The position numbers and the translations under genes are program-made. A model generated the notes under the pieces. It was not told where the DNA came from. It did not search any database and worked only from the letters and a program-made list of their open reading frames with translations. A stretch of 64,000 nt of DNA, from the NCBI GenBank assembly GCA_023411375.1, contig JAEYOW010000050.1:27464-91463 (forward strand). Reading direction: 5' to 3'. This document shows, piece after piece, positions 1-64,000 of this stretch (within the stretch, counting starts at the first letter, position 1; each line of letters opens with the position of its first letter). This stretch comes from Bacillota bacterium (GTDB taxonomy: Bacteria > Bacillota > Clostridia > Christensenellales > Aristaeellaceae).

Positions 1-67
1 CATGGGAGATGATGCGCTCTATAAGGCGAAGCATGCCGGGAAAAATCGCTGCTCGATCAGCGCCTGA
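1..67 (+). CDS. GGDEF-domain diguanylate cyclase, C-terminal fragment (5' partial)
   Basis: Frame from position 2 reads ...GDDALYKAKHAGKNRCSISA* with TGA at 65-67. This is the typical tail of a GGDEF domain (DxALYxAKxxGRNR). The gene starts upstream of the window. Confidence 0.55.
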   Translation, partial: MGDDALYKAKHAGKNRCSISA

Positions 68-82
68 CGAAATACCGCCGCT

Positions 83-1330
83 TTATGGCTGGTGTGCGTA
101 AATTGTTTGCCGAAGCACGCTGCTTTCGGGATCTCGAAGCTCGCTTTGCAGATAGTCATAATACGCGCCGGGCGTAACAAAGCCGTTGGGCGGCAACAGA
201 TTAAGCCCGCCGCTGGCGGCAAGAATTTCCGCCATGGCGGCACAGTTGGTGCGCAGGGCGTTATATACGGCAAACTTGCCTTTTTTCACCTTATAGAACG
301 TTGCTCCGATCGCGTATTCGGGCCGTTGCTCGGGTTTCCACGGCTCGCAGGCCTCATGAAGCATCCGCGCCATTCCAGCTTCCATAGCCCCGGCATGCTC
401 GCGGGAAATTCCCAGCGTGAAGCCAATCAACAGTTTGTTTTCGATTTGCTGGCAATAGCGCAGATAGGGCGGCGTGCCGCACACCAGGAACGTGCCGTCC
501 GACAACAGGCCAAAAATGCGGTTGCTTTGCTCGTCGTAGCAGCCGTATGAATAGGTGTGCCCGCGAAGGCTTACGTCCACATGCCCAAAGCCGAAGGCCA
601 CGTCCTCGCCAAGGTGAAAAATTACGTCCAGTGTTTCCTCAAATGCGTGACGGGGAGGCGTGGGCTTTTCCTGAACGATGTTTTTGTCAAGCGTCTGATA
701 TTGCTCGCGCAGCCTGCGAAGCAGGATGGAAGGCAGCATCGCCGTTAGCAATACGGGCGGCTTGATGCGCAGGCGGCTTAATAGAGCGCTGCTTTCAACG
801 TTTCGGTTAATCAGCACGCCCAACATATCCATCAACTGCCATAACCCGTAGAGAATCAGAAACACGCCCGCCGTCCAACGAAGCGCCCTGCCGCTTGAAA
901 GGCTGGACAGCATTGCGATAGCCATCAGCAGAGAGATTACGCCCAGCAGAAAAAACTTGAGCTTTCCCTTTTCGTGCGTAAAAGAAAGCTGCGCCACGTA
1001 GCCAAACTGCACCGCGCTAACCAACAGCGACCACAGCCCGACCGCCAGCGTGACGCTGCCGCGCAGAAAATCGGGGAACAGCATAAGCAGCACCGCAACC
1101 GCGACCGATACCAGGCCGGAGATGAACGCGTGCGGATGCGGCTCTTTTTTTTGAAAAACGGACACGGCGATGGCGGGTAGGCCGTTAAGCAACAGCGCCG
1201 CGATACACAGCGCGTTTAACGAGCGTCCCACGCTCATCGGCTTTGCCAGTATAAGCAGGCCCAACCCGCTCATGGCCAGGAAACGGATGAGCAGGCTTAA
1301 AGGCGTCAGTGCTTTCAACGTCTTTTGCAT
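83..1330 (-). CDS. Polytopic membrane protein (HdeD/DUF308-like N-terminal helices) with a ~230-aa His/Cys-containing C-terminal soluble domain
   Basis: Track ORF 83..1384. Start trimmed to the ATG at 1330 (MQKTLKALTPLSLL...), which has a GGGGGA SD 9 nt upstream and avoids overlap with the upstream DtxR gene ending at 1347. The N-terminal half is repeated hydrophobic helices; the C-terminal half contains HVDVSLRGHTYSYGCYDE. Function unknown. Confidence 0.55.
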   Translation of the reverse strand: MQKTLKALTPLSLLIRFLAMSGLGLLILAKPMSVGRSLNALCIAALLLNGLPAIAVSVFQKKEPHPHAFISGLVSVAVAVLLMLFPDFLRGSVTLAVGLWSLLVSAVQFGYVAQLSFTHEKGKLKFFLLGVISLLMAIAMLSSLSSGRALRWTAGVFLILYGLWQLMDMLGVLINRNVESSALLSRLRIKPPVLLTAMLPSILLRRLREQYQTLDKNIVQEKPTPPRHAFEETLDVIFHLGEDVAFGFGHVDVSLRGHTYSYGCYDEQSNRIFGLLSDGTFLVCGTPPYLRYCQQIENKLLIGFTLGISREHAGAMEAGMARMLHEACEPWKPEQRPEYAIGATFYKVKKGKFAVYNALRTNCAAMAEILAASGGLNLLPPNGFVTPGAYYDYLQSELRDPESSVLRQTIYAHQP

Positions 1331-1346
1331 GGGAAGGTGTCCCCCG

Positions 1347-1715
1347 CTATTTTTTTTCGTTTGCATGGCGGCGAATAGCGTCAAAGCTTTCGTCGCTCAG
1401 GTCATGCTCGATTTTGCATGCGTCGGCGCGCGCGGTCTGCTCGCTTACGCCAAGCCGGATTAAAAACCCGGTCAGCATCTTATGGCGCTCCAAAATGCGC
1501 CCGGCGATAACGGCGCCGCTCTCGGTCAGGGTAATCCGGTTATCGTCCCCCATAACAATATAGCCGTTTTCACGAAGCTTTTTCATGGCGAAGCTGACGG
1601 AGGGTTTTGTGACGTTCAGATGCGCGGCGATATCCACCGATCTCGCGAAACCGTGCTCTTCGCACAGCATCAGAATTGTTTCCAAATAGTCTTCGGCGGA
1701 TTCATAAATGTTCAT
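1347..1715 (-). CDS. DtxR/MntR-family metal-dependent transcriptional repressor
   Basis: MNIYESAEDYLETILML...VDIAAHLNVTKPSVSFAMKKLRENGYI is a DtxR-type HTH followed by a dimerization region. Start moved to the ATG at 1715, which has AGGAGGT 7 nt upstream; the GTG at 1724 has no usable SD spacing. Confidence 0.85.
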   Translation of the reverse strand: MNIYESAEDYLETILMLCEEHGFARSVDIAAHLNVTKPSVSFAMKKLRENGYIVMGDDNRITLTESGAVIAGRILERHKMLTGFLIRLGVSEQTARADACKIEHDLSDESFDAIRRHANEKK

Positions 1716-1784
1716 TCGCTGCACCTCCTTTCGCTTATCCTAACACATTTTCATAGGAAAAACAATGGCGTTCCGGATGTGACG

Positions 1785-1856
1785 GATACATGCGGATCGA
1801 ATGTATTCTTGACAGAAACCGTTTTTTGATGATAGAATACATACGAAACGAATGTA
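1785..1856. promoter_or_regulatory. Divergent control region: two ATACAT-N9-ATGTAT inverted-repeat operators (1785-1805, 1836-1856) flanking a sigmaA-like promoter TTGACA(1808-1813)-18-TAGAAT(1832-1837) for the TetR gene
   Basis: Direct reading: ATACATgcggatcgaATGTAT and ATACATacgaaacgaATGTAT. The second overlaps the -10 and the likely transcription start site of the TetR gene. This layout is typical of an autoregulated TetR operator. Confidence 0.45.
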
Positions 1857-1867
1857 TGAGAGGTTTG

Positions 1868-2521
1868 ATGAACGAAATGGCCCGCAACAAATACCCTGAA
1901 ATGACCGTTGAAAAGATACTGGATGTTTCCAAGCGCCTGTTTCTGGAAAAGGGGTTTGATAACACCACCATTCAGGATATTGTTGACGGTTTGGATGGGT
2001 TAACAAAGGGCGCGGTTTACCATCACTTCAAATCTAAGGAGGAAATTCTGGACGCGCTGGGCAACAGTATGTTTTTTGAAGATAATCCGTTTACGCTGAT
2101 TGAAAGCCGGACGGATTTAAGCGGGCTCGAAAAAATGCGAGAGGTCATACGGCTGTACCATTCCAGCCGGGAGCGGGAGGAATTGAGCAGACAAAGCGTT
2201 CCGCTGCTCAAAAATCCACGTATTTTGGCCGGAATGCTCGAGTCGGACCGGACCGTTCTTGCTCCGCTATGGCTTAGGCTGATGGAGGAGGGAAACCGGG
2301 ACGGTTCGATTCATACGCAATTCGCCAGGGAACTTTCGCAGGTGATTCCGATGCTGACTGGCCTTTGGTTGGCGCCCTCCGTTTATCCCGCGTCCAAGGA
2401 TGAAATCAGGCAAAAGCTCCGTTTTATCGCAAGATTGCTGGAAAGTATGGGCGTGCCGCTTGTGGACGACGGTATGATGGCTTTGATGAACCAAATTCTT
2501 GACAGGTTCGAGGGGATATGA
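1868..2521 (+). CDS. TetR/AcrR-family transcriptional regulator
   Basis: N-terminal HTH KGFDNTTIQDIVDGLDGLTKGAVYHHFKSKEEIL. Start trimmed to the ATG at 1868 (MNEMARNKYPEMTVEKILD...), which has GAGAGG just upstream. Confidence 0.85.
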   Translation: MNEMARNKYPEMTVEKILDVSKRLFLEKGFDNTTIQDIVDGLDGLTKGAVYHHFKSKEEILDALGNSMFFEDNPFTLIESRTDLSGLEKMREVIRLYHSSREREELSRQSVPLLKNPRILAGMLESDRTVLAPLWLRLMEEGNRDGSIHTQFARELSQVIPMLTGLWLAPSVYPASKDEIRQKLRFIARLLESMGVPLVDDGMMALMNQILDRFEGI

Positions 2522-2562
2522 TCACGGGAGCCGCCCAATATGGGCGGCCTCCCCTTGCCAAT

Positions 2563-2583
2563 ATACATTCATATAAAATGTAT
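2563..2583. promoter_or_regulatory. Third copy of the ATACAT-N9-ATGTAT operator, immediately upstream of the 2598 gene
   Basis: ATACATtcatataaaATGTAT lies 15 nt before the RBS/ATG of the repeat-containing small protein. It is preceded by a GGAGCCGCCCA-ata-TGGGCGGCCTCC hairpin (2527-2550) downstream of the TetR gene. Confidence 0.4.
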
Positions 2584-2597
2584 GAAAGAAAGGACGA

Positions 2598-2921
2598 ATG
2601 ATGACACAGGAAGAATTCGAACAGAAGGTAGAGCATGCTGCGGGCCGGTTTGATCAGAGGGTTGAGGATGCGGCGGCGCGCTTTGAACAAAGGGTGGAGG
2701 ATGCTGCCGACCGCTTTGACAGAGGGATAACGAGCAGATGGAAAAACCGGTCTTTTCGCGTCGCGGTCAAGTCCGTGTCCGTGGCGGCGGAAATCGGGCT
2801 GCTTATTGCGGCAACTTATCTATCCGCACGGGGCTTTGGAGCCGCCGCCTGTTGTTTTTGGCTGGGGCTGCTCGGACTTGCCTGCGAAGTGGTGCTGGCG
2901 ATTGTTTTCAGGCAAAAGTAA
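2598..2921 (+). CDS. Small membrane-anchored protein with three tandem RF(D/E)QRVEDAA repeats
   Basis: AGRFDQRVEDAAARFEQRVEDAADRFDRG is encoded by ~30-bp tandem DNA repeats at 2639-2728, followed by two hydrophobic helices. No recognized family. Confidence 0.5.
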   Translation: MMTQEEFEQKVEHAAGRFDQRVEDAAARFEQRVEDAADRFDRGITSRWKNRSFRVAVKSVSVAAEIGLLIAATYLSARGFGAAACCFWLGLLGLACEVVLAIVFRQK

Positions 2922-2962
2922 AAGGGATATCCTTGGCCGCGGATACAGGGGACTAATGGGTC

Positions 2963-2991
2963 TTTTCCATCTGCCCGGCCTGTGGTATAAT
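2963..2991 (+). promoter_or_regulatory. Putative extended -10 promoter (tgTGgTATAAT) for the MFS transporter leader
   Basis: TATAAT at 2986-2991 with TG at 2983-2984. The -35 (TTTTCC) is weak. Confidence 0.35.
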
Positions 2992-3158
2992 GGCCGTAAT
3001 CCATCAACGAAAGGCGGCGGGCAAATGTTACTTTGCATCGTAAAGGCTCCATGCAAGGTCTGATGTAGGACGAACCCGCATGGAGCCGGCCTCTTTCGTC
3101 CATCGGGCTTTGCATTTTGAAGGTTTATTATTAACCTGACGAAGGAGCAAAGTCTATC

Positions 3159-4493
3159 ATGAAAATTCAAAAACAAAACATAAAACAGCTTCGGCCGTTT
3201 CTCCTTTTGTGGAGCACGCAGTCGTTTTCAGCGCTTGGCAGCGCGATGACCAGCTTTGCGTTGGTAATCTGGTCCTATCAGCAGGAAGGTTCCGCGCTCA
3301 CCACGGCGCTTATGACCATCTGTTCCTACGCCCCGTATGTGCTTATGAGCATTTTTGCGGGCGCGCTGAGCGACCGGTGGGACCAACGGCGAACCATGCT
3401 GATCAGCGACGGCTTTGCCGCGCTTTGCACACTTGTGGTGCTTGCGTTGTTGAAAACCGGAGCGCTTGCCATCTGGCATCTGTATGTGCTTAACGCGCTG
3501 ACGGGATTGATGAACACGGTGCAGCAGCCCGCGTCCGCCGTTGCGGTCAGCCTGCTTGTGCCAAAGGAGCAGTATCAGCGCGTGGGCGGAATGCAGGCGT
3601 TTGGCAACGCGCTGGTGACGGTGCTGACCCCTGTGCTGGCCTCTGCCGCGCTTGCTTTCTTCGGCCTGGACGCGGTGATTTTGTTCGACCTTTTCACCTG
3701 CGCCGCCGCGATGGTCACGCTTTCATGCTTTATTCACCTGCCCGAGAAAACAGCCCGGCGGATGAAAAAGGAACCCGTGCTGGCCGCCGCGAAAAGCGGG
3801 CTCGTCTATCTCCGGCAAAACCGGGGTGTGCTGGATTTGATCCTGTTTCTGGCAGCCATCAACCTGACCGCCTCGCTGTACAACGCGGCGCTGCCGGCCA
3901 TGCTGCTCTCCCGACCAAACGGGGGAGAAACGGTTCTGGGCCTGGTAAACGCCTGTACCGGGTTGGCGACGCTTGTGGGCAGCGTGATCGTATCCATCAG
4001 GCCTGCGCCCAAAAGCCGCGTGAGAGTCATCTTAAACGCGCTGCTTTTTTCCATGAGCACTGAAAACCTGATGCTCGCACTCGGCCGCAGCGTGCCCGTG
4101 TGGTGCGCCGCCGCGGTGCTGGGCTGGCTGTTCATCCCCGTGATGAACGCCAATATGGACGCGCTGCTGCGCACTTATATCCCCATTGACATGCAGGGGC
4201 GCGTGTACTCGGCGCGCAATACGCTCCAGTTTTTTACCATCCCGCTGGGATATTTGCTGGGCGGCTATCTGGTGGACCGGGTGCTTGAGCCGCTGATGGC
4301 GGTGGACACAGGCGGGCCTCTTTTCAGCCTGCTGGGCAGCGGAAAGGGCGCGGGTGCGGCGCTGCTGTTTTTAATTGCGGCGGCGCTGGGGGTTATCACC
4401 TGCCTGGCGTTTCGTTGCGACAGGCGCCTATGGGCGCTGGAAAAGGGAGGGACACCACCTCTGAGTGAATCGACGGCAGAATTGGGCGAATGA
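3159..4493 (+). CDS. MFS transporter (DHA3/EntS-like efflux permease)
   Basis: About 12 predicted TM helices with the MFS motif region ...SDRWDQRRTMLISDGFAAL. RBS GAAGGAG lies before the ATG at 3159. Confidence 0.85.
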   Translation: MKIQKQNIKQLRPFLLLWSTQSFSALGSAMTSFALVIWSYQQEGSALTTALMTICSYAPYVLMSIFAGALSDRWDQRRTMLISDGFAALCTLVVLALLKTGALAIWHLYVLNALTGLMNTVQQPASAVAVSLLVPKEQYQRVGGMQAFGNALVTVLTPVLASAALAFFGLDAVILFDLFTCAAAMVTLSCFIHLPEKTARRMKKEPVLAAAKSGLVYLRQNRGVLDLILFLAAINLTASLYNAALPAMLLSRPNGGETVLGLVNACTGLATLVGSVIVSIRPAPKSRVRVILNALLFSMSTENLMLALGRSVPVWCAAAVLGWLFIPVMNANMDALLRTYIPIDMQGRVYSARNTLQFFTIPLGYLLGGYLVDRVLEPLMAVDTGGPLFSLLGSGKGAGAALLFLIAAALGVITCLAFRCDRRLWALEKGGTPPLSESTAELGE

Positions 4494-4509
4494 CTGCTCA
4501 AAAAAACAT

Positions 4510-4552
4510 AAGGAAGCGTCTGGGAATGGCATCCGGGCGCTTCCTTCAAAAA
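4510..4552 (-). terminator. Intrinsic terminator hairpin, mainly for the - strand operon
   Basis: AAGGAAGCGtCtGGG-aatggca-TCCGGGCGCTTCCTT followed on the - strand by a U-run (plus-strand caaaaag). Sits between the convergent MFS and the zinc-ribbon membrane gene. Confidence 0.5.
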
Positions 4553-4607
4553 GCAAGGATAATCGAATTTATGCTTTGTGCAAGCGGTTCATTCCCCTGC
4601 GCGTTTG

Positions 4608-5279
4608 CTAGATAAAAAGACGCTTCTCCAGCTTTTCACGCAAGGTCGGGCTAAAGGCGAGCGTCAGCAGGAATGTGCCGACGGTCAGAAAGCACACCAT
4701 CACATAGGGGGACCATTGCAAGCCTTCTCCGCCAAAAGTGAAATGAAGAAGCGCCTCCAAAAGCAGCAGGAAAACGCCGACCATCATCCATGATCCACCG
4801 GAAATGGCAAGCGCATGCCGTGGATACCGCTTTACCAGAAACGTCAGCGCCTGCGAAAATAAATACAGCGTGAGAACAATTGGCAGTGCCAGAGTGAGAA
4901 ACCAGCGCCCGCCGGCGATCTGTTCGATCGCCCAGAGATATACGGCCAGCAGACCAAAGTTAAGGGCTCCTGACAGGCATTCCCTCGCCTTTGATACCAG
5001 CAGGGGAAAAATCACCCAGAAGTAAACAAGCACAACCGCGCCCATGACATATACCGACCAGCTCAAGCCGTTGTTTAGTGCCAGATCAGTCGCCAGCACC
5101 ACGGCAATTACATGCAGGCAAAGCGCTAAAAACAGCAGGTTTAAACGAGTTTTGCGGCGCAGCCGCCCGCGGCAGGGAGCGGGGGTTTCCGGCGCGGGCA
5201 TGGGATGAACCGGGGTTTCGCACAGCGGGCACCTGTCTGTTGATTTCATTAACTCCACGCCGCAATGGGCACAATACAT
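4608..5279 (-). CDS. Zinc-ribbon (CxxC...CxxC) N-terminal domain fused to a ~6-TM membrane domain
   Basis: MYCAHCGVELMKSTDRCPLCETPV followed by hydrophobic helices. The ATG at 5279 has GAGGTGA 6 nt upstream and lies 5 nt after the stop of the upstream gene; the GTG at 5288 overlaps that stop. Confidence 0.6.
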   Translation of the reverse strand: MYCAHCGVELMKSTDRCPLCETPVHPMPAPETPAPCRGRLRRKTRLNLLFLALCLHVIAVVLATDLALNNGLSWSVYVMGAVVLVYFWVIFPLLVSKARECLSGALNFGLLAVYLWAIEQIAGGRWFLTLALPIVLTLYLFSQALTFLVKRYPRHALAISGGSWMMVGVFLLLLEALLHFTFGGEGLQWSPYVMVCFLTVGTFLLTLAFSPTLREKLEKRLFI

Positions 5280-5284
5280 CAGCG

Positions 5285-6598
5285 TCACCTCATGTTGCTT
5301 TCCACGCCCGCCTCAAGCCCAAGCCCGCGCAAGACGTTATAAAACGCATATTCCAGCGTTGGTTCCTGGTAACACCGGCAAAACTGCATCCGCACCGTGG
5401 AGGCATAGGAAATCATCGCGCAGCTATTGGCTGATTGGGGATGAGCGTCCATCAGGCACCGAATGTCCCTTATGTATTCGCACATGACATCTGGAAGATC
5501 AATTTCGCCAAGATTTGAAAGGGACAGGCAGCAGTTTCCATTGCCAAAAAGCTGATATGCAGCTTTCATGGCCAGGTTTTTCAGAGGCAGAGGCAGCAGG
5601 CGAACGAGAAGCGAACGTTCGGTTCTGACATTGGTTGCGGCGCATGCGGCCATTTCCTTACGGGTAATGAGCGTGCCCATCTGACATCGAACGGATTGGC
5701 AGATTTCATCAAAATCCCATTCTCCCAGATTGGGATTGATGTTGGCTGTGGGGCACAGCGAGAAGTTCCGTAATGTTTGACTCGGATACAACCTGCGTAG
5801 ATTAACGGGAATGCCAATGGCAATCTCACGCTGCTTGGAACCGGACGCGCGATTTCGCTGGATTTGATAAAGCGCCTGCATCATGGCGGCGCACATAAGC
5901 CCAGTAAGCGTTACGCCGTGCGCCTTTGCGCATGAAAGTGCCTCTTTAAGGGAATATGATAAAATTGTATAAGTCAGGTATTTTTCTTTTGGAAGCGTGT
6001 CTTTTAACTGATAGGCTTTTACCTCGGATCGCTTTTGCGGCCATGGCCCGGCAAATTTGGGAAAACAATCCTCCAGCTCTTCCGCCTTTACCGGCTCGCG
6101 TCTGTCCAGAACGCCTTGCTCGCAGGGAATCGCGATGCCATATTTCTGTGTTAGATATTCTGCGAGAAGGGATTTAAAGAAGGTGATTGAACCGCTTCCG
6201 TCCGACACGGCGTGAAAAAACTCGAGCGACAGGGAAGGCCCGTCAACCAGCACGCGAAAGCCACATCTGCGGATTTCGCGAAAGGAGCGGTGCGTCAGAG
6301 GATAGGCCTTTTCAGCTTCAATGGGCGGTACGGCTACCGTAGGCTCAAAGTAATACCAGAACAGGCCCCGGTGCAATGTGACGGCAATGGACGGAAAGCG
6401 CGGCATGGTGATAGCCAGGGCAGATCTCAAAATGTCCGAATCGACGTTTTCACTCAACGTTGCCGTCCAACGGTATTGATGGTTCTGCGTCCGAGAATAG
6501 GTTGCCGGGTAAATCTTTGCGGCGTTATCAAGCTTAAACCAGGTTCTCTGAGGCGAGGGGGCTAACGGCGCCCGCCCGTTTTCTGCTTCCTCTTTCAT
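5285..6598 (-). CDS. HxxxD-motif acyltransferase of the condensation / alcohol-acetyltransferase (WS-DGAT/PapA5-like) superfamily
   Basis: FFHAVSDGSG (HxxxDG catalytic motif) about 150 aa from the N-terminus, and N-terminal WFKLDNAAKIYPA. Start trimmed to the ATG at 6598 (MKEEAENGR...), which has GGAG in CGAAGGAGAAGAGAG upstream. Confidence 0.65.
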   Translation of the reverse strand: MKEEAENGRAPLAPSPQRTWFKLDNAAKIYPATYSRTQNHQYRWTATLSENVDSDILRSALAITMPRFPSIAVTLHRGLFWYYFEPTVAVPPIEAEKAYPLTHRSFREIRRCGFRVLVDGPSLSLEFFHAVSDGSGSITFFKSLLAEYLTQKYGIAIPCEQGVLDRREPVKAEELEDCFPKFAGPWPQKRSEVKAYQLKDTLPKEKYLTYTILSYSLKEALSCAKAHGVTLTGLMCAAMMQALYQIQRNRASGSKQREIAIGIPVNLRRLYPSQTLRNFSLCPTANINPNLGEWDFDEICQSVRCQMGTLITRKEMAACAATNVRTERSLLVRLLPLPLKNLAMKAAYQLFGNGNCCLSLSNLGEIDLPDVMCEYIRDIRCLMDAHPQSANSCAMISYASTVRMQFCRCYQEPTLEYAFYNVLRGLGLEAGVESNMR

Positions 6599-6845
6599 CT
6601 CTCTTCTCCTTCGCATAAGCCCATATTCATCTGACTCAATCAAAATTGAGAACTGGCAGGATGGCGTGTCCGGCAACCGCTGGGGCATGACGGTCCAACC
6701 CTTATACTGTCAATGGCTGATGCGCATGATCAAATCAACGATTTCCTTTATGCCCTTCTCAGTCATCAGGTCGCTGGCTACGGACAGAATATGCAGCCGC
6801 GTATCCGCCCGCGACTTGACGCCGCTCTCCTCTTTTCCATCCTGT

Positions 6846-6905
6846 CCGCTCATCTGTCTGCCTCCAATCGGTCAACCGACCGAATGGAGGCAGACAGATG
6901 AGCGG
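6846..6905. repeat. Perfect 21-bp inverted repeat (CCGCTCATCTGTCTGCCTCCA / TGGAGGCAGACAGATGAGCGG) with an 18-nt loop that itself holds a TCGGTC/GACCGA palindrome
   Basis: Read directly: arms 6846-6866 and 6885-6905. Each arm carries GGAGG followed 8 nt later by ATG when read outward. Not followed by a U-run on either strand. Confidence 0.9.
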
Positions 6906-7053
6906 ACAATCGTCGCGCGATTCTCAACACAAATTTGCCGGCAAAATAGCATGAGCATCAAGAATGTCAAAAAACCGCAACCCACCAAAAATCATGGGTT
7001 TACGGCTTTTCTACTGCGCCTATCATACCATAAAAAGGATGAAAAGTCAAGTC

Positions 7054-7082
7054 TTGCATCCACCACGCAGGGCGCGTATACT
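7054..7082 (+). promoter_or_regulatory. sigmaA-like promoter TTGCAT-17-TATACT for the 7104 operon
   Basis: TTGCAT 7054-7059 and TATACT 7077-7082, placing the start site about 15 nt before the ATG. The GGAGGTG SD is at 7091-7097. Confidence 0.4.
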
Positions 7083-7103
7083 GCGAAACCGGAGGTGGTT
7101 TTA

Positions 7104-7574
7104 ATGGAAAACCGCATGGAAATACGGCCTGCTGCGCTTCAACTGGCGGCGGCCGGGAATGAGCTAGCCGCAAGTAACTCGCTTTCTCAACGCTATGGCC
7201 TGTCGCTTACGGACGCTGAAATTCAGACGCTGGCGGAGTGCCGCGCTTCCGCTTTGCGCGACACTGGGCGCGTAGAGTTTGGCGGCGGTGTGCTGCCCGT
7301 ATTGATCTACGCGTTTTGCGATTCGCCCTACCTGACGCGTGAAAACTACCTGGATACGTTGATAGAATTGCAGGACTCTTTTTATTATTTCAAGAATGAA
7401 TCAGCAGGTTGGTTGTCGGACGACGAGCTGATCGAAGCGATGAGGGATGTGTTTAACGGCGTGGCGCAGGGCTCGCTTGATTATCTGGCAGGAACCTCTC
7501 TGGAGGAGCTGTGCCGCGATGCGCGGGCAGGCCGGGGCCTGATACGCGCAGACGCGCCCGAGGGCTGGAAGTGA
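7104..7574 (+). CDS. Uncharacterized conserved protein, 156 aa, first gene of a coupled triplet
   Basis: ATG at 7104 with SD GGAGGTG; the 5' part of track ORF 6666..7574 has no RBS and overlaps the intergenic IR. The stop TGA at 7572-7574 overlaps a GTG at 7571. Confidence 0.65.
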   Translation: MENRMEIRPAALQLAAAGNELAASNSLSQRYGLSLTDAEIQTLAECRASALRDTGRVEFGGGVLPVLIYAFCDSPYLTRENYLDTLIELQDSFYYFKNESAGWLSDDELIEAMRDVFNGVAQGSLDYLAGTSLEELCRDARAGRGLIRADAPEGWK

Positions 7575-7597
7575 CGCGCGCCGTGAACGGAACGGAT

Positions 7598-8524
7598 ATG
7601 ACCGTTCCGGCGCAGGACACCCTTGCTTGGGAGGCGCTGGACGCGCAGGAGGCACAAAAGGTACAGGCCAGACTGGGGCGGCTGCTTGCCCGGCACGTTG
7701 CGCGCTATACCATGGGGGATAGCTCGTCCATTCCGATGGAGACCGCTCAGGAACTGCTCGCTTCCATCTGCTACACGCTGAATGCCGCATTGGCGGAAAA
7801 TGATGATGGGCCGCGCGGGCTGCTTGCGGGAGAGGGTCTGGAAGAACTTTTTGCAAAGGGATATGAAGTGCTGGAGCGGCATGTGCGGGAAGGACAAAAG
7901 CTTTGGATTGCCTCGCTGGAAGGGATGCCGGCCATCGAAAGCCGTTCCCTTCATGATACGCTCAGGGGGATAGGTTCCTTCTTTGACCGGTATGACCTTC
8001 GGTTTTTCGCGCACGAAATCCCCTGTGACCATATCGACTACCAGCTTTGCCGGCCAGTGCCGGATACGCTTTTGGGCATTGCGTACGTGAACGAATACCT
8101 GCGCCGGGTCATTGTGGAAAACAGCGTGCTGGGCGCGTTTCGCCCCGAACTTGCCGCCGGGCTGCTCAAAGGCTATTGCCCGGACTACGAAGATCTGCTG
8201 GTCAATCTTTGCGAGCCTGTGGCGGCCTGTGCGATCGGGCTGGTGCTGGCCGGCGGCGAGCCGTTTTCACTCAATCTGACGGACATGCAAAGGCGGTTGC
8301 TCATGGAACGGCTTGCGGATATGGACGGGGATAGGGCGCGGACCGTTCTGGCATGCGCTGCCCGGCGTTTCTGCGGGCTGGCGGGTATTGCGGACGCGTT
8401 TGCCCAAAGTTATCTAGAACGCGTCGCGCGCGACCTGTATCCGCGTATCCGGGCGGCGCTGTCCACCGGCAGCCTGGAGGGAATTTTTCAAACGTTACCA
8501 ATGGAAGGAGCGGAACGATCATGA
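7598..8524 (+). CDS. Uncharacterized conserved protein, ~309 aa (318 aa if it starts at the GTG at 7571 overlapping the upstream stop)
   Basis: Long ORF with no recognized domain. Cys motifs HEIPCDHIDYQLC and GYCPDYEDLLVNLCEPVAAC. Its stop overlaps the next gene's ATG (ATGA at 8521-8524). Confidence 0.6.
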   Translation: MTVPAQDTLAWEALDAQEAQKVQARLGRLLARHVARYTMGDSSSIPMETAQELLASICYTLNAALAENDDGPRGLLAGEGLEELFAKGYEVLERHVREGQKLWIASLEGMPAIESRSLHDTLRGIGSFFDRYDLRFFAHEIPCDHIDYQLCRPVPDTLLGIAYVNEYLRRVIVENSVLGAFRPELAAGLLKGYCPDYEDLLVNLCEPVAACAIGLVLAGGEPFSLNLTDMQRRLLMERLADMDGDRARTVLACAARRFCGLAGIADAFAQSYLERVARDLYPRIRAALSTGSLEGIFQTLPMEGAERS

Positions 8525-8949
8525 ATATTTTGATCAGCGCATGCCTGCTGGGCGTGCGTTGCCGGTACGATGGCGGGGGAAAGGCAATTGGGCGCCTGAA
8601 TGAACTGATGCAAAAGCATACGCTGATCCCCGTATGCCCCGAGGTGTTCGGAGGCCTGCCCACGCCCAGGGAGCCTTCAGAAATCAGGGGCGGACGCGTC
8701 CTGTCAAGGAGCGGTCGGGACGTTACGGAGAACTTCAGGCGCGGTGCGGACGAAGCGCTTGGCCTGGCACGGCTTTATCACTGTGAATGCGCCTTGCTCA
8801 AGGAAAGAAGCCCGTCGTGCGGCTATGGCCGGATCTATGACGGAAGCTTTACAGGCGGGCTTTGCAAGGGCGAGGGCGTATGCGCGGCGCTGCTTGCCCA
8901 AAACGGCGTGGTGGTTTTGGGCGAGTCGCGCGTGGCGGAGCTTCTATAA
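8521..8949 (+). CDS. DUF523 / TudS-like [4Fe-4S] protein (thiouracil desulfidase family)
   Basis: MNILISACLLGVRCRYDGGGK...LIPVCPEVFGGLPTPREP...LLKERSPSCGYGRIYDGSF shows the Cys pattern typical of DUF523. SD GGAAGGAG lies 9 nt upstream of the ATG at 8521. Confidence 0.7.
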   Translation: MNILISACLLGVRCRYDGGGKAIGRLNELMQKHTLIPVCPEVFGGLPTPREPSEIRGGRVLSRSGRDVTENFRRGADEALGLARLYHCECALLKERSPSCGYGRIYDGSFTGGLCKGEGVCAALLAQNGVVVLGESRVAELL

Positions 8950-9102
8950 GCTGACGACCGGTCATTGCAACAATACGCTACCGGGTTTTATTCTTGGGTT
9001 CGGCTATTTGGGTGACCTAATGTTTTTTACCGACTCTGGCAACGCCTGCCGCTCAAAAGCTTCCACGGACCCTTGCGTCATGGCGTTTATATGCCGGCAT
9101 AC

Positions 9103-9135
9103 AAAAAGACCGCGCCATTTAGCGCGGCCTTTTTG
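9103..9135. terminator. Bidirectional intrinsic terminator
   Basis: aaaaaGACCGCGCC-attta-GCGCGGCC-ttttt between the convergent DUF523 gene (+) and the SH3b gene (-). Confidence 0.7.
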
Positions 9136-9148
9136 TGGAAAACCCAAA

Positions 9149-10105
9149 TTACTTTACAACGGTGAAGAAGTAACGGCTCACGTAGCCTTCCACGCCGTCG
9201 ATCTCAGCCTTGCACCAGACGTCGCCCACGGAGGTCACCTTGATTTCGGTGCCGACGGGGTACGCCTTGATGATGGAACTGTTCAGACCAGGGGCGGTGC
9301 GGAAGTTCACAATGCGGTTGCCGTTGGGGTTCACGAGCTTGGCCGTGAAGGGAGCCTCAGGCAACGTGCTGGAACCGTTGTCACCGGAGCCGGCGGTTAC
9401 CTTGATGAACTTCTTCATCATGTAGCCGTTCTTGCCGCCGACCGTCACCTTGTAGAAGCTGCCGCTCTCGCCGCGCAGCGTCACATCGGTGCCGTTCTTG
9501 AAATAGCCGATTACGCGGGCATCGGTGCTGGGGGTCTCACGGAGGAGAAGCACCTGGTTCGCGCCGGGGTTGTTGACAACGCCCTGCTTGGGATAGCCCG
9601 TGGTGGAGTCGCCGCCATTGCCGCCGCCCTGCGAGGAGGAGCTCAGGTAACGGCTGTTCATGTAGCCGAGCTGCTCGCCGATCTGCACCTTGTACCAGCC
9701 GTTGCCGCGCAGCAGGACGGTTACCGCCGTGCCGGTCTTATAGCTGGTAATGATGTTACCTTCCAGGGAAGGCTGATCGCGCAGGTTGAGGCCGGCGCCG
9801 GTGTTGGTGCGCACATAAAGCGTGCTGTCGGAAGACGAGGAGGAGAGGTACTTGTTCATCACATAACCTTCCTTGCCGTCAACCTTCACCTTGTGCCATT
9901 CGGCGCCTTCCTCAGTGACGGTCATCCAGGTGCCGGTGGGATACTGCCCGAGCACTTCGCTGGTCAGCGAAGGCTCCTTGCGCAGGTTGAGCGATCCGCC
10001 CTTGACCACCATCATGGTCTCGGCCAGGGATACCAGGGGCAGCGCCAACACCAGCAGCAGGGCGAACACCCGGAGGCATCTTTTGTATAGATGGGTCTTT
10101 TGCAT
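9149..10105 (-). CDS. Secreted protein with four tandem bacterial SH3 (SH3b/SH3_3) domains
   Basis: Signal peptide MQKTHLYKRCLRVFALLLVLALPLVSLA, then four ~70-aa repeats each ending ...G(W/F)YKV...GY(V/M). ATG at 10105 with AGGAGG immediately upstream. The opposing 448-aa + ORF is a low-complexity antisense artifact. Confidence 0.8.
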   Translation of the reverse strand: MQKTHLYKRCLRVFALLLVLALPLVSLAETMMVVKGGSLNLRKEPSLTSEVLGQYPTGTWMTVTEEGAEWHKVKVDGKEGYVMNKYLSSSSSDSTLYVRTNTGAGLNLRDQPSLEGNIITSYKTGTAVTVLLRGNGWYKVQIGEQLGYMNSRYLSSSSQGGGNGGDSTTGYPKQGVVNNPGANQVLLLRETPSTDARVIGYFKNGTDVTLRGESGSFYKVTVGGKNGYMMKKFIKVTAGSGDNGSSTLPEAPFTAKLVNPNGNRIVNFRTAPGLNSSIIKAYPVGTEIKVTSVGDVWCKAEIDGVEGYVSRYFFTVVK

Positions 10106-10313
10106 AAGGGGATACCTCCTTTTTGATATTGGCAAGGGGTTTCCCCTCGCCGTTCTCCCATCAGACGAATGGGGAAGGGCTTCCCTTGCGGAACTCCAAT
10201 CAATATTCTGGCTAATTGATGGTCATAATGGAACAACATGGTAGATAAATGGAAAATATAGTGGGCTTTCACACTGGAAAACATCGAAAAATCATACAAT
10301 TCAAAATCTGAGG

Positions 10314-10943
10314 ATGGATGAATTTGGCAGGCTTTTTCCGCGAAAATTGGGGGATAAAATCGGCCGCTTGCCGGTTTTGGTAAGCATTGTTTGCGGCTTG
10401 GCACGGTTGACGGGGCAAGCTAGCGGTACGCCGATGGACAGGGAGGGTGCGACGGTGCTGACGAGTCTGCAAAGAATGGTTGGGTTGCCCGTGGTATGGC
10501 AGGACCGGCAAATCGGCTGTGTGGAACGCGCCGTGCCGAACGCGGGCGCAAGAAAACTCAGCGGCGTGGTGATCCGCCGCGGGCTTGGCAGCGCAAAGTG
10601 GGTCGCGCCGGACGCCATCGTCATGGTGGGCGAGCGGTGCGTGCTGATCAACCGCAAGCCGGGCCACATGCCGGATGGAAAGGAATGCTCGCTGTCGCGG
10701 GCGTTTCTGACAACGGGCGAGTGCGTTGGCGAGGTGACGGACGCGGTGATTGCCGGCGCGACGCTCAGGCTTGTTGCGCTGGAGGTAAGCGGAGGACCGA
10801 TCTACCGTCTGCTCGGGCGGCGCGGCTACGCGGCGGACTACCGTGTTCGCGGCGCGGAAGGTAAGGCGGGTGAGGTGGTTGTGCCCAAGCTGTTGACATG
10901 GGCGGAGCTGGAGAGGTTGCTTGGAGAGGAGGACGACGGATGA
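10314..10943 (+). CDS. PRC-barrel domain protein (YlmC/YmxH-like fold, duplicated)
   Basis: LQRMVGLPVVWQDRQIGCVERAV...VIRRG...WVAPDAIVMVGERCVLI is PRC-barrel like, and a second partial repeat follows. The start is uncertain; the ATG at 10434 is the alternative. Confidence 0.5.
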   Translation: MDEFGRLFPRKLGDKIGRLPVLVSIVCGLARLTGQASGTPMDREGATVLTSLQRMVGLPVVWQDRQIGCVERAVPNAGARKLSGVVIRRGLGSAKWVAPDAIVMVGERCVLINRKPGHMPDGKECSLSRAFLTTGECVGEVTDAVIAGATLRLVALEVSGGPIYRLLGRRGYAADYRVRGAEGKAGEVVVPKLLTWAELERLLGEEDDG

Positions 10944-11083
10944 GCATGCTGAAAACCGCTATGGCGGGGGCGATTGGCTTTGCGGTTGGCGCGAGCGCCA
11001 TGCTGCTGCCTGGCAATCAGAAGATGAAGCGTCAGGCGCAAAAGCAGGTGGATAAGCTGATAAAAATGTCGAAAATGTGGTAA
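10940..11083 (+). CDS. Small (47 aa) single-helix membrane peptide
   Basis: MSMLKTAMAGAIGFAVGASAMLLPGNQKMKRQAQKQVDKLIKMSKMW. The ATG overlaps the upstream stop (ATGA) and has SD GGAGAGGAGG 8 nt upstream. Confidence 0.4.
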   Translation: MSMLKTAMAGAIGFAVGASAMLLPGNQKMKRQAQKQVDKLIKMSKMW

Positions 11084-11100
11084 TGCCGGTGGCGAGCAAG

Positions 11101-11134
11101 GCGCGGGGAAAATTCCCCGCCCTTTCCCGCTTTC
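11101..11134 (+). terminator. Hairpin GCGGGGAA-aatt-CCCCGC followed by a CCTTTCCCGCTTTC U-rich tract
   Basis: Directly downstream of the small peptide gene. Confidence 0.4.
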
Positions 11135-11261
11135 TAGTATAGCCGGGAGGATGGGGCATTAGCCCCGACAGGCGACCGAAATTTAACGTTTGCGCCGAAA
11201 AATTCGTATAGCCTTGACGCGGTGGCAAGCCGAGCCAGGGCCGACAAGGAGGAAGCAAACC

Positions 11262-12311
11262 ATGCAGGCCAAGGAGAGAAGTCAACCGCGCCTGCGCTGG
11301 CAGATCGTTGCGGCAGTGGCGGCGGCGGCTGTGCTGATATGGGCGCGGGAACTGCTGTGGCAGGCCATATTACAGCTCTTTTTTGGGTTGCTCGTCGCCA
11401 TGGCAGCCCTGCCGGTGATGAGGCTTCTGGAAAAAAAGCTATCGCCCGGCCTGGCGGCTTCGCTTGCAATGATGAGCCTAAGTCTTTCCTTAATTCTATC
11501 GCTTCTGCTGCTAATCCCTCCGATTATGGCGCAGGGCAAGCAGCTGGTGGGTATGCTGCCGGCACTGTACGCGCGCATAGACGAATGGGTTGGATTGGGC
11601 CAGGCATGGCTGGTGGAAAATGGCGTTCCTGTGGATGAAGGGATGAAATCCTCACTGTTTGAAAAAGGGCAGGAGCTTCTTTCAGGCGCGGCGCCGTCGG
11701 TGATGGCATGGGTGAGGGGCGCGGCCGGCAGCGTTGGCAAATGGATGCTGGCGCCCGTCTTTGCCTACTATTTTCTGCGAGACCGAAAAAGGATTGGGGA
11801 GTGGCTTTTGATGCTGGTCCCCATCAGCAAGCGGGGTCTTACCATTAAGCTGCTACGGGAAATGCGAAGGGAAACAGCCGGCTATCTGCGCGGCCAGCTG
11901 ATGGTATCCGCCGTGGTGGGCGGCCTTACGGCGGTCGGCCTGCTGTTTTGCGGCGTACCGGCTTGGCTGCTGCTGGGTCTGCTCATGGGAGTCTTGGAGC
12001 TTATTCCATATGTGGGTCCATTTCTTGGCGGCGTCATCGTCGTTCTTTTTTCACTGCAAGGCGGCTTGTCGCGCACCCTGTGGGCCCTGGGTGTGGTGAT
12101 TCTGGTTCAGCAGCTGGAGGGCGGTATGCTGTCTCCTCAGCTGATGAGCGACGCGACGCGCCTGCATCCGGTGGCTGTTTTGCTGTGTGTGATGATTGGC
12201 GGCGCGGCGGGCGGGATGGGCGGCATTTTGCTGTCGGTACCGCTTCTGCTGTGCATGCGCGCGGCGCTCAGGGTAATCGGCCTTTACCACGCGCAGGAAG
12301 GGAAAACATAA
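11262..12311 (+). CDS. AI-2E family transporter (PerM/YhhT/TqsA-like)
   Basis: Eight TM helices and the conserved ...[21 protein letters not shown]... region. ATG at 11262 with AAGGAGGAAG upstream. Confidence 0.85.
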
Positions 12312-12361
12312 GCGGTTTTTGCATGAATGCGGTTTCCCTGCCGGCTAATCCCAATAAACGC

Positions 12362-12390
12362 TTTGCAAAGTATAATATTTGGTGTATAAT
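12362..12390 (+). promoter_or_regulatory. sigmaA promoter TTTGCA-17-TGTATAAT for ireB-ruvX-DUF1292-GNAT
   Basis: Read directly at 12362-12390. Confidence 0.5.
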
Positions 12391-12424
12391 ATTATCTGTA
12401 TCACCTCAAGGGAGGGACGCACCC

Positions 12425-12685
12425 ATGACGGAAATGAACGGAACGACGAAGTTTTCGCCCATTGTGGAAGGAGATCGCGACGCCAGCGCGATTCTTTCGC
12501 ATGTTTACCGCGCGCTGCAAGCCAAGGGATATGACCCCGTCACCCAACTGGTAGGGTATCTCATTTCGGGCGACCCAACGTATATTACCAGCTACGGCCA
12601 GGCGCGCAGCATGATTTGCCGTCTGGAGCGCGACGAGATCATGGAGGAGCTCGTGCGGGTCTACCTGCAGGGGCTTGACGGCTGA
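12425..12685 (+). CDS. ireB: IreB/UPF0297 (YrzL-like) regulatory phosphoprotein
   Basis: 86-aa protein [56 protein letters not shown]...; the UPF0297 family conventionally precedes ruvX. Its stop overlaps the ruvX ATG. Confidence 0.8.
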
Positions 12686-13110
12686 TGGCCGAAGAAGCGG
12701 GACGGATTATCGCGCTGGATGTGGGGGATGTGCGCATCGGCGTGGCAGTGAGCGACCCCGCGGGAATCATCGCGCAGCCGGTGGAGGTTTACAAGCGCGT
12801 GGGGTATACGCCTGACTGCAAATACGTACTGAGCCTTTGCCAGCGGTTTGACACCCGGCGCGTGCTTCTTGGCCTGCCGTTGAACATGGATGGAACCAGG
12901 GGCGCGCAGGCTCAAAAGGCATTGGATTTTGGCGGCGTGTTGGAAAACGCGGGCCTCCGGGTATACTATCAGGACGAGCGCATGACCACCATGACGGCCG
13001 AGGACGTGCTTATCAGCGGGAATGTGCGCCGTGAGGACCGCAGACGCTATGTCGACAAGGTGGCTGCGACTGTCATATTGGAACAATGGCTGGCCTCGGG
13101 CGGCAAATAA
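12685..13110 (+). CDS. ruvX: Holliday junction resolvase-like RNase RuvX (YqgF)
   Basis: IIALDVGDVRIGVAVSDPAGIIAQP...LPLNMDGT...MTTMTAE; RNase H-fold YqgF signature. Confidence 0.9.
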   Translation: MAEEAGRIIALDVGDVRIGVAVSDPAGIIAQPVEVYKRVGYTPDCKYVLSLCQRFDTRRVLLGLPLNMDGTRGAQAQKALDFGGVLENAGLRVYYQDERMTTMTAEDVLISGNVRREDRRRYVDKVAATVILEQWLASGGK

Positions 13111-13137
13111 TCCCCGGCCGGCGGAAAGAGGAACGAC

Positions 13138-13464
13138 ATGGAAGACGGCAATCTGGTGCAGCTTCAGGATGAAAACGGAAAAGACGTGAATTTTGAGCAT
13201 CTTATGACGGTTGAGCATGAGGGCTCCTATTATGTGGTGCTTGAAGCCACGGAGGATATGGACGACTGCAAGGAAGGCGAAGCCATCATCCTCAAAATTG
13301 TGCGCGACGAAAAGAGCGGCGAGGATGTTTACGCCACCATCGAGGACGAGGCGGAGTTTAACACCGTGTTTGACAAATGCATGGCCGCCATGGAAGAGGA
13401 AGAGGAAGACGAGGCGGCGGCGCTGGAGCTTGAGGCTATCGACCTGGATGGGGACGAGGAGTAG
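13138..13464 (+). CDS. DUF1292 family protein (YrzB-like) with acidic tail
   Basis: LVQLQDENGKDVNFEHLMTVEHEGSYYVVLEA...; the conserved position after ruvX. Confidence 0.8.
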   Translation: MEDGNLVQLQDENGKDVNFEHLMTVEHEGSYYVVLEATEDMDDCKEGEAIILKIVRDEKSGEDVYATIEDEAEFNTVFDKCMAAMEEEEEDEAAALELEAIDLDGDEE

Positions 13465-13467
13465 GCC

Positions 13468-14019
13468 ATGCCAAGAGTAACAGGCGAGCGAGTGATGCTG
13501 CGCGAATACAGGGCGGAGGACATCGGGGATATCCGCAAGTGGGTCAACGATCCTGTGACAACCCGATATCTGTCCACCCGCTTTTGGCCTGCCCAGACCA
13601 TGGTGGACTCGGAGGAGTTTCTGAGCCGTATGCTTCAAAGCAGCCATAACGCCTATAACTTTGTTATCGCTGATTTAAAGGACGAGCGCTATATCGGTCA
13701 GCTGGATATGTTCCGGGTGGACTGGCGGCTGCGCTGCGGCGAGCTGGGTATGGTAATCGGCGATGCGGGCGACCGCGGACGCGGCATCGGCAGGGAAGCC
13801 CTGCTTCTGATGCAGGATTTTGCGTTTCGAACGCTCGGGATGGAACGGCTGGAGCTTGAGGTTCATATGGAAAACCAGGCTGCCCGGCAGTGCTATCAGA
13901 ATGCGGGCTTCTTTCTGGAGGGCGTCAAGCGCCATGCGTTTTTCAGCGAGGGCAAGTTTTGCGACGTCGGCATTCTTAGCGTATTGCGCGAAGAATATGA
14001 ACAGCAGTGCAATGCGTGA
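13468..14019 (+). CDS. GNAT family N-acetyltransferase (RimJ/RimL-like)
   Basis: VMLREYRAEDIGDIRKWVNDPVTTRYL...GMVIGDAGDRGRGIGREALLLMQDFAF; acetyl-CoA-binding motif Q/RxxGxG/A. Confidence 0.8.
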   Translation: MPRVTGERVMLREYRAEDIGDIRKWVNDPVTTRYLSTRFWPAQTMVDSEEFLSRMLQSSHNAYNFVIADLKDERYIGQLDMFRVDWRLRCGELGMVIGDAGDRGRGIGREALLLMQDFAFRTLGMERLELEVHMENQAARQCYQNAGFFLEGVKRHAFFSEGKFCDVGILSVLREEYEQQCNA

Positions 14020-14050
14020 CACCTGTGCCGGGGGCGCGGCATAAAGTGAA

Positions 14051-14090
14051 CCATCCCCGATCCCGTCGGATCGCGGGATGGCTTTGTTTT
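14051..14090 (+). terminator. Intrinsic terminator after the GNAT gene
   Basis: CCATCCCCGATCC-cgtc-GGATCGCGGGATGG followed by CTTTGTTTT. Confidence 0.7.
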
Positions 14091-14119
14091 GCCGTCGCGC
14101 CTCCATATGGCGGCAGGGA

Positions 14120-14149
14120 TTGACTTTAACCACCGCTTTCGGATAAAAT
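14120..14149 (+). promoter_or_regulatory. sigmaA promoter TTGACT-18-TAAAAT for the aspartate kinase gene
   Basis: Read directly. The leader is only ~50 nt; no L-box lysine riboswitch was found. Confidence 0.4.
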
Positions 14150-14199
14150 ATTGCTTTGCGAGGACTTTGAGCCTCCGCACGGTCGGGAGGGGAAGAACG

Positions 14200-15519
14200 A
14201 TGGGAAAGATCGTGGCGAAGTTTGGTGGCAGCTCGCTTTCAGACGCGGGCCAGTTTCGAAAGGTTCGCAGGATACTCGAAATGGATGAGCGTCGTTGCTA
14301 TGTGGTGCCCAGTGCACCCGGGCGCAGGTTTCCGGACGATGAAAAGGTGACCGATTTATTATACCGCTCTTATCGCTTGAAAAGCGAAGGTCAGGACTTT
14401 ATGCAGGCTTTTTCGCTGATCCGTCAGCGCTTTTTGGAAATTGCCGGCGAATTGAACGTTCAGGTGGATATCGGAGCGCATCTGGATATGATCGAGCGGG
14501 AAATCGACCAGGGCGCAAGCGAGGATTTCTGCGCCAGCCGCGGCGAGTATTTGAACGGCCTGCTGCTGGCTGATTATCTGGGTTATTGCTTCCTTGACCC
14601 AAAGGATTTTATCTTTTTTGCCAGTGACGGAAGCTTCGATAGCGAGCGTACCAACAGCACGCTTGCGGAGCTGCTCGCACGGACCGAAAGGGCGGTCATT
14701 CCCGGATTTTACGGCCTGGGTGCGGATGGTGGCATCCGAACCTTTTCACGCGGGGGCAGCGATGTGACGGGCGCGATCGTCGCGCGCGCGGCCTATGCCG
14801 ATATGTATGAAAACTGGACGGACGTCAACGGTTTTTTGATGGCCGATCCCCGTGTGGTACCTGATGCCAAGGCCATCCGCAACATTACCTACCGTGAGCT
14901 GCGCGAGCTGTCCTATATGGGAGCGACCGTTTTGCATGAGGACAGTGTCTTTCCCGTGCACCGCGCGGGTATTCCCACCAATATCCGCAACACCAACGAG
15001 CCCGGCGAGCGGGGCACCATGATCTCTCACGGGGCGGCTGAGGAGAAGAATCCCTTCGTTATCACCGGTATCGCGGGCAAGCTCGGCTTTAGCGTGCTAT
15101 CGGTGGAAAAGGCGATGATGAACAGCGAGCGGGGCTTTGGCCGCCGCGTATTGCAGGCCATTGAAGAAAACGGCCTGTCCTTTGAGCATCTGCCCACCGG
15201 TATAGATACCATGTGCGTGGTGCTATCCACGGCGGAGCTTGAGCCTGTGAAGGAAAAGGTCGTCAAGCGCGTTATGGAGCTGACCTCGCCTGATACGCTT
15301 ACAATCCATGATAATATGGGCATTATCGCCACGGTCGGCCGGGGCATGATCCACAACCCCGGCACGGCGGCCCGCCTGTTTTCGGCGCTAAGCCGGGAGC
15401 ACGTTAACGTGCGCATGATCGATCAGGGCAGCAGCGAGCTCAGCATTCTGGTCGGCGTGGATCATGCGGATTTTCAGGCCGCCATACGCGCCATTTACCA
15501 TGAATTTGTAAAGGACTGA
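14200..15519 (+). CDS. Aspartate kinase
   Basis: MGKIVAKFGGSSLSD... with the amino-acid-kinase fold and a C-terminal ACT region. SD GGGAGGGGAAG before the ATG at 14200. Confidence 0.9.
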   Translation: MGKIVAKFGGSSLSDAGQFRKVRRILEMDERRCYVVPSAPGRRFPDDEKVTDLLYRSYRLKSEGQDFMQAFSLIRQRFLEIAGELNVQVDIGAHLDMIEREIDQGASEDFCASRGEYLNGLLLADYLGYCFLDPKDFIFFASDGSFDSERTNSTLAELLARTERAVIPGFYGLGADGGIRTFSRGGSDVTGAIVARAAYADMYENWTDVNGFLMADPRVVPDAKAIRNITYRELRELSYMGATVLHEDSVFPVHRAGIPTNIRNTNEPGERGTMISHGAAEEKNPFVITGIAGKLGFSVLSVEKAMMNSERGFGRRVLQAIEENGLSFEHLPTGIDTMCVVLSTAELEPVKEKVVKRVMELTSPDTLTIHDNMGIIATVGRGMIHNPGTAARLFSALSREHVNVRMIDQGSSELSILVGVDHADFQAAIRAIYHEFVKD

Positions 15520-15552
15520 CCGTTCTTTTAGCAAAATGGGGAGGGCATACCA

Positions 15553-17169
15553 ATGATGAACTCGCTTTTCGGCGCGCACAGGCGCTTTTGGCGGGAATCG
15601 CCCTGGCAGAGCAGGGCACACCGCCGCTGGTTTGGGTTTTGCGCCGTTTGCCTTTCCCTGTATATTGGCTATTGCACCTTTTTGGCACAAAGCCCCGTTT
15701 TGAAAGGCGGGATGGACACGGCCGCCTCGCTATGCTGGTTTGTGCTGTACAGCGCTGCGGTTTACGTCCTGTTGCTATGGGCCTGCAAAAGGTTAAGCGG
15801 CGTGCGGCTCAGAAAGAGCGCCGTGGGGGGACGCTATCCGTGGCGCGTATTTTTCATGAGCGCAGGAATTTCACTGGTTGTGCTAGGCTGCGCCTTTGCG
15901 GCCTGCTATCCCGGCGGGGTTAGCTACGATGCGGCCAATCAGTGGCAGCAGGTGCGCACGGGTGAGTTCAACAACTGGCATCCGTTGTTTCACACGCTGC
16001 TGGTCTGGCTCGTCACGCGTGTTTCCTACAGCTATCCCTTCGCGGTGTGCGCGCAGCTCGTTGCCTTTTCGGCGGCAATGGGTTATCTCACATCCACGCT
16101 GTGCCGCCATGGCGTGCCTGCCTGGCTGGCGCTTATTGTGCACGCGCTTGTGACGCTTTCAGCCCCTGTTCAAAATACTTTGATGTATCTGGGCAAGGAC
16201 AGCGCCATGTGTATTGGGGCGCTGGTGCTGTCGGCCCAGGGCGTGAATATGCTTTTTACGCGTGGACAATGGCTCCGCAGGCCGCGCAATGCCGTCGTGT
16301 TCGGGCTTGTGCTTGCCTTTGCGACGTTGGTGCGGCACAACGCCGTTCTGTTTACGCTGCCGCTGCTTTTGGCTGCGATGCTTTGCTACCGTCCCACACG
16401 GCGTTGGGCGGCGCTTTCAGCCGGTGTATTCGCCCTGTGCTCGGCCCTGATTCAGGGGCCGCTTTTTGGCGCTCTGGACGTGGTCTATCCCTCAAACCTG
16501 TTGGAAGAAAGCATCGGCATTCCCATGACCGTTATGGGTAACGCAAAGCAGAAAAACCCGGATGCGCTGGATGAAGAAACAAGCGCTTTTTTGGCAACGC
16601 TGGCGGACGATGAGGCATGGCGGAACACCTACGTGCTTAACGATTATAATTCCATCAAATTTACTTACGACAGGGAACGCATTGCGCATACGCCTCCCGC
16701 GCAGCTTTTGCGTATGACGTTGCATACCGTCGCAAGCGACCCGCGCGGCGCATTTGAGGCCTTTAACGCCGTGACGGACCTGGTCTGGGATGTAACGGGC
16801 CAAAACGAGGGCTATGAAAATGTACGCAACTCGGGTGATATCGAGGAGGCGCGCTACGGTAGCGCACGGCTCAACACCATTGGCAAGGCGGCATCCGCCG
16901 TGCTATCGGCACCGATGAACGCCGCTCCGCTCGCTTACCTGTTTCAAAATATCGGCGTTCAGCTATTGCTGCTGCTGCTTGGCGCGCTTTGGGCGCTGTA
17001 CCGCGTCGGGGTGCGCGCGTTGACGCTTGCCCTTCCGGTGCTGATTTATGACCTTGGCACCATGCTTCTCCTATGCGGCAACGACGCGCGCTTTTTCCAG
17101 TTTTCTATGGCGGTCTGTCTACCGGCCCTTGTCGCGCTTTTGTTTGCGTCCCCGGAGAAGGAGGCGTAA
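15553..17169 (+). CDS. Large polytopic membrane protein (about 11 TM helices plus a ~200-aa loop/domain), possibly a GT-C-like glycosyltransferase or DUF-type; function unknown
   Basis: Hydropathy by eye. A conserved-looking loop ...GGVSYDAANQWQQVRTGEFNNWHPLFHTLL... follows the early TM helices. SD GGGAGGG before the ATG. Confidence 0.6.
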   Translation: MMNSLFGAHRRFWRESPWQSRAHRRWFGFCAVCLSLYIGYCTFLAQSPVLKGGMDTAASLCWFVLYSAAVYVLLLWACKRLSGVRLRKSAVGGRYPWRVFFMSAGISLVVLGCAFAACYPGGVSYDAANQWQQVRTGEFNNWHPLFHTLLVWLVTRVSYSYPFAVCAQLVAFSAAMGYLTSTLCRHGVPAWLALIVHALVTLSAPVQNTLMYLGKDSAMCIGALVLSAQGVNMLFTRGQWLRRPRNAVVFGLVLAFATLVRHNAVLFTLPLLLAAMLCYRPTRRWAALSAGVFALCSALIQGPLFGALDVVYPSNLLEESIGIPMTVMGNAKQKNPDALDEETSAFLATLADDEAWRNTYVLNDYNSIKFTYDRERIAHTPPAQLLRMTLHTVASDPRGAFEAFNAVTDLVWDVTGQNEGYENVRNSGDIEEARYGSARLNTIGKAASAVLSAPMNAAPLAYLFQNIGVQLLLLLLGALWALYRVGVRALTLALPVLIYDLGTMLLLCGNDARFFQFSMAVCLPALVALLFASPEKEA

Positions 17170-17172
17170 GCG

Positions 17173-17934
17173 GTGGCTGTCACCGTGCAAATGCTGTGGA
17201 TCGTATGCCCTCTGGCGTTGCTGGGAGGCTTTGTGGACGCGATTGCGGGCGGGGGCGGGTTGATTTCGCTGCCCGCCTATTATCTGGCAGGTCTGCCCGC
17301 GAGCGTGGCTGCGGGCACAAATAAGCTTTCCGCAACGATGGGAACCGTGCTGGCGGCGTACAATTATAAACGTTCGGGTAAGATAAACCGCGGGGTTGGC
17401 ATTCCCGCCGCTATCGGCGCGCTTGTTTTAAGCGCCATGGGCGTGCTTGTGATGAAGCAACTGCCCGACCGGACGGTGAGGCTGCTGGTTGCTTGCTGCA
17501 TTCCCATCGCGGCTGTTTTTACCCTTCGCGGACGGCGGCAACATGGCTGTTGCAAACAGTTCTCCGCGCGGCGCACGTTGGCTGTCTCGCTCGGTATCGG
17601 TTGTCTGATTGGCTTCTATGACGGGCTGGTCGGGCCGGGAACAGGAACCTTTTTGATTTTACTTTTTGTTCATATTTTTGGCATGGACGATGTGGATGCC
17701 AGCGGCACAGCAAAACTGGTGAATCTGGCAAGCAATGTTGCCGCGCTGACAAGCCTGCTGACGACGGGAGATGTGCTTTTTCTTCTGGGACTGCCTGCCG
17801 GAGTTTGCTCCATGGTCGGAGGCTTTTTGGGCAGCAGGCTGACCATCCGCAGCGGCGGGAAGCTGGTGCGGATGATGATGATATGTGTTTTAATACTTCT
17901 TCTTGCCAAAATGATTACGGATATGTTACAATAA
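17173..17934 (+). CDS. TSUP-family (TauE/SafE) membrane permease
   Basis: Duplicated 4-TM halves with GGGGLISLPAYYLAGLPASVAAGTNKL and a second ...GLVGPGTGTFLILLFV... GTG start at 17173 with AAGGAGG 9 nt upstream. Confidence 0.8.
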   Translation: MAVTVQMLWIVCPLALLGGFVDAIAGGGGLISLPAYYLAGLPASVAAGTNKLSATMGTVLAAYNYKRSGKINRGVGIPAAIGALVLSAMGVLVMKQLPDRTVRLLVACCIPIAAVFTLRGRRQHGCCKQFSARRTLAVSLGIGCLIGFYDGLVGPGTGTFLILLFVHIFGMDDVDASGTAKLVNLASNVAALTSLLTTGDVLFLLGLPAGVCSMVGGFLGSRLTIRSGGKLVRMMMICVLILLLAKMITDMLQ

Positions 17935-17975
17935 AGATTACCGATGAATCCATTGATGCGCGGAGGTGCGATTCG

Positions 17976-18365
17976 ATGACCGAACCCATGCTTGCAAAGG
18001 CGATTAAGCTGACCATTCCCGCTGAGGGGGAGTATGCGCTTGTGGCGCGTATGGCGTTGAGCGGGCTGGCAATGCTCGCCGGCCTCGATGTGGACCTGAT
18101 CGGCGATTTGCGCACCGTAACGGATGAGTGCTGCGACTGTTTGATGCACCAGCCTCTCAGGCCCGCGTGCATTACGGTGGATGCGTGGATTGGCGGAGGA
18201 AGGCTCTTTTTCCGCTTTGGAGCGGAAAAACGTTGTGGGGCGGGCTGCGAGCAGACCTTGCAGATGGATATTACAAAAGGCGTACTGGAAACGCTCATGC
18301 CCGAGGTGCGCCTGGATACGGATGAGGACGGCGTGTTTGGCATTGAATGCTCCATGCCTGTTTAA
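17976..18365 (+). CDS. Cys-rich SpoIIAB/RsbW-like anti-sigma factor lacking a recognizable ATP-lid (G2) motif
   Basis: 129 aa. LTIPAEGEYALVARMALSGLAMLAGLDVDLIGDLRTVTDECCDCLMHQ aligns by eye with the SpoIIAB N-terminal/N-box region (ARVTVASFIAQLD...KTVVSEAVTNAIIHG) with Cys in place of Asn. There is no SGMGF-type G2 box and the protein has 7 Cys. SD GGAGG is 9 nt before the ATG at 17976. It lies immediately upstream of a group-3 sigma gene. Confidence 0.55.
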   Translation: MTEPMLAKAIKLTIPAEGEYALVARMALSGLAMLAGLDVDLIGDLRTVTDECCDCLMHQPLRPACITVDAWIGGGRLFFRFGAEKRCGAGCEQTLQMDITKGVLETLMPEVRLDTDEDGVFGIECSMPV

Positions 18366-18377
18366 GCGGAGGCGGCC

Positions 18378-19118
18378 ATGAATGACGAGCGTTTGATCCC
18401 TTTATTGGAGCAATACGCCATGACCCGCGATACCGCGCTTAGGGACGAGCTGTTTGAGGCCTACCTGCCGCTTGCAAAGGCGGTAGCGCGCAAGTTTATG
18501 GGGCGTGGCGTTGAGCTGGAGGATTTGGAACAGGTGGCGGGCATGGCGCTGTTAAAGGCGCTGGAGAGGTACGAACCGGCGCGCGGTTACCGCTTTGTGA
18601 CCTATGCCGTGCCGACCATCACGGGTGATGTGCGCAATTATTTGCGGGATAAGGGCAGCATTCTGCGTATGCCCCGCGATTCCCGGCAGAAGCTTTATCT
18701 GATGACAAGGGAGCAGGAAAGGTTTGAGGCGGAGCATCTGCGCGCGCCTACGGCTACCGAGCTTGCTCTGCGCATGCATATTTCTGCCGACGAGCTGCTG
18801 ATGCTGCTCAGCCTGCGGGCGCAGACAGATACGGTTTCCCTGGACGCCCCTGTGGGCGAGGATGGCGACGCGATGCTGGAAGGAATGCTGGGCGGCGCGG
18901 ATGCTGGCTATGAGCGCTTTGAGCAAAGCGAATGGATGCAGTGGGTGCTTTCCAAGGTGAACGATTCGGAGCGCCAGCTTTTGACGCTTAGGTACCGGGA
19001 CGGCCTTGGCCAGCGCGAGACGGCCCGGAAGATGGGTGTTTCACAGATGCAGATCTCCAGAATGGAGCGCCGCGTGCTGACCAGGCTGCGCGCGATTGAG
19101 GCGGGCGGACGGGCGTGA
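18378..19118 (+). CDS. Group-3 sigma-70 family factor (SigF/SigG/SigB-like)
   Basis: Region 2 ...YRFVTYAVPTITGDVRNYLRDKGSILRMPRDS... and region 4 ...QRETARKMGVSQMQISRMERRVLTRLR. Confidence 0.9.
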   Translation: MNDERLIPLLEQYAMTRDTALRDELFEAYLPLAKAVARKFMGRGVELEDLEQVAGMALLKALERYEPARGYRFVTYAVPTITGDVRNYLRDKGSILRMPRDSRQKLYLMTREQERFEAEHLRAPTATELALRMHISADELLMLLSLRAQTDTVSLDAPVGEDGDAMLEGMLGGADAGYERFEQSEWMQWVLSKVNDSERQLLTLRYRDGLGQRETARKMGVSQMQISRMERRVLTRLRAIEAGGRA

Positions 19119-19148
19119 GCGAAAAAACGGGCGAAGGGAGCGAAACGG

Positions 19149-20657
19149 ATGCAGTCGGATAACAGGCAGCAGCAGGGCGGCGGTTACATGCCCTATACGC
19201 CCGAACAGATGCAACAGTGGCAGCAATCCGGAATGCCGCCTCAAATGACGCCCGATATGATGCAGCAGATGTGGCAGGGGCAGCAGATGTGGCAGCAGAG
19301 CCAGCCGGCGGTACCTCTTCAGCAGATGACGCCGGAGCAGATACAGCAGATGCAGTACGAGGCCTATATGTGGCAGATGCAGCAGATGCCCCCCATGCCT
19401 ACCATGCAACAGCCGCCCGTTCAACCTCCGCGGGGCCGTTCAAAGCCGCATAAAAAGAATAAAGGCGGCGGCGGGGGTATCGGCTCGGTGCTTAAGGTGC
19501 TGGTCGCGCTGGCTGTGGCGGGCGGGGTCGCTTGGTTTTTTCTCAAGGACATGGGCGCCGGCAGTCAGGCCACCGCCCAGATTGAGATGGGCACGCTGGG
19601 TACCTCCTATACCGGGGATGCGCTGATTGTTCGAAACGAAACGGCGTATAACGACGAGGGCGTGCAAAGTATCGATTATGTGGCGCAGGAGGGCAGCGTG
19701 GTTTACCGCGGCGACGTGGTTTGCTACGTCTACTCCACGGGCTATAGCGCTAAGGAAATGACCGCGCTTCAGGATTACCGCGACCAAATCAAGGATTATC
19801 AGCGCACGCTGCTCAAAAGCGAAACGGCCTACGACCAGAAGATGACCAGGCTGGAAGGCGATGTTACCGAGCGCGGCCTGGAGGTTCGCAGTTTGGTACA
19901 AGGGGCGCGCGGTAACCTGACCAATCAGGAAAACATTTTGAAAACGGCGATCACGCAGCGGCAAAACTACTTCCGCAGCAAGTATTCAAGCGATATGCGC
20001 TTAAACCGGCTTTTTGACGACGAGACAACGCAGCAACAGCGCATCGACAGCTGGATTAAGCAGAAGGTCGCCACCCAGGAAAGCATCGTAAGTTTTTATA
20101 CCGACGGCTTCGAGCATGCGCTGACCCCCGCGGAATTTGAGAAGTACACCCCCACGCAGGTGCGCGCGATGATCAACGGTGAAAAACCCGAAGCCTCCAC
20201 CGCGGCGCGCGGGCGCACGGACCTGTACCGGCTGGTTAAGCAAAACAACTATGCGGTGCTCATGCTGGTGCGCGACAATACCTGGAACCCTGTGGAGGGA
20301 ACCACCTACAAGCTGGTGCTGGAGCAGTTTTCAAACACCGTTGTTAATGCGCAGGTTCTATCCTTCACCCGTTCCGGGGGCGAGCTGTTGCTTCGTCTGG
20401 CGGTGATCGGCGATGTTTCGGATGTGCTGTATATGCGTACCTGTCAGGCGCAGCTTGGCGAATATGTGGATTGTATGGTGGTGCCAAGCGGCGCGCTTTA
20501 TGAGCAGAACAACGCTACGGGCGTCGTTATTATTACCGGGGAAAAGCAGCTCTTCGTACCGGTCAACGTGCTCAGGCAGGAGGGCGGCAAGGCGTATATT
20601 TCGGCAATTCAGACCGGTGTTTTAACTGCCGGGCAAACGGTAAGGCTATTCAAATAA
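19149..20657 (+). CDS. Single-pass membrane protein with a Q/M/P-rich cytoplasmic N-terminus and a HlyD/membrane-fusion-like extracytoplasmic domain
   Basis: N-terminus (MQQ/MWQ)n, then TM IGSVLKVLVALAVAGGVAWFFL, then a ~370-aa domain ending ...TGVLTAGQTVRLFK (HlyD_D23-like). Confidence 0.55.
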   Translation: MQSDNRQQQGGGYMPYTPEQMQQWQQSGMPPQMTPDMMQQMWQGQQMWQQSQPAVPLQQMTPEQIQQMQYEAYMWQMQQMPPMPTMQQPPVQPPRGRSKPHKKNKGGGGGIGSVLKVLVALAVAGGVAWFFLKDMGAGSQATAQIEMGTLGTSYTGDALIVRNETAYNDEGVQSIDYVAQEGSVVYRGDVVCYVYSTGYSAKEMTALQDYRDQIKDYQRTLLKSETAYDQKMTRLEGDVTERGLEVRSLVQGARGNLTNQENILKTAITQRQNYFRSKYSSDMRLNRLFDDETTQQQRIDSWIKQKVATQESIVSFYTDGFEHALTPAEFEKYTPTQVRAMINGEKPEASTAARGRTDLYRLVKQNNYAVLMLVRDNTWNPVEGTTYKLVLEQFSNTVVNAQVLSFTRSGGELLLRLAVIGDVSDVLYMRTCQAQLGEYVDCMVVPSGALYEQNNATGVVIITGEKQLFVPVNVLRQEGGKAYISAIQTGVLTAGQTVRLFK

Positions 20658-20678
20658 GGACAAGAGGGGGGATTAAAA

Positions 20679-21419
20679 ATGGACGGCGTGGCGCAGAATT
20701 TGTCGGGAAATTCAGATAAAACCCAGCTTCTGGACGAGATAAGCCCTGAGACGCTTGCGCGAAATGTGTCGGACGTATTGGATACTTTAAACAAAAATAA
20801 ATATCAAAATTCTCCCCCGGCCCGCTTGATCGCCGTTACCAAGACGGTAGGTCCATCGGTGATCAACGCCCTCAAACCCTTAAATGTTTTGGATATTGGG
20901 GAAAACCGGGCGCAGGTTGCCATACCGAAGCTGCCAAAAATCGCGCCGGAATTCCGGCTGCATTGGATTGGAAGGTTGCAAACAAACAAAGTTAAATATA
21001 TAATAGAACATGTGTGTATGCTGCATACCTTGGACCGGCTTGCGCTTGCGCAGGAGGTGGACAGGCGGGCGAAGGAGCATGGCATAGTGATGCCGGCCCT
21101 TGTGCAGATTAATATCGCGCGCGAACCTCAGAAGGGCGGAATGGAGCCCGGCGAGGTACTGCCCTTTCTCAGGCGGATGCGCGACTTTTCCGGTATACGC
21201 GTAATGGGTCTGATGGGCATTATGCCGCTTCAGGCATCCGGGGAGGAGCTTACGGCGCTTTTCCGAGGCATGCGGGTCCTGTTTGAACAGCTTCGTGAAG
21301 AGGCTGTGGACGGCGTTGAAATGCGCGAGCTGTCCATGGGTATGTCAAATGATTATGCGATCGCGGCGCGTGAAGGCGCGACGATGGTTCGTATCGGTAC
21401 GGCTCTTTACCGCCGTTAG
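20679..21419 (+). CDS. YggS/YlmE-family PLP homeostasis protein (alanine-racemase-fold PLP-binding)
   Basis: ...LIAVTKTV...WHWIGRLQTNKVKYI...; canonical position upstream of sepF. Confidence 0.9.
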   Translation: MDGVAQNLSGNSDKTQLLDEISPETLARNVSDVLDTLNKNKYQNSPPARLIAVTKTVGPSVINALKPLNVLDIGENRAQVAIPKLPKIAPEFRLHWIGRLQTNKVKYIIEHVCMLHTLDRLALAQEVDRRAKEHGIVMPALVQINIAREPQKGGMEPGEVLPFLRRMRDFSGIRVMGLMGIMPLQASGEELTALFRGMRVLFEQLREEAVDGVEMRELSMGMSNDYAIAAREGATMVRIGTALYRR

Positions 21420-21454
21420 GCTGGGCCGCCGGTATAACATAGGAGGTTCGTCGA

Positions 21455-22513
21455 TTGGGAATCTTTCGCAAGGTCGGAGACTGGCTGACCGAAAAGAGCG
21501 ACCGCTTCATTCGCGGGGAATCTGAAATGTCCAATGGATACTATGGTTCCAGGGAAGCGGAGCAGGCGTACAGCAATATGGGCGCCGAACAGCCCGAGGC
21601 CGACCATGGCGATATGGAGGCCGGGGAAGATACGGGGCATAAGCCTTCCGGCGATCCCTTCGGGTATGGCGGCGGAGAATATGGCGGCAGGGTGCCGTAC
21701 CGCAGCCGGTATGACAGGGAGCGCGAAGCGCAGCAGCAACCCCAGCAGCCGCCGTATCAGCAGCAGCCGTCGGTTCAGCAGCCCATACAGGCGCAGGGCA
21801 TGCAGATGGGAATGCAGCCGCCGGTTCAGCGGCCCATGGCACAGCAGCAGATGAATATGGGGCAGCAGCCCGGCTATGCGCAGGGATACGCGCAGCAGCC
21901 CATGGGCAATGTGGTGCCTTTTCCCGGCATGCAGCGCGGGCAGGACGGTTCTGTTTACGCGCATGTGGAATATATTGTTTTACTGCGTAGCCGGAACGAA
22001 TGTAAGGACGTGATTGCCTATATCAAACTCAACGCGTCCGTGTTTCTCAACATGGAATTTATCGCCAGCGATAATGAACGCCAGCGTTGCGTGGATATGC
22101 TCAGCGGCGCCGCCTATACGCTTGGCTGCGCGCTGAACAAAATTTCGCCTCGGGGCATTTATCTGATCTCCTCACCCTCCGTACGCGTGGTGCTTGATCC
22201 CGCTATGCAGAAATTTGCTTCGGCGCCCGAAGCGCAGGGCTTTGTCAGGCAGCGGTATGAGAACGAGAACTATCAGGGATACAGCGGCTATCAGCAGGGT
22301 GAGGCGGCGCAGGAAACACAGCGCCAGCGGCCTGTTACGGGCTTTTCTTCAGGATCGCCAACCACGCGCTTCCAGGCGCAGGGTACGCAGCGGACGCCGC
22401 CCGCCAGCTTTGGCAGCGTGATGGCGGGCAACGTGACTTCATCCTATTCCCCCGCCGGCGGTATGGGATCGGGCAACGCGCCCACAGGCCGCTATTCTGT
22501 CGGGCCGCAGTAG
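21455..22513 (+). CDS. sepF: Cell division protein SepF with a long Q/P-rich low-complexity linker
   Basis: TTG start at 21455 with AGGAGG 8 nt upstream. The conserved SepF core is ...VEYIVLLRSRNECKDVIAYIKLNASVFLNMEF...; the linker is QQQPQQPPYQQQPSVQQPIQAQGMQMGMQPP... Confidence 0.85.
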   Translation: MGIFRKVGDWLTEKSDRFIRGESEMSNGYYGSREAEQAYSNMGAEQPEADHGDMEAGEDTGHKPSGDPFGYGGGEYGGRVPYRSRYDREREAQQQPQQPPYQQQPSVQQPIQAQGMQMGMQPPVQRPMAQQQMNMGQQPGYAQGYAQQPMGNVVPFPGMQRGQDGSVYAHVEYIVLLRSRNECKDVIAYIKLNASVFLNMEFIASDNERQRCVDMLSGAAYTLGCALNKISPRGIYLISSPSVRVVLDPAMQKFASAPEAQGFVRQRYENENYQGYSGYQQGEAAQETQRQRPVTGFSSGSPTTRFQAQGTQRTPPASFGSVMAGNVTSSYSPAGGMGSGNAPTGRYSVGPQ

Positions 22514-22537
22514 TTCCACTGCGGTGAAAGGAGACAA

Positions 22538-22819
22538 ATGTTAATTTCAGCTATCGTAGGCATTGCCACCTGGATTTTGCAAGCGCTTAGCCTCGTTATT
22601 CTGGTTTATTGCGTCATGACGCTAGTGGTTCCGCAAAATGAGCTTGTCCGCAAGGCCGGCGCTTATATTGAACCGATGCTCGCGCCCTTCAGAAGCCTTT
22701 TGCACCGCATTTTTCCAAAGCTTCGCGGCTTTGCGTTTGACCTTTCTCCCCTTGTTATGTGGCTTGTGATCGACATCGCGATCTGGCTGCTTCGTCTGCT
22801 GAGCCGGATTTTGCCCTGA
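22538..22819 (+). CDS. YggT/YlmG family membrane protein
   Basis: 93 aa with two TM helices; the typical gene after sepF. Confidence 0.85.
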   Translation: MLISAIVGIATWILQALSLVILVYCVMTLVVPQNELVRKAGAYIEPMLAPFRSLLHRIFPKLRGFAFDLSPLVMWLVIDIAIWLLRLLSRILP

Positions 22820-23580
22820 TGCGCGGCGAGGGGGATGCCGCGCAAACGGCAAGGCGGCTTGAGGAGCTCGCTGAACGCGCGGAGAAATCGGGAAGGCCGT
22901 GTTTCACGGGCTTTCTTTCTCCGCCGGAGGCGGAATGGGCCGTAGCCGCCGGCAAAAGGCTGCGGGTCAGGGTTTTGCTCAACGGCGGCTATGAGGATGC
23001 GGAACGCCGCATGGCCTGCTTTTTGCCGGATGAGGCGGAAGCCGGGCCGTTTCCCCTGATTGCGCTGGCGCTTGACTGGCCGCACCAAAGCGCGCCCGCG
23101 CACCGCGACGTGCTTGGCAGCGTAATGGGGCTGGGCGTGAAGCGGCAATGTATTGGGGATATTGTGTTGGAGGCCGGGCGCGGTTATCTATTTGCCGAGT
23201 GCGCGATGGGCGGGCATATTGCGGACGCGCTTATCAGCGCCGGGCGTGTAAAGCTGCGGGTTAGTCAGATGAACGGGCTGCCGCAGCTGACGCTGCCCGA
23301 GGGCGCCGAGGTTAGGGACACCGTTATGACGCTGCGTCTGGATGCGGTGCTCGCCGGTGGTTTTGGTTTGTCCCGCGCGAAGGCGGCCGCACTGATCGAG
23401 GCCGGCCATGTAAAGCTTCGGCACCTGCCCACAGAGCGGGCTGATGCCCGCGTTCAGCCGGGCGACACGATATCCGCACGCGGATTTGGCAGGCTGGTTC
23501 TGGAGGAAGCAGGAACACTCACCAAAAAAGGAAGGATTCCCATCAGGTTGATGCGCTACGGTGAAAAGCGCGGGCGCTAA
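22819..23580 (+). CDS. YlmH-like S4-domain RNA-binding protein
   Basis: ATG at 22819 overlaps the yggT stop (TGATG). C-terminal S4-like ...RLDAVLAGGFGLSRAKAAALIEAGHVKL. Confidence 0.8.
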   Translation: MRGEGDAAQTARRLEELAERAEKSGRPCFTGFLSPPEAEWAVAAGKRLRVRVLLNGGYEDAERRMACFLPDEAEAGPFPLIALALDWPHQSAPAHRDVLGSVMGLGVKRQCIGDIVLEAGRGYLFAECAMGGHIADALISAGRVKLRVSQMNGLPQLTLPEGAEVRDTVMTLRLDAVLAGGFGLSRAKAAALIEAGHVKLRHLPTERADARVQPGDTISARGFGRLVLEEAGTLTKKGRIPIRLMRYGEKRGR

Positions 23581-23617
23581 GGCCATACCAACGACGGAAA
23601 ACGAAAGGAGAATGACC

Positions 23618-24142
23618 ATGGGCTTGACGATCGATGATATCTACGACAAAGAGTTTGCACTCAAGGGCGGCGGATACGACCGCAACGACGTGGATCAATT
23701 TCTGGATGAAATCTGCGACGAAATGACCAACATGCAGGAGCGTATCCAGACGCTGGAGGCCGAACTCAAACAGGCGCAGGCCGCCGCCGAGGCTGCGGCG
23801 GAGGCTGTAAGACCCGTTCCGCAGCCGGTTGAAAAGGCGGAGCCGGCCGTCGCTAAGACAAGCGAAACGCTGGAGAGTATTTTGCTTAGCGCGCAGCGTC
23901 TCGCTGACGAGGCGGTTGAAAACGCGAACCGCCGCGCGGGGGATATCGTCAAAGAGGCGGAGGACAAGGCAAGCCGCATTGTGGACGACGCGCAGGAGGA
24001 GAAAAATACGCTGAGCAAGGAACTGGATTCGCTTAGAAGCGCCGCCGGCGAATACAGAAAGAATTTCCTTGAACTTGTGAATAAGCATAAGCGTATGTTG
24101 GAGGACGAGAACGGCCTGTTTGACGCCGACGGGCAGGAATAA
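23618..24142 (+). CDS. divIVA: DivIVA cell-division / pole-targeting protein
   Basis: MGLTIDDIYDKEFALKGGGYDRNDVDQFLDEI... followed by coiled coil. SD GAAAGGAGA is 6 nt before the ATG at 23618. Confidence 0.9.
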   Translation: MGLTIDDIYDKEFALKGGGYDRNDVDQFLDEICDEMTNMQERIQTLEAELKQAQAAAEAAAEAVRPVPQPVEKAEPAVAKTSETLESILLSAQRLADEAVENANRRAGDIVKEAEDKASRIVDDAQEEKNTLSKELDSLRSAAGEYRKNFLELVNKHKRMLEDENGLFDADGQE

Positions 24143-24226
24143 CCACCGGCGGAGCGGATATTTCAGGAGCTGTTGCACGTGTGAATTAGCGTGCGGCGGC
24201 TCCTTTCTGCGCATGGGTGGAAACCG

Positions 24227-25078
24227 TCAGCCCATACGGCACCTCAGCAGTTCCAGGTGAATGGTGATGCGATCCAGCGCGCGGGCTTCCAGCGCATTTT
24301 CCGGGACGGAAAAGGTCATGGGCGTCATGCGCAAGAAACGTTCCGCCTGCTCCTGCGAGAGGGGGAAGGTTTCATGAATAACGGCGTGTTCCAAAATCAC
24401 GGCATGCTGGGAAAGATGCGTAAGCACGCGGCCATTGTCATAGGCGTCTCCGCCGCGCAGATGGCCCGACACCGCGGCGCGCACCTCCCGCAGGTAATCC
24501 GCTCCGGGCACCACCTTGTATAGCTCGCCGCCAGGCGCGAGCACGCGCCGGAATTCGGCGTAATCGGCAGGGGTCAGCACATCCAGAACCGTGTCCAGCG
24601 CGCCGTCTGGCACGGGCAGCCGTTTGAGGTCGGCCACAAACCAGTGGACGGGATTTCCGCCGCGCGCAGCGGCCTGAATAGCTTCGCGGTTGAGATCGAC
24701 GCCCAGTATCCGCGCCCCGGGCAGGGCTTGAGCAAGGCCGCGCGCATAGTAGCCCTCACCGCAGCCCACATCCATGAGAGAAAAGTCACGGTTGCCGTGG
24801 GTACGCTCAAGCAGGGCTGTAATCGCATCCAGAACCGGGGCGTAAAACCCGTCGGCAAATACCTGCCGCCGGCAATCAAACAGCTCTCCTGTGTATTTAT
24901 CACCGCTTTGGTTATGCGTGGGAGCCAGGTTAACATAGCCCTTGGCGGAAAGATCGAAGCAGTGTCCAGCTCCACACAGCAGGCTTTGGCCGGTCAGGGA
25001 GAATGACGAGCCGCACAGCGGGCAGCGCAGCAGGGGCAAAATGGGACGAAGTTTTTCCGACAGCGCGCGTATCTTCAT
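24227..25078 (-). CDS. rlmA: 23S rRNA (guanine745-N1)-methyltransferase RlmA-like
   Basis: N-terminal Zn ribbon LLRCPLCGSSFSL...LLCGAGHCFD plus the SAM motif LMDVGCGEGYY. ATG at 25078 has AAAGG 9 nt upstream. Confidence 0.8.
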   Translation of the reverse strand: MKIRALSEKLRPILPLLRCPLCGSSFSLTGQSLLCGAGHCFDLSAKGYVNLAPTHNQSGDKYTGELFDCRRQVFADGFYAPVLDAITALLERTHGNRDFSLMDVGCGEGYYARGLAQALPGARILGVDLNREAIQAAARGGNPVHWFVADLKRLPVPDGALDTVLDVLTPADYAEFRRVLAPGGELYKVVPGADYLREVRAAVSGHLRGGDAYDNGRVLTHLSQHAVILEHAVIHETFPLSQEQAERFLRMTPMTFSVPENALEARALDRITIHLELLRCRMG

Positions 25079-25163
25079 GGGACACATCCTTTGATGAAAT
25101 GATTAGGATTTCGACGGGCGGGCGGCGACTCCCTGCCCGTCGGCGAAAGGAGTACGGAAGAAG

Positions 25164-26027
25164 ATGTGGGTGATTATGGCGCTTTTGTCCGCGCTGTTCG
25201 CGGGTATGACGGCTATTCTGAGCAAAATGGGAATCAAAAATACAAATTCTACCGTCGCGACGGCGGTACGCACAACGGTGGTACTCGTCTTTTCATGGCT
25301 CTTGGTTTTTTTGCGTGGGCTCCATGTGGAAATGGCGGGCATCTCCGCGCGAACTTACCTGTTTTTAGGCCTGTCCGGCCTGTGTACAGGCGCGTCCTGG
25401 CTGTGCTATTTTCACGCGCTCAAGCTGGGCACGGTCAACCAGGTAACGCCTGTTGATAAAAGCTCTACGGTGCTTACGATGCTGCTGGCCTTCCTGATCC
25501 TTGGGGAGCCCATCGGCTGGACGAAGGGCGCGGCGATCGTGCTGATTTCGGCCGGAACGCTTTTGATGATCGAGAGGAAGCCCGTGCAAAGCGCTACGCA
25601 TGCGGGTAAGCGCACCTGGTTGGTCTATGCGGTGTTCTCCGCCGTTTTCGCGGCTCTAACGGCGGTTTTGGGCAAGGTGGGCATCGAGGGCGTTCCCAGC
25701 GACCTGGGCACGGCCATCCGCACAATCGTTGTGCTGATCATGGCCTGGGCGATGGTTTTTGTGACAGGCAAGCAGGACGAGGTTCGCCGGATTGATAAGG
25801 GGGATATGAAATTTATTCTGCTTTCGGGCGTAGCGACTGGGCTGAGCTGGCTGTGCTATTACCGCGCCCTGCAGGATGGACAGGCAAGCGTTGTGGTGCC
25901 GCTGGACAAGCTGAGCATTGTGGTAACGATCGCCTTTAGCCGTATTTTCCTCAAGGAGAGGCTGACCAGACGCGCCATGACCGGCTTTGCGCTGCTGGTA
26001 GCGGGCACGGGAGTGCTGCTGCTGTAA
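25164..26027 (+). CDS. EamA/DMT-superfamily transporter
   Basis: Two EamA repeats, 10 TM helices. Confidence 0.85.
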   Translation: MWVIMALLSALFAGMTAILSKMGIKNTNSTVATAVRTTVVLVFSWLLVFLRGLHVEMAGISARTYLFLGLSGLCTGASWLCYFHALKLGTVNQVTPVDKSSTVLTMLLAFLILGEPIGWTKGAAIVLISAGTLLMIERKPVQSATHAGKRTWLVYAVFSAVFAALTAVLGKVGIEGVPSDLGTAIRTIVVLIMAWAMVFVTGKQDEVRRIDKGDMKFILLSGVATGLSWLCYYRALQDGQASVVVPLDKLSIVVTIAFSRIFLKERLTRRAMTGFALLVAGTGVLLL

Positions 26028-26065
26028 AGTTCTTCGCGGGATAAGACGAAAGAGGTTGATCACCT

Positions 26066-27427
26066 ATGATCCTTTCAAGGAACAGGGCCTTTTACCGTCA
26101 GGCCGTCAGGCTCACGGGCTTCATCGCCCTGCAAAATGTTATCGTGTGCTTTGTGGGGCTGGCGGATAACGTCATGATCGGCGCGTACTCTCAGGACGCG
26201 CTTTCCGGCGTGGCGTTGGCTAATCAGATTCAGTTTCTGTTGCAGATGCTGGTCAGCGGCGTCGGCGAGGGGATGGCGGTCATCGCGGCGCAGTATTGGG
26301 GCACTCGGCGCATCAAGCCAATCCGCCGGGTAGTCGCCATTGCGGCTGAATTCGCCGTCGCCATGGGTGCGGTTTTTTTGGCGTTGGCGCAGCTTTGCCC
26401 GGAGGGGATGCTTGGGCTTTTGACGGCGGATGCGGCAGCAATCGGGCAAGGCGCCAAATATATGCGTATCGTCAGCTACAGCTATCTGTTTTTCGGGCTT
26501 AGCATGGTTTTGATATCGGCGCAGCGCAGCATTGAAAACGTGCGTGTGGGCATGTACGCCTCCATTGCCGGACTGCTGGTAAATATCGCACTCAACTGGA
26601 TGCTGATCTTCGGCAACCTGGGCGCGCCGCGCATGGGCGTGGAGGGCGCGGCGATAGCCACTCTGATCGCGCGGGTGGTAGAATGCGGCGTGGCTGCGCT
26701 GTATACGTACCGCGCCGACCGCAAGTTGGCGGCGGCTCTCCGGGATTTTCTGCACCCGGATGGCGCCCTTCTGCGCGACTTTTTCCGCGTGGCGGTGCCC
26801 GTGATCCTCTCTGGTGGCAGCTGGGGTATCGCGCAGGCGGTGCAAACGGGCATTCTGGGCCATATGGGATCGGGGGCCATCGCGGCCAATTCCATTGCGA
26901 ACTCGCTGTTTCAGGTTGTGTCCGTGGTGGCGTACGGCATGGCCAGCGCCAGCGCCGTCCTGATTGGCAAGGCGGTCGGCAGCGACGACCGCGATAACCT
27001 CATGGGCTATGTCAACTCACTGCAATTGATGTATCTTGGTATCGGCATTGCGTCCGGACTGGTGCTGTTTGTCGGCACGGACTTGGTTCTCGGCCTTTAC
27101 GCCGTTACGCCCGAGGCGCTTCAAATGGCGCGTGATTTTTTGACGGTGCTAAGCGTAACGGTTGTCGGCACGGCGTATCAATGCAGCTGTCTGACGGGCA
27201 TTGTGCGCGGCGGCGGAAATACGAAATTTGTTTTCTACAATGATTTGATTTTCATGTGGGGGATAGTGCTGCCAACGAGCCTGCTGGCAGCCTTCGCATG
27301 GGGCTGGAGCCCGGTCTGGGTTTTTTTCTGCCTGAAATCAGATCAGATTATCAAGTGCTTTGTAGCGTTATGGCAGGTGAACAGCTATCGCTGGGTGCGT
27401 AAAGTAACCCGTGAAGACGGAATTTAA
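26066..27427 (+). CDS. MATE family efflux transporter (paralog 1)
   Basis: 12 TM helices; conserved N-terminal ...FIALQNVIVCFVGLADNVMIGAYSQDALSGVALANQI... Confidence 0.85.
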   Translation: MILSRNRAFYRQAVRLTGFIALQNVIVCFVGLADNVMIGAYSQDALSGVALANQIQFLLQMLVSGVGEGMAVIAAQYWGTRRIKPIRRVVAIAAEFAVAMGAVFLALAQLCPEGMLGLLTADAAAIGQGAKYMRIVSYSYLFFGLSMVLISAQRSIENVRVGMYASIAGLLVNIALNWMLIFGNLGAPRMGVEGAAIATLIARVVECGVAALYTYRADRKLAAALRDFLHPDGALLRDFFRVAVPVILSGGSWGIAQAVQTGILGHMGSGAIAANSIANSLFQVVSVVAYGMASASAVLIGKAVGSDDRDNLMGYVNSLQLMYLGIGIASGLVLFVGTDLVLGLYAVTPEALQMARDFLTVLSVTVVGTAYQCSCLTGIVRGGGNTKFVFYNDLIFMWGIVLPTSLLAAFAWGWSPVWVFFCLKSDQIIKCFVALWQVNSYRWVRKVTREDGI

Positions 27428-27467
27428 GAACTTTGCAATTTTTTTCACAAAGATTTTGTGTTTGCTA

Positions 27468-27497
27468 TTGCAAAATATGGCGTGTTTTTGGTAAAAT
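27468..27497 (+). promoter_or_regulatory. sigmaA promoter TTGCAA-18-TAAAAT for gap, with upstream palindromes
   Basis: Read directly. The upstream palindromes are CACAAA-gat-TTTGTG at 27446-27460 and TTTGCAAT/ATTGCAAA at 27432/27467. Confidence 0.45.
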
Positions 27498-27536
27498 AAC
27501 TTTTGGGATAAAACAATTTTAGGAGGTACCACGATA

Positions 27537-28589
27537 ATGGTTAAAGTTGCTATTAACGGTTTTGGTCGCATCGGCCGCCTGGCCTTCCGCCAGATGTTCG
27601 GCGCCGAGGGCTATGAGATCGTCGCCATCAACGATCTGACCAGCCCCAAGATGCTGGCCCACCTGCTCAAGTATGATACCGCGCAGGGCAACTATGAGTA
27701 CAAGGATACCGTTTCCTCCAAGGAGCCCGTTTTTGAAGAGGACGGCAAGACTGTCAAGGAGCCCGGCTCCATTACCGTAAACGGCAAGGAAATCACCATT
27801 TACGCGATGCCCAAGGCGCAGGACCTGCCCTGGGGCAAGCTGGATGTGGACGTCGTGCTTGAGTGCACCGGTTTCTATTGCAGCAAGGCCAAGGCTCAGG
27901 CGCACATTGACGCCGGCGCCAAGAAGGTCGTTATTTCCGCGCCCGCCGGCAATGATCTGCCCACCATCGTGTTCTCCGTCAACGAGAAGAACCTGACCAA
28001 GGAAGACAAGATCATCTCCGCCGCGTCGTGCACCACCAACTGCCTCGCTCCCATGGCCAAGGCGCTCAACGACGCGTATCCCATCCAGAGCGGCATCATG
28101 ACCACCGTGCACGCCTACACCGGCGACCAGATGATTCTGGACGGCCCGCACCGCAAGGGCGACCTTCGCCGTGCCCGCGCCGGCGCGCAGAACATCGTAC
28201 CTAACTCCACCGGCGCCGCCAAGGCGATCGGCCTGGTTATCCCCGAGCTTAACGGCAAGCTGATCGGCTCCGCGCAGCGCGTGCCCGTCTGCACCGGCTC
28301 CACCACCATTTTGGTGGCCGTTGTCAAGGGCAAGGATGTAACCAAGGATTCCATCAACGCGGCCATGAAGGCTCAGGCCTCCGAAAGCTTCGGCTACAAC
28401 ACGGACGAGATCGTTTCCTCCGACGTGATCGGCTCCCGCTTCGGCTCCATCTTCGATTCCACCCAGACCATGGTTGCCAAGCTGGACGACGATACCTATC
28501 AGGTGCAGGTTGTATCCTGGTACGACAACGAGAACAGCTACACCAGCCAGATGGTTCGCACCATCAAGTTCTTCGCCGAGCTGGGCTGA
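27537..28589 (+). CDS. gap: Glyceraldehyde-3-phosphate dehydrogenase (type I)
   Basis: [20 protein letters not shown]...SCTTNCLAP...; catalytic Cys motif. Confidence 0.95.
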
Positions 28590-28710
28590 GCATAGCATAA
28601 GGCTTTGCGCTGCTTTGGCCGATGGGGGGAATCCCGTCGGACAGATAAAATGTTGAGCTACCTCGGTAGGCTTGCACGAAAGTGCGCCTGCTGGGTACGA
28701 TAGGCGTTTA

Positions 28711-28753
28711 CCCCTCTTTCCAACTGTAAGAGCAGGAGGAAAGAGGGGTTTTT
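28711..28753 (+). terminator. Strong intrinsic terminator after gap
   Basis: CCCCTCTTTCC-(16 nt)-GGAAAGAGGGG followed by TTTTT. Confidence 0.8.
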
Positions 28754-28790
28754 GCCTATGAATGAGCTATACAAAAAATCTGCTGAGCTC

Positions 28791-28816
28791 TGTAACGAAT
28801 CGGTCTGTTTCGCGAC
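28791..28816 (+). promoter_or_regulatory. ECF-type promoter TGTAAC-N16-CGAC (sigmaX/sigmaW-like)
   Basis: Read directly, about 40 nt before the ECF sigma gene at 28858. Autoregulation is typical for this family. Confidence 0.45.
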
Positions 28817-28857
28817 TAATCAAATGAAATGAGCTTTCCGAACATAATGATGAGGAA

Positions 28858-29364
28858 GTGAAATGCGTGCACGAAATCGAGGAAATGTATGAGGATTACA
28901 GCGGCATGGTGCATTCCTTCCTTTTACGGTTGTGCGGCAACCAAGATTTGGCGGAGGAGCTGACGCAGGAAACCTTTTACCGGGCTGTCAAGGGATGGCT
29001 CCATTTTCACAATCAAAGCAGCGTGCCCACCTGGCTGTGCGCCATTGTCAAGCGCCTGTACTGGTCTTCCCTGCGCAAGAAAGCTGCCGCTTCTCTTGAA
29101 ACGGAAACGGAGCCAAGCGTGCCGGACTTTACCGAGCAGCTTGCACGGCGTGACCGGGCTATGGTGGCCCAGCGTTTGTTGCACCGGCTGCCGGAGCCCT
29201 ACCGGGAGGTTTTTACCCTGCGAACCTTTTGCGACCTGACCCACGCCGAAATCGGTGAGCTGTTTGCCAAGAGCGGTCAATGGGCGCGCGTCACCTACTA
29301 CCGTGCCAGGAAAATGTTGGCGGACACCCTGAAGGAGTCTGAGCATGATGAAGATGGACTGTAA
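28858..29364 (+). CDS. ECF (group 4) sigma-70 factor
   Basis: Region 2 ...SFLLRLCGNQDLAEELTQETFYRAVKG... and region 4 ...LPEPYREVFTLRTFCDLTHAEIGELF.... Confidence 0.85.
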   Translation: MKCVHEIEEMYEDYSGMVHSFLLRLCGNQDLAEELTQETFYRAVKGWLHFHNQSSVPTWLCAIVKRLYWSSLRKKAAASLETETEPSVPDFTEQLARRDRAMVAQRLLHRLPEPYREVFTLRTFCDLTHAEIGELFAKSGQWARVTYYRARKMLADTLKESEHDEDGL

Positions 29365-30157
29365 TGTGACCCGGGACTTAATCCCCCTGATGATTGACGG
29401 CGTGGCCAGCGCGGAAAGCATGCGGCTGGTTCAGCAACATCTGGACGAATGCGCCCCCTGCGCGGAGTACTACAATGGAATGAAGTCCACATTGGAGCTG
29501 AATACGCAACGGAATGATGAAGAACGGCAGGCTTTTGACAAAGCCGCACGGCATTTGCGGAGCAGGCGGCGGTGGCGGATCTGGCGCAATGTGCTGATCG
29601 GCATGCTAATCGGCGCGCTGCTTGTAACCGGCGCTTTTACGGGCTGGCGGTATCTGACACAGGACTGCAATACATTGGTCTACTATGGCGAATATGGCGT
29701 TTTTCTATCGCGGTTGTCCGACGGACGCGTTGCTGTTAATGTGGATTTTCGTGGAAGCGATTCATACATGCTGATTGATGTGGAAGAACGCTCGGAAGAG
29801 GGGAACGCGATCCTGTACGTGTGCGCGAAAAGGCCGTTTTTGAGGCGATCTATGAGCATTCCCATGTCCAATTACAGCTGCTTGACCCTCTCTTCGGATG
29901 ATGTGGAGCGTTATGCTGAAATTCGCGAAGGCACGGCAGAGGAATACTACGTGGTATGGCAGAAGGGAATAACCATTCCGGCGGCTTCTGAAGAAATGGA
30001 AACCTATTTTACGCTGGAAGAACAAATCCAATTCTTTCCCTTGCGGGAAACGGCGGATGGCAAGGCGTTAGCCATGAGCAGAGACGACGAAAGGCGGCTG
30101 GCGGAACTCCAATGGGCGCTTTCGGACGCAAGGGAAGCCGTACCTGAATGGCAATGA
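29345..30157 (+). CDS. Zinc-binding (ZAS, HxxxCxxC) anti-sigma factor with a single TM and a ~170-aa extracytoplasmic domain
   Basis: HLDECAPCAEYY; TM WRIWRNVLIGMLIGALLVTGAFTGW. Overlaps the sigma gene's 3' end and has SD AAGGAG. Confidence 0.75.
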   Translation: MMKMDCNVTRDLIPLMIDGVASAESMRLVQQHLDECAPCAEYYNGMKSTLELNTQRNDEERQAFDKAARHLRSRRRWRIWRNVLIGMLIGALLVTGAFTGWRYLTQDCNTLVYYGEYGVFLSRLSDGRVAVNVDFRGSDSYMLIDVEERSEEGNAILYVCAKRPFLRRSMSIPMSNYSCLTLSSDDVERYAEIREGTAEEYYVVWQKGITIPAASEEMETYFTLEEQIQFFPLRETADGKALAMSRDDERRLAELQWALSDAREAVPEWQ

Positions 30158-30274
30158 GCGAGGGAAGCATCACCGGCCCTGTGAAACCGTTTAAGCCGCA
30201 GCGGTCAGAATGCGGCGCTTTGAACGTGTTAAAACACCGTTTTGGGCCGGGTAGGATTCCCGCCTCATTTGTAT

Positions 30275-31105
30275 TCAACGGAACAGAATAATATCGGATA
30301 CGGAGCGCTGGCGGCCGCCGGACGGCCGGTTGATCACCTCTCCGTTGAAAAACAGGGTGGTGGAACCGCCGCCATCCAAATTAAAAGCGTTTTGCGCGCC
30401 ATAGCGTAGAAACAGTGCTTGCAGATCATGCAAGTTCATGCCTTTGCTATACCCCTCGCGCCGTCCATCAACCACTATGACTAGGTAATGGAGCGTTCCA
30501 AGCTGGCCGATGGCCGTTCGGGGTTCTAAAATAGAGTCCCGCGTAGCGATCAGCTTAAAGGATTTGCCCAATTCCGTAGGCTTCCCATCCTTCACCAGCA
30601 CCGGTCCGAACTCAAACGAGTTGAGGACGCCTTCCGAGACCAGAGCCTCCGCCAGGGTTTTCGTGGCGGAACGTTCATTATAGAGGTCGAGATTGCCGCT
30701 GGGATCAATCGCCATCAGGTGACGGGTTGTGTCCTTTTTGCGCAGCACCTCGCCGTTGCGGATAATAATCCCATAGGAATGGCTTTTGAAGTTGTCTGCA
30801 TTGATCGCGAGCACGGCGTTGTTGCGCTCGGCGATGACGGAGGTCGGCTCGCTCTTGCGGCCGTTCTTAATGCCCTCGTATTTGCCTGCCATTGCGCTTT
30901 TAATATGGTCGGGCTCGTGGATTCGAATGTCGGCAAGAAAATAAGTAACCCCATTTTCCTGAACCTTCTGGATGCCGATGGTCAACTCTTCCGACTGGTA
31001 TTCGTAGGCAGGCGCTCCGCTGAAAGCATAATCCAGAGCATATGCATGTGGCAGCAGGAAAACTGTTAAAAGTACGGATATGAGTCCGGAAATAAAACGC
31101 TTCAT
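30275..31105 (-). CDS. Secreted phosphodiester glycosidase family protein (NAGPA / DUF2233-like)
   Basis: Signal peptide MKRFISGLISVLLTVFLLPHAYA; ...NADNFKSHSYGIIIRNGEV... and ...NLDGGGSTTLFFNGEVI... AGGAGG is 6 nt before the ATG. Confidence 0.75.
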   Translation of the reverse strand: MKRFISGLISVLLTVFLLPHAYALDYAFSGAPAYEYQSEELTIGIQKVQENGVTYFLADIRIHEPDHIKSAMAGKYEGIKNGRKSEPTSVIAERNNAVLAINADNFKSHSYGIIIRNGEVLRKKDTTRHLMAIDPSGNLDLYNERSATKTLAEALVSEGVLNSFEFGPVLVKDGKPTELGKSFKLIATRDSILEPRTAIGQLGTLHYLVIVVDGRREGYSKGMNLHDLQALFLRYGAQNAFNLDGGGSTTLFFNGEVINRPSGGRQRSVSDIILFR

Positions 31106-31217
31106 CCCTGTTCCTCCTTGCTTGAGAAAATGGAATCTAACAAAAAAATACCCGCGCTGCCGCTGCGTGAAACGCGCAATATATCCCGCTTCCGTATATT
31201 ATGCTTCCATGGGTCTT

Positions 31218-31246
31218 TTGACAGCGCCGCGCGTCTTTGCTATACT
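31218..31246 (+). promoter_or_regulatory. Consensus sigmaA promoter TTGACA-17-TATACT for the flotillin gene
   Basis: Read directly. Confidence 0.55.
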
Positions 31247-31300
31247 ATTCGCATATCATGGGCGAAAGCATTCATTCATATCAAAAAGGAGGAATCATAT

Positions 31301-32701
31301 TTGGAAACCAATTTGCTGGTGCTTATCATTATTGCGGCGGCGGTTGTGCTCATCATGCTGGTAAACTATAGGAAGGTGCCGCCAAACATCGCGCTGGTCA
31401 TATCCGGTGGTATCAGGCGGCGCTACAAGGTAAAGGATGAGGATGGCAACGTGACCGTCAAGAAATTCGGCTATCGCATCGTGCGCGGCGGGGCCACGAT
31501 GGTTATTCCCTTTTTCGAGCGTGTCGATAAGCTGAACCTTGGCATCATGCAGGTGGATATCCGTACCACGCAGCCGGTTCCCTCACAGGAATACATTTCT
31601 GTAATGGTGGATGGTGTGGCGAATATCAAGGTTGGGTCGGACGATGTTTCCATTGCCACGGCAGCCGAGCAGTTTCTCAACTGGAAGCAGGAGGATATCG
31701 CCGCGATCGCGCAACAGGTGCTGGAGGGCAACATGCGCGAGATCATCGGCCGTATGACCATTGCCGATCTCGTTCAAAACCGGGATAAATTTGCCACCGA
31801 AACCAGCCGTGCCGCCGCTGCGGATATGGCAAACATGGGGCTGGAGATCATCAACATCACCATTCAGAACTTTGCCGATAACGAAGGCGTTGTGGAAACG
31901 ATGGCGACGAAGAACATCGTTGAAAAGGAGCGCGACGCGCAGATTGCCAAGGCCGACGCTTTGCAACAGGGGCACAAGTCCAAGGTGGAGGCGGACGCGC
32001 TGATGGCGGAGCAGGTCAAGGAGCTGGAGCTTAAGCAGGCGGAGTATAAGATTCAGGCGGACCGCGCCCGCGCGGACGCGGATATCGCCTACAAGATTCA
32101 GCAGGAAATCGCGCGCAAGAGCTTCGAGGAGGAGCGCGCCGAGGCGGAGATGATCCGCTTGCAGAAGCAGACCGAGTTGGAGCGCCAGCAGGTGGAAATT
32201 CAACGCCAGAAGCTGAATGTAGAAATTCGCGAAAAGGCGGAGGCGGAGCGCGACGCGCGTATCGCCCAGGCAGAAGCGGAGAAGGCGGAGCAGCAGGCAA
32301 GGGCGGACGCGGAGTTTTACGCAGCCCAAAAGCAGGCGGAAGCCATATTGATGAAGGGCAAGGCCGAGGCGGAATCGCTGGAGCTGAAGGCGAACGCCAT
32401 GCAGAAATACGGGGAGGCCGCAATGCTTGAGATGGTGGTCAACAAGCTTCCGGAGGTGGCGAAGGCGATTGGCGAACCGCTTGCGCAGACGGAGAAAATT
32501 CTGATGTTTGGAGAGGGCGCGGCCACGGGCCTGACGCGCGATGTGACCGGCTCCATGATGCAGACATTCGAGGCCATGAAGGGCGCTGTTGGGCTGGATA
32601 TCCCAAAGATGCTCAAGGATATCTCCACAGGCGGGCTGGTTGGCAGGAAGGTGGCGGACGAAACGGAACCTTCCATAACCTCCGGCTCTGCGGATAACTG
32701 A
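31301..32701 (+). CDS. Flotillin-family SPFH-domain protein (FloT/YuaG-like)
   Basis: TTG start at 31301 with AAAGGAGG 7 nt upstream. N-terminal TM helix, SPFH domain and a long EA-rich coiled coil. Confidence 0.85.
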   Translation: METNLLVLIIIAAAVVLIMLVNYRKVPPNIALVISGGIRRRYKVKDEDGNVTVKKFGYRIVRGGATMVIPFFERVDKLNLGIMQVDIRTTQPVPSQEYISVMVDGVANIKVGSDDVSIATAAEQFLNWKQEDIAAIAQQVLEGNMREIIGRMTIADLVQNRDKFATETSRAAAADMANMGLEIINITIQNFADNEGVVETMATKNIVEKERDAQIAKADALQQGHKSKVEADALMAEQVKELELKQAEYKIQADRARADADIAYKIQQEIARKSFEEERAEAEMIRLQKQTELERQQVEIQRQKLNVEIREKAEAERDARIAQAEAEKAEQQARADAEFYAAQKQAEAILMKGKAEAESLELKANAMQKYGEAAMLEMVVNKLPEVAKAIGEPLAQTEKILMFGEGAATGLTRDVTGSMMQTFEAMKGAVGLDIPKMLKDISTGGLVGRKVADETEPSITSGSADN

Positions 32702-32765
32702 ACGCCGGCTTAAAGGCGGTTCGTGTGAAAACCGGATGAAAGCCAACCATATTTGGGACGGCAAG

Positions 32766-32797
32766 GCCCGCGAAGAACTCGCGGGCTTTTTCGTTTG
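32766..32797 (+). terminator. Intrinsic terminator after the flotillin gene
   Basis: GCCCGCGA-agaac-TCGCGGGC followed by TTTTTCGTTT. Confidence 0.8.
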
Positions 32798-32919
32798 GGT
32801 TTATGTTATCTAAAAAAATATGTTGACATTTTTCTCGGATTTATCCATAATAGAAGCAGGAAAAAAAGCGATCGTTTCCAGGCAATGGGGAAAAGTAAAC
32901 ATTCTTAGGGGGTATACCA

Positions 32920-33354
32920 ATGAAAAGGTTCCTGTCGCTCGTTTTAGCTCTTGCCGTTGTGCTTTGCTGTCAAAGCGCATTTGCCGCCGTAGCCTTCGAA
33001 AAAAGCGTCATCTACGACTCCATCACCGCTCTTTTTGAAGAAAACTTTACAGACTATGAGCCGGAGTTTGAATACGACGCCGAGAGCTCCGTCTTTATTG
33101 TGAGCCTTGCATCGCCCGACGGTTCCGCGATGGCGTTAATGCTTGAAAATGAAGACAGCCTTACCAGTTGGGAAAGTATGACCGAAAACATGAATAGCAT
33201 AGGCAAATCCGTGATTGAGCTTTTTGAAACGTCGGGGTACGAATCCGTCCATTTTGGACTGATGCTTCGCAGCGACGCCAATGAAGAAAATATCCTGTTC
33301 AGCAGCCTTGATGGCTATACCCTTTATAATGTCACGGACGATTTATCCGACTGA
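32920..33354 (+). CDS. Small secreted protein of unknown function (signal peptide, acidic)
   Basis: MKRFLSLVLALAVVLCCQSAFA followed by an acidic ~120-aa domain. Lower GC than the surroundings. A possible TTGACA-18-ATAATA promoter sits at 32823. Confidence 0.55.
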   Translation: MKRFLSLVLALAVVLCCQSAFAAVAFEKSVIYDSITALFEENFTDYEPEFEYDAESSVFIVSLASPDGSAMALMLENEDSLTSWESMTENMNSIGKSVIELFETSGYESVHFGLMLRSDANEENILFSSLDGYTLYNVTDDLSD

Positions 33355-33422
33355 CCGTAAAAGCGGCGCGACGCATCCGCTGCGCGCGGCGTGCAATGGA
33401 TAGCCATTTGTGAATTGTAAAT

Positions 33423-33469
33423 AAGGGGACGCTTCCGGGCGGCATCTGTCCGCCCGGAAGCGTCCCCTT
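33423..33469. terminator. Bidirectional terminator with a perfect 20-bp stem
   Basis: AAGGGGACGCTTCCGGGCGG-catctgt-CCGCCCGGAAGCGTCCCCTT flanked by A-rich and T-rich tracts. The stop codon of the - strand RHH gene lies inside its 3' arm. Confidence 0.8.
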
Positions 33470-33671
33470 ATTCTTCGTCAATCCGCACCACGTCCAGAGC
33501 GGCCTCAATTAAAAGGTTTATCAGCTCGTTACGTGAGCGGTTGGTTTCCGTCGATAAAGCGTCCAAACGGGCGATTGTTTCATCCCGCATACGCACGGAG
33601 ACAACCTTGTGTCCGTCGTCGCCCCTGCGTGTGCTTTTTTTTGTTATTCTGATCTCCCGCGACAAATGCAT
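33468..33671 (-). CDS. Ribbon-helix-helix (CopG/Arc/MetJ-type) DNA-binding protein
   Basis: ...GHKVVSVRMRDETIARLDALSTETNRSRNELINLLIEAALD... (beta-strand, two helices). The start is uncertain: ATG at 33671 (67 aa) or ATG at 33713 (81 aa), neither with a strong SD. Divergent from the GGDEF gene across an AT-rich region. Confidence 0.6.
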   Translation of the reverse strand: MHLSREIRITKKSTRRGDDGHKVVSVRMRDETIARLDALSTETNRSRNELINLLIEAALDVVRIDEE

Positions 33672-33855
33672 CACCCCATTCTCACCAATCGATTGTAGCT
33701 TGACACGAAACATAAAAATATATTAGAATGATGTAGTCAAAATATACTATATATTGTAGTTATGAATAAATGCACAAATAGCGGTACGCCTCAGATACAG
33801 TTACATAAAGCGTAAAGTTTTGCAAGCGGCATTGAAAAAGGAGGAGAATTGGCCT

Positions 33856-35025
33856 ATGAGAGCAAAGACGTCGTATTTGCGGGCCATACGTCTTTTCCTG
33901 GTGCTATTGAGCCTTTGCGCCGCCGTTTTTGGAATTTACTTTTGCTTTGGACAATCGAAGGGGATCAATCGCAGCGGGCTAACGATGCTCAATGAGCTGG
34001 CGCGGCAGCGAAGTTGCGGACTGTGCGTTGCGTTGGAGAGCAAGCTTCAACAGACGCCAAGGGATATAACGGATGCGTTGAAAAATAAGGATGCCACCGC
34101 GCTGGCGGCTTTGAGGCGGGCGGCGGCGGACGCCCGTGTCGGCGGGCTTCTGACGGATGAATCAGGAATAGTGCTTGTAAACCTGCTTAGCGGCGGGGAC
34201 ACCGGTTTGGATCAAAGCGTTTATAATCGCCAGGGGGTGGAACATAGCGAACCGGGCGGCACAGAAACATGGCGGCTGGATGGTGGATTCGTTACCAAAA
34301 CGCCTTTTTTGGATGGGCGGATATCCTTGGTACTGTTCACAAAGGCGGAGTGGATAGCGGAAATTCTTCAGCCAGCCCGGCAGGAAAGGCGGGCGGCGGG
34401 CATTTGCCTCGGCTTTGCGGCGATTTGTCTTGCGGCAGCGTATGTCACCCTGCGAGGTTTTAGTATGGAGGCCGACAGCGCGGCCATGCTTGCAAAGCTT
34501 GAGGAGCAAGGCAGAGAAATTGAATGTCTGCAAGAACGGGTTCGGACGGATGGCCCTACCGGCCTGTACGCCAAGGACGCCACAGAACGGCTGATTGAGG
34601 ACGCTTTAATGGAGAAGAAAAACGGGCTATGCGCGCTGATGCTAATGGATATTGACGACTTAAAGGGAATCAACGACACGCTGGGGCATGCGGCAGGGGA
34701 CCGGGTGATTAAAAGCTTTGCATGCGCCCTGCGGGAGCTGTTTGGCGGAGCGCGTTATATTGTCGGTCGTGTGGGCGGGGATGAGTTCATGGTTTTGATC
34801 AGAAAAATTAAAACGCGGGATCAGGCTACAGTGATGCTCAGGGATGCCGCGTTACGCTTAAGTGATCGAAATACCGGGCGGGAGAACGGTCCCAGTGTAA
34901 GCATCGGAATGGCTGTTGCTTTCGCGGGGGAAACCTCCTTTCAAACGCTTTACCGACAAGCGGATTGCGCTATGTATGATGCGAAAAAACGCAAGGAAAC
35001 AGGATATGCCGTTTTTTGCCCCTGA
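33856..35025 (+). CDS. Membrane-anchored sensor diguanylate cyclase (GGDEF domain)
   Basis: Two TM helices flank a ~150-aa extracytoplasmic region, with a coiled coil and the GGDEF motif VGGDEFMVLI. AGGAGG lies before the ATG at 33856. Confidence 0.85.
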   Translation: MRAKTSYLRAIRLFLVLLSLCAAVFGIYFCFGQSKGINRSGLTMLNELARQRSCGLCVALESKLQQTPRDITDALKNKDATALAALRRAAADARVGGLLTDESGIVLVNLLSGGDTGLDQSVYNRQGVEHSEPGGTETWRLDGGFVTKTPFLDGRISLVLFTKAEWIAEILQPARQERRAAGICLGFAAICLAAAYVTLRGFSMEADSAAMLAKLEEQGREIECLQERVRTDGPTGLYAKDATERLIEDALMEKKNGLCALMLMDIDDLKGINDTLGHAAGDRVIKSFACALRELFGGARYIVGRVGGDEFMVLIRKIKTRDQATVMLRDAALRLSDRNTGRENGPSVSIGMAVAFAGETSFQTLYRQADCAMYDAKKRKETGYAVFCP

Positions 35026-35476
35026 ATGGGACTATGCGAATTTGCGAAAGGTTGATAAAGTCGGGCGATACATTCGGATGCGCCAAAGGATACCTTGACG
35101 GTCCAAGGGCAAGCGCTTCAACGGATTTTGCGTGCGTATAAAAAAAATGATAAAATGCCATTCAGGCCGCCGGCGCTTCAAGCAGGATGGCCTGCCTTGC
35201 TTTGATCCTCCTTTGCGGACGCCAGCTGAGGGGATGGAAAGCGATTTTTTTAAGAAATTAGTTAAAAAACAGAAGGAAATTTTGAAGGAAACACATCAAA
35301 CCCTTTATTATAAGGTTTTTATCTACATTGTGAAATTTCAAACAAATTTTTTTATAAGGCAGGAAAAATAGAGTGAAGCGCGAATTATTTGAATTAGGGC
35401 GAAATTGTGTCTTTGCCCGGTTAAAGTGCCTCGGCAGTCCGCTGCCATACCCATCATTATAGAGGAGGAACCTACC

Positions 35477-37051
35477 ATGAGTCTGGATCTCTCGTACCTC
35501 GGCATCATTGAATCCAAGGCTGTCTATCGCAACCTGCCCGTCAGCCGGCTGACCGAGTTCGCGCTTGCGCGCGGGGAAGGCAAGCTGAGCAACACCGGCG
35601 CGCTGGTCGTCACCACCGGCAAGTATACCGGCCGCTCTCCCGACGACCGTTTCATCGTCGACGAGCCTTCCATCCATGATGAGATCGCTTGGGGCAAGGT
35701 GAACGTGCCCATCAGCATCGAGAAGTTCAACAACATCTACAACCGCATGTGCGCTTATCTGCAAAACCGAGAGCTGTTTGTGTTCGACGGCTTTGCGGGC
35801 GCGGACCCCAAGTACCGCATCGGCGTGCGCGTGGTAAATGAGCTGGCCAGCCAGAACATGTTCATGCATCAGTTGTTGCTTCGCCCCACGGCGGAGGAGC
35901 TTGACAACTTCTCCAGCGACTTCACCATCGTCGCGGCGCCCGGTTTCAAGTGCATCCCCGAGCTGGACGGCGTTCACAGCGAAGCCGCCATCATTGTGTC
36001 CTTTGAGAAGAAGATGGTCATCGTTGCCGGCAGCCAGTATGCGGGCGAAATGAAGAAGAGCGTATTCTCCGTGATGAACTACATTCTGCCCAAAATTGGC
36101 GTGTTCAGCATGCACTGCTCCGCCAACGTGGGCCCCAATGGCGACAGCGCCATCTTCTTTGGCCTTTCCGGCACCGGCAAGACCACCCTGTCCGCCGACC
36201 CCAACCGCAACCTCATCGGCGACGACGAGCACGGCTGGAGTGACGACGGCATCTTCAACATCGAAGGCGGCTGCTATGCCAAGTGCATCAAGCTCAGCAA
36301 GGAGCACGAGCCCGAGATTTACGGCGCGATCAAGTTCGGCGCGCTGGTTGAAAACGTCGTGATGGACGATGCGACCCGTGAGTTTGATTTTGATGACGAC
36401 AGCCTGACCGAGAATACCCGCGTTGGCTATCCCGTCGATTACATTTCCAACGCTCAGATTCCTGGTGTTGCGGCTACCCCCAAGACCGTTATCTTCCTGA
36501 CCGCCGACGCTTTCGGCGTGCTGCCTCCCGTCAGCAAGCTCAGCCGCGAGGCCGCCATGTACCACTATGTCAGCGGCTACACCGCCAAGCTGGCCGGTAC
36601 CGAGCGTGGCGTGACCGAGCCCCAGGCGACCTTCTCCACCTGCTTCGGCGCTCCCTTCCTGCCCCTGCCCGCCGCCCGCTATGCCGAGCTGCTGGGCGAG
36701 CGCATCGACAAGAGCGGCGCGAATGTGTACCTGGTTAACACCGGCTGGTCCGGCGGCAGCTACGGCAAGGGCGGCAAGCGTATGAGCCTGCCCTACACCC
36801 GCGCCATGGTTACCGCGTGCCTCAACGGCGAGCTGGAGAAGAGCGAGTTTGAGCTTGACCCCATCTTCAATGTGATGGTGCCCAAGGCCTGCCCCGGCGT
36901 GCCCGACGAGGTGCTCGCGCCCAAGAAGACCTGGTCCGACCCCGCCGCTTATGACGAAACCGCCAAGAAGCTGGCCGGCCTGTTCCAGAAGAACTTTGGC
37001 AAGTATGACAACATGGATCAGAAGATCGTCGAGGCCGGCCCCAAGGCGTAA
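35477..37051 (+). CDS. pckA: Phosphoenolpyruvate carboxykinase (ATP)
   Basis: ...[16 protein letters not shown]...[13 protein letters not shown]...; kinase-1a/P-loop motif. AGAGGAGG lies before the ATG at 35477. Confidence 0.95.
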
Positions 37052-37085
37052 GACCTTTGGTGTTTGCAATATGATTGGATGAACC

Positions 37086-37124
37086 AACCCGCCCGCCGTG
37101 CGAAAGCACGGCGGGCGGGTTTTA
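37086..37124. terminator. Strong intrinsic terminator (bidirectional) after pckA
   Basis: AACCCGCCCGCCGTGC-gaaa-GCACGGCGGGCGGGTT followed by TTTT. Confidence 0.85.
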
Positions 37125-37343
37125 GCTATTAGAGTTTTCCAGCGGCTTTGGCCAGGGAATAGCCTAACTTCCACATTAGGGCAATGCCGGTCGCGATCGC
37201 CACCAGCAACGCGGCCCTGATAAGAACCCTTATTGCCAATTTCAATTTGTTTCCGTTCCTTCCATACGCAGTATAACAACTGGATACAGGACGGAAACGG
37301 ATTGGAAAGGGTTCATCTTATTCTGTTCAAGGATGGCTTCCAA

Positions 37344-38516
37344 TTACCTCCCCAGCCGGTAAATCTCCACGCAATCCTCCACCCCAAGCGGCACGAAAGC
37401 GCCGACCGTACCGCCCATCAGGGCTACACAATGCTCCGCCATGCGAACAAAGTTACGGTCGTCAATGCCCACCTCATGCAGTGTGGTCGCAAGCCCAAGC
37501 GAGCGGTAGAACTTTTCCAGCCTCGCGATGCCCTCCGATGCGATATCTTCCTCTGTGCCAAAATCCTCCGGGACGTCAAACACGCGCACGGCAAATTGGG
37601 CAAGCTTCTTTGCGCCGCCGCGGGGCAGCACGTATTTCATCCACGCTGGAAAAACGATCGCAAGCCCGGCGCCATGCGCGATATCGTAAAGCGCGCTAAG
37701 CTCGTGCTCCAGCTTGTGGCTGGCCCAGTCGCCCACGCGCCCGGTCTGGAACAGCGTGTTGTGGGCGAGGCAGCCCGCCCACATGATTTCGGCGCGCGCG
37801 TCATAATTGTCCGGCTCTTGCATTACGATGGCGGCGTTGCCCACGACGGTTCTGAGCGCGCCCTCCGTCATTCGGTCGATCAGCTCGACGTGTTCCGTCT
37901 GCGTAAAGTAGCGTTCCATCATGTGCGCCATGATATCCACGCAGCCGCAGGCAGTCTGGAAGGGGGGCAGGGTATAGGTGTATTCGGGATTCAAAATGGC
38001 GAATTTCGGAATATTCAGCGGCGTGTTGCGCCCGCACTTGCACAGATCCTCTTCGCGGGTGATGACGCTGGAATTACTCATCTCGCTGCCGGCGGCGGGA
38101 ATGGTAAGCACAACGCCAAGCGGTAGCACATCGGCGTTATTCCCCTTACCCGTAAAAAGGTCCCATACGTCGCCGTCGTAACAGGCGCCGTTGGCGATCG
38201 CCTTTGCGGTATCAATAGCGCTGCCGCCACCTACGGCCAGTACCAGATCGATACCCTGTTCGCGACAAATTTCAATGCCCTGATAAACCAGATCCAGGCG
38301 AGGATTTGGCTTTACGCCGCCAATCTCCCATACCTGCGCGCCCACACCTTGCAGTATGGCCATGACCTGGTCATACAGGCCAATGCGCTTGATGCTGCCG
38401 CCGCCGTAAATCATCAGCACCTTTTGTCCGTAGCCGGCAACCTCTTCGCCCAGGTGCGAAAGAGCGGTTTTACCAAAGATGATTTTCGCCGGGTTTTGAA
38501 AAATAAAATCAATCAT
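37344..38516 (-). CDS. Iron-containing (group III) alcohol dehydrogenase, butanol/1,3-propanediol dehydrogenase-like
   Basis: ...LMIYGGGSIKR...GGGSAIDTAKAIA... GGGS NAD(P)-binding motif and metal-binding His residues. Confidence 0.9.
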   Translation of the reverse strand: MIDFIFQNPAKIIFGKTALSHLGEEVAGYGQKVLMIYGGGSIKRIGLYDQVMAILQGVGAQVWEIGGVKPNPRLDLVYQGIEICREQGIDLVLAVGGGSAIDTAKAIANGACYDGDVWDLFTGKGNNADVLPLGVVLTIPAAGSEMSNSSVITREEDLCKCGRNTPLNIPKFAILNPEYTYTLPPFQTACGCVDIMAHMMERYFTQTEHVELIDRMTEGALRTVVGNAAIVMQEPDNYDARAEIMWAGCLAHNTLFQTGRVGDWASHKLEHELSALYDIAHGAGLAIVFPAWMKYVLPRGGAKKLAQFAVRVFDVPEDFGTEEDIASEGIARLEKFYRSLGLATTLHEVGIDDRNFVRMAEHCVALMGGTVGAFVPLGVEDCVEIYRLGR

Positions 38517-38638
38517 TTCATCTATCTTCCTTTCCGTCAGTGGTTCAAATTTATTGTAACACCGAACGGCTGATTTTTGAAGGGGGAGTCAGGACTTTCG
38601 CCAAGCGGGACGGGTGATTGGAAAAACAAAACAGCGGG

Positions 38639-38667
38639 TTGCCTTTTTGCGGGAAATACGGTATTAT
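38639..38667 (+). promoter_or_regulatory. Putative promoter TTGCCT-17-TATTAT for MATE paralog 2
   Basis: Read directly. It is followed by a ~75-nt GC-rich structured leader. Confidence 0.35.
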
Positions 38668-38744
38668 CCTGTAAGCGCGCCGCTGAGCGGTCGCGCGCTA
38701 TGGCCGCGACGCTCCCGGCGTCCGGCACTGATGGGAGGAAGGAT

Positions 38745-40127
38745 ATGCAGGCCATCCAACGAGCGTGCCGCCCGTATCTGGGCACGCGCTCCTTTTATGC
38801 GGACGCGCTCCGGGTGATGATCCCGGTAACGATTCAGCAGCTGATTAACAACCTGTTCAATGTAATCGATAACCTTATGGTTGGCAGCCTTGACATTGAG
38901 GGCCTGGCTATGAGCGCCGTCAGCGTCGCCAATAAGCCGTATGTAATCTTCTTTGGCGTGTTTTTCGGTATGACGGGCGCGGCGGGGCTGATGATCAGCC
39001 AGTATTACGGCGCCCGGGATATCAAGACCTGTCAGGGGCTATTCGCGCTACAGCTCGTCATCGGGCTTGTTGTTTCCGTGGGCTTTTGCGCTTTGCTCGG
39101 CTTTATGCCCGAAACCGTCATGCGCATTTTTGTCACCGACCCGCGCACCATTGAGCTTGGCGTGCGCTATCTGCGCATTATCTGCCTGAGCTATATCCCT
39201 GTCGCCATCAGCAATACATGCATCTTTTCCATGCGCGCGCTGGGGCAGAACCGCGTCAGCATGCTGGTGAGCCTCGCGACCATGGGCGTGAACGCGGTTT
39301 GCAATTATCTGCTTATTTTCGGCGCGCTGGGCTTTCCGGCTCTGGGGGTAGAGGGCGCGGCCTGGGGCACGCTGATCGCACGGCTTTTTGAGATGTGCTT
39401 CTACCTCCTGCTGCTGATGCGAAAGCGAATGGTTTTCACGCTGAATATCCTCGCGTTTCTGAAGCTTTCCAAGAGCACGGTTCGCGCGTTTATGCTAAAG
39501 GCCATTCCGCTGATCGTCAACGAGATTTTATGGACGTTTGGCATGAATATCTACTTCTGGTGCTACGCGCGCCTGAACGAAGCCGCGCTGCCCGCCGTTA
39601 CCATCGCGGAGCAGTGCAGCCAGATTGCCGCGGTAATGGCGATGGGAACGGCCTCCGCCGTATCGGTGCTGATCGGCACAGAGCTTGGGGCGAACCGGCT
39701 TCAGGAAGCGAAAGCCAACTGCAAGAAGCTTCTGACGCTTGTGATCGCAATCGGCTTCCTGTGCGTGGCGGTATGCTGCGTTCTGGGCCTTGCCCTGCCA
39801 TACGCCTTTCAGATATCGGACGAGCTCAGGCGTCTAGCGACGCAGATCACGCTGATCATGGGCGTGATGGCGCCGTTCAACTTTGTGTACGCGTTCTGCT
39901 TTTACTGCATGAGAGCCGGCGGCGACACACGAAACGCCATGCTTTTGGACAGCGGCTATATGTGGCTGCTGCCCGTGCCGGCCTCCATTGCAATGGCTGT
40001 ATTGTTGCCCGGGCGCATCTCGGTTGTGGCGGCGGCCTTTGTGGTGCAACTGTTAATGAATTCCAAGGTTGTGCTTGCGCTTTTGGTGCTGAGGCGAGGC
40101 AAGTGGGTGCGGAACATTACGGCCTAG
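38745..40127 (+). CDS. MATE family efflux transporter (paralog 2)
   Basis: 12 TM helices. GGGAGGAAGG lies before the ATG at 38745. Confidence 0.85.
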   Translation: MQAIQRACRPYLGTRSFYADALRVMIPVTIQQLINNLFNVIDNLMVGSLDIEGLAMSAVSVANKPYVIFFGVFFGMTGAAGLMISQYYGARDIKTCQGLFALQLVIGLVVSVGFCALLGFMPETVMRIFVTDPRTIELGVRYLRIICLSYIPVAISNTCIFSMRALGQNRVSMLVSLATMGVNAVCNYLLIFGALGFPALGVEGAAWGTLIARLFEMCFYLLLLMRKRMVFTLNILAFLKLSKSTVRAFMLKAIPLIVNEILWTFGMNIYFWCYARLNEAALPAVTIAEQCSQIAAVMAMGTASAVSVLIGTELGANRLQEAKANCKKLLTLVIAIGFLCVAVCCVLGLALPYAFQISDELRRLATQITLIMGVMAPFNFVYAFCFYCMRAGGDTRNAMLLDSGYMWLLPVPASIAMAVLLPGRISVVAAAFVVQLLMNSKVVLALLVLRRGKWVRNITA

Positions 40128-40151
40128 TACGGAAAAATTACTCTGAATCCG

Positions 40152-40190
40152 GCGGCGGGCAGCGCGTTTTGCCCGCCGCGTTCTTTGTTT
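40152..40190 (+). terminator. Probable intrinsic terminator after MATE paralog 2
   Basis: GCGGCGGGC-(10-nt loop)-GCCCGCCGC followed by GTTCTTTGTTT. Confidence 0.5.
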
Positions 40191-40212
40191 ACGTTGTAAA
40201 ACCCGCCCAGGC

Positions 40213-40242
40213 TTGTACAAAACACGCATTGGGTGGTATAAT
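40213..40242 (+). promoter_or_regulatory. sigmaA promoter TTGTAC-18-TGgTATAAT for the carboxypeptidase-priA-def-fmt cluster
   Basis: Read directly. Confidence 0.5.
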
Positions 40243-40305
40243 AAACTGTTAAGGTGTGGCCATCCAGGCCTGGCCCCTTGAAATTCAGCCATGGGAGGTA
40301 ACGCA

Positions 40306-41841
40306 ATGCATTTGAGCCGGAAGTGGTTGCGGTGTGCTGGCAGCTTGTTTTTGGCTGTGCTGCTTGCGTGCGCGCTGTGGCTGCCTGCCGTTTTCAGCCC
40401 CGCGCTTACCGTTTTTCTGCCATGCGCCGCCGCTGAGGATACCGGTAACGAAGTTGAGTTTGTCAGGCCGACGCTTTCGCCGGACGCCGACCCCTATGAC
40501 CCCGAGCACCCGGAGGATTTACAGGCCGAGCAGCTTTACGCCCGGTCCGCCATTTTGATTGAGGCGACGACGGGCGAGGTTATTTTTGAAAAAAACGCGG
40601 ATGAGGTGATGTATCCCGCCTCCACGACAAAAATATTGACGGTGCTTCTGGGCATTATGATGGGCGACTTAAACCAGGAAGTCACCATGACGGAGAGCGC
40701 GGCCAACGTGGAGGCGGGCAGCTCCGTAATTCCGTTGGACGTGGGAGAGACGGTCCGGTTCGAGGATCTTTTGTATGCCACCATGGTCCGCTCCGGCAAC
40801 GAGGGCGCAAACCTTATTGCGGAAACCATCAGCGGCGATATTTATACGTTTGCGGAGTTGATGAACCAGGCGGCGGCAATGTACGGCTGCACCTCATCAA
40901 ACTTTGTCAACCCCAACGGTCTGCATGACGATAATCACTATTCCACCGTCCGCGACATGGCTAAAATCGCTCAGGCCGCCATGCAGAATGAAACCTTCCG
41001 CAATATCGCCAAAACCTTCACCTATACTCTGCCGCGCACCAACCTTCACCGCTCGCGCGTGCTGACGGGCGTTTCGAGCAACTGGCTTAACATGAACCAG
41101 GATACCTCGGACGGCAAAACCTCTTATTATTACGAGTATGCCACCGGCATTAAGACGGGCTACCATGCCCGCGCGGGCTACTGCTACGTCGGCTCCGCTG
41201 AAAAGGACGGCGTGGAACTGATTTCCGTCGTGTTTTATACCCGAAGCGAAGGGCGCTGGACGGACAGCAAAAAGATGATGGAATACGGCTTTTCGCAGTT
41301 CGTCAGCATGACGCCGCAGGAGCTTTACGAGCAAAGCCCAATCACGATTGAAACGTCGGGCTTTTCCCTGGAGGATGAAAACCTGGGGCGGCTTGCGCTT
41401 GAGGTTCAGCCTACGGAGGGTATGCGCACGGTTCGCATCGTCGCCACAAAGGCGGAGATGGAGGCCATGGCCCGCAACCTCAAGCAAACGGTGCTGATTG
41501 AATATACGAGGGACTTTACTGCGCCCATTGAGCGGGGCGAGGTCATGGGTACGATGACCTATTATCCCACCGACGGCGGCAGCCCGGTGGTGTATAACCT
41601 TATTGCCGGGCGCACCGTGCTGCGCAGGGAAAACGCGCCCAAGAGCATCGAGGAGATCGAGGCGGAGGTTTACGCGGACCCTAATCCGTTCCCGCCTCTT
41701 TCCATAGAACTGGCGCTGATGGTGCTTTTGCCGCTTGCGGGCCTGTTCCTTGTTATCCGGCTGCTGATGCGCCTGCTGCGCAGGACGGGCAGGCACCGCA
41801 AGGGCCGCGTGCCCAAGCCAAGAAACCGCTATTTCCGCTAA
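40306..41841 (+). CDS. Serine-type D-Ala-D-Ala carboxypeptidase (PBP5/DacB-like) with a C-terminal membrane anchor
   Basis: Signal peptide; SxxK motif YPASTTKILT, SGN motif RSGNEG and KTG motif KTGYHARAGY; C-terminal TM helix. Confidence 0.85.
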   Translation: MHLSRKWLRCAGSLFLAVLLACALWLPAVFSPALTVFLPCAAAEDTGNEVEFVRPTLSPDADPYDPEHPEDLQAEQLYARSAILIEATTGEVIFEKNADEVMYPASTTKILTVLLGIMMGDLNQEVTMTESAANVEAGSSVIPLDVGETVRFEDLLYATMVRSGNEGANLIAETISGDIYTFAELMNQAAAMYGCTSSNFVNPNGLHDDNHYSTVRDMAKIAQAAMQNETFRNIAKTFTYTLPRTNLHRSRVLTGVSSNWLNMNQDTSDGKTSYYYEYATGIKTGYHARAGYCYVGSAEKDGVELISVVFYTRSEGRWTDSKKMMEYGFSQFVSMTPQELYEQSPITIETSGFSLEDENLGRLALEVQPTEGMRTVRIVATKAEMEAMARNLKQTVLIEYTRDFTAPIERGEVMGTMTYYPTDGGSPVVYNLIAGRTVLRRENAPKSIEEIEAEVYADPNPFPPLSIELALMVLLPLAGLFLVIRLLMRLLRRTGRHRKGRVPKPRNRYFR

Positions 41842-41860
41842 GTGAGAAAGGAGAGGGCGA

Positions 41861-44116
41861 ATGGTCGCGCAGGTGATTGTGGACGTGGTGCATACCAATG
41901 TCGCCAAGCCCTTCTCCTACCTTGTGCCGGACGGCATGGCGCTGGAGGTTGGCGCGCGTGTGAGCGTGCCCCTAGGCAGGCGGCAGGTGGACGGCTTCGT
42001 AGTGGAGCTGATCGGTGATGATCAGTTGCCCCGGGAGCTTCCAAGGGAAAAGCTGCGCCCTGTTTCAAAGCGGCTGGACGATTATCCGGCCTTGCTGCCC
42101 CCGCTGCTGGCTTTGGCGCGCGAGCTGGCGGAGGAGGCGCACTGTCCGCTTTCCGAAACGCTTCGCCTGATGCTGCCCGCCGCCATGCGTACAGGCCGCA
42201 TTCAGCAGAAGCATGAGACTTTCGCGCAGCTAGCGACAGGAGTCAACGCGGAGGCGGAGGCGGCCGGGCAGCGCCGCGCGCCCAAGCGCGCAACGCTGCT
42301 GCGCCTGCTGGCCGATGGAAAGCCGCATGGCATGAGCGAGCTATCGGAGCTGGTGGCAAATCCGCGCGACGCGCTGCGCGCCCTCGTGGAAAGCGGCCTG
42401 ATCAGCCTTAGCGAACGCGAGGTGTTTCGCGCCCCGGACGGGGCTGCGGACGAGCCCCGCACCGTCGCCCCTCCATTGACGGACGGGCAGCGTGAGGCGC
42501 TGCGCGGCATGCTGCCTTCGCTTAGCGAGGGGAAAGGCTGCTTTTTACTGCACGGCGTTACCGGAAGCGGCAAGACCGAGGTATACCTCGCCATGGTCCG
42601 GCAGGCGCTTGAGCTTGGGCGAGGGGCCATCGTCCTTGTGCCGGAAATTGCCCTGACTCCGCAAATGGTGCGCTGGTTCCGGGGCCGTTTCGGTCCGGAA
42701 ACCGCCGTGTTGCACAGCCGCCTGACGGAGGGCCAGCGCTATGACGAATGGCGCCGTATCCGCCTTGGACATGCCAGGGTGGTGGTGGGCGCCAGGTCCG
42801 CCATTTTTGCGCCGGTGGAAAAATTGGGGCTGATCGTTATCGACGAGGAGCACGAGCAAACCTATTTAAGCGATAAGCATCCGCGCTATGACGCGCGCCG
42901 CGTGGCCAAAAGCCGCTCCCGGCGCGAGGGCGCGACGCTGGTATTAAGCAGTGCGACGCCCAGCATCCTTTCTTTTGCCATGGCCAGGCGCGGTGATTAC
43001 ACGCTGGTGGAAATGCCAGAGCGGGTTAACAACCGTCCGCTGCCGGGCGTTACCCTCGTGGATATGCGGCGCGAGCTGGAGGCGGGCAACCGCTCTATCT
43101 TCAGCCTGCTGCTCACACAGAAACTGAACGAGTGCATGGCGCGGGGCGAGCAGGCGATGCTGTTTTTAAACCGGCGCGGTTTTAATACGTTTGTCAGTTG
43201 CCGCAGCTGCGGCTATGTGGTCAAGTGCGAGCAGTGCGATTTGAGCATGACCTTGCACCGCGAACCCGGCGGGGAGGACGCGGGCGAGCTGCGTTGCCAC
43301 ATGTGCGGCGCGGTCAAGCCTCCGCCCGGCGTATGTCCCGAATGCGGCAGCAAGTATATCCGCTATTTCGGCAGCGGCACCCAGCGCGTGGAGGAGGAGA
43401 TGCGAAAGCTTTTCCCGAATGTGAAAACCGTGCGCATGGATATTGATACCACGAAGGGCCGCGACGCTCATGCCAGGCTGTTGGCTGAGTTTGGGCAGGG
43501 CAGGGCGCAGGTGCTGATCGGCACGCAGATGATTGCCAAGGGACTTGATTTTCCGCGTGTGACGCTCGTGGGCGTGGTGGCGGCGGATATGACGCTGAAT
43601 CTGCCGGATTATCGCGCGCCGGAACGCACGTTTCAGCTGATTACGCAGGTGGCGGGCCGCGCGGGCCGCGCGGACAGCCCCGGCGAGGTAATTGTGCAGA
43701 CGTATAAGCCTGATCATCCTTGCCTGCTGGCGGCGGCCGATCAGGACTACCGCGCTTTCTTTGAGATGGAGTTCAGCCGGCGGCGCGCCGGTCTGTATCC
43801 TCCATTTACGTTGCTGGCGCGCCTTTTGGTGGAGAGCGGGCGGGAGGCGGATGCGAAGGAAATGGCCGACCGCCTGTACGAAACGGTGCAGACCTTTCTG
43901 CTGGCTCACCCGGCGCAGAAAAAGCGCGTGCTGATGGTGCGCGTGGACGAGGCGCCCGTCAAGCGCATACGCGGTCAGTTCCGCTATCATGTGCTTATGA
44001 AGCTGTTCGACCATGCGGACGCGGCGCCGGTGCTGAGGCTGCTTTCAGAGCTGAGCAACGTAAGCGACGAGCAGTGCCGGGTTTACTGCGAGGTTAACCC
44101 GGCGACGATGATGTAA
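41861..44116 (+). CDS. priA: Primosomal protein N' (replication restart helicase PriA)
   Basis: Walker A GVTGSGKTEVY, DEEH box, and the Cys4 zinc-binding region CRSCGY...CEQC...CHMCG...CPECG. Confidence 0.9.
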   Translation: MVAQVIVDVVHTNVAKPFSYLVPDGMALEVGARVSVPLGRRQVDGFVVELIGDDQLPRELPREKLRPVSKRLDDYPALLPPLLALARELAEEAHCPLSETLRLMLPAAMRTGRIQQKHETFAQLATGVNAEAEAAGQRRAPKRATLLRLLADGKPHGMSELSELVANPRDALRALVESGLISLSEREVFRAPDGAADEPRTVAPPLTDGQREALRGMLPSLSEGKGCFLLHGVTGSGKTEVYLAMVRQALELGRGAIVLVPEIALTPQMVRWFRGRFGPETAVLHSRLTEGQRYDEWRRIRLGHARVVVGARSAIFAPVEKLGLIVIDEEHEQTYLSDKHPRYDARRVAKSRSRREGATLVLSSATPSILSFAMARRGDYTLVEMPERVNNRPLPGVTLVDMRRELEAGNRSIFSLLLTQKLNECMARGEQAMLFLNRRGFNTFVSCRSCGYVVKCEQCDLSMTLHREPGGEDAGELRCHMCGAVKPPPGVCPECGSKYIRYFGSGTQRVEEEMRKLFPNVKTVRMDIDTTKGRDAHARLLAEFGQGRAQVLIGTQMIAKGLDFPRVTLVGVVAADMTLNLPDYRAPERTFQLITQVAGRAGRADSPGEVIVQTYKPDHPCLLAAADQDYRAFFEMEFSRRRAGLYPPFTLLARLLVESGREADAKEMADRLYETVQTFLLAHPAQKKRVLMVRVDEAPVKRIRGQFRYHVLMKLFDHADAAPVLRLLSELSNVSDEQCRVYCEVNPATMM

Positions 44117-44129
44117 AGGAGTTTTTCAT

Positions 44130-44636
44130 ATGGCGACGAGAAGAATTGTGGAAATTGGCGACGACAAGCTGCGCAAGCACGCAAAGCCCGTTGAGAAGTT
44201 TGACAGGCGTCTTCAGACGCTGCTGCGCGATATGGCTGAAACCATGTATAAGGCGGAGGGCGTCGGCCTTGCCGCGCCGCAGGTGGGCATCCTGCGCCGC
44301 GTGGTGGTTGTGGATGTGGGGGATGGGCTTATTGAGCTGGTTAACCCGGAGATCATCCGCGTGGAGGGCGAGCAGACGGGGCCGGAGGGCTGCCTGAGCG
44401 TACCCGGCCGCAGCGGAATTGTCATTCGGCCCAATTCCGTGACTGTTCGCGCGCAGGATGCGCAGGGGAATTTTTTCGAGGTGTCCGGAGAGGAATTTTT
44501 GGCTCGCGCTTTCTGCCACGAGATTGATCATCTGGACGGCATCCTGTATGTGGACAAAATGGAGCGCGAGATTTTCCCGGAGGAGGAACAGGAAGAAGAG
44601 CCTGAAAAGGTCGGCGGCGGGGAGAAAGAAGCCTGA
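44130..44636 (+). CDS. def: Peptide deformylase
   Basis: Motifs GVGLAAPQVG, EGCLS and HEIDHLDG. Confidence 0.95.
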   Translation: MATRRIVEIGDDKLRKHAKPVEKFDRRLQTLLRDMAETMYKAEGVGLAAPQVGILRRVVVVDVGDGLIELVNPEIIRVEGEQTGPEGCLSVPGRSGIVIRPNSVTVRAQDAQGNFFEVSGEEFLARAFCHEIDHLDGILYVDKMEREIFPEEEQEEEPEKVGGGEKEA

Positions 44637-44684
44637 GAATGCTTTTTTCGGCCTGTTTGTACATGGAGAGGGGATGGCTAACGA

Positions 44685-45626
44685 ATGAGCTTGCGCGTGG
44701 TTTTTATGGGTACGCCGGATTTTGCGGTGCCGTCGCTTCAGGCGTTGCTTGAGGCGGGTTATGAGGTCATCGGCGTGTTTACCCAGCCGGACAGGCCCAA
44801 AGGGCGCGGCGGAAAGGTACAGATGAGCCCGGTGAAGGAATGCGCGCTGAAACATGGCATTCCTGTATTTCAGCCGCTGAAGATCCGGGTGGACGGGTTG
44901 GAGCCCCTTCGTGAGCTCGCGCCGGATTTGTGTGTGACGGCGGCCTTTGGGCAGATTTTATCGCAGGAAGTGCTGGATGTGCCGGGATTGGGCACGGTAA
45001 ACGTGCATGCCTCTTTGTTGCCGCGCCACCGGGGAGCGGCGCCCGTGCAGTGGGCCGTTTTGCAAGGCGATAGCCTCACGGGCGTGACGACCATGCTGAC
45101 GGACCGCGGGATTGATACGGGGGATATGCTGCTCAAGGCGGAACTGCCCATCGGGGAAGAGGATACGGCGGGATCGTTGCTGGATAAGCTCTCCTATACC
45201 GGGGCAGGCCTTTTGATTGAAACGCTGCGCCGGCTGGAAGCCGGAACCTGTCCCCGTGAAAAGCAGGACGAGGCGCAAAGCACCTACGATCCCATGCTTA
45301 AAAAGGAAATGGGCCTGATTGACTTTACGGAGGCGCCTTCGCGGTGCGTAAACCGGGTTCGCGCCATGAACCCATGGCCATGCGCCTATGCGCCGCTTGC
45401 GGAGGGCGTGCTGAGAGTCTGGCGCGCCCGTGCCGCCGAGGGTTGTGGGAAGGCCGGAACCGTGCTGCGGGCAGATAAAAAGGATGGACTGGTGGTCGCC
45501 ACGGGCGATGGTGCAATGGAACTGTGCGAAATTCAGGCGCCCAATGCCAAGCGCATGGACGCAAGGGCGTTTCTGCTTGGGCACCCAATCACACCCGGCA
45601 AATTATTGAGTGAGGTACGTTTATGA
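44685..45626 (+). CDS. fmt: Methionyl-tRNA formyltransferase
   Basis: MSLRVVFMGTPDFAV...; the formyltransferase core ...NVHASLLPRHRGAAP.... Confidence 0.95.
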   Translation: MSLRVVFMGTPDFAVPSLQALLEAGYEVIGVFTQPDRPKGRGGKVQMSPVKECALKHGIPVFQPLKIRVDGLEPLRELAPDLCVTAAFGQILSQEVLDVPGLGTVNVHASLLPRHRGAAPVQWAVLQGDSLTGVTTMLTDRGIDTGDMLLKAELPIGEEDTAGSLLDKLSYTGAGLLIETLRRLEAGTCPREKQDEAQSTYDPMLKKEMGLIDFTEAPSRCVNRVRAMNPWPCAYAPLAEGVLRVWRARAAEGCGKAGTVLRADKKDGLVVATGDGAMELCEIQAPNAKRMDARAFLLGHPITPGKLLSEVRL

Positions 45627-47305
45627 CGGATGATCAGAGGCGCGGAGCCAGTGGAAACAGGCCTGAGAAGAAGAATGGCGCCAAACAACCCGCGCGCACT
45701 GGCTACGCGCGTCCCGCAGGCGGAGCAAAGCCGGGGGAGAAGCGCTACGGGCGGCCCGCGGGCGCAAGCGGAGAAAAGCCGGTTTACGGTGAGGGCGGCA
45801 AGCCCGCGCGCACTGGCTACGCGCGTCCTGCGGGTGGGGCAAAGCCGGGGGAGAAGCGCTACGGGCGGCCGTCGGGTACGGCTGGAATGCGCCCGGCGCA
45901 GGGTAAAGGCGGTTTCGCCCGCCCGGTGGTCAAAGCGGTGCAGAGAGAGCCGGAGGAAAGCACAGGCCTGAGCATGAATGCGCGCCGCGTAGCGCTCGAC
46001 GTGCTGTGCGACGTCCATCAGAAGGGCGCGTTTGCGGGCCTGAGCCTTGACGAACATCTTCGCGCCGCGCGCCTCAGCCCGGAGGACCGGCGTTTGGTGA
46101 CGAGCATCGTCTACGGTACGCTGGAAAACGAAATTCGAATTGACTTTGCCCTGGACAGGCTGATGGATCATCCCACGCACGAACCCGTTCAACGCGATAT
46201 CCTGCGTATGAGCGCGTATCAAATTTTGTTTTTGGACCGCGTGCCGGACAGCGCCGCCGTCAACGAGGGCGTCAAGCTGGTCAAGGCTATGGGCATGGAG
46301 GCGGCATCCGGTTTTATCAACGCTGTGCTGCGCAATCTCACCCGGGGCAAGGCGGAGATGGAATGGCCCCAACGGGAGGACGGCCTGCGGGAATACCTCA
46401 ACGTGATGGGCAGCATGCCCCTGTGGATTGTGGACAGGCTGACCGAAGCCTATGGCGGGGAAGAGGCCGAGCGCGTGGTGATGTACCGCGAAAATGAGCA
46501 TCCTGTCGTGATGCGGCCTAACCTTACCCGTCTGGATGACGCGGCGTTTGAGGCCATGTTGCAAAAGAAGGAATGGCGGTTTGAGCGCGGCCTTGCTCCG
46601 CATTCGTTTTTGGTTTACGGCGCTTCCGAAATCACGTTTGACAAGGACTATCAGAGCGGACTGTTCTCCATTCAGGGTCAGAGCAGCATGCTCGCGGCCG
46701 AGGCCGTACAGGCAAAGCCCGGCATGAAGGTACTGGACGCCTGCGCCGCCCCGGGCGGAAAATCCGCCTACCTGTGCGAGAGCATGCAGATGACGGGGCG
46801 CGTGTTCGCATGGGAGCTGCATGAAAAGCGCGCTTTGCTGCTGGAGGGGGTTAAGCGCCGCCTGAGGCTGGAAAACCTGCGCATTTCCGTCAGGGACGCC
46901 TCAGAGCACCGTCCGGATATGGACGGCACGCTGGACGCCGTCCTGCTGGACGCGCCATGCAGCGGGCTGGGCGTGATGGTACAAAAGCCGGATGTGAAAC
47001 TGCGCGTGAAGGAAGAGGATGTTCAGGCCATTGTTCAGGCGCAGAAGAAGCTGCTTTCCGTCCTCTGCCGCTACGTAAAGCCGGGCGGTACGCTGGTGTA
47101 CAGCACCTGCTCCATCCTGCCGGAGGAAAACGCGGAGCAGGTCGAGGCGTTTTTGGAAGGGCATCCGGAATTCAGCGTGGAGCCGCTGCCGCTTTCATTC
47201 CCAGAGGCGCTCAGGCGCGAGCAGTCGTCGTTTGGCTTGCAACTGCTGGGCTGCCGCGACGGGGTGGAGGGTTTCTTCATCGCCCGCATGCGGAGGAAAC
47301 GTTGA
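45623..47305 (+). CDS. rsmB: 16S rRNA (cytosine967-C5)-methyltransferase RsmB with a ~117-aa basic Gly/Pro/Arg/Lys-rich N-terminal extension (alternative start at ~45974, MNARRVALDVL...)
   Basis: NusB-like N-domain followed by the SAM-MTase motifs ...VLDACAAPGGKS... and ...DAPCSGLGV...STCS. The ATG at 45623 overlaps the fmt stop (ATGA). The extension ORF is open and in frame and carries two 22-aa repeats. Confidence 0.8.
   Translation: MTDDQRRGASGNRPEKKNGAKQPARTGYARPAGGAKPGEKRYGRPAGASGEKPVYGEGGKPARTGYARPAGGAKPGEKRYGRPSGTAGMRPAQGKGGFARPVVKAVQREPEESTGLSMNARRVALDVLCDVHQKGAFAGLSLDEHLRAARLSPEDRRLVTSIVYGTLENEIRIDFALDRLMDHPTHEPVQRDILRMSAYQILFLDRVPDSAAVNEGVKLVKAMGMEAASGFINAVLRNLTRGKAEMEWPQREDGLREYLNVMGSMPLWIVDRLTEAYGGEEAERVVMYRENEHPVVMRPNLTRLDDAAFEAMLQKKEWRFERGLAPHSFLVYGASEITFDKDYQSGLFSIQGQSSMLAAEAVQAKPGMKVLDACAAPGGKSAYLCESMQMTGRVFAWELHEKRALLLEGVKRRLRLENLRISVRDASEHRPDMDGTLDAVLLDAPCSGLGVMVQKPDVKLRVKEEDVQAIVQAQKKLLSVLCRYVKPGGTLVYSTCSILPEENAEQVEAFLEGHPEFSVEPLPLSFPEALRREQSSFGLQLLGCRDGVEGFFIARMRRKR
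45689..45870 (+). repeat. Two ~68-bp near-identical direct repeats (period 114 bp) within the rsmB 5' region
   Basis: CCCGCGCGCACTGGCTACGCGCGTCC(C/T)GC(A/G)GG(C/T)GG(A/G)GCAAAGCCGGGGGAGAAGCGCTACGGGCGGCC at 45689-45756 and 45803-45870, encoding ARTGYARPAGGAKPGEKRYGRP twice. Confidence 0.8.
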
Positions 47306-48348
47306 TGGCGGAAAAGCGCGTTTTGCTCGACCTGACGCTCGATGAGCTGAAGGCCTATCTGGCGGAGCTGGGCCAGCCCGCCTTCCGCGCGGGGCAGGTA
47401 TTTCAATGGCTTCACAAAGGCGCCGCCTTTGCGCAGATGCAAAACATTCCCAAGGAGCTTCGCTCAGCGCTTGAGGAAAAATGTTATGATCTGCCCATGT
47501 CGCTTCATCGGACGTTTCCGTCGCAGAAGGACGAGACGGTCAAGTTTCTATTCGCATGCCATGATCAAAACCTGATCGAGGGCGTTCTGATGCGCTACCA
47601 TTATGGTTATTCGCTTTGTATCTCCACCCAGGTGGGGTGCAAGATGGGTTGCGCCTTTTGCGCCAGCACGCTGAGCGGTTGCGTTCGCAACCTGAGCGCG
47701 GGCGAGATGCTTTCGCAGGTGCTGCTGGCCAACCGCTATCTGGACGGCAGCGGGAAGGTTGGGCATATTGTGCTGATGGGTAGCGGGGAGCCGATGGACA
47801 ACTACGAAAACACAGTCCGATTTCTTCGCCTCGTCAACGATCCGAATGGCCTGAATTTAAGTTTGCGTAACATATCCGTGAGCACCTGCGGACTCGTCCC
47901 GCAGATTCGCCGGCTTGCGGAGGAAGGGCTGGCGGTTACGCTGAGCATTTCATTGCATGCGCCAAACGATGAAATCAGGCGGCAGATCATGCCCGTTGCG
48001 CACACATGGCCCATATTGGAACTGATGGGCGCGGTTAGGGAATATGTGGAAAAAACGGGCCGCCGCGTGGTGTTTGAATATGCTCTTATCGATAAGTTCA
48101 ACAGCGCGCCCGCACAGGCGAAGGAGCTTGCGCGGCTGGTACGCGGGCTGCAATGCCACGTTAACCTGATTCCCCTGAACCATGTGGACGAGCGAAGCCT
48201 CGCGCCTGCCGCGCCGGAGGCGGTCAGGACGTTTCTTCGCACGCTGGAAGAGCAGCACGTATCGGCTACCGTGCGCCGGGAGATGGGGACGGACATCGGC
48301 GGCGCGTGCGGTCAACTGCGAAGAAGGCACTTGCAATCGGAGGCATAA
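47305..48348 (+). CDS. rlmN: Radical-SAM 23S rRNA (adenine2503-C2)-methyltransferase RlmN
   Basis: CxxxCxxC motif CKMGCAFCAS. ATG at 47305 overlaps the rsmB stop (TGATG). Confidence 0.95.
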   Translation: MAEKRVLLDLTLDELKAYLAELGQPAFRAGQVFQWLHKGAAFAQMQNIPKELRSALEEKCYDLPMSLHRTFPSQKDETVKFLFACHDQNLIEGVLMRYHYGYSLCISTQVGCKMGCAFCASTLSGCVRNLSAGEMLSQVLLANRYLDGSGKVGHIVLMGSGEPMDNYENTVRFLRLVNDPNGLNLSLRNISVSTCGLVPQIRRLAEEGLAVTLSISLHAPNDEIRRQIMPVAHTWPILELMGAVREYVEKTGRRVVFEYALIDKFNSAPAQAKELARLVRGLQCHVNLIPLNHVDERSLAPAAPEAVRTFLRTLEEQHVSATVRREMGTDIGGACGQLRRRHLQSEA

Positions 48349-48423
48349 CTTGCTACCATAGCAGGAACGGTGGAAATTGCGGACAGCCGCGCTTTTCAAG
48401 CGCGCTGTGAGAGGGAGGGTACC

Positions 48424-49134
48424 ATGCGGGTCTGGCAAAAGACACATCAGGGCTTGGTGCGGGCCAGTAATCAGGACAGCCTGCTTGTGGACGAGCACGT
48501 CTACGGCGTGGCGGACGGTATGGGCGGCCATAAGGGCGGCGAGACTGCCAGCCGCGTGGCTGTTCAGGTGCTGAAAAACGCTCTGCATGGCAAGAAGCCG
48601 GAGGAGCATGCGCTCCGCGTGGGTATCGAGGCGGCAAATCGCCGCGTTTTTGATATGGCCCGGCACGACGGCAACTTGAGCGGCATGGGCACCACCGTTA
48701 CGCTGCTTTGGGAGGACGCCGGACAAGTGCTGATTGGGCACGTGGGAGACAGCCGCGCCTACCGGCTGCGTCAACACCGGCTGGAGCAGATTACGGAGGA
48801 CCACAGCATTGTGGCCGAGCTGATGCGCAATAATGTCATCACCCCTGAAATGGCGAAAAACCATCCCTACAAAAACGTCATTACCCGGGCTGTGGGCATC
48901 GACCCGGCGGTGGTGCCCGATGTGTTTTGCTCGGACAAGCGCGCGGGCGATCTCTGGCTTGTGTGTTCCGACGGCCTTTACAACATGGTCGGCGACGAGG
49001 CGATAGCCGAAGCGTTGGACGTGCTTTCACAGGAGGCGGCCGCAGACCGGCTGCTTGAGCTTGCGCTGGACCATGGCGGAACGGATAATATAAGCTTCGT
49101 TATCTGCCGCGTCACGGAGGTGGCCGCGCAATGA
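48424..49134 (+). CDS. PP2C-family Ser/Thr phosphatase (Stp/PrpC)
   Basis: ...NQDSLLVDEHVYGVADGMGGHKGGETAS... metal-binding Asp motifs. GAGGGAGGG lies before the ATG at 48424. Confidence 0.9.
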   Translation: MRVWQKTHQGLVRASNQDSLLVDEHVYGVADGMGGHKGGETASRVAVQVLKNALHGKKPEEHALRVGIEAANRRVFDMARHDGNLSGMGTTVTLLWEDAGQVLIGHVGDSRAYRLRQHRLEQITEDHSIVAELMRNNVITPEMAKNHPYKNVITRAVGIDPAVVPDVFCSDKRAGDLWLVCSDGLYNMVGDEAIAEALDVLSQEAAADRLLELALDHGGTDNISFVICRVTEVAAQ

Positions 49135-51068
49135 TGAAGGGCATGGTTTTTGCCGAGCGTTATAAATTGGAGGATTTTATTGGACAGGGCGGCATGTCGC
49201 TTGTGTACCGCGCGGTGGATATCCGCACGGGCCACAGCGTGGCGGTCAAGATTTTAAAAAGCGAATACAACAGCGACAAGGAGTTTCTCGAGCGTTTTCA
49301 GCGCGAGGCGCAGGCTGCGAGCCTGATGTCGCACCACAATATCGTGAATCTGCTGGATGTGGGCGTTGAGGGCGACTACCGCTATCTGGTGCTGGAATAT
49401 GTAAGCGGCAACACGCTCAAGGATATTATCCGTCAGCGCGGAAGGCTCAACACGGGCACCGCCATACAGATTACCATCCGCATTTTAAGCGCGCTTCAGC
49501 ATGCGCACGACAATGGCATTATCCACCGCGACATCAAGCCGCAGAATGTGCTCGTGCATTCGGACGGACATGTGAAGGTGGCGGATTTCGGCATCGCGCG
49601 CATGACCAACGCCTTTACCATTAGCAAGGGGGACACGGTGGTCGGATCCGTGCACTATTCCAGTCCCGAGCAGGCCACCGGCAGCGTGGTGGAGGCAACG
49701 AGCGATATTTACTCCACGGGCGTCGTAATGTATGAGATGCTCACGGGACGGGTACCGTTTGTAGGCGACACGCCCGTTTCCGTCGCCATGCAGCATATTC
49801 AGGACGCGCCGCCGCCCATTACCGACTTCGCGCCGGAAGCCCCGCCCGCCGTGGTGGCGGTGGTGATGAAGGCGCTTGAGAAGAACCCGAAAAACCGCTT
49901 TCAGAACGCCCGGGAAATGGCGGACGCGCTGATGCGGGCAAAGGAAGGCAAGCTTGATCCCGCGCTGATTGCCCCGACGATGCCGCCGGTACAGAATTCC
50001 GGAAGGACGCAAAACGTACAGCAGTCCGTCAGGCGCGTGCGTGAGCTAAGCCCGCGCCCAGCCGCTCAGGGCTCGGGCAGGCGGCCCGCGCCGGGACAGA
50101 CGTCGCGCCACGCGCCCGTGCGCAGGAAAGGCAGCAGCAAGGCGGCGCAGATCGCGCTTTCTACCGTTGCGGTGGCCGGTGTGCTGACGCTTTTGGTGCT
50201 GGGCGTGATAAACGTTTACAACCAAATCGCAAACAGCGCCATCGCGCCGGACATCGTGGGCCTGAACGTGACGGACGCTATGGCGCTGGCCCGGCGGGAA
50301 GGACTTAACTGGCAGCAGACCGATATTAATCACGAGAGCCTGCCAGAGGGCACCGTGATCTCACAGATTCCCGAAGCGGATACGCAGATGGAAAAGGGCG
50401 ACAGCCTGCTGGTAACGGTCAGTTTGGGGCCGGTAAACGCAACCATGCCAAACGTGACGGGACGGAGCTATGAGGAGGCGGCCACGCGGCTTAAGGAGCG
50501 CAACCTTGGAGGCATTGTGGTGATCAAGACCACCTCTACGGAGGCGGTGGGAACGGTGCTGGCGCAAAGCCCGCAGGCGGGGCAAAGCTATACGGTTGGG
50601 CAGAATGTGGAGCTGACGATTTCCGGCGGCAGCACCATGGTGCCCGAGGTGACGGGCATGACGCAGGAGAAGGCGACCTCCGTCCTTCACGAAAACAGCC
50701 TGACCGTTGGGGAGCCCGTCTATGTCGAGGTAACGGACGAGTCGCAGGTGGGTCTGGTGATGGCGCAGAGCCCGGCGGGGGGGACGATGGCCGTGCTGGA
50801 CGCGCCGGTTACCCTGACCGTGGCGGTCGCGAGCGAGCGCTATCAGGGTGAGATAAGCATTAATCCACCCCAGAGCGATAAGGACAGGACGCTGCGTGTT
50901 ACGCTCATGGAAAACGGCCAGGAAGTTGTCAAGTACGAGGGAACCATCGCGGCGGGCACGAACACCGCGATGCTGATTCCGGTATCATCCGACGAGGGCG
51001 GCGAGCTAACGTGCCGGATTTATCTGGACGGCGAGCTGTTCGCGGAAGAAACGGCGACGTTGCAATAG
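49131..51068 (+). CDS. prkC: Ser/Thr protein kinase with extracellular PASTA repeats (PrkC/Stk1-like)
   Basis: Kinase subdomains ...VAVKIL..., HRDIKPQN and DFGIA, then a TM helix and three ~65-aa PASTA-like repeats. The start overlaps the phosphatase stop. Confidence 0.9.
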   Translation: MMKGMVFAERYKLEDFIGQGGMSLVYRAVDIRTGHSVAVKILKSEYNSDKEFLERFQREAQAASLMSHHNIVNLLDVGVEGDYRYLVLEYVSGNTLKDIIRQRGRLNTGTAIQITIRILSALQHAHDNGIIHRDIKPQNVLVHSDGHVKVADFGIARMTNAFTISKGDTVVGSVHYSSPEQATGSVVEATSDIYSTGVVMYEMLTGRVPFVGDTPVSVAMQHIQDAPPPITDFAPEAPPAVVAVVMKALEKNPKNRFQNAREMADALMRAKEGKLDPALIAPTMPPVQNSGRTQNVQQSVRRVRELSPRPAAQGSGRRPAPGQTSRHAPVRRKGSSKAAQIALSTVAVAGVLTLLVLGVINVYNQIANSAIAPDIVGLNVTDAMALARREGLNWQQTDINHESLPEGTVISQIPEADTQMEKGDSLLVTVSLGPVNATMPNVTGRSYEEAATRLKERNLGGIVVIKTTSTEAVGTVLAQSPQAGQSYTVGQNVELTISGGSTMVPEVTGMTQEKATSVLHENSLTVGEPVYVEVTDESQVGLVMAQSPAGGTMAVLDAPVTLTVAVASERYQGEISINPPQSDKDRTLRVTLMENGQEVVKYEGTIAAGTNTAMLIPVSSDEGGELTCRIYLDGELFAEETATLQ

Positions 51069-51089
51069 CGATTGGGAGGGAATGAGAGG

Positions 51090-51983
51090 TTGACGGAAAC
51101 AGCCGTTCGCGAGGGCGTGATTGTAAAGGGCGTCGGCGGCTTGTACTACGCGCGCGGCGGGGACGAGACCGTCCATGTGCTGCGTGCAAAGGGCAAGTTT
51201 CGAAAGCAGCGTGTGACGCCGATGGTGGGCGACCGTATCCTGTATACGCCCGACCATGGCGACGAGCATGGCTGGGTGGAGGAAATCCTGCCGAGAGAGA
51301 GCGAGCTTATCAGGCCGCCGGTGGCCAACATCCGGTATATCCTGTTGGTGCTGGCCCCGCAGCCCGCGCCGGATTACCTGCTTTTGGATACGCTGCTGGT
51401 GATGGTGGCCCGGCAGGGGATTGCGCCCGCGCTGGTGGTGAACAAATGCGACCTTGACGATGGGCTGATCGACGAGGTGCGGCGCGAGTATGCGCACCTG
51501 GGCGCGCCCATTTTGGCGGTGAGCGCACGGACAGGGCAGGGGATTGACGACCTGCGGGAGCTGATCCGGCAAGGAATCTGCTGCTTTGCGGGACAGTCGG
51601 GCGTGGGAAAAAGCACCCTTGTCGGCGCGGCGACCGGGCTGCGGCTTGAAACGGGTGAAATCAGCAGAAAGATCGGCCGCGGGCGGCATACCACGCGCCA
51701 CGCGGAGCTTTTGTACAGCGGAGATTACCGCGTGCTGGACACGCCGGGTTTCAGCCTGCTGGAGCTGTGGGAGGGCCTGGAACCCATAAAGCTAAAGGAG
51801 TACTATCCAGAGTTCGCGCGGTATGAGGGACAATGTAAGTTTTCACCCTGTTACCATCTGAGCGAGCCGGGCTGCGCGGTGCTTGCCGCCGCAAAGAAAG
51901 GCGAGCTTGGCGCTGAACGGCTGGAACGTTATCACCTGCTGCTTAAAAAGGCGCAGGAGGCTTGGAGGAACCGATATGATTAA
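51090..51983 (+). CDS. rsgA: Ribosome small-subunit-dependent GTPase A
   Basis: TTG start at 51090 with GGGAGGG 8 nt upstream. Circularly permuted GTPase motifs ...VNKCDL..., GQSGVGKSTL and a C-terminal Zn-binding CxxxH. Confidence 0.85.
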   Translation: MTETAVREGVIVKGVGGLYYARGGDETVHVLRAKGKFRKQRVTPMVGDRILYTPDHGDEHGWVEEILPRESELIRPPVANIRYILLVLAPQPAPDYLLLDTLLVMVARQGIAPALVVNKCDLDDGLIDEVRREYAHLGAPILAVSARTGQGIDDLRELIRQGICCFAGQSGVGKSTLVGAATGLRLETGEISRKIGRGRHTTRHAELLYSGDYRVLDTPGFSLLELWEGLEPIKLKEYYPEFARYEGQCKFSPCYHLSEPGCAVLAAAKKGELGAERLERYHLLLKKAQEAWRNRYD

Positions 51984-52608
51984 GCTTTCACCCTCGATAT
52001 TGGCAGCTGATCCGCTTTACCTGGGCGACGCGGCGCGCCTTGTGGAGGCCGCTGGCTGCGACGAGCTGCACTTTGATGTGATGGATGGGCATTTTGTGCC
52101 TAACCTGAGCTTTGGGCCGCACATTCTTAAGGCCATGAAGCGCGAGGTGGAGATCGTTTACGACGTACACCTGATGATTTCAAACCCCGCCGCGTTTGTG
52201 GACGGCTTTATTGACGCGGGCGCGGATATCCTGACTGTGCACGCTGAGGCGGACGGCCTTTTGGAGTGCTTGGAGAGAATTCGCGGGCGTGGCGTTCAGG
52301 CGGGCGTGTCGCTGAAACCCGCGACCGGCGTGGAAGCGCTGCGCCCATGCCTTCACCGCCTGGATCGGGTGCTGCTGATGACCGTGGAGCCTGGCTTTGG
52401 CGGGCAGAAGCTAATGCCGGAGGTGTTACATAAGGCGCGGGAGCTCCGCGCGCTCGGTTTTGCGGGCGATATCGAGGCGGACGGCGGTATCGGCGTTGAA
52501 AACGCGCCACTGCTGACAAAGGCGGGCGTCAATGTGCTTGTGATGGGAACGGCGTTTTTCCGCGCGGACGATCCCGCGCTGGTCGCGCGCCGCGTGCATG
52601 GGCTGTAA
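51976..52608 (+). CDS. rpe: Ribulose-phosphate 3-epimerase
   Basis: MIKLSPSILAADPLYLG...HFDVMDGHFVPN.... GGAGGAA lies before the ATG at 51976. Confidence 0.95.
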   Translation: MIKLSPSILAADPLYLGDAARLVEAAGCDELHFDVMDGHFVPNLSFGPHILKAMKREVEIVYDVHLMISNPAAFVDGFIDAGADILTVHAEADGLLECLERIRGRGVQAGVSLKPATGVEALRPCLHRLDRVLLMTVEPGFGGQKLMPEVLHKARELRALGFAGDIEADGGIGVENAPLLTKAGVNVLVMGTAFFRADDPALVARRVHGL

Positions 52609-52921
52609 GGCGCTTCGGGCATGCTAACAGGGATGGCGGGTTATACCCGCCAATCCCGAAAAAAGGAGGCCATGCCAGTGAGCAAACAAATAAAAGAGGA
52701 GAAGCGCGCGCTATTTACCCTGACCAAACAAAAAAAACGCATGGGGCGTGCGCCCGTCAAGCACTGACAGGCGTTGGCCTGCCGGAAGGGGACCGGAGGG
52801 CGGCGCCCTCCGGTCGCAAACCGAAAACGGCGGTATATGCGGCAATTTCGAAAGCGCTGTGCAACTCCTTATAGGGGCTTCCCGGCCGCGTTTCGTAGAA
52901 AATGAAGATTGGACTGAAGAT

Positions 52922-54517
52922 ATGCATTTTAACAATTTAAACCTGATTGAACCCTTGCTGAGCGCCGTGACCGAATGCGGCTATGATGAACCCACGCCCA
53001 TTCAGCGCGAAACCATTCCGCCCGTTTTGGCGGGACGCGACGTGTTGGGCTGCGCGCAGACGGGAACAGGCAAGACGGCGGCGTTCGCGTTGCCTATTTT
53101 GCAGCGCTTGCATACCGAGCGTAAGCAGCACACGGGCAAGCGCACCATCCGTACACTGATTTTGACCCCAACGCGCGAGCTTGCCTTGCAGATTTACGAG
53201 AACTTCGCCAGTTATGGAAAGCGCCTGCCGTTACGCGCCTGCGTCATTTTTGGCGGCGTGGGCCAGCAACCGCAGGTGGACCAGTTAAATCGTGGAGTGG
53301 ATATTCTGGTTGCTACGCCCGGCAGGCTTAACGACCTGATCGGACAGGGATTTATTTCTCTTTCGCATCTGGAGATCTTTGTGCTGGACGAGGCGGACCG
53401 CATGCTGGATATGGGCTTTATCCACGATGTGCGCAAGGTGATCGCCCTTCTGCCTGAAAAGCGGCAGACGCTTTTGTTTTCCGCGACCATGCCGGCGGAG
53501 GTGGAAAAGCTTGCGCTGGGCATCCTTACCAAGCCCGTCACAGTGAAGGTAGATCCTGTGTCCAGCACGGTGGACGCGATCGAACAAAGCCTTTACCTGG
53601 TGGATAAGGCGAACAAGAAGAACCTGCTGGCCGAGCTTTTGCGCGGGCCGGAGGTGGAAAGCGCGCTGGTGTTTACCCGCACTAAGCATGGCGCGGACCG
53701 GGTTGTGCGCGAGCTGTCGCGCGCGGGTATCCAGAGCAAGGCCATTCATGGCGACAAGAGCCAGAGCGCCCGCCAACAGGCGCTGATGGAGTTCAAGAGC
53801 GGCAAGATTCATGTAATGGTGGCGACGGATATCGCCGCCCGCGGCATTGATATCGCCGGGCTGTCCCATGTGTTCAACTACGACCTGCCAAACGAGCCGG
53901 AGGCCTATGTTCACCGCATCGGCAGAACGGGACGCGCCGGCATGGAGGGCAGTGCCGTCAGCTTTTGTTGCATAGACGAGATGAAGGAGCTTTCCGCGAT
54001 TGAAAAGCTGATTGGAAGGGCGCTGCCGCGCAGGGAAAGCGCCTGGCCCATGGAGGTTTTTACAGAAACGGTCAAGCAGCCACGCCAGCCAAGGCCTTCG
54101 CGGCGTGTGGAAACGGTCCAGCCGGAGCGCGGCGTTCGACAGTCCGCGCCAGGGCGCGACCTAAGGGGGAAGCCCGCCCCCGCCCAGCCCGAAAGGCAGC
54201 TTGCCAGGAAGCAGATTGACGAGCGGCGAAGAGCCGCAAAGCCAAGTGGGCGGTCGCAGGAAAAGCACGAGCCGCAGGAACGTGGCGCCGAGGCGCGGCA
54301 GGCGCAAATGACGAAGGCAACGCCGCTGGAGCGTCCGGTGCGTGCAACCCCACTTCGAGCTGCTTCAAACCACGCGGACGGCGGCAGATTTTCCAGAACG
54401 GAGGAACGTCCGCAGGCACGGGAAAGCGCCTATGTGCGCGAGCCGATGCCAGAACCGATGGTTCCACAGCGCCGCGCGCCTAAAAGGCCGTTGGCCACGG
54501 GGCAGGACAGGCGGTAA
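52922..54517 (+). CDS. DEAD-box ATP-dependent RNA helicase with a basic C-terminal tail
   Basis: Motifs Q, I (AQTGTGKT), II (DEAD), III (SAT) and VI ([10 protein letters not shown]); R/Q/P-rich C-terminal extension. Confidence 0.9.
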
Positions 54518-54769
54518 CGGCCGCCTGCTCCAGACTGCCAAAAACGGCTGAAATAGCCGCGTGCTTCCGACTGTTAGGCCGCAAAGTGTGCGATTGTCGG
54601 GAAGCGTTTAACCTTACGCTTTTATCAAATGATCCATTGGGTCGGCGCTTACCTCCGGCGTATATGCCGAAGGCGCGGAGGAAAAGCTGTTTCGGAGGAT
54701 GCTTTGAGCGGGTGGCGGATTGCCGCCCGCTCAAAATAAAACCGTATAAGAACAAAAGGAGTACGCAAA

Positions 54770-56164
54770 ATGCCCAGGCAGATGACGGCCGAGGAAAAGC
54801 TTGTTTACATGACCGAAACACCGCTGCCCAAGCTGGTGTTTACCCTTGCGGTACCCACCATTATCAGCATGCTGATCACCTCGTTTTACAACATGGCCGA
54901 CACCTATTTTGTCGGCCTGATCGGCTCGGCCAGCGCGACGGGCGCGGTTGGCGTGGTGTTTCCGCTGATGTCCATCATGCAAGCGGTTGGTTTTATGTTC
55001 GGGCACGGCTCTGGCAACCACATGTCGCGTGTGCTGGGCGCGGGCGATACCGGGGATGCTCAGCGCATGGCCGCGACCGGCTTTTTCAGCGCGTTTATCG
55101 CCGGGCTTATCATTATGCTTTTGGGCCTGCTGGCGGCCGAACCGCTGGTGTTCGCGCTCGGCTCTACCGAGACGATCGCTCCGTATGCCGGCGAATATAT
55201 CGCCTACCTGATGCCGGGCGCGCCGTTTTTGGTGGCGAGCCTCGTGCTTAACAATCAACTCCGTTTTCAAGGCAGCGCGTTTTACGCAATGATCGGCATC
55301 ACCTCCGGCGCCGTACTCAATGTCGCGCTGGACCCGCTGTTTATCTTCGTGTTTGAGATGGGCGTTGCGGGCGCTGCCCTGGCGACCAGCATCAGCCAGA
55401 TCGTAAGCTTTGTACTGCTCCTGATCGGCACGCGAAGGGGCGGCAATATCCCCATCCGCTTTAAGAGCTTTACGCCCACGACTGAAAACTTCCGCGAAAT
55501 TTTTCGCGGAGGCGTGCCATCTTTGGCGCGGCAGGGACTTGCCAGCCTGGCGACCGTGTGCCTGAACGTGGCCTCCGGCGGCTATGGCGACGCGGCGATT
55601 GCCGCCATGAGCATTGTTTCGCGCATCATGCAAATGGCGGGCTCGGCCATCATCGGATTTGGGCAGGGCTTTCAGCCCATCTGCGGCTTTAACTACGGCG
55701 CGAAGCTTTATGGACGCGTACGAAGCGCCTTTTGGTTTTGCGTGAAGGTCTGTTTTGGTATGCTGCTGGTGATCGCGGCGGTCGCCATGTTTTTTGCGCC
55801 GCAGATCGTCCGGTTGTTTTTGCAAAACGATATGCTGGTGCAGGAAATCGGCGCGCTGGCGCTGCGGCTGCAATGCCTGTTTCTTCCGCTTTTTTCCTTT
55901 GTTATTATCTCCAACATGATGCTACAGACCATGGGCATGGCGGGCAAGGCCACGCTGCTAGCTGCGTCCAGGCAGGGGCTTTTCTTCATACCGACGGTTT
56001 TTATTCTGGAAAGGTGCTTCGGGCTGCTGGGCGTGCAGATGAGCCAGACTGTTGCCGATCTGTTATCCTTTATCCTGGCGGTGCCGCTTACGTTGTCCGT
56101 GCTTAGGGAGCTTAAGCGCAGGGAAGGGGAGCCTGACGGAGCCCGAACGGAAAATTCCAAGTAA
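54770..56164 (+). CDS. MATE family efflux transporter (paralog 3)
   Basis: 12 TM helices. AAAGGAG lies before the ATG at 54770. Confidence 0.85.
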   Translation: MPRQMTAEEKLVYMTETPLPKLVFTLAVPTIISMLITSFYNMADTYFVGLIGSASATGAVGVVFPLMSIMQAVGFMFGHGSGNHMSRVLGAGDTGDAQRMAATGFFSAFIAGLIIMLLGLLAAEPLVFALGSTETIAPYAGEYIAYLMPGAPFLVASLVLNNQLRFQGSAFYAMIGITSGAVLNVALDPLFIFVFEMGVAGAALATSISQIVSFVLLLIGTRRGGNIPIRFKSFTPTTENFREIFRGGVPSLARQGLASLATVCLNVASGGYGDAAIAAMSIVSRIMQMAGSAIIGFGQGFQPICGFNYGAKLYGRVRSAFWFCVKVCFGMLLVIAAVAMFFAPQIVRLFLQNDMLVQEIGALALRLQCLFLPLFSFVIISNMMLQTMGMAGKATLLAASRQGLFFIPTVFILERCFGLLGVQMSQTVADLLSFILAVPLTLSVLRELKRREGEPDGARTENSK

Positions 56165-56193
56165 ATTTTGAGAAAATGTGATAATTCAGCAAT

Positions 56194-56219
56194 TGAAACC
56201 GCCTAACAATTGTCGCGAC
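56194..56219 (+). promoter_or_regulatory. ECF-type promoter TGAAAC-N16-CGAC (sigmaW/sigmaX-like)
   Basis: Read directly, 25 nt upstream of the second ECF sigma gene. Confidence 0.45.
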
Positions 56220-56243
56220 AAACAAGCGAAGGGGCGTAACCGA

Positions 56244-56729
56244 ATGACGAAGGAAGAAATGGGGCGGGGTGTATGGGAACACCGCGCGTCCATGATGCGG
56301 TTGGCGGTTTCGATTGTGCATAACAGTCAGGATGCGGAGGACGCCGTAAGCGAGGCCGCCGTACGCGCCATGAGTAGCGCGGATGGGCTGCGGGACGAGA
56401 GCCGGCTGAGGCAATGGCTTTTGAGCATTACGGCACACTGCTGCTACGACTGCCTGCGCAAAAAGAAGCGCGAACAGCCCACCGGTAATGTGGGCCTGTT
56501 TGATTTACCCGTTTTTGAGGCCGAGCCGGATAACCCGGTGTTTCAAAAGCTCCAAACGCTGCCCGCGTCCCTTTCTCAGGTGCTGACGCTGTACTACTAC
56601 GAGGGCTATCTGGCGCGCGAAATCGCAAAAATTCTCCGCATCCCGCTGAGCACGGTGCTCATGCGCATGAGTCGGGGCCGCCGGAAGCTAAAGGCCCTGT
56701 ACGAGGCGGAAGGGAGGGACGCGCAATGA
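56244..56729 (+). CDS. ECF (group 4) sigma-70 factor
   Basis: Region 2 ...MRLAVSIVHNSQDAEDAVSEAAVRA... and region 4 ...LPASLSQVLTLYYYEGYLAREIAKILRIPLSTVLMRMSRGRRKLK. Confidence 0.8.
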   Translation: MTKEEMGRGVWEHRASMMRLAVSIVHNSQDAEDAVSEAAVRAMSSADGLRDESRLRQWLLSITAHCCYDCLRKKKREQPTGNVGLFDLPVFEAEPDNPVFQKLQTLPASLSQVLTLYYYEGYLAREIAKILRIPLSTVLMRMSRGRRKLKALYEAEGRDAQ

Positions 56730-58624
56730 CGAACCGGGAATTTGACCGCTTTGTGCGCGTCTCCGCGCAGAAAGAGGTATTTATGTTGACCAAGCGAACG
56801 GACGACAGGCTGAAGCGTGCACTTGACGCGCTCGCGCTCAACGTGCGGATACGCAGGCTGACGGCGCGCACGGCGGCGCTGGCCCTGCTGATTGTGCTGC
56901 TGCTGACGGCGGTGGCGCTGGCTGCGGTGAATGCGCCGGGAATTTTGGATGTGCTTAGAAGTTGGAACGAGGACGACAGCGACGTGTTCAGGTCGCTAAA
57001 GGAACAGACGGCGCAGCCTCAGCACCAGGTTTATGAGCTGCCTGATGCGACGATCACCGTGACGGAGGCGATTTTTGAGGGAAACGAGCTGTATGTGACG
57101 GGGCTTGTGGAGCCAAAGCAGGGCGTTGTGATCATGAGCGAGAACTACCTGCCGACAGACCCGTTTGGCATCGATTACCATTATGGGGAGAAGGTGCCGG
57201 AGGGAACGCCAAGCTACGCCGAGGTGGCGGAGAAGGACGGCGCACGGCTGATTCAGGTCCATGCGCAGGCGCATGAGGAAAACTGCGGCGGGCTGGCCGA
57301 TTATAAGCAATACGCGGACGGCACGTTCTCCTTCATCAGCTCGTCGGAGGACGCTTCCGCGCATATCGGGGACGATGGCGCGATCACCGTTACGCTGACG
57401 GGAGCCCAGTGGGAGATGACCGCCGAAAACGCGGAAATAGACGATACCTGCGTGCGGAAAAAATGGACGTTTGGCGTACCGGCAATCGCGAAGGAGCTGC
57501 GCACGCCGGAGCCGACCGCCACGCCCCTGCCCGAGGCGCTTAGGGAAAACACGCTGGCCGTGATTGGCGATCACGAAAGCAGTGAGATCTATCGGGCGTT
57601 CCATGAGGCGGAGCCGGACGCGATCGTGGATTTGCGGCAGCGGGAATACGGGGACGACGGCGGGGAGTTGACCCTGAGCCGAATGCTGGATGGAACGCTT
57701 CAATGGGACGTTGCGTGTGTGGACGGCAACGACCCGCTGCTTGGGGAGCTTTTGAAGCGCGGAATGCTCGCGGATCTGTCCCAGAGCGGCGTTGTTTCCG
57801 AGGCCGCCTTGCGGATGTACCCGCGCGTGCGGGAACACATCCAAAGCGGCGGGGTGGTATACGCTGTGCCGGGATGGCCGGGCCAGAAATGGTATCTGTC
57901 GCCGCGAAAAGAGGCCGCGGAAAAGCTTGGCATCGAGGCCGGGGCCGACCCGGCGACGTTTGACGGGCTGCTGGATTTTATCGAGCGCTACCTGGCGCTG
58001 CCCAGGGAGGCGCGCACGGGCTATGTGATGTACGAACCCGTTTACCAGCGCATCCTGACAGAGCAGGCCGTGCGCATGCGGGTGGCGGAGTGCCAGTATC
58101 TGAATGAGCGGGTTACACTGAGCACACCTGAAATGCTCAGGCTGCTTGCGCGCATCGAACAGCTATCCGCAAGGCTGCTGGAAGCGGAGGGGACGCCGGC
58201 AGGGGCGGGCGGCACGGAGGTGTTGCTGATCGATTCGTTCATTCCCTACCGCCTGTTTGCGGATTCGCCGCTGATCGCGGAGGTTTGGAGCGATCTGTAC
58301 GTCGTCAACGCAAACAGCGTGCGCCTAGGGCAGGCGATGCGCTACGCGGAGTGCGCTATCACGGGCATGAAGGAATTGCGGATGTGGAAGATTTATCCCG
58401 TACAGGCGGAGGAGCTGAAGGAGAAAGATCGGGAGGAGCTTCAAGTTTATGCGGAGCGAATCGCGCCATACCTGTTTTATGCGCCGCCGGATCCGAGGTA
58501 CGAGCTGTGCGGGGAGGACGGGGAGACGCGCAAAAGTCTGGAAAACCGGTATTTTTCCGGCAAGATTGGGGCGGAGGAATATTTGCGGGGCCTTGACGGG
58601 CTGCTGAACCAAAAAGCGGAATAA
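56726..58624 (+). CDS. Putative cognate anti-sigma factor: short cytoplasmic N-terminus, one TM helix and a ~560-aa extracytoplasmic domain of unknown fold
   Basis: ATG overlaps the sigma stop (ATGA). TM LTARTAALALLIVLLLTAVALAAV. No ZAS motif. Gene order and topology suggest an anti-sigma factor, but there is no family-level match by eye. Confidence 0.5.
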   Translation: MTNREFDRFVRVSAQKEVFMLTKRTDDRLKRALDALALNVRIRRLTARTAALALLIVLLLTAVALAAVNAPGILDVLRSWNEDDSDVFRSLKEQTAQPQHQVYELPDATITVTEAIFEGNELYVTGLVEPKQGVVIMSENYLPTDPFGIDYHYGEKVPEGTPSYAEVAEKDGARLIQVHAQAHEENCGGLADYKQYADGTFSFISSSEDASAHIGDDGAITVTLTGAQWEMTAENAEIDDTCVRKKWTFGVPAIAKELRTPEPTATPLPEALRENTLAVIGDHESSEIYRAFHEAEPDAIVDLRQREYGDDGGELTLSRMLDGTLQWDVACVDGNDPLLGELLKRGMLADLSQSGVVSEAALRMYPRVREHIQSGGVVYAVPGWPGQKWYLSPRKEAAEKLGIEAGADPATFDGLLDFIERYLALPREARTGYVMYEPVYQRILTEQAVRMRVAECQYLNERVTLSTPEMLRLLARIEQLSARLLEAEGTPAGAGGTEVLLIDSFIPYRLFADSPLIAEVWSDLYVVNANSVRLGQAMRYAECAITGMKELRMWKIYPVQAEELKEKDREELQVYAERIAPYLFYAPPDPRYELCGEDGETRKSLENRYFSGKIGAEEYLRGLDGLLNQKAE

Positions 58625-58682
58625 TCCTCCGGTTCAAGTGCGGCGCAGCGGAATTTGAACGCGACGCGGTGGAATTCCTCGC

Positions 58683-58711
58683 TTGCGTGGAGGCGAGCAA
58701 AATGATATACT
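58683..58711 (+). promoter_or_regulatory. Putative promoter TTGCGT-17-TATACT for the GntR gene
   Basis: Read directly. Confidence 0.35.
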
Positions 58712-58809
58712 CTGGATTCAACTGGGAAATGGACGGCGCTTTCTTGGCGGCCAGCGAGGCGGCGCATGAGCGCCTTATCCCAGCAGTTGATACGAAGCGA
58801 GGAACCACC

Positions 58810-59514
58810 ATGCCACAGGAACACGGAAACGCCATGAGCAATCAGGTCTACGAGCACCTGAAAGATTTGATTTTATCGCAGCAGATCAAGCCCGGCGAGA
58901 AAATTCCCGAGGCGAAGATCGCCGCGCAGTTCGGCTTCAGCCGCACGCCCATTCGCGAAGCCATCAAGCAGCTTGCCAACGACGGCATCGTAACGCTCTA
59001 TCCCAACCGTTTTGCGGAGGTGGCCGTCTTTTCCGGAGAATGGCTCCAGGAGGTGGGCATCGTTCGCCTGGCGTTGGACACGGTTGCCGCGCGCCTTGCC
59101 ATTTTGCACGGAAGCAACTACGACTATTCCGTGATGGAAGCGTATAACGAAAGATGCCTGAGCGCCACGCGCGCCGGGGATGTGGCGCAACGCATCAAAA
59201 TGAACTGCGCTTTTCATCTGGAATTAAGCCGTATCGGCAAGAACGCGGAGCTTTACGATATGCAGAAGCGCCTGTATCTGAAGCTGGAGTTTGCGCAGGC
59301 ATGCCACTACAGCAATGTGCAGCCCGAGGAAGAGCAATACCGCCAGCACGCGGAAATGATCAGGGCGCTCTACGACCGTGATGAGGAACGGCTGATTACG
59401 CTGCTGGCAACGCATGAACATACTTTTCATAATATGGAGAAGGACCCGGCGGTTATCCGGGATATCAACCTGCTGTTTGCGCCCGTGCCGCGCGGCGGCG
59501 GTACGGACGCCTGA
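58810..59514 (+). CDS. GntR-family (FadR-like C-terminal domain) transcriptional regulator
   Basis: Winged HTH ...KIPEAKIAAQFGFSRTPIREAIKQLANDGIV... followed by an all-helical FCD-like domain. Confidence 0.85.
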   Translation: MPQEHGNAMSNQVYEHLKDLILSQQIKPGEKIPEAKIAAQFGFSRTPIREAIKQLANDGIVTLYPNRFAEVAVFSGEWLQEVGIVRLALDTVAARLAILHGSNYDYSVMEAYNERCLSATRAGDVAQRIKMNCAFHLELSRIGKNAELYDMQKRLYLKLEFAQACHYSNVQPEEEQYRQHAEMIRALYDRDEERLITLLATHEHTFHNMEKDPAVIRDINLLFAPVPRGGGTDA

Positions 59515-59530
59515 AACGACAGAGATACGA

Positions 59531-59583
59531 GCGCTTCCGGGATGGGAAGGTTTTCCTTCCATATGCCGGGAGCGTGTTTTTTT
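59531..59583 (+). terminator. Compound-hairpin intrinsic terminator after the GntR gene
   Basis: CGCTTCCGGG-[ATGGGAAGG-tttt-CCTTCCAT]-atg-CCGGGAGCG followed by TTTTTTT. Confidence 0.7.
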
Positions 59584-59647
59584 CGTTGGCTTCTTTGAAA
59601 GATGATGATATGAGTAGAAAGCCAATCATGGTTTGCTATAGAAATTT

Positions 59648-59701
59648 TGGTATACCATTTTATAAAATGGTATTGACGTAGGCTTGAATGTATGGTATGC
59701 T
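59648..59701 (+). promoter_or_regulatory. TAXI-TRAP promoter TTGACG-17-TATGCT overlapped by palindromic operators TGGTATACCA and TACCATTTTATAAAATGGTA
   Basis: Perfect 10-bp palindrome at 59648-59657 and perfect 20-bp palindrome at 59653-59672, abutting the -35 at 59673-59678. GT-N-AC cores of this kind are typical of GntR/FadR operators. Confidence 0.5.
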
Positions 59702-59746
59702 GTGCCCAAGTCCAAAACGTTTATATTACGAAGGAGTGGTTTTCAA

Positions 59747-60733
59747 ATGAAGAAATGGTTATGCCTGTCACTGTCCCTGATGCTGGCGCTGTGCGCCGCA
59801 GGTTCCGCTTTCTCTGAGGGAATTCTGAGCTTTGGCACCGGTTCGGTTGGCGGCACGGATAATGTGGTGCTGGAGGCGCTGTCCTCCGTAGTTAACAGCA
59901 AAACCGGTCTGCGCACCTCCACCGTGACCACCTCCGGCGGTGCGGAGATCATCTACCTGATTGAGTCCGGCGACGTTCAGGGGGGCTATTCCGGCACGAT
60001 TGACCTGGTAAACGCCATGAACGGCGCTGCGCCCTTCACCGAGGCAATCGGTGTGGAAAATATGCTGCAGGGTTTCGGGTTCGTGACCTGGGCGCTTCCC
60101 ATTGTGGTGCTGGACGGCTCCGACATTAAGTCATACGAGGATTTGGAGGGCAAGCATATCGGGTTCCCGCCCGCCGCTTCCAGCTCTACCGCCGTGCTCA
60201 ACCTTGTGATGGAGGCCTATGGCCTGACCGGCAAATGCACCATTGACTATTTCACCTGGTCAGAGGGTTATACCGCGCTCAAGGATGGCCGGGTGGACGC
60301 CTTTGTCGGCTCTTACGCCAACTTAAGCCCCATCTCCGGCATTGTGGAAATCGAGGCTACAAATCCCATCCGCGTGCTGAACATGTCCGAGGAGGTGGCG
60401 GCGAAGGTAAAGGAAATGAATGCCGGTGTGGGCACGGGAAAGCTCACCTCTGCTGAGTGTGCGACCATCCCAGAGGGCGAGAGCTATCTGGCCGCCGCAA
60501 ACTCCGGCGTGGTGATTCTCAGTGCGAACGTCAGCGAGGAAGACGCTTATGCTTATACCAAAGCGGCAATTGAGAATCTGGATGAGCTTAAAAACATCTC
60601 CACCTACTTTGACAAGTTCGAGGACGTCGCGGTTTCCGTGTGTGTCGAAACCATCCCCTTCCATCCCGGCGCGGCCCGTGCCCTTAAGGAAGCGGGCATG
60701 TGGGAGGACCGCTTTACCGTATACGGCGAGTAA
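59747..60733 (+). CDS. TRAP transporter solute receptor, TAXI family (lipoprotein-type signal peptide)
   Basis: MKKWLCLSLSLMLALCAAGSAF, then the TAXI-like ...GTGSVGGTDNVV... and ...KDGRVDAFVGSY.... Confidence 0.8.
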   Translation: MKKWLCLSLSLMLALCAAGSAFSEGILSFGTGSVGGTDNVVLEALSSVVNSKTGLRTSTVTTSGGAEIIYLIESGDVQGGYSGTIDLVNAMNGAAPFTEAIGVENMLQGFGFVTWALPIVVLDGSDIKSYEDLEGKHIGFPPAASSSTAVLNLVMEAYGLTGKCTIDYFTWSEGYTALKDGRVDAFVGSYANLSPISGIVEIEATNPIRVLNMSEEVAAKVKEMNAGVGTGKLTSAECATIPEGESYLAAANSGVVILSANVSEEDAYAYTKAAIENLDELKNISTYFDKFEDVAVSVCVETIPFHPGAARALKEAGMWEDRFTVYGE

Positions 60734-60843
60734 AACCGCTTGATTGCTTCAAGCATTCTTACGGCGTTCGCAAGCGTCTGAAACCACGGCGGGTGTTTCA
60801 CACAGAAACGCCCGCCGCTTTATGAAAGGTGGAACGTCTCTCC

Positions 60844-62784
60844 ATGTCCGAAACCATCGCTGTACAAGACAAGAGCAAGGTAGAACTCTGGGTGGACCGC
60901 GCGACGACCGTCATCGCTGTCGTTATGAGCGTCTATCACCTGCTTGCGGCTAATTTCACCATTTTTGCTTCGGAACAGCATATCAATCTGCATATCGCTT
61001 TTGCATTAGTCATCATCTTCCTTCAGGCCATTAAGCTGACGGATACCAAATCCAAGGTTCGCAGCGTTTTCATGATTGTTTTTTTGCTGGCGAGCATCGT
61101 AACCGCCGCCTACATTCATTTTAATTCCACGCGCTTTCAGATGGCGATTGGCCGCCAGCCGTTTGATAAGGTGTTTTCAGGCGCGGTATTTCTGGTTGTT
61201 ATTTTGATCGCCACAAAGCGCACGTGGGGCTGGGTGATTCCGATTATCGCGCTCGTGGCGCTGGCCTACGGTTACTTTGGTCCATACATGCCCGGCGTTT
61301 TCTTTCATTCCGGGCTTAGCCTGCCGCGCCTGATCACCTATGTGACCACCAACTTCACGGGCGTATACGGCATGCTTGCCTCCGTGTCAGCCAATACGAT
61401 CGTTCTGTTCACCATTTTCGGCGGGCTGATGGAGGCATTTGGGGCCATCAGCTCCATCATGAACGTCGCCATGGCGGCCAGCACCAAGATTCGCTCCGGC
61501 GGCGCTCAGGTTGCCGTGCTTTCCAGCGGATTGATCGGCTCCATTACGGGCAGCGTAGCCGCCAATATTACGCTTACGGGTGCGGTTTCCATCCCGCTGA
61601 TGAAGAAGCGCGGATACCCGCCGGAATTCGCGGCGGCCTGCGAGGCGACGGCCTCCACGGGCGGCGCGATCCTCCCGCCGGTGATGAACGCCGCGGCATT
61701 TATCATCGCATCTTGGACGGGCATTCCTTACATTTATATCGTGGCGGTGGGCGTCGCGCCCGCGCTGCTGTACTATCTGGGCATCGCCATCAGCGTGTAT
61801 ATCAAAGCGCTTAAGCTGGGCGACGAAAAGGTCAAGGGCGAGATGCTGCCGCAGTTTCACAAGGCGTTTGGCAAGCTGATGATGTTCATTGTGCCGGTAA
61901 TCGTGCTGGTGGTGCTGATGATTATGAGCTACTCGCCGCAGAAGGCTCTGTTCATCGCCATCCTGACGCTGATCGGCATGGGTCTGGCGCTCCAGCTTAT
62001 CGACCGGGAGAGCGGCGGGCCGGTGAACGCGCTCAGGGAATTTGTAAAAAAGGTGTTCGCGGGCTTTGCGTCCGGCGGCAAGACCGTGGCGGGTATCGCC
62101 GTTTGCATGGCGACCATGGGCTGCGTGGTGGAGATTTTGACGGCAACGGGCCTTCCATCGAAGATTTCGCAGTTCGCGCTTTCGTTGGCGGGGGATAATC
62201 TGTTTGTTCTGGCGCTTTTGGTGGCGGGCGTTTGCCTGATCTTCGGCATGGGTATGCCCAGCGGCTCTGCGTACATTCTGGCGGCGCTGCTTGGCGCACC
62301 GGCGCTGACCACCTTCGGCGTACCGCTGATTGTGGCGCATTTCTTCGTGTTCTACTATGCGGAGCTGAGCGCGATTACGCCGCCGGTCGCCATCGGGTGC
62401 CTGGTTGCGTCCGGGCTGGCAAAGGCCAAGTTTATGAAGACCTGCCTCATCTCCATGCGGCTTGCCATCGGCGGTTTTGTGCTGCCGTTCCTGTTCCTCT
62501 ACCGTCCGGCAATTCTATTGCAGGGGCCTTGGTACGAGACGGTTTGGGCGGTTTTGATGGTGGCGATCTTCATGTTTGCGTTCATCATCGCTGCGGAGGG
62601 TTTCTTCTTGCAGAAGATGAAGTGGCAGGAGCGCGCCTTGGCGGCGGTCAGCGCCGTATGCTTCCTGATTCCGGTTTATGTGCTTGACTTTGCGGGCATT
62701 GCGCTGTTTGCCGCGCTGCTGGCGTGGCACATCCGCAATTTCCACCGGAACAGGTCCGGCGCGTCTGTTCCACAGGAGGCCTGA
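60844..62784 (+). CDS. TRAP transporter fused 4TM/12TM permease (TAXI-associated DctQM-like)
   Basis: About 16-18 TM helices and the conserved DctM-type region ...GSITGSVAANITLTGAVSIPLMKKRGY.... Confidence 0.85.
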   Translation: MSETIAVQDKSKVELWVDRATTVIAVVMSVYHLLAANFTIFASEQHINLHIAFALVIIFLQAIKLTDTKSKVRSVFMIVFLLASIVTAAYIHFNSTRFQMAIGRQPFDKVFSGAVFLVVILIATKRTWGWVIPIIALVALAYGYFGPYMPGVFFHSGLSLPRLITYVTTNFTGVYGMLASVSANTIVLFTIFGGLMEAFGAISSIMNVAMAASTKIRSGGAQVAVLSSGLIGSITGSVAANITLTGAVSIPLMKKRGYPPEFAAACEATASTGGAILPPVMNAAAFIIASWTGIPYIYIVAVGVAPALLYYLGIAISVYIKALKLGDEKVKGEMLPQFHKAFGKLMMFIVPVIVLVVLMIMSYSPQKALFIAILTLIGMGLALQLIDRESGGPVNALREFVKKVFAGFASGGKTVAGIAVCMATMGCVVEILTATGLPSKISQFALSLAGDNLFVLALLVAGVCLIFGMGMPSGSAYILAALLGAPALTTFGVPLIVAHFFVFYYAELSAITPPVAIGCLVASGLAKAKFMKTCLISMRLAIGGFVLPFLFLYRPAILLQGPWYETVWAVLMVAIFMFAFIIAAEGFFLQKMKWQERALAAVSAVCFLIPVYVLDFAGIALFAALLAWHIRNFHRNRSGASVPQEA

Positions 62785-64000
62785 ATGAGAGCGAAACGGA
62801 TTTGCCTGATTGCAACCATGGATACCAAAGCCAAGGAAGCCCGCTTTCTGCGAAGCGAGCTGGAACGGCTCGGGCTTCTGGTTACGCTGGTGGACACCGG
62901 CATTTTGAAGGAAAGCCCGGAAGACGTTGATATTTCGCAAAGCGAGGTGTTGGGCGCGTCTTGTGGGGAAGTAAAGCGGGCCAAAACCCGCGCTGAGGCC
63001 TCCGACTATATGGGAAGGGGTCTGTGCCGGGTGGTGGACAGGCTGTACCGGCGTGGAGAGCTTGCGGCGGCCGTTTCGCTGGGCGGCTCGGGCGGCACGG
63101 CGCTGGCGAGCATGGCTATGCGAGCGCTTCCGCTGGGCGTGCCCAAGGTGATCGTTTCTACAATGGCCTCCGGTAACACGCTGCCCTATATACAGGGCGA
63201 GGATATTTTGCTGATCAACCCAGTGGTGGACATCCAGAACCTGAATTTTCTTACCCGCAACGCGCTTCGGCGCGCTGCGGGGACGGTGGCCGCGATGCTG
63301 AAAGCGCCGCTTGAGCGTGATGGGGCGAAGCGCGCCGTTGCGATCAGCGGCTTTGGCGTGACAACGCCCTGTGTGGACGCCTGCGTGGAGCGGCTGGAGC
63401 AAGAGGGATACGAGGTGCTGGTTTTTCACGCGCGGGGCATGTCCGGTGGGCGAATCATGGAAAAGATGATTGCGGAAGGCCACTTTGCGGGCGTGCTTGA
63501 TTTAACCACCAGCGAAATCGCGGACGAGGTGGCCGGAGGGATTTATGCCGTCGGCCCCGAACGGTTGAGCACGGCTGCGCGGCTGGGGATTCCATATGTG
63601 GTTACGCCGGGCGCGTTGGAGATGATCAACCTGGGCACCGAGGATACGCTGACAGAGAAGCAGCAGGGCCGCGTGCTTTACAGGCACAGCCCGTCCTCCG
63701 TTAAGATGCGCGCCAACACGGAGGAATTGCGCGCATGCGCCCGCGTCTTTGCGGACCGGCTGTCGCAGGGACAGGGCAACGTCGCCGTACTGGCCGCGAA
63801 GAAAGGCTTTTCAATGGTAAACCGTGAGGGCCAGGTGTTTTACGATCCGGAGGCGGACGCGGCGTTCCTGAGGGAGCTGACGGAGCGTATGCCCGCCCGG
63901 GTGCCCGTAACGGTTCTTGATACGCATCACAACGACGCCGCGTTTGCGGAGGCATGCGTGCAAACGCTGCTTGCGCTGATTGACGGCAAGGAAAAGGAAT
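62785..64000 (+). CDS. UPF0261 (Tm-1-like) family protein, 3' partial at the window edge
   Basis: Reading from the ATG at 62785: MRAKRICLIATMDTKAKEARFLRSELERLGLLVTLVDTGI.... SD GGAGG 5 nt upstream; the ATG overlaps the permease stop (TGAATG). Not in the ORF track because no stop is reached. Confidence 0.7.
   Translation, partial: MRAKRICLIATMDTKAKEARFLRSELERLGLLVTLVDTGILKESPEDVDISQSEVLGASCGEVKRAKTRAEASDYMGRGLCRVVDRLYRRGELAAAVSLGGSGGTALASMAMRALPLGVPKVIVSTMASGNTLPYIQGEDILLINPVVDIQNLNFLTRNALRRAAGTVAAMLKAPLERDGAKRAVAISGFGVTTPCVDACVERLEQEGYEVLVFHARGMSGGRIMEKMIAEGHFAGVLDLTTSEIADEVAGGIYAVGPERLSTAARLGIPYVVTPGALEMINLGTEDTLTEKQQGRVLYRHSPSSVKMRANTEELRACARVFADRLSQGQGNVAVLAAKKGFSMVNREGQVFYDPEADAAFLRELTERMPARVPVTVLDTHHNDAAFAEACVQTLLALIDGKEKE

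What the first reader, a model, noticed from the sequence alone, without database searches (positions are those of the whole stretch)
6710..6905. Perfect 21-bp inverted repeat carrying SD+ATG in both arms, with a 47-aa ORF on the - strand
Arms 6846-6866 and 6885-6905 are exact reverse complements (CCGCTCATCTGTCTGCCTCCA). The 18-nt loop contains its own TCGGTC/GACCGA palindrome. Read outward, each arm has GGAGG and then ATG 8 nt later. The - strand ATG (6853) opens a 47-aa ORF (MSGQDGKEESGVKSRADTRLHILSVASDLMTEKGIKEIVDLIMRISH, 6710-6853), which sits about 110 nt upstream of the acyltransferase and zinc-ribbon operon on the same strand. The + strand arm opens only an 18-aa ORF. If transcribed, the hairpin would sequester the SD and start codon, which looks like a translational control device. 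Alternatively it is a protein-binding cruciform, or a MITE/REP-like remnant. The sequence is unique in this window.
Basis: seen in the sequence. Interest (0 to 1): 0.6.

Follow-up and report, generated by a model that had tools for sequence, protein, structure and literature searches.

The report
Mutated TetR operator beside a dead repressor gene
The long hairpin is a TetR repressor's binding site that a DNA-copying error stretched into a near-perfect 66-bp palindrome, wiping out the gene's promoter, and the 47-aa ORF is what remains of that repressor gene after a 450-bp deletion; it is a well-documented natural example of a known mutation process, not a new control device.

Summary
The inverted repeat is real and larger than reported. 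Its arms are 6843-6873 and 6878-6908: 31 nt each, a 4-nt loop and one mismatch. Nearly all other contigs with this version of the locus have no mismatch.

Other gut-metagenome contigs of the same species (98.7-99.97% identical flanks) carry four versions of the locus.
- **A, ancestral:** a sigma-70-type promoter (TTGACA-17-TATGCT), a 32-bp perfect palindrome and a full 197-aa TetR gene. TetR orthologs in other genera have a similar palindrome at the same place, so it is probably the operator.
- **B:** the 66-bp palindrome with an intact TetR gene.
- **C, this window:** the same palindrome plus an in-frame 450-nt deletion in tetR between AAGGAAA repeats. That deletion leaves the 47-aa ORF.
- **D:** a 67-nt deletion removes promoter, operator and SD, and TetR carries a W83 stop.

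The step from A to B includes eight clustered substitutions. Each one installs the complement of the SD-ATG arm, which is the signature of a replication template switch at a quasipalindrome. The event destroys the promoter.

The dedicated translational-control reading and the MITE/REP reading are not supported. Verdict: a new instance of a known kind, of modest interest.

The parts
6843..6873 (-). ORF-proximal arm of the palindrome. On the minus strand it carries the operator half-site GACCGA, the SD GGAGG (6865-6861), the ATG (6853-6851) and codons 1-4 of the tetR remnant. This arm is the original sequence; apart from the window-specific A6867 it is unchanged between alleles.
6874..6877 (.). 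4-nt loop (AACC on +, GGTT in ORF orientation). The ancestral centre is GGTT|AACC and half of it is missing here. Contig L028 carries the opposite half, so its loop is flipped.
6878..6908 (-). ORF-distal arm. The inner part (about 6878-6889) is the other operator half. In the outer part (6890-6905) eight substitutions rewrote the former -10 box and promoter spacer into the exact reverse complement of SD..codon 4.
6909..6915 (-). Site of the A>G change (6911) and of the 7-nt loss (GACAGTT, between 6914 and 6915). The 7-nt loss removed most of the ancestral -35 box TTGACA.
6710..6853 (-). 47-aa remnant of a 197-aa TetR-family repressor (residues 1-37 fused in frame to 188-197). It lacks the DNA-reading helices.
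6742..6748 (-). Junction of the 450-nt in-frame deletion. AAGGAAA (TTTCCTT on +) is the 7-nt direct repeat present at both ends of the deleted segment in the full-length allele.
6943..6970 (-). Upstream promoter-like site (TTGACA-16-TATTTT with TG) present in all alleles. It is the nearest candidate source of a transcript that would contain the hairpin.
5285..6598 (-). Downstream acyltransferase-like gene (437 aa), intact in all alleles. It was presumably co-transcribed with tetR in the ancestral arrangement (inference).
4608..5288 (-). DUF6320 zinc-ribbon membrane protein, the conserved partner of the acyltransferase-like gene.

Best explanation
The palindrome is the operator region of an autoregulated TetR-family repressor gene, enlarged by a replication template switch at a quasipalindrome.

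In the ancestral allele a promoter (TTGACA-17-TATGCT) sits directly upstream of a 32-bp perfect palindrome, which is followed by the SD and ATG. The stretch further out was already 11/14 complementary to the SD-spacer and first codons.

The inferred event runs as follows. A nascent strand (the window's + strand, growing towards higher coordinates) folded back on the operator palindrome. It copied itself for about 16-20 nt and then returned to its template. This overwrote the -10 box and promoter spacer with the exact reverse complement of SD..ATG..codon 4.

Three smaller changes accompany it: a 7-nt loss in the -35 box, a 4-nt loss at the centre and one A>G substitution. Together they give the 31+4+31 structure.

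The result is loss of the tetR promoter. In any read-through transcript the tetR SD and AUG would be locked in a stem of about -64 to -67 kcal/mol, so tetR was probably silenced (inference). An allele with the new palindrome and an intact tetR still exists. In the window's lineage the unexpressed gene then lost 450 nt by slippage between AAGGAAA repeats, leaving the 47-aa ORF.

The palindrome is therefore best read as a mutational product. The sequestered SD+ATG is a side effect, not an evolved control device.
For: **Same locus, same species.**
- Flanks are 98.7-99.97% identical to the window.
- Outside 6867-6914, L026 differs from the window at only 3 of about 1,030 upstream positions and 11 of 2,290 downstream positions.

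**Full-length allele.**
- L026 and L027 come from two independent samples and encode a 197-aa TetR (TetR_N E = 7.8e-15, residues 22-65).
- The protein cluster holding the full-length forms is carried on about 85 contigs. The 47-aa forms are on about 24 contigs.

**Promoter.**
- The promoter TTGACA-17-TATGCT scores 10/12 in L026.
- It is absent from L035 and from the window.

**Operator.**
- TetR orthologs of 61-66% identity in Sedimentibacter, Desulfitobacterium sp. LBE and an unnamed lineage carry TCGGTCGG-N4-CCGACYGA-like or TCGGTCAGTTGACCGA palindromes.
- As read from the upstream sequences printed, these lie between promoter-like hexamers and the SD.

**Symmetry.**
- Ancestral: 16/16 inner positions paired, then 0/5, then 11/14 outer (binomial P = 4e-5).
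- Derived: 31/31.
- All 8 substitutions install the complementary base. The chance of that is (1/3)^8 = 1.5e-4.

**Order of events.** L035 has the extended palindrome with an intact 197-aa TetR.

**Deletion junction.** The 7-nt microhomology AAGGAAA sits at both ends.

**Known mechanism.**
- Template switching makes quasipalindromes perfect (PMC7202029).
- It homogenises IR arms and inverts spacers (PMC8604942).
- It expands IRs at transcription-factor sites in promoters (PMC13100816).
- It creates RNA hairpins in one step (PMC8794818).
Against: - The 4-nt central loss, the 7-nt loss and the A>G at 6911 are not produced by the single fold-back event. They need extra steps, so the history is more than one event.
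- No expression data exist. Silencing of tetR in allele B, and co-transcription with the acyltransferase-like gene, are inferences.
- The palindrome stays perfect in nearly all of the 13 contigs that carry it. This fits a recent origin but equally fits selection or continued self-correction.
- TetR binding to the palindrome is inferred from position and conservation only.
Confidence: 0.8

Rival explanations
1. Adaptive regulatory rewiring. Removal of the operator-proximal promoter and of TetR was selected in gut strains, and more than once, to change expression of the acyltransferase-like/DUF6320 pair or of other TetR targets. In the new arrangement the long hairpin acts as a functional RNA element, for example as an RNase III site or a stabiliser or roadblock in the leader of the downstream operon.
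For: - Two different ORF-killing lesions exist in the same species: the 450-nt deletion and W83stop.
- The promoter region carries different lesions in the two lineages: palindrome extension versus a 67-nt deletion.
- The downstream genes remain intact in all alleles.
- The palindrome is kept perfect in most contigs.
- An upstream promoter-like site could still transcribe through it.
Against: - A palindromic operator is itself a mutational hotspot for both template switching and deletion between flanking repeats, so recurrence does not require selection.
- Allele D may even descend from allele B; GAC repeats would give the same junction.
- Loss of the promoter is the opposite of what selection for derepression would favour.
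- There are no expression data.
- No second operator copy was found in the 64-kb window.
Confidence: 0.13
2. A dedicated translational control hairpin for a real small protein of 47 aa. The stem hides the SD and AUG until a signal or an RNase opens it.
For: - A strong SD with 7-nt spacing to the ATG, both inside a stem of -64 kcal/mol.
- Gene callers call the ORF in 24 contigs.
Against: - The ORF is an in-frame deletion product of a 197-aa TetR and lacks the HTH.
- Apart from two near-identical 47-aa variants from this species, sequence searches of 5.8 and 1.8 billion proteins return no credible relative; the only other hits are two unrelated repeat proteins.
- The hairpin also exists in front of the intact 197-aa gene (L035) and is absent from the majority allele.
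- A perfect 31-bp stem has no obvious alternative fold that could open it.
Confidence: 0.03
3. A DNA-level protein-binding site that is still in use. The candidates are an operator for a paralogous TetR, or a cruciform bound or cut by a structure-specific protein.
For: - The core TCGGTC-GGTT-GACCGA matches 15 of 16 positions of the palindrome TCGGTCAGTTGACCGA seen upstream of a 64%-identical ortholog.
- 31-bp arms with a 4-nt loop can extrude as a cruciform.
- Six of 13 contigs with the palindrome end in it or within about 20 nt of it.
Against: - The cognate TetR is destroyed in this allele.
- The outer 15 bp per arm are newly templated sequence with no counterpart in orthologs.
- A 66-bp palindrome is longer than the usual largest de Bruijn k-mer of 55, so contig ends there are expected from the assembler alone (inference).
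Confidence: 0.04
4. A dispersed repeat (MITE/REP-like) or an assembly artefact.
For: None beyond the hairpin shape and the contig ends at the site.
Against: - The arm is unique in the window.
- The metagenome scan found the arm only at this locus, and the viral scan found none.
- No Rfam family reaches its gathering score; the only matches are generic miRNA-hairpin models well below threshold.
- The palindrome lies inside contigs with distinct flanks in at least 7 independent assemblies made with different assemblers.
Confidence: 0.01

Closest known systems
Quasipalindrome-associated template-switch mutations (Ripley model; E. coli lacZ QP reporters, PMC7202029)
   Same: An imperfect inverted repeat becomes perfect in one arm only. 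The change is a cluster of substitutions that all copy the other arm, and the flanks are untouched.
   Different: This is a natural polymorphism in an uncultured gut bacterium, not a reporter assay. The tract is long (8 substitutions over 16 nt). It is accompanied by three small changes that the model does not produce.
Template-switch IR expansion at transcription-factor sites in promoters (yeast GRE2/ERT1, PMC13100816), and arm homogenisation with spacer inversion (PMC8604942)
   Same: An inverted repeat at a dimeric regulator's binding site grows by template switching. One contig (L028) has the loop in the opposite orientation, as in the reported spacer inversions.
   Different: This is a bacterial case. 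The expansion overwrites the -10 box and mirrors the SD and start codon. It is followed by decay of the regulator gene itself.
Template switching that creates RNA hairpins in one step (PMC8794818)
   Same: A long perfect stem appears without intermediate steps.
   Different: There is no evidence here that the resulting RNA hairpin has acquired a function.
TetR-family autoregulated operons with a palindromic operator between the -10 box and the SD (general knowledge of the family, e.g. TetR/tetO and QacR/IR1; recalled, not tested here)
   Same: The ancestral allele shows the expected layout: promoter, dyad-symmetric operator, SD, a tetR gene with a TetR_N domain, then downstream gene(s).
   Different: In the window the repressor is truncated to 47 aa and the promoter is gone. 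Binding has not been shown for any allele.
Palindrome-stimulated deletion between flanking direct repeats (classical slipped-mispairing model; recalled)
   Same: Allele D removes the whole palindrome between GACAG repeats, or between GAC repeats if it descends from allele B.
   Different: This allele is not in the window. It is seen only in related contigs.

Membership tests
TetR-family transcriptional regulator (the 47-aa ORF) | N-terminal helix-turn-helix domain (Pfam TetR_N, PF00440) | tested here: not met
   The window ORF has no Pfam hit even at E <= 10. The full-length allele matches TetR_N at residues 22-65 with E = 7.8e-15. The remnant keeps only residues 1-37, that is helix 1.
TetR-family transcriptional regulator (the 47-aa ORF) | C-terminal ligand-binding and dimerisation domain | tested here: not met
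   Residues 38-187 are deleted. In the full-length allele TetR_C_6 falls just below its Pfam cut-off (25.8 vs 27 bits).
TetR-family transcriptional regulator (the 47-aa ORF) | Descent from a TetR gene | tested here: met
   Nucleotide alignment to the full-length alleles differs only by the 450-nt gap and a single SNP (window 6810).
TetR operator | Dyad-symmetric site overlapping or just downstream of the regulated promoter | tested here: met
   In the ancestral allele a 32-bp perfect palindrome starts at the end of the -10 hexamer TATGCT and overlaps its last two bases.
TetR operator | Conservation of the site upstream of orthologous regulators | tested here: met
   TCGGTC/GACCGA-type palindromes lie just upstream of the SD, downstream of promoter-like hexamers, in L029, L030-32 and L033-34. 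The sample is only three lineages.
TetR operator | Binding by the repressor | not testable with these tools
   Needs EMSA or footprinting.
Quasipalindrome template-switch mutation | A pre-existing imperfect inverted repeat in the parental sequence | tested here: met
   16/16 inner plus 11/14 outer complementarity in L026.
Quasipalindrome template-switch mutation | Clustered changes confined to one arm, each converting a mismatch to the complement of the other arm | tested here: met
   8 of 8 substitutions, all in 6890-6905. The other arm is unchanged.
Quasipalindrome template-switch mutation | All local differences explained by a single switch and return | tested here: not met
   The 7-nt loss, the 4-nt central loss and the A>G at 6911 need further events.
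Quasipalindrome template-switch mutation | Direct observation of the event during replication | not testable with these tools
   The event is historical. It could be modelled with a reporter carrying the ancestral sequence.
Intrinsic (Rho-independent) terminator | GC-rich hairpin followed by a U-run | tested here: not met
   The terminator scan does not report the site on either strand. The stem is followed by GGAUGGAAAAG on the minus strand and AUCGUCGCG on the + strand.
REP / MITE-like dispersed repeat | Many dispersed copies in the genome | tested here: not met
   Unique in the 64-kb window. Only this locus in the metagenome scan. None in viral contigs. A complete genome was not available.
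Curated RNA family (Rfam) | Score at or above a family's gathering threshold | tested here: not met
   Only generic miRNA-hairpin models, at 20-40 bits against thresholds of 52-150.
SD-occluding leader hairpin / RNase III-type dsRNA substrate | SD and AUG base-paired in a stable stem of 20 bp or more in the transcript | tested here: met
   A predicted 31-bp stem of -63.9 to -67.8 kcal/mol includes GGAGG and AUG. This is structural only.
SD-occluding leader hairpin / RNase III-type dsRNA substrate | Transcription through the site, and regulated opening or cleavage | not testable with these tools
   Needs RNA-seq, 5'-end mapping and an rnc mutant.

The most novel reading that the evidence does not exclude
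The TetR/promoter module has been knocked out repeatedly in human-gut strains of this species because loss is advantageous. On this reading the operator palindrome works as a built-in mutational fuse: its own symmetry makes promoter-killing template switches and deletions frequent. The resulting 31-bp RNA hairpin has then been co-opted as a processing or stability element for the acyltransferase-like/DUF6320 transcript.
Probability: 0.12. Interest if true: 0.55.

Novelty: new member of a known kind. Interest (0 to 1): 0.3.

Why it matters
The case shows how a striking "designed-looking" hairpin with a mirrored SD and start codon can arise in one mutational step from an ordinary operator. Annotators should therefore not read every such structure as a riboregulator.

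The locus preserves the ancestral allele, an intermediate and two end states in public metagenomes. That makes it a clean natural record of template-switch mutagenesis, palindrome-associated deletion and later pseudogenisation of a repressor in an uncultured gut bacterium.

It also offers a natural experiment. Strains with alleles A-D could show what this TetR and the uncharacterised acyltransferase-like/DUF6320 pair do.

Tried and rejected
**Searches with the 47-aa peptide alone**
- Pfam at E <= 10, PDB sequences, BLASTP against the window's other TetR (1790-2521), a word-indexed search of 5.8 billion proteins and a phmmer search of 1.8 billion representatives all failed to give a TetR link.
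- The phmmer search returned two unrelated repeat proteins (P0242, P0243), which I disregard.
- The TetR link came only from the DNA-pattern scan of metagenome contigs.

**Searches for related loci**
- The GTDB species-representative scan with the acyltransferase-like protein found only relatives of 33% identity or less.
- Closer relatives of that protein (56-65% identity; L020-L025) keep the DUF6320 partner but have no TetR or palindrome upstream, so they say nothing about the palindrome's history.

**RNA families:** Rfam gave only sub-threshold miRNA-hairpin matches.

**Ideas tested and dropped**
- *Terminator:* no U-run follows the stem.
- *Other operator copies:* none in the window.
- *Register slippage on the CGGT tandem repeat as the cause of the 4-nt central loss:* the observed junctions do not fit any repeat-mediated deletion, judged by hand from the sequences.
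- *Reverse direction of evolution (perfect palindrome ancestral):* rejected for three reasons.
  - The upstream arm mirrors coding sequence.
  - Orthologs have the promoter-plus-short-operator layout.
  - Eight independent substitutions recreating a 10/12 promoter are implausible.

Full report
**1.

The 21-nt arms at 6846-6866 and 6885-6905 are exact reverse complements. The 21-mer has no other match in the window with up to 3 mismatches, and none is expected by chance.

The repeat finder extends the arms to 6843-6873 and 6878-6908. That gives 31 nt per arm, one mismatch (A6867 opposite A6884) and a 4-nt loop.
- As DNA the hairpin folds at -39.4 kcal/mol, z = -14.
- As minus-strand RNA it folds at -63.9 kcal/mol, with GGAGG (6865-6861) and AUG (6853-6851) inside the stem.

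The 47-aa ORF (6853-6710) and the 111-nt gap to the acyltransferase-like gene are as described. No Rfam family reaches its threshold. The site is not terminator-like.

**2. The peptide alone gave nothing; the DNA gave the answer**

Five searches with the 47-aa peptide found no TetR relationship: Pfam, PDB sequences, BLASTP against the window's other TetR, and two very large protein searches.

The exact 47-aa product is encoded on 24 metagenome contigs with the same gene order. In all ten contigs read from that look-up the position matching the window's mismatch pairs normally; nine have a fully perfect palindrome, and L005 has a different single mismatch.

A scan of metagenome contigs for the ORF-side arm found one contig, L026, that matched on one strand only. 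L026 is the same locus, but the ORF there continues as ...EKGIKETSLKDIAKRAGISQGTLYYYY..., a 197-aa protein. It matches TetR_N at residues 22-65 with E = 7.8e-15.

Alignment shows that the window's ORF is this gene minus 450 nt, in frame, between two AAGGAAA repeats. It keeps residues 1-37 and 188-197 and has no helix-turn-helix.

**3. Four alleles of one locus in one species**

Flanks are 98.7-99.97% identical to the window.

| Allele | Contigs read | Upstream region | tetR |
|---|---|---|---|
| A | L026, L027 (independent samples) | promoter TTGACA-17-TATGCT (10/12), then the perfect palindrome CTCCATTCGGTCGGTT\|AACCGACCGAATGGAG, then SD and ATG | full length, 197 aa |
| B | L035; L036 starts inside the palindrome | 31+4+31 palindrome, promoter absent | full length, 197 aa |
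| C | window, L001-L010, L028 | same palindrome | 450-nt in-frame deletion, 47 aa |
| D | L037-L041, including NCBI MAG GCA_902493005.1 | 67-nt deletion removes promoter, palindrome and SD; junction GCGCGACAG\|ATGAGC | W83stop, 82 aa |

Contig counts from the protein clusters are as follows.
- Full-length forms: about 85 contigs. Three of these carry the R15 variant linked to allele B.
- The 47-aa forms: about 24 contigs.
- The 82-aa form: 6-9 contigs.

**4. The inner palindrome is probably the TetR operator**

TetR orthologs of 61-66% identity occur in Sedimentibacter, Desulfitobacterium sp. LBE and an unnamed lineage. In the upstream sequences read each has a related palindrome just upstream of its SD, downstream of promoter-like hexamers where these are visible:
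- GTCGG-CCAA-CCGAC
- TCGGTCAGTTGACCGA
- TCGGTCGG-CTGG-CCGACTGA

No other copy occurs in the window. Binding itself is an inference.

**5. How the palindrome grew**

Outside 6867-6914, L026 differs from the window at 3 of about 1,030 upstream positions. Inside that stretch lie these changes:
- a 7-nt loss (GACAGTT, between GAC repeats) that removes most of the -35 box;
- one A>G substitution at 6911;
- eight substitutions within 16 nt (6890-6905);
- a 4-nt loss at the centre;
- the window-specific A6867.

The symmetry table shows the pattern.
- The ancestral sequence pairs at 16/16 inner positions, 0/5 next, and 11/14 further out (P = 4e-5).
- The derived sequence pairs at 31/31.
- All eight substitutions install the complement of the unchanged SD-ATG arm; the chance of that is 1.5e-4.

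This is the signature of a quasipalindrome template switch. A nascent strand folds back on the perfect inner palindrome, copies itself and returns where outer complementarity resumes. Working through the strands, the nascent strand was the window's + strand growing towards higher coordinates, or equivalently a cross-fork switch (inference).

The mechanism and its outcomes are documented in the literature:
- perfecting of quasipalindromes (PMC7202029);
- arm homogenisation and spacer inversion (PMC8604942);
- IR expansion at transcription-factor sites in promoters (PMC13100816);
- one-step creation of RNA hairpins (PMC8794818).

L028 carries the same arms with the loop in the opposite orientation, AACC instead of GGTT in ORF orientation. 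Two histories fit: a spacer inversion, or an independent loss of the other half of the ancestral GGTT|AACC centre.

**6. Order of events and consequences**

Allele B shows that the palindrome extension came before the 450-nt deletion.

The extension removes the operator-proximal promoter. Any read-through transcript from the upstream promoter-like site at 6970-6943 would have the tetR SD and AUG in a stem of -64 to -67 kcal/mol.

I infer that tetR was silenced and then decayed. The mirrored SD+ATG and the 18-aa ORF on the + strand are by-products of the inverted copy.

Allele D is a second route to the same end state: a palindrome-associated deletion between short direct repeats plus a nonsense mutation. 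Its junction can be derived from A (GACAG repeats) or from B (GAC repeats), so the independence of the promoter lesions is likely but not proven. The two ORF lesions are independent.

**7. Rivals**

- **Selected rewiring.** This remains possible at about 0.13. It is supported by recurrent loss, intact downstream genes and a palindrome kept perfect. However, palindromic operators are mutational hotspots anyway, and promoter loss is not what selection for derepression predicts.
- **Dedicated control hairpin for a real 47-aa protein.** Unlikely. Apart from its own near-identical variants the ORF has no credible relative, it lacks the HTH, and the hairpin also precedes the intact gene.
- **Dispersed repeat or assembly artefact.** Excluded by uniqueness and by presence inside contigs from many independent assemblies.

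**8. What remains unexplained**

- The 4-nt central loss has no microhomology.
- The A>G at 6911 is not accounted for.
- The ancestral outer 11/14 complementarity has no known origin.
- Six of 13 contigs with the extended palindrome end in or near it, against none of 7 with alleles A or D. I attribute this to de Bruijn graph ambiguity or a coverage drop at a 66-bp palindrome, but real fragility is not excluded.

**9. Verdict**

The feature is real. It is explained as a TetR operator enlarged by template-switch mutation, next to the in-frame remnant of its repressor gene. It is a new and unusually well-documented instance of a known mutational process, not a new regulatory system. Interest is modest.

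Noticed in passing
L037-L041 (e.g. L037:2300-2760; NCBI MAG GCA_902493005.1, contig CABUNW010000001.1): A fourth allele of the same locus. A 67-nt deletion between GACAG repeats removes promoter, operator and SD, and the TetR carries a W83 stop (82 aa). This is a second, different inactivation of the same repressor in the species.
   Followed up: partly
L005, L006, L007, L009, L010, L036 (contig starts) versus window 6843-6908: Six of 13 contigs carrying the 66-bp palindrome end inside it or within about 20 nt of it. None of the 7 contigs with the short-palindrome or deleted alleles does. This is probably an assembler or coverage effect of the palindrome, but real fragility is not excluded.
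   Followed up: partly
L028:1253-1318: Same 31-nt arms, but the 4-nt loop is in the opposite orientation (AACC rather than GGTT in ORF orientation). Either the spacer inverted or the other half of the ancestral centre was lost independently.
   Followed up: partly
window 33420-33472: A second perfect hairpin: 23-nt arms, 100% complementary, 7-nt loop (AATAAGGGGACGCTTCCGGGCGG). It lies 66 nt after the + strand ORF 32920-33354 and has A-rich and T-rich ends. It looks like a bidirectional terminator.
   Followed up: no
window 37086-37121: A perfect 16-nt-arm hairpin with a 4-nt loop (AACCCGCCCGCCGTGC / GCACGGCGGGCGGGTT), near the end of long ORFs on both strands.
   Followed up: no
L029, L030-L032, L033-L034 versus window 4608-6853: Orthologs of this TetR (61-66% identity) sit in front of Fe-alcohol dehydrogenase and aldehyde dehydrogenase genes. 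Here the TetR precedes an acyltransferase-like/DUF6320 pair. In relatives (L020-L025) that pair has no TetR upstream, so the regulator and the operon seem to have been joined recently.
   Followed up: partly
window 6979-7050 (minus strand): A strong promoter-like site (TTGACT-17-TATGAT with TG, 7050-7022) is followed within about 25 nt by a weak terminator-like hairpin with a T-run (7000-6979). That hairpin abuts the next promoter-like site. The whole stretch overlaps the divergent promoter-like site of the DUF6323 operon and is identical in all alleles.
   Followed up: no
window 5285-6598: The GTDB species-representative collection holds no genome with a close copy of the acyltransferase-like gene (best 33% identity), although the species is common in human-gut metagenomes and one NCBI MAG carries the locus. 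The organism could not be named here; the nearest labelled relatives are 'Eubacteriales bacterium' MAGs.
   Followed up: no

What the first reader, a model, noticed from the sequence alone, without database searches (positions are those of the whole stretch)
7054..8949. Translationally coupled three-gene operon: two uncharacterized proteins fused by overlapping stop/start codons to a DUF523/TudS-like Fe-S desulfidase
The genes at 7104-7574 (156 aa), 7571/7598-8524 (~310 aa, with motifs HEIPCDHIDYQLC and GYCPDY...LCEPVAAC) and 8521-8949 (DUF523, the TudS thiouracil-desulfidase family) are tightly linked. Their stop and start codons overlap (GTGA at 7571-7574, ATGA at 8521-8524). A consensus-like promoter (TTGCAT-17-TATACT) sits just upstream. 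I know of DUF523/TudS mainly with DUF1722 or pyrimidine-salvage genes, so this pairing with two unknown proteins suggests an undescribed thiolated-nucleobase or other sulfur-handling pathway. Tight coupling implies a stoichiometric complex.
Basis: partly seen in the sequence, partly recalled or inferred. Interest (0 to 1): 0.72.

Follow-up and report, generated by a model that had tools for sequence, protein, structure and literature searches.

The report
Conserved gene pair with hitch-hiking TudS
The three overlapping genes are real, but only the first two (DUF6323 and DUF6179, function unknown) form a conserved unit; the TudS desulfidase became their neighbour through a rearrangement in this lineage, so nothing points to a new sulfur pathway.

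Summary
Genes 7104-7574, 7571-8524 and 8521-8949 overlap by GTGA and ATGA, with a promoter-like site upstream and a terminator at 9110-9137.

The two "unknown" proteins are Pfam DUF6323 and DUF6179. They are adjacent, in the same order, in 45 of 46 genome or plasmid loci, from Clostridia to Enterococcus. TudS never follows DUF6179 in 80 other loci.

In the closest TudS relatives the gene sits behind pyruvate kinase. It heads the same downstream block (SH3, PRC, AI-2E, IreB, RuvX) as in the window. So DUF6323-DUF6179 was placed next to an ancestral TudS.

One unexpected result: the promoter lies in a ~95-bp cassette that is almost invariant across families. The same cassette precedes LCM-type methyltransferase and HflX genes. 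Its best sigma-A match points away from the genes, into a hairpin. The function of the pair remains unknown.

The parts
6969..7012 (.). A-run, hairpin and T-run (bidirectional terminator-like element) directly upstream of the conserved cassette block
   Evidence: One search finds a terminator on the - strand (stem 7000-6979, tail GCGGTTTTTT). The + strand carries CTTTTCT after the stem. An equivalent hairpin with a T-run occurs at 86 of 111 non-redundant sites, and an A-run precedes it at 73 of 111.
7020..7058 (.). Conserved cassette block: CTATCATACCATAAA-N-GTCAAGTCTTGCA (family consensus TTATATTACCACAAAA-N7-AAATTTCAAGnCTTGTA)
   Evidence: The weight-matrix score is 35.3 and this is the only hit in the 64-kb window. 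The block precedes DUF6323 in most species.
7022..7050 (-). Sigma-A-type promoter match pointing away from the operon: TTGACT, 17 nt, TATGAT, with a TG extension
   Evidence: scores it 10 of 12 with TG present. The family consensus is TTGAAA-N17(TGTGG)-TAATAT. TG is present at 111 of 111 sites, and a pyrimidine-purine start lies 7 nt after the -10 at 105 of 111.
7054..7082 (+).
   Evidence: Read from the sequence. A constant 17-nt spacing between TTGTAn and a TAnnnn box is seen across species. The match to consensus is weak: only 17 of 111 sites pass the scan criteria.
7091..7095 (+). Shine-Dalgarno sequence GGAGG for gene A
   Evidence: Read from the sequence. A GGAGG-like box sits at the same place in other loci.
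7104..7574 (+). Gene A: DUF6323 protein, 156 aa, acidic (pI 4.4), six helices
   Evidence: Pfam PF19848, E 2e-45. AlphaFold2 pLDDT 83. pI. 1569 homologues found.
7571..8524 (+). Gene B: DUF6179 protein, 317 aa from GTG 7571 (308 aa from ATG 7598), all-helical
   Evidence: Pfam PF19677, E 8e-64. AlphaFold2 pLDDT 93.6, twelve helices. About 2580 clusters at 50% identity in the exhaustive search.
8521..8949 (+). Gene C: stand-alone TudS ([4Fe-4S] thiouracil / 4-thio-UMP desulfidase family), 142 aa
   Evidence: Pfam PF04463, E 2.5e-44. Match to PDB 6Z92 TudS at E 1e-34, with Cys8/39/100, Glu41, Ser97/99 and Arg15 aligned to the functional residues.
9110..9137 (+). Terminator-like hairpin and T-run that closes the operon
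   Evidence: CCGCGCCATTTAGCGCGG followed by CCTTTTTGTG.

Best explanation
The locus joins two units of different age.

(1) DUF6323 (A) and DUF6179 (B) form an old, obligate two-gene module of Bacillota. Both proteins are soluble, acidic and all-helical. They most likely work as a heteromeric complex (inferred). Their biochemical activity is unknown.

(2) TudS (C) is an ordinary stand-alone thiouracil / 4-thio-UMP desulfidase. It ancestrally heads the SH3-PRC-AI-2E-IreB-RuvX block and is normally transcribed from whatever lies upstream, which is pyruvate kinase in relatives.

In this lineage a rearrangement placed A-B directly upstream of TudS. TudS is now read from the A-B transcript through an ATGA overlap. 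This is shown by synteny. That TudS still acts independently in thionucleotide salvage is inferred.

A-B is expressed from a weak sigma-A-type promoter. Its -35 box lies back to back with a stronger divergent promoter that fires into a hairpin. This cassette is nearly invariant across families and also precedes LCM-family methyltransferase and HflX genes.

My tentative reading is that A-B belongs to a small co-regulated stress set linked to translation, possibly to ribosome-targeting compounds. Control would come from promoter competition or an unidentified factor. This last step is inference only.
For: A-B pairing:
- A lies immediately upstream of B in 45 of 46 genome or plasmid loci. These come from Oscillospiraceae, Christensenellaceae, Lachnospiraceae, Eubacteriaceae, Clostridium butyricum and Enterococcus raffinosus.
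- Only A and B recur among neighbours in an all-against-all clustering.
- Upstream and downstream neighbours are heterogeneous.
- A candidate B start lies within 20 nt of the A stop in 71 of 89 non-redundant junctions.
- One natural A-B fusion protein exists, P0319.

TudS as a passenger:
- None of 80 loci has TudS downstream of B.
- The closest TudS homologues lie in the order NAGPA-LGT-Ogt-PK-TudS, followed by SH3(-)-PRC-47aa-AI-2E-IreB-RuvX-DUF1292. This is collinear with the window from 8521 onward.
- All TudS ligand and catalytic residues are kept.
- Stand-alone TudS salvages thiolated uracil derivatives (PMC10611767, PMC11417400).

Cassette:
- On two Clostridium plasmids it precedes an LCM methyltransferase followed by a Vat or CatB-type acetyltransferase.
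- It also precedes HflX.
Against: - No experiment or multimer model shows that A and B bind each other.
- Two species carry the cassette followed by B alone, without A in the contig.
- TudS lies within 6 kb of A-B in three species of different arrangement (the window, L031 and L043). This is more than a naive chance estimate of about 0.4-0.8% per genome would predict, so a loose functional affinity is not excluded.
- The translation or antibiotic theme rests on few cases: HflX in one species group and resistance-type acetyltransferases on two plasmids. Other genes downstream of the methyltransferase are unrelated.
- The metagenome pattern was derived from A-B sites, so the share of A-B among hits is biased upward.
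- No transcription start data exist for either promoter.
Confidence: 0.65

Rival explanations
1. One reading: A, B and TudS form one functional unit, a ternary complex or a new thionucleobase or sulfur-handling pathway, with A and B acting as accessory or substrate-delivery subunits of the desulfidase.
For: The stop and start codons overlap at both junctions and the three genes share one promoter and terminator. TudS lies within 6 kb of A-B in two further species, L031 and L043.
Against: - TudS is absent downstream of B in 80 of 80 other loci.
- In L031 it lies upstream of the cassette, outside the A-B transcription unit.
- TudS keeps its ancestral downstream synteny, and in relatives it is attached to pyruvate kinase instead.
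- The cysteines of B are not conserved.
- TudS enzymes are active on their own in published work (PMC10611767).
Confidence: 0.07
2. A-B is a toxin-antitoxin or anti-phage defence pair. It would be a small acidic neutraliser plus a larger effector that moves between genomic contexts.
For: It is a two-gene cassette with its own promoter in variable neighbourhoods. A is small and very acidic. The genes are tightly coupled.
Against: - No PADLOC match at E up to 1.
- No informative PHROGs match.
- No hit in 50,697 phage records.
- Plasmid hits are only on non-mobilizable megaplasmids of 0.7-2.6 Mb.
- A is highly conserved (mean column identity 54%), which fits vertical housekeeping-like descent.
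- The promoter cassette is shared with HflX and methyltransferase genes.
Confidence: 0.07
3. A and/or B is the regulator that recognises the conserved cassette. The pair would be autoregulated and would control the methyltransferase and HflX promoters.
Against: - Both proteins are acidic (pI 4.4 and about 5, net charge -12 to -15 for A).
- Neither has a Pfam DNA-binding domain.
- Nearly every conserved cassette position can be read as contacts of two back-to-back sigma-A promoters, so a dedicated DNA binder is not required.
Confidence: 0.1

Closest known systems
TudS, the stand-alone DUF523 [4Fe-4S] thiouracil / 4-thio-UMP desulfidase (PDB 6Z92-6Z96; PMC10611767)
   Same: Gene C matches over its full length (E 1e-34 to 6Z92). 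Cys8, Cys39 and Cys100 align to Cys10, Cys43 and Cys104. Glu41 aligns to Glu45, Ser97 and Ser99 to Ser101 and Ser103, and Arg15 to Arg17. It has a single domain of 142 aa, like the 59% of the family that is stand-alone.
   Different: Nothing in the protein itself differs. Only its operon position is unusual here: it is translationally coupled to DUF6179 rather than following pyruvate kinase as in relatives.
RudS, the TudS-DUF1722 fusion that removes s4U from tRNA (PMC11417400)
   Same: It shares the TudS catalytic domain.
   Different: Gene C has no DUF1722 domain (Pfam shows PF04463 only). Neither A nor B matches DUF1722. Published work shows that stand-alone TudS does not lower tRNA s4U.
Pfam DUF6323 (PF19848) and DUF6179 (PF19677)
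   Same: A and B are clear members (154 and 216 bits). NCBI names homologues 'DUF6323 family protein' and 'DUF6179 domain-containing protein'.
   Different: The families carry no function, and no paper in the searched library names them. This analysis adds four points: the obligate pairing, the fixed order, confident models with no structural relatives, and the shared promoter cassette.
Regulation by overlapping divergent promoters, such as the divergent RNA at E. coli crp; and the actinobacterial WhiB7 regulon (erm, hflX, acetyltransferases). Both are recalled from memory, as analogies only.
   Same: Two -35 boxes lie back to back 3 bp apart, so two polymerases should exclude each other. The gene set includes HflX, a methyltransferase and acetyltransferase neighbours.
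   Different: No transcript data exist, no regulator has been identified, and there is no homology to WhiB7 or CRP systems. The resemblance was not tested.

Membership tests
TudS / DUF523 (PF04463) | Profile match above the curated cut-off over the whole domain | tested here: met
   151.1 bits against a cut-off of 34.7; residues 3-135 match profile positions 1-139 of 141.
TudS / DUF523 (PF04463) | Three cysteines that bind the [4Fe-4S] cluster (TudS_A Cys10, Cys43, Cys104) | tested here: met
   Cys8, Cys39 and Cys100 align to them in the phmmer alignment to 6Z92. Residue roles are taken from PMC10611767.
TudS / DUF523 (PF04463) | Catalytic Glu45, Ser101 and Ser103, and the phosphate-binding Arg17 | tested here: met
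   Glu41, Ser97, Ser99 and Arg15 are aligned and identical.
TudS / DUF523 (PF04463) | Bound [4Fe-4S] cluster and desulfidase activity on 4-thiouracil or 4-thio-UMP | not testable with these tools
   This needs anaerobic purification, or complementation of an E. coli pyrF mutant on thiouracil.
RudS (TudS-DUF1722 fusion) | C-terminal DUF1722 domain | tested here: not met
   Gene C is 142 aa and matches PF04463 only.
DUF6323 (PF19848) | Profile match above the cut-off | tested here: met
   154.1 bits against a cut-off of 30.6.
DUF6179 (PF19677) | Profile match above the cut-off | tested here: met
   215.9 bits against a cut-off of 25.
DUF6323-DUF6179 gene pair (defined in this analysis) | DUF6323 immediately upstream of DUF6179 on the same strand | tested here: met
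   This holds in the window, in 45 of 46 genome or plasmid loci, and in 56 metagenome loci that contain both genes.
Cysteine-ligated metal or Fe-S protein (implied for B by the quoted motifs) | Conserved cysteine ligands | tested here: not met
   No cysteine is invariant or nearly invariant in 38- and 96-sequence alignments. The conserved residues are Thr121, Tyr132, Asp147, Tyr148, Gly160, Tyr167, Glu174 and others.
Known anti-phage defence or toxin-antitoxin systems (PADLOC-DB) | Match to any defence-system protein model | tested here: not met
   No families matched A, B or C at E up to 1.
Rfam cis-regulatory RNAs (riboswitch or leader upstream of A) | Covariance-model match at the gathering score | tested here: not met
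   No match in the window. None upstream of A in 11 other loci.

The most novel reading that the evidence does not exclude
The DUF6323-DUF6179 pair, together with LCM-type methyltransferase and HflX genes, may be controlled by an undescribed regulatory cassette. The cassette has a strong divergent sigma-A promoter that fires into an adjacent hairpin and makes only a ~45-nt RNA. Its -35 box overlaps, back to back, that of the weak gene-proximal promoter. The arrangement is kept almost base for base from Clostridia to Enterococcus. If so, the pair would be the core member of a new stress regulon, possibly responding to ribosome-targeting compounds. The two proteins, which have no structural relatives, would be its unknown effector.
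Probability: 0.25. Interest if true: 0.65.

Novelty: new member of a known kind. Interest (0 to 1): 0.38.

Why it matters
As submitted, the finding does not open a new sulfur or thionucleotide pathway. TudS here is an ordinary salvage enzyme in an unusual operon position. This is a useful caution that overlapping stop and start codons can arise quickly after a rearrangement and do not prove a complex.

What remains of value is a sharper definition of an uncharacterised module. Two catalogued DUFs turn out to be one obligate pair spread through gut Clostridia and some enterococci. Their models are confident and have no structural relatives. An unusually conserved promoter-terminator cassette links the pair to HflX and a methyltransferase family.

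This gives experimenters a concrete handle. Cultured carriers exist: Pseudoflavonifractor phocaeensis, Lawsonibacter hominis, Papillibacter cinnamivorans, Clostridium butyricum and Enterococcus raffinosus.

Tried and rejected
- A genome scan with the single B protein found no relatives.
- The 38-sequence alignment was too diverse to give search patterns. An 8-sequence alignment worked.
- NCBIfam gave no match for A, B, C or the two upstream genes.
- PADLOC gave nothing. PHROGs matched only TudS, to families of unknown function.
- PDB sequence profiles gave no credible hit for A or B.
- Foldseek against viral structures gave nothing with E below 1.
- The AlphaFold-database library was not available.
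- Literature searches for the DUF names and for the motif as a text string gave nothing relevant.
- Rfam found no family in the window or upstream of A elsewhere.
- Phage records hold no B homologue.
- I checked whether the genes upstream of TudS in L171, which also overlap it, are divergent A and B. They are not.
- The Monoglobus plasmid copy of the cassette has no gene downstream.
- The Bacillus thuringiensis plasmid hits share only the first block, which is an ordinary extended -10.
- I compared the motif from memory with operators of known Firmicute regulators: CtsR, HrcA, Rex, CodY, NrdR, LexA, WalR, GntR/DasR-type, sigma-B, sigma-F and ECF promoters. None fits. The GGGTAT-like box resembles a sigma-B -10, but sigma-B is absent from Enterococcus and most Clostridia.
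- Genes downstream of the methyltransferase in metagenome loci show no common theme.
Full report
**1. What is there**

The + strand between 7054 and 9137 holds one compact transcription unit.
- Gene A runs from ATG 7104 to TGA 7574 and has a GGAGG box at 7091-7095.
- Gene B can start at GTG 7571, inside the stop of A (GTGA), with GAGGG six bases upstream. The alternative start is ATG 7598. The public gene call for the 99%-identical protein is 317 aa, which corresponds to the GTG start.
- B's stop at 8522-8524 overlaps the ATG of gene C at 8521 (ATGA). C ends at 8949.
- TTGCAT, 17 nt and TATACT lie at 7054-7082. A hairpin with a T-run lies at 9110-9137.

**2. What the three proteins are**

Pfam places A in DUF6323 (E 2e-45), B in DUF6179 (E 8e-64) and C in 2-thiour_desulf, the TudS family (E 2.5e-44). 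NCBIfam, PADLOC and PHROGs add nothing for A and B. No paper in the searched library names either DUF.

C aligns over its full length to crystallised TudS (PDB 6Z92, E 1e-34).
- The three cluster cysteines are kept: Cys8, Cys39 and Cys100 align to Cys10, Cys43 and Cys104.
- The catalytic residues are kept: Glu41, Ser97 and Ser99 align to Glu45, Ser101 and Ser103.
- The phosphate-binding Arg15 aligns to Arg17. Residue roles come from PMC10611767.
- C has no DUF1722 domain. It is therefore a stand-alone TudS, the majority form, which salvages thiolated uracil compounds. It is not the tRNA-acting RudS (PMC11417400).

**3. Is the triplet conserved? No. The pair is.**

I scanned one genome per species with a B alignment and obtained 44 loci. 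They come from Oscillospiraceae, Christensenellaceae, Lachnospiraceae, Eubacteriaceae, Papillibacter, Lawsonibacter, Pseudoflavonifractor and Acetivibrio.
- Profile searches of all six frames find A immediately upstream of B, on the same strand, in 45 of 46 genome or plasmid loci. This count includes the Clostridium butyricum and Enterococcus raffinosus megaplasmids, where B is only 24-29% identical.
- All-against-all clustering of every ORF in these loci recovers only A and B as recurring neighbours.
- Pfam scans of the flanking genes show unrelated families on either strand.
- TudS appears within the fetched flanks only twice. In L031 it lies directly upstream of A. In L043 it lies 2.2 kb upstream.
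- In 116 further metagenome loci TudS never appears. Of 80 loci with at least 600 nt downstream of B, none has TudS there.

**4. Why TudS is here**

I looked at the question from the TudS side.
- Its closest homologues outside the species (67-70% identity) sit in the order NAGPA-LGT-Ogt-pyruvate kinase-TudS.
- They are followed by a four-SH3 protein on the opposite strand, then a PRC-barrel protein, a 47-aa ORF, an AI-2E transporter, IreB, RuvX and DUF1292.
- That downstream run is the same as in the window and in same-species contigs, and it is collinear by tblastx.

TudS is thus the ancestral head of that block. It is normally the last gene of whatever operon lies upstream, about 20 nt after pyruvate kinase in relatives. 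In the window's lineage a breakpoint just upstream of TudS brought in A-B, and the junction has become an ATGA overlap.

This explains the coupling without any shared function. The caveat is that three species with TudS within 6 kb of A-B exceed a naive chance estimate. A loose affinity cannot be excluded.

**5. What can be said about A and B**

- B has about 2580 clusters at 50% identity in an exhaustive profile search.
- Invariant or nearly invariant residues of B are polar or aromatic: Ser42, Glu48, Thr121, Tyr132, Asp133, His139, Asp147, Tyr148, Tyr167, Glu174, Asn203, Glu206 and Arg283. Many lie in a long, confidently modelled loop at residues 132-159. None is a cysteine. The quoted Cys motifs are therefore not a metal site.
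- The AlphaFold2 models are confident: B has pLDDT 93.6 and twelve helices, A has pLDDT 83 and six helices.
- Both proteins are acidic: A has pI 4.4 and net charge about -12 to -15; B has pI about 5. Neither has a membrane segment.
- A candidate B start lies within 20 nt of the A stop in 71 of 89 junctions.
- One database protein, P0319, is an A-B fusion.
- About a quarter of B homologues carry a further conserved extension of about 110 aa at the C-terminus, with no Pfam match.
- B has no homologue in phage records, and it occurs only on non-mobilizable megaplasmids.

I infer a soluble A-B complex. The chemistry remains unknown.

**6. The promoter is part of something larger**

I aligned the DNA upstream of A across species. 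A block is kept almost base for base although the proteins are only 35-60% identical. Its layout is:
- an A-run, a hairpin and a T-run;
- about 6 nt;
- TTATATTACCACAAAA;
- 7 nt;
- AAATTTCAAGnCTTGTA;
- 14 nt;
- GnnGTAT, then the Shine-Dalgarno box and the ATG.

The window copy lies at 6969-7095. It is the only one in the 64 kb. Enterococcus raffinosus has the block too. Rfam has no match.

I then scanned metagenomes for TTACCACAAA-N12-TCAAGNCTTGT. Of 93 non-redundant first downstream ORFs:
- 76 are DUF6323;
- about ten are LCM-family SAM methyltransferases (PF04072), from at least five species;
- one species group has HflX;
- one has a cytoplasmic histidine kinase;
- two species have B without A.

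On two Clostridium plasmids the cassette precedes such a methyltransferase, which is followed by a Vat streptogramin acetyltransferase or a CatB-related acetyltransferase. Elsewhere the genes after the methyltransferase are unrelated.

**7. Anatomy of the cassette**

Read on the opposite strand, the conserved bases form a Gram-positive-type extended promoter: TTGAAA, then 17 nt including TGTGG, then TAATAT. I measured 111 non-redundant sites.
- TG is present at all 111.
- A pyrimidine-purine start lies 7 nt after the -10 at 105.
- 72 pass the scan criteria on the reverse strand.
- Only 17 pass for the gene-proximal promoter (TTGTAa, 17 nt, TAnnnn).
- A hairpin followed by a T-run is present at 86. 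An A-run precedes it at 73.

The independent consensus scan finds the same reverse promoter in the window (7050-7022, 10 of 12, with TG). It also finds a reverse-strand terminator at 7000-6979. The two -35 boxes lie back to back 3 bp apart, which creates the CAAGnCTTG palindrome.

The strong promoter would therefore make only a ~45-nt RNA, and two polymerases should exclude each other. Whether this is promoter competition, a site for an unknown factor, or something else is not shown. I could not match it to any regulator motif I know, and no start-site data are available.

**8. Verdict**

The locus is a lineage-specific fusion of an ordinary TudS gene to a conserved DUF6323-DUF6179 pair of unknown function.

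The pair and its cassette are a reasonable lead. It may be a small regulon that also includes HflX and a methyltransferase. The functional theme rests on few cases and on no experiment.

Confidence:
- TudS is a passenger: about 0.8.
- A-B forms a complex: about 0.6.
- A role in translation or antibiotic stress: about 0.2.

Noticed in passing
window 6969-7095; also L005-L050 upstream of DUF6323, and L051-L166: A ~95-bp promoter-terminator cassette is nearly invariant across Clostridia families and Enterococcus. Its best sigma-A match points away from the genes, into a hairpin. The same cassette precedes LCM-family methyltransferase genes, HflX and one histidine kinase gene.
   Followed up: partly
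window about 6742-6748 (junction), compared with L001 6718-7160: Same-species contigs carry a 197-aa TetR-family gene divergent from gene A. It is the first gene of the minus-strand operon TetR / 437-aa protein / DUF6320. The window lacks 443 bp from inside this gene, so its TetR is internally deleted.
   Followed up: partly
window 6843-6908: A near-perfect inverted repeat has 31-nt arms, 97% complementarity and a 4-nt loop. It spans the ribosome-binding site and start codon of the deleted TetR gene. The mirrored arm creates an RBS and ATG for an 18-codon ORF on the + strand. It may be an operator or a cruciform; I did not investigate.
   Followed up: no
window 4608-6688, minus strand: The upstream operon encodes a 437-467-aa protein with only weak acyltransferase or condensation-like hits (PapA_C, AATase, Transferase). 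It also encodes a DUF6320 protein with an N-terminal zinc-ribbon-like motif and hydrophobic segments. This is a second uncharacterised pair.
   Followed up: no
L172 2218-4441; L174 2218-4441; window 8521-13900: In the closest relatives TudS follows pyruvate kinase by about 20 nt and heads the same SH3/PRC/AI-2E/IreB/RuvX/DUF1292 block as in the window. TudS seems to lack its own promoter and to be read from whichever operon lies upstream.
   Followed up: yes
L051, L076, L079, L091 (one species); L103, L125 (another): Here the cassette is followed directly by DUF6179, with no DUF6323 anywhere in the contig. B can therefore occur without an adjacent A.
   Followed up: partly
P0041, P0044, P0069, P0087, P0113 and others; L023, L027, L028, L043, L046: A long form of DUF6179 (400-450 aa) carries a conserved C-terminal extension of about 110 aa (motifs such as MDDExLRxLIDEI...CFW...TGWE). 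It has no Pfam match and is still preceded by DUF6323.
   Followed up: partly
P0319 (database protein, 406 aa): This single polypeptide has DUF6323 at residues 21-138 and DUF6179 at residues 148-403, and it lacks B's first ~40 residues. It is either a natural fusion or an assembly or deletion artefact. There is only one cluster.
   Followed up: partly
L175 3501-6520 (Clostridium tagluense pCM008-A); L177 3501-5509 (Clostridium sp. CM027 plasmid): In L175 the order is cassette, LCM-type methyltransferase, a 398-aa protein with no Pfam match, then a Vat streptogramin A acetyltransferase. In L177 the order is cassette, methyltransferase, then a CatB-related acetyltransferase. This hints at a link to ribosome-targeting antibiotics.
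   Followed up: partly
L100 8962-9000; L084 and L121 equivalents; L075 4353-4391: Second, weaker cassette-like sites (weight-matrix scores 21-31) lie near the main site. In the HflX loci one sits about 50 nt upstream of rpmE in inverted orientation. In L075 one sits just after a class-D beta-lactamase-like gene, pointing antisense to it.
   Followed up: no

What the first reader, a model, noticed from the sequence alone, without database searches (positions are those of the whole stretch)
17976..19118. Degenerate, cysteine-rich SpoIIAB-like anti-sigma factor upstream of a SigF/G/B-type sigma, with no anti-anti-sigma (STAS) gene
The 129-aa protein aligns by eye with the SpoIIAB N-terminal and N-box segment. 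The N-box Asn position is Cys (DECCDCLMHQ). The G1 box is only partly recognizable (EKRCGAG). No G2/ATP-lid motif is present, and the protein has 7 Cys. The usual spoIIAA/rsbV partner is absent: the upstream gene is a TSUP permease only 41 nt away. This looks like a kinase-dead GHKL scaffold that may have been repurposed as a redox- or metal-sensing anti-sigma factor, which would be an undescribed regulatory logic for group-3 sigma factors.
Basis: inference. Interest (0 to 1): 0.65.

Follow-up and report, generated by a model that had tools for sequence, protein, structure and literature searches.

The report
Kinase-dead RsbW-like anti-sigma factor pair
A small conserved protein next to a stress-type sigma factor gene is a stripped-down anti-sigma factor that has lost all its ATP-binding parts, a design already known from mycobacteria (UsfX) and here found in an unannotated family of uncultured gut Clostridia.

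Summary
The 129-aa ORF (17976-18365) is real and conserved. It has 106 close homologues and occurs in 63 species-level MAGs of 'Ca. Limiplasma'-like Clostridia. Its AF2 model (pLDDT 89) matches RsbW/SpoIIAB, and the best structural hit is M. tuberculosis UsfX.

The N-box Asn, G1, G2 and 11-16 ATP-lid residues are all missing, so it cannot be a kinase. The residues that in RsbW contact RsbV (here R25, D44, R46, E51) are among the best conserved. The gene lies 12 nt upstream of a SigB/SigF-like sigma gene (18378-19118). The pair has its own conserved sigma-A-type promoter (17903-17932).

No STAS gene lies in the 64 kb window or in 67 clade loci. A distant syntenic relative (L074) carries STAS, anti-sigma, sigma and a separate kinase.

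Verdict: this is a kinase-dead anti-sigma factor of the UsfX/RsbW1 class. That logic is already known. The protein belongs to a large unnamed family (786 clusters at 50% identity).

Cysteine enrichment is real (4.8% vs 1.5%). However, only C55 and C52 are fixed, and only in this clade. Elsewhere position 55 is C/L/Y/A, and there is no conserved ligand set. Redox or metal sensing is unproven and unlikely to be the family's logic.

The parts
17903..17932 (+). Sigma-A-type promoter of the anti-sigma/sigma operon: TTGCCA, 18 nt, TG-extended TACAAT. It is embedded in the last codons of the TauE gene.
   Evidence: The consensus scan scores 10/12 matches with the TG extension. A -35 and -10 at a fixed 18-nt spacing, with the TG extension, score at least 10 on the ad hoc scale in 66 of 76 loci. 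This includes L003, where the TauE gene is absent. Function is inferred and was not tested.
17962..17966 (+). Ribosome-binding site (GGAGG) of the small gene, 9 nt before the ATG.
   Evidence: Read directly from the sequence.
17976..18365 (+). Gene for a 129-aa kinase-dead, lid-less RsbW/UsfX-like anti-sigma factor (stop codon included).
   Evidence: It has 106 homologues of 120-140 aa and occurs in 63 species-level genomes. The AF2 model has pLDDT 89. Foldseek top hits are UsfX, RsbW and SpoIIAB. NCBIfam RsbW matches at E=7.8e-7.
18123..18152 (+). Vestigial N-box helix, residues 50-59 (DECCDCLMHQ). E51 is invariant. C55 replaces the Mg-ATP-binding Asn. C52 is 96% and C53 is 72% conserved in the clade.
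   Evidence: Alignments. C53 is shared with B. subtilis RsbW and Mtb UsfX.
18225..18263 (+). Short variable loop, residues 84-96, in place of the G1 box and ATP lid. It is 11-16 residues shorter than in SpoIIAB/RsbW.
   Evidence: MAFFT alignment with RsbW, SpoIIAB, UsfX and the L074 kinase. These are the most variable columns of the family. pLDDT dips to 77 here.
18279..18308 (+). Conserved helix GVLETLMPEV, residues 102-111. It corresponds to the helix after the G2 box of RsbW (LMETLMDEV). The G2 glycines themselves are absent.
18368..18372 (+). Ribosome-binding site (GGAGG) of the sigma gene. The gap between the two genes is only 12 nt, and in relatives the genes overlap.
   Evidence: Overlapping stop/start in L003, L068 and L074.
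18378..19118 (+). Gene for a 246-aa group-3 sigma factor of the SigB/SigF/SigG subfamily. It is the presumed cognate target.
   Evidence: Pfam finds regions r2, r3 and r4. TIGR02980 scores 199 bits, below the 234 cut-off. The SigF, SigB and SigG equivalog models score 117-132 bits, far below their cut-offs. It is 75-83% identical across the clade.
17173..17934 (+). Upstream neighbour: TauE/TSUP permease. It is context only, and its 3' end carries the promoter.
   Evidence: PF01925 E=7.7e-46. It is absent from L003, L072, L073, L074 and L075, while the anti-sigma/sigma pair persists there.
19149..20657 (+). Conserved downstream neighbour: a HlyD-like (barrel-sandwich) membrane protein. It is followed by YggS, SepF, YggT, YlmH and DivIVA (20679-24142).
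   Evidence: PF12700 E=1.8e-19. Window annotation. The same order is seen in L001, L003, L004, L070, L072 and L074. It is homologous to the L074 protein at E=4e-26.

Best explanation
The 129-aa protein is a dedicated, catalytically dead anti-sigma factor of the RsbW/SpoIIAB (GHKL) fold. It belongs to the same structural class as mycobacterial UsfX/RsbW1.

Proposed mechanism:
- It is made from a housekeeping-type promoter together with its sigma, and the two genes appear translationally coupled.
- It holds the SigB/SigF-like sigma inactive by stoichiometric binding. It uses the face that RsbW and SpoIIAB use for their partners (R25, D44, R46, E51).
- It has no N-box Asn, no G1, no G2 and no ATP lid. 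It therefore cannot phosphorylate an antagonist, and any reset step must be done by another protein.
- Release of sigma is most likely brought about by a STAS-type antagonist encoded elsewhere in the genome and controlled by a separate kinase or phosphatase. This is the arrangement in mycobacteria and in the syntenic relative L074.

Shown here: the fold, the loss of the motifs, the gene pairing, the promoter conservation, and the absence of STAS in cis.

Inferred: binding to sigma, the identity of the releasing signal, and the existence of a trans-encoded antagonist.
For: Fold:
- The AF2 model has pLDDT 89.
- Foldseek gives UsfX 8ih8/8jzt E=1.5e-7 with TM 0.73 over 128 of 129 columns, then RsbW 6m36 and SpoIIAB 1tid/1l0o.

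Sequence:
- RsbW models match at E=7.8e-7.
- The family profile matches RsbW at 1.4e-7 and UsfX at 5.5e-6.

Motif loss:
- N-box Asn is replaced by Cys. G1 DxGxG is replaced by AEKRC, which is variable in the family. The lid is shortened by 11-16 residues. The G2 glycines are gone.

Partner face kept:
- RsbW residues that H-bond RsbV are R23, D42, K44/S48, E49 and Y118 (PMC7340262).
- Their equivalents here are among the best conserved positions. E51 is invariant and R25 and D44 are at least 90% conserved in the wide family. Position 46 is R in the clade (85%) and mostly K in the wider family. R25 aligns with SpoIIAB R20.

Pairing with a sigma:
- A SigB/F/G-type sigma lies immediately downstream in every locus that could be read: L001-L004, L068-L075, and 55 of the 67 Asn-less homologues in L068-L155.
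- In those 88 loci, homologues that keep the N-box Asn are never next to a sigma (0/28). Those without it mostly are.

Promoter:
- A conserved sigma-A-type promoter precedes the pair.

Ancestral module:
- L074 has the same downstream synteny: HlyD-like, YggS, SepF, YggT, and DivIVA further on.
- It carries a STAS gene (with the DSTG motif), an Asn-less anti-sigma, a sigma, and a separate kinase with N, G1 and G2 boxes.
- L123 and L133 have the same parts.

Precedent:
[quoted passage not shown] Its antagonists RsfA and RsfB are encoded elsewhere, and RsbW2 is the separate kinase (PMC7693655).
Against: - No STAS gene is present in the 64 kb window or in any of the 67 clade loci (about 785 kb). 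The trans-antagonist step is therefore pure inference.
- The rest of the genome could not be searched.
- No binding data exist for any member.
- R25 is only 81% conserved within the clade, with T or S in some members.
- UsfX has been reported to have unusual nucleotide-binding properties. This rests only on the title of Malik et al. 2008, cited in PMC7693655, so 'no nucleotide binding at all' is not proven.
- The marked Cys enrichment is not explained by this model.
Confidence: 0.7

Rival explanations
1. Direct thiol or metal sensor. The vestigial ATP pocket, lined by C52, C53 and C55, together with other cysteines binds a metal or forms disulfides on oxidation. This would change the fold and release sigma without any STAS antagonist.
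For: - The protein has 7 Cys in 129 aa.
- Clade mean Cys content is 4.84% and the wider family 3.36%, against 1.54% in 47 window proteins and 0.18% in the cognate sigma.
- C55 is 100% and C52 is 96% conserved in the clade.
- No STAS is present in cis.
- Asn-less homologues without a nearby STAS are richer in Cys than those with one: 3.2% vs 0.8%, Mann-Whitney p=0.0007.
- The hosts are presumably strict gut anaerobes, for which an oxidant signal would make sense. This last point is inference.
Against: - There is no conserved set of 3-4 ligands. All Cys other than C52 and C55 float: C53 72%, C125 57%, C79 32%, the rest under 25%.
- In the wider family position 55 is C 46%, L 27%, then Y/A/I/F/S/M, and position 52 is Ala. 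This is the pattern of a buried packing residue.
- C53 is ancestral and is also present in B. subtilis RsbW and Mtb UsfX.
- Loop Cys pairs do not co-occur with C55 (15% vs 15%).
- The Cys/STAS association is confounded by lineage. STAS-less environmental members average about 1.5% Cys, and the Clostridial branch about 3.4% (figures worked out by hand from the per-locus values).
- There is no HxxxCxxC motif and no zf-HC2 hit.
Confidence: 0.15
2. An anti-sigma with no dedicated antagonist. Sigma activity would be set by the relative synthesis or turnover of the two proteins, for example through proteolysis of the anti-sigma or imperfect translational coupling.
For: - The operon has a housekeeping-type promoter and tight coupling.
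- There is no STAS and no second kinase in cis in 67 clade loci.
- The anti-sigma evolves much faster than the sigma: about 45-65% identity against 75-83% across the clade.
Against: - The RsbV-contacting residues E51, D44 and R46 remain essentially fixed. That is unexpected if only sigma binding mattered, although the same face may also bind sigma.
- No degradation tag or protease gene is linked to the pair.
Confidence: 0.1
3. Not an inhibitor. The protein would be a degenerate relic, or a positive factor such as a chaperone or stabiliser needed for the sigma.
For: All enzymatic motifs are lost, and every database calls it 'hypothetical'.
Against: - It is conserved at full length in 63 species and in 786 clusters at 50% identity.
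- The fold is predicted with confidence.
- The partner-binding residues are conserved.
- The closest characterised structural relatives, UsfX and RsbW1, are inhibitors (PMC7693655).
Confidence: 0.05

Closest known systems
Mycobacterial UsfX / RsbW1 (Rv3287c, MSMEG_1803), the kinase-negative anti-SigF
   Same: - It is the best structural match (8ih8/8jzt, TM 0.73, 128 of 129 columns).
- The size class is the same.
- The N-box Asn is replaced (R in UsfX, C here), and the alignment around it is gapless.
- The gene lies directly upstream of, and is co-transcribed with, a SigB/F-type sigma.
- There is no adjacent STAS gene, and kinase activity is absent (PMC7693655).
   Different: - Sequence identity is only about 20%. 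The single-sequence E-value is 0.011 and the profile E-value 5.5e-6, so common descent of the kinase-dead state is not established.
- The host is a Clostridial lineage.
- The protein is Cys-rich (7 Cys, against 2 in UsfX as I recall its sequence).
- Antagonists (RsfA, RsfB) are known for UsfX and unknown here.
[quoted passage not shown]
Bacillus subtilis RsbW (anti-SigB serine kinase)
   Same: - It is the best sequence match, over the N-terminal strand and helices alpha1-alpha2.
- The RsbV-contacting residues R23, D42, K44 and E49 are conserved here as R25, D44, R46 and E51.
- The EAC Cys is shared.
- The helix LMETLMDEV is conserved.
   Different: - RsbW has the N, G1 and G2 boxes and an ATP lid, and it phosphorylates RsbV. 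All of these are absent here.
- rsbV lies immediately upstream of rsbW, and there is no such gene here.
- The score of 28.6 bits is far below the equivalog cut-off of 155.
SpoIIAB (anti-SigF/SigG of endospore formers)
   Same: The fold matches (1tid, 1l0o, 1th8: E about 1e-6, TM 0.71-0.74). R25 aligns with SpoIIAB R20. The position upstream of a SigF-like sigma is the same.
   Different: - Sequence similarity is marginal (E about 1).
- There is no kinase and no spoIIAA gene.
- The sigma scores far below the SigF and SigG equivalog cut-offs (131 vs 321, and 117-128 vs 372-457).
- No sporulation genes were seen in the window.
Split partner-switching modules with a separate kinase (M. smegmatis RsbW1 + RsbW2 + RsfB; locus L074 here)
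   Same: L074 shares the downstream synteny and has an Asn-less anti-sigma of the same family next to an orthologous-looking sigma (36% identity, E=2e-53).
   Different: L074 also has a STAS gene with the DSTG motif and a second small GHKL protein with N, G1 and G2 boxes. Both are missing from the window and from all 67 clade loci.
Zinc-binding anti-sigma factors (ZAS, e.g. RsrA; Pfam zf-HC2)
   Same: Only the idea of a Cys-based redox switch, plus a C-x2-C spacing (C52, C55).
   Different: The fold is different. There is no HxxxCxxC motif and no zf-HC2 hit. The partner is a group-3 sigma, not an ECF sigma. A genuine ECF + zf-HC2 pair sits elsewhere in the window (28858-30157).

Membership tests
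RsbW/SpoIIAB-type (GHKL fold) anti-sigma factors | Bergerat-type alpha/beta sandwich fold like SpoIIAB and RsbW | tested here: met
   The AF2 model has pLDDT 89 and pTM 0.84. All 19 Foldseek hits with E<=1e-3 are UsfX, RsbW or SpoIIAB.
RsbW/SpoIIAB-type (GHKL fold) anti-sigma factors | N-box Asn that binds Mg-ATP | tested here: not met
   The position is C55 in the gapless alignment, or D54 in HMMER's gapped alignment. No Asn occurs there in any of the 95 clade sequences.
RsbW/SpoIIAB-type (GHKL fold) anti-sigma factors | G1 box (DxGxG) | tested here: not met
   The aligned residues are A83-E-K-R-C, and these columns are variable across the family.
RsbW/SpoIIAB-type (GHKL fold) anti-sigma factors | ATP lid and G2 box (GxGxG) | tested here: not met
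   The segment is 11-16 residues shorter than in SpoIIAB and RsbW. The G2 glycines are replaced by D-I-T-K.
RsbW/SpoIIAB-type (GHKL fold) anti-sigma factors | Gene directly upstream of a SigB/F/G-family sigma gene | tested here: met
   The gap is 12 nt in the window. The pairing holds in all clade loci inspected and in 55 of 67 Asn-less relatives.
RsbW/SpoIIAB-type (GHKL fold) anti-sigma factors | STAS antagonist gene (rsbV/spoIIAA) in the operon | tested here: not met
   None is found in the 64 kb window or in the 67 clade loci. The positive control, L074 STAS, is found at E=5e-10 and 3e-12.
RsbW/SpoIIAB-type (GHKL fold) anti-sigma factors | Binds and inhibits its sigma | not testable with these tools
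   This needs pull-down, two-hybrid or in vitro transcription experiments. It is inferred only from the conserved partner-face residues.
NCBIfam RsbW equivalog (TIGR01924 / NF003144) | Score at or above the curated cut-off | tested here: not met
   28.6 and 26.4 bits, against cut-offs of 155 and 145. Only residues 8-54 match.
Kinase-negative UsfX/RsbW1 class | RsbW fold without the N, G1 and G2 motifs, about 130-145 aa | tested here: met
   UsfX reads DEVCTRLI where this protein reads DECCDCLM.
Kinase-negative UsfX/RsbW1 class | Antagonists (STAS proteins) encoded at unlinked loci | not testable with these tools
Kinase-negative UsfX/RsbW1 class | Common descent with UsfX (sequence-level family membership) | tested here: inconclusive
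   Identity is 20-21% in the structural alignment. phmmer gives E=0.011 and the profile gives 5.5e-6. Independent loss of the kinase parts cannot be excluded.
Zinc-binding anti-sigma factors (ZAS, zf-HC2) | HxxxCxxC motif or a zf-HC2 profile match | tested here: not met
   There is no Pfam hit at E<=1. The residue four positions before C52 is V48.
Sporulation SigF / SigG, or SigB, equivalogs (for the sigma) | Score at or above the equivalog cut-off | tested here: not met
   spore_sigF scores 131.5 against 321. SigG scores 116.8-127.6 against 372-457. Sigma_B scores 129.9 against 315. The subfamily model TIGR02980 scores 199 against 234.

The most novel reading that the evidence does not exclude
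In these strictly anaerobic gut Clostridia, the lid-less GHKL anti-sigma factor is itself the sensor. Oxidation of, or metal loss from, the cysteines that fill the former ATP pocket (C52, C53, C55) and of the other 'floating' cysteines would unfold or cross-link the protein. That would free a nearly Cys-free SigB/F-like sigma without any STAS antagonist. It would be the first thiol-switch anti-sigma factor built on the RsbW/SpoIIAB fold.
Probability: 0.12. Interest if true: 0.6.

Novelty: new member of a known kind. Interest (0 to 1): 0.3.

Why it matters
- The work gives a function to a sizeable family that every source calls 'hypothetical protein' and that has no Pfam family. The family has 786 clusters at 50% identity, is about 125-135 aa long, and is nearly always paired with a SigB/F-like sigma.
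- It shows that the 'kinase-dead anti-sigma, with or without a separate kinase' design known from mycobacteria is widespread. That includes abundant uncultured gut Clostridia ('Ca. Limiplasma').
- It provides a simple sequence rule. In the 88 loci sampled, RsbW homologues that keep the N-box Asn sit next to STAS genes and not next to sigma genes. Those that lost it sit next to sigma genes.
- The unexplained Cys enrichment is a cheap, testable lead for an oxidant-responsive switch in anaerobes.
- It does not reveal a new regulatory principle.

Tried and rejected
1. Conserved metal site. I looked for a fixed Cys/His ligand set and for co-occurrence of C55 with Cys pairs in the loop that replaces the lid. 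Neither was found.
2. Cys-richness as compensation for loss of STAS. The raw association is strong (p=0.0007), but it follows lineage and not STAS status. I rejected it as evidence.
3. The sigma as a positional SigG or SigF orthologue. Its place upstream of ylm/sepF/divIVA recalls sigG of Bacillus, from my own knowledge. The SigG models score lowest, and no equivalog cut-off is approached.
4. 'Partial G1 box EKRCGAG'. These columns are not conserved.
5. STAS, PP2C or a second GHKL kinase elsewhere in the window. The only find is a housekeeping-type PP2C + PASTA kinase pair (48370-51068). No STAS and no L074-type kinase were found.
6. Fold search against afdb50. The library was not available.
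7. Locus search with the diverse alignment A2.
8. Rfam scan of the window. No matches.
9. Literature on 'Limiplasma'. Only taxonomic or microbiome mentions turned up, with nothing on sigma factors or sporulation.
Full report
**The observation**

The ORF 17976-18365 (+) encodes 129 aa and is preceded by GGAGG 9 nt upstream. The quoted strings are present: DECCDCLMHQ at residues 50-59 and EKRCGAG at residues 84-90. There are 7 Cys, at positions 52, 53, 55, 65, 87, 91 and 125.

The upstream gene is a TauE/TSUP permease (PF01925, E=7.7e-46). It ends 41 nt before the ATG. Twelve nt downstream starts a 246-aa sigma factor with regions 2, 3 and 4.

The ORF is a real gene.
- It has 106 homologues at E<=1e-3, almost all 120-140 aa.
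- It occurs in 63 species-representative genomes. All are MAGs labelled Candidatus Limiplasma, Clostridia, Oscillospiraceae or Christensenellaceae.
- Its codon-position GC profile is typical of coding sequence.

**What the small protein is**

Pfam finds nothing at E<=1. NCBIfam's RsbW models match residues 8-54 at E=7.8e-7, far below the family cut-off. A profile of 31 homologues finds B. subtilis RsbW (6m36, E=1.4e-7) and M. tuberculosis anti-SigF RsbW/UsfX (8jzt and 8ih8, E about 1e-5) among solved structures. SpoIIAB is only marginal.

The AlphaFold model built on that alignment is confident (pLDDT 89, pTM 0.84). All of its significant Foldseek matches are UsfX (E=1.5e-7, TM 0.73, 128 of 129 columns), RsbW and SpoIIAB. 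The fold assignment is secure.

**Loss of the ATP machinery**

I aligned the protein with RsbW, SpoIIAB, UsfX and a canonical small kinase from locus L074.
- The N-box reads E51-C-C-D-C55, where RsbW has E-A-C-T-N and UsfX has E-V-C-T-R.
- The alignment to UsfX is gapless. That puts C55 at the Asn position.
- HMMER's alignments to RsbW insert a gap inside the helix and put D54 there instead. Either way there is no Asn.
- The G1 DxGxG is replaced by A-E-K-R-C, in the most variable columns of the family.
- Between the last strand and the following helix, 11-16 residues are missing relative to SpoIIAB and RsbW.
- The G2 glycines are gone. The helix after G2 is kept: GVLETLMPEV against LMETLMDEV.

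The UsfX residues beyond those printed were taken from my memory of Rv3287c. The Foldseek alignment independently shows that UsfX has no large insertion relative to this protein.

**What is kept**

The RsbV-RsbW crystal structure paper lists the RsbW residues that H-bond RsbV: R23, D42, K44/S48, E49 and Y118 (PMC7340262). Their equivalents here are R25, D44, R46, D50, E51 and G102. E51 is invariant, both in the clade and in a 50-sequence alignment of distant relatives. R25 and D44 are at least 90% conserved in that wider alignment. R46 is R in the clade and mostly K in the wider family. R25 also aligns with SpoIIAB R20, which from my own knowledge is needed for binding both sigma-F and SpoIIAA. 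The partner-binding face therefore survives while the enzyme does not.

**The sigma**

It belongs to the SigB/SigF/SigG subfamily: TIGR02980 scores 199 bits against a cut-off of 234. It matches no equivalog: SigF 131.5, SigB 129.9 and SigG 117-128 bits, against cut-offs of 315-457. Among solved structures it is equally close to a 256-aa sigma in 8x6g (107.6 bits), which I take to be S. aureus SigB, and to G. stearothermophilus SigF (102 bits). It is far better conserved across the clade (75-83% identity) than the small protein (45-65%).

**Context and promoter**

The gene order in the window is:
- IreB, RuvX, DUF1292, GNAT, aspartate kinase;
- a 538-aa membrane protein, then TauE;
- the small gene and the sigma gene;
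- a HlyD-like protein, then YggS, SepF, YggT, YlmH and DivIVA.

This order is the same in L001, L003, L004 and L070.

A sigma-A-type promoter (TTGCCA, 18 nt, TG-extended TACAAT) lies at 17903-17932, inside the last codons of the TauE gene. The same elements, at the same 18-nt spacing and with the TG, score well in 66 of 76 loci. This includes L003, where TauE is absent. The pair therefore seems to have its own housekeeping-type promoter. That points to control at the protein level.

**STAS**

phmmer and an HMM built from SpoIIAA, RsbV and the L074 STAS find nothing in the six-frame ORFs of the window. They also find nothing in the 67 clade loci, about 785 kb in all. They do find the L074 STAS at E=5e-10 and 3e-12, which serves as the positive control. 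Precomputed Pfam annotation of L001, L003 and L004 agrees.

Pfam scans of the other predicted genes of the window show no STAS. The only PP2C is part of a housekeeping-type PP2C/PASTA-kinase pair.

**The wider family**

An exhaustive profile search finds 786 representative clusters at E<=1e-3 and 112 at E<=1e-10. Nearly all are 120-140 aa and match over their full length. Every source calls them hypothetical, and a few carry a weak HATPase_c_2 hit.

In these relatives the motif is E-A-C-x-[C/L/Y/A/I/F/S/M]-L, and only E51 is invariant.

The decisive locus is L074. It shares the downstream synteny (HlyD-like, YggS, SepF, YggT, and DivIVA further on). Its HlyD-like protein is homologous to the window's (E=4e-26), and its sigma is 36% identical to the window's (E=2e-53). 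It contains, in order:
- a STAS gene with the phosphorylatable DSTG motif;
- an Asn-less anti-sigma of this family;
- the sigma;
- a second 131-aa GHKL protein with intact N (ELITNGFKHG), G1 (YDGGAGFD) and G2 (ESGRGLV) boxes.

L123 and L133 have the same parts. This is the division of labour described for M. smegmatis. There, RsbW1/UsfX is the kinase-negative anti-SigF, RsbW2 is the kinase, and RsfA (redox-sensitive) and RsfB (phosphorylated) are antagonists encoded elsewhere (PMC7693655). The window's pair therefore looks like a reduced version of such a module.

I also surveyed 88 further loci, L068-L155. They were selected through a peptide pattern, so the sample is biased.
- Homologues with the N-box Asn are never next to a sigma (0/28) and usually next to a STAS gene (25/28).
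- Homologues without the Asn are next to a sigma in 55 of 67 cases. Of those 55, 14 have a STAS gene within 3 kb.
- Among Asn-less, sigma-linked entries with adequate flanks, 8 of 20 have a STAS gene.

STAS-less pairs are therefore common.

**Cysteines**

The enrichment is real. The protein is 5.4% Cys, the clade 4.84% and the wider family 3.36%. By comparison, 47 window proteins average 1.54% and the cognate sigma 0.18%.

The conservation pattern does not fit a defined site.
- In the clade, C55 is 100%, C52 96%, C53 72% and C125 57% conserved. All other Cys are under 35%.
- In the wider family position 52 is Ala. Position 55 is C 46%, L 27% and other small or hydrophobic residues. That is the pattern of a buried packing residue.
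- C53 is ancestral and is shared with RsbW and UsfX.
- Cys pairs in the loop that replaces the lid occur in 15% of members, whether or not C55 is present.
- Asn-less proteins with a cis STAS are Cys-poor (0.8%) and those without are Cys-rich (3.2%, p=0.0007). This tracks lineage: by my own averaging of the per-locus values, STAS-less environmental members have about 1.5% Cys and the Clostridial branch about 3.4%.

I could not inspect the model coordinates, so spatial clustering of the cysteines is untested.

**Conclusion**

The best explanation is a kinase-dead, lid-less RsbW/UsfX-class anti-sigma factor. It is co-expressed with, and presumably sequesters, a SigB/F-like sigma. The releasing partner is most likely a STAS protein encoded elsewhere. 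That step is inferred from relatives and from conserved contact residues, and is not shown.

A direct thiol or metal switch remains possible, at about 0.12-0.15, but the conservation pattern does not support it.

The system is a new, unannotated member of a known kind and not a new regulatory logic.

Noticed in passing
window 17903-17932: A sigma-A-type extended -10 promoter for the anti-sigma/sigma operon is encoded within the last codons of the upstream TauE permease gene. It is kept at a fixed 18-nt spacing across the clade, and it survives in L003, where TauE has been lost.
   Followed up: partly
L074 9691-11617: A distant syntenic relative carries a full split partner-switching module: a STAS gene (DSTG motif), an Asn-less anti-sigma, a sigma, and a separate 131-aa GHKL kinase with N, G1 and G2 boxes. 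L123 and L133 are similar, with two STAS genes.
   Followed up: partly
loci L068-L155: RsbW-like ORFs that keep the N-box Asn are never next to a sigma gene (0/28) and are usually next to a STAS gene (25/28). Those lacking the Asn are usually next to a sigma gene (55/67). The sample is pattern-selected and therefore biased.
   Followed up: partly
window 18378-19118 and homologues P0107-P0226: The cognate sigma is almost free of cysteine (0.18% over 118 homologues), while its partner has 4.8%. The asymmetry is unexplained.
   Followed up: no
window 28858-30157: An ECF sigma factor (168 aa) overlaps the start of a 270-aa protein with an N-terminal zf-HC2 (ZAS-type) anti-sigma domain. This is a classical zinc-finger anti-sigma pair in the same window.
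   Followed up: no
window 56178-58624: A second ECF sigma (183 aa) is followed by a 632-aa protein with a weak DUF4179 match, probably another anti-sigma factor.
   Followed up: no
window 48370-51068 and 12416-12685: A PP2C phosphatase and a PASTA Ser/Thr kinase lie downstream of priA, def, fmt and rsmB and upstream of rsgA. An IreB phosphoprotein gene lies upstream of the studied operon. In mycobacteria, Hanks-type kinases can phosphorylate STAS proteins (PMC1847690), but no link was tested here.
   Followed up: no
window 19149-19480 and 21455-22513: The HlyD-like protein has a Q/M/P-rich low-complexity N-terminal extension. SepF is unusually long (352 aa, with the SepF domain only at residues 177-245) and has Q/P-rich flanks. 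SepF is 301-423 aa in the clade loci L001, L003, L004 and L070.
   Followed up: no
window 15553-17169: A 538-aa polytopic membrane protein with no Pfam match is conserved between aspartate kinase and TauE (531-594 aa in L001, L003 and L004).
   Followed up: no
L074 3307-9691: A 6.4-kb stretch directly upstream of the STAS gene has no called gene. It was not examined.
   Followed up: no
window 33820-35025: A GGDEF-domain protein (401 aa) lies next to a small ribbon-helix-helix protein (33468-33713, minus strand).
   Followed up: no
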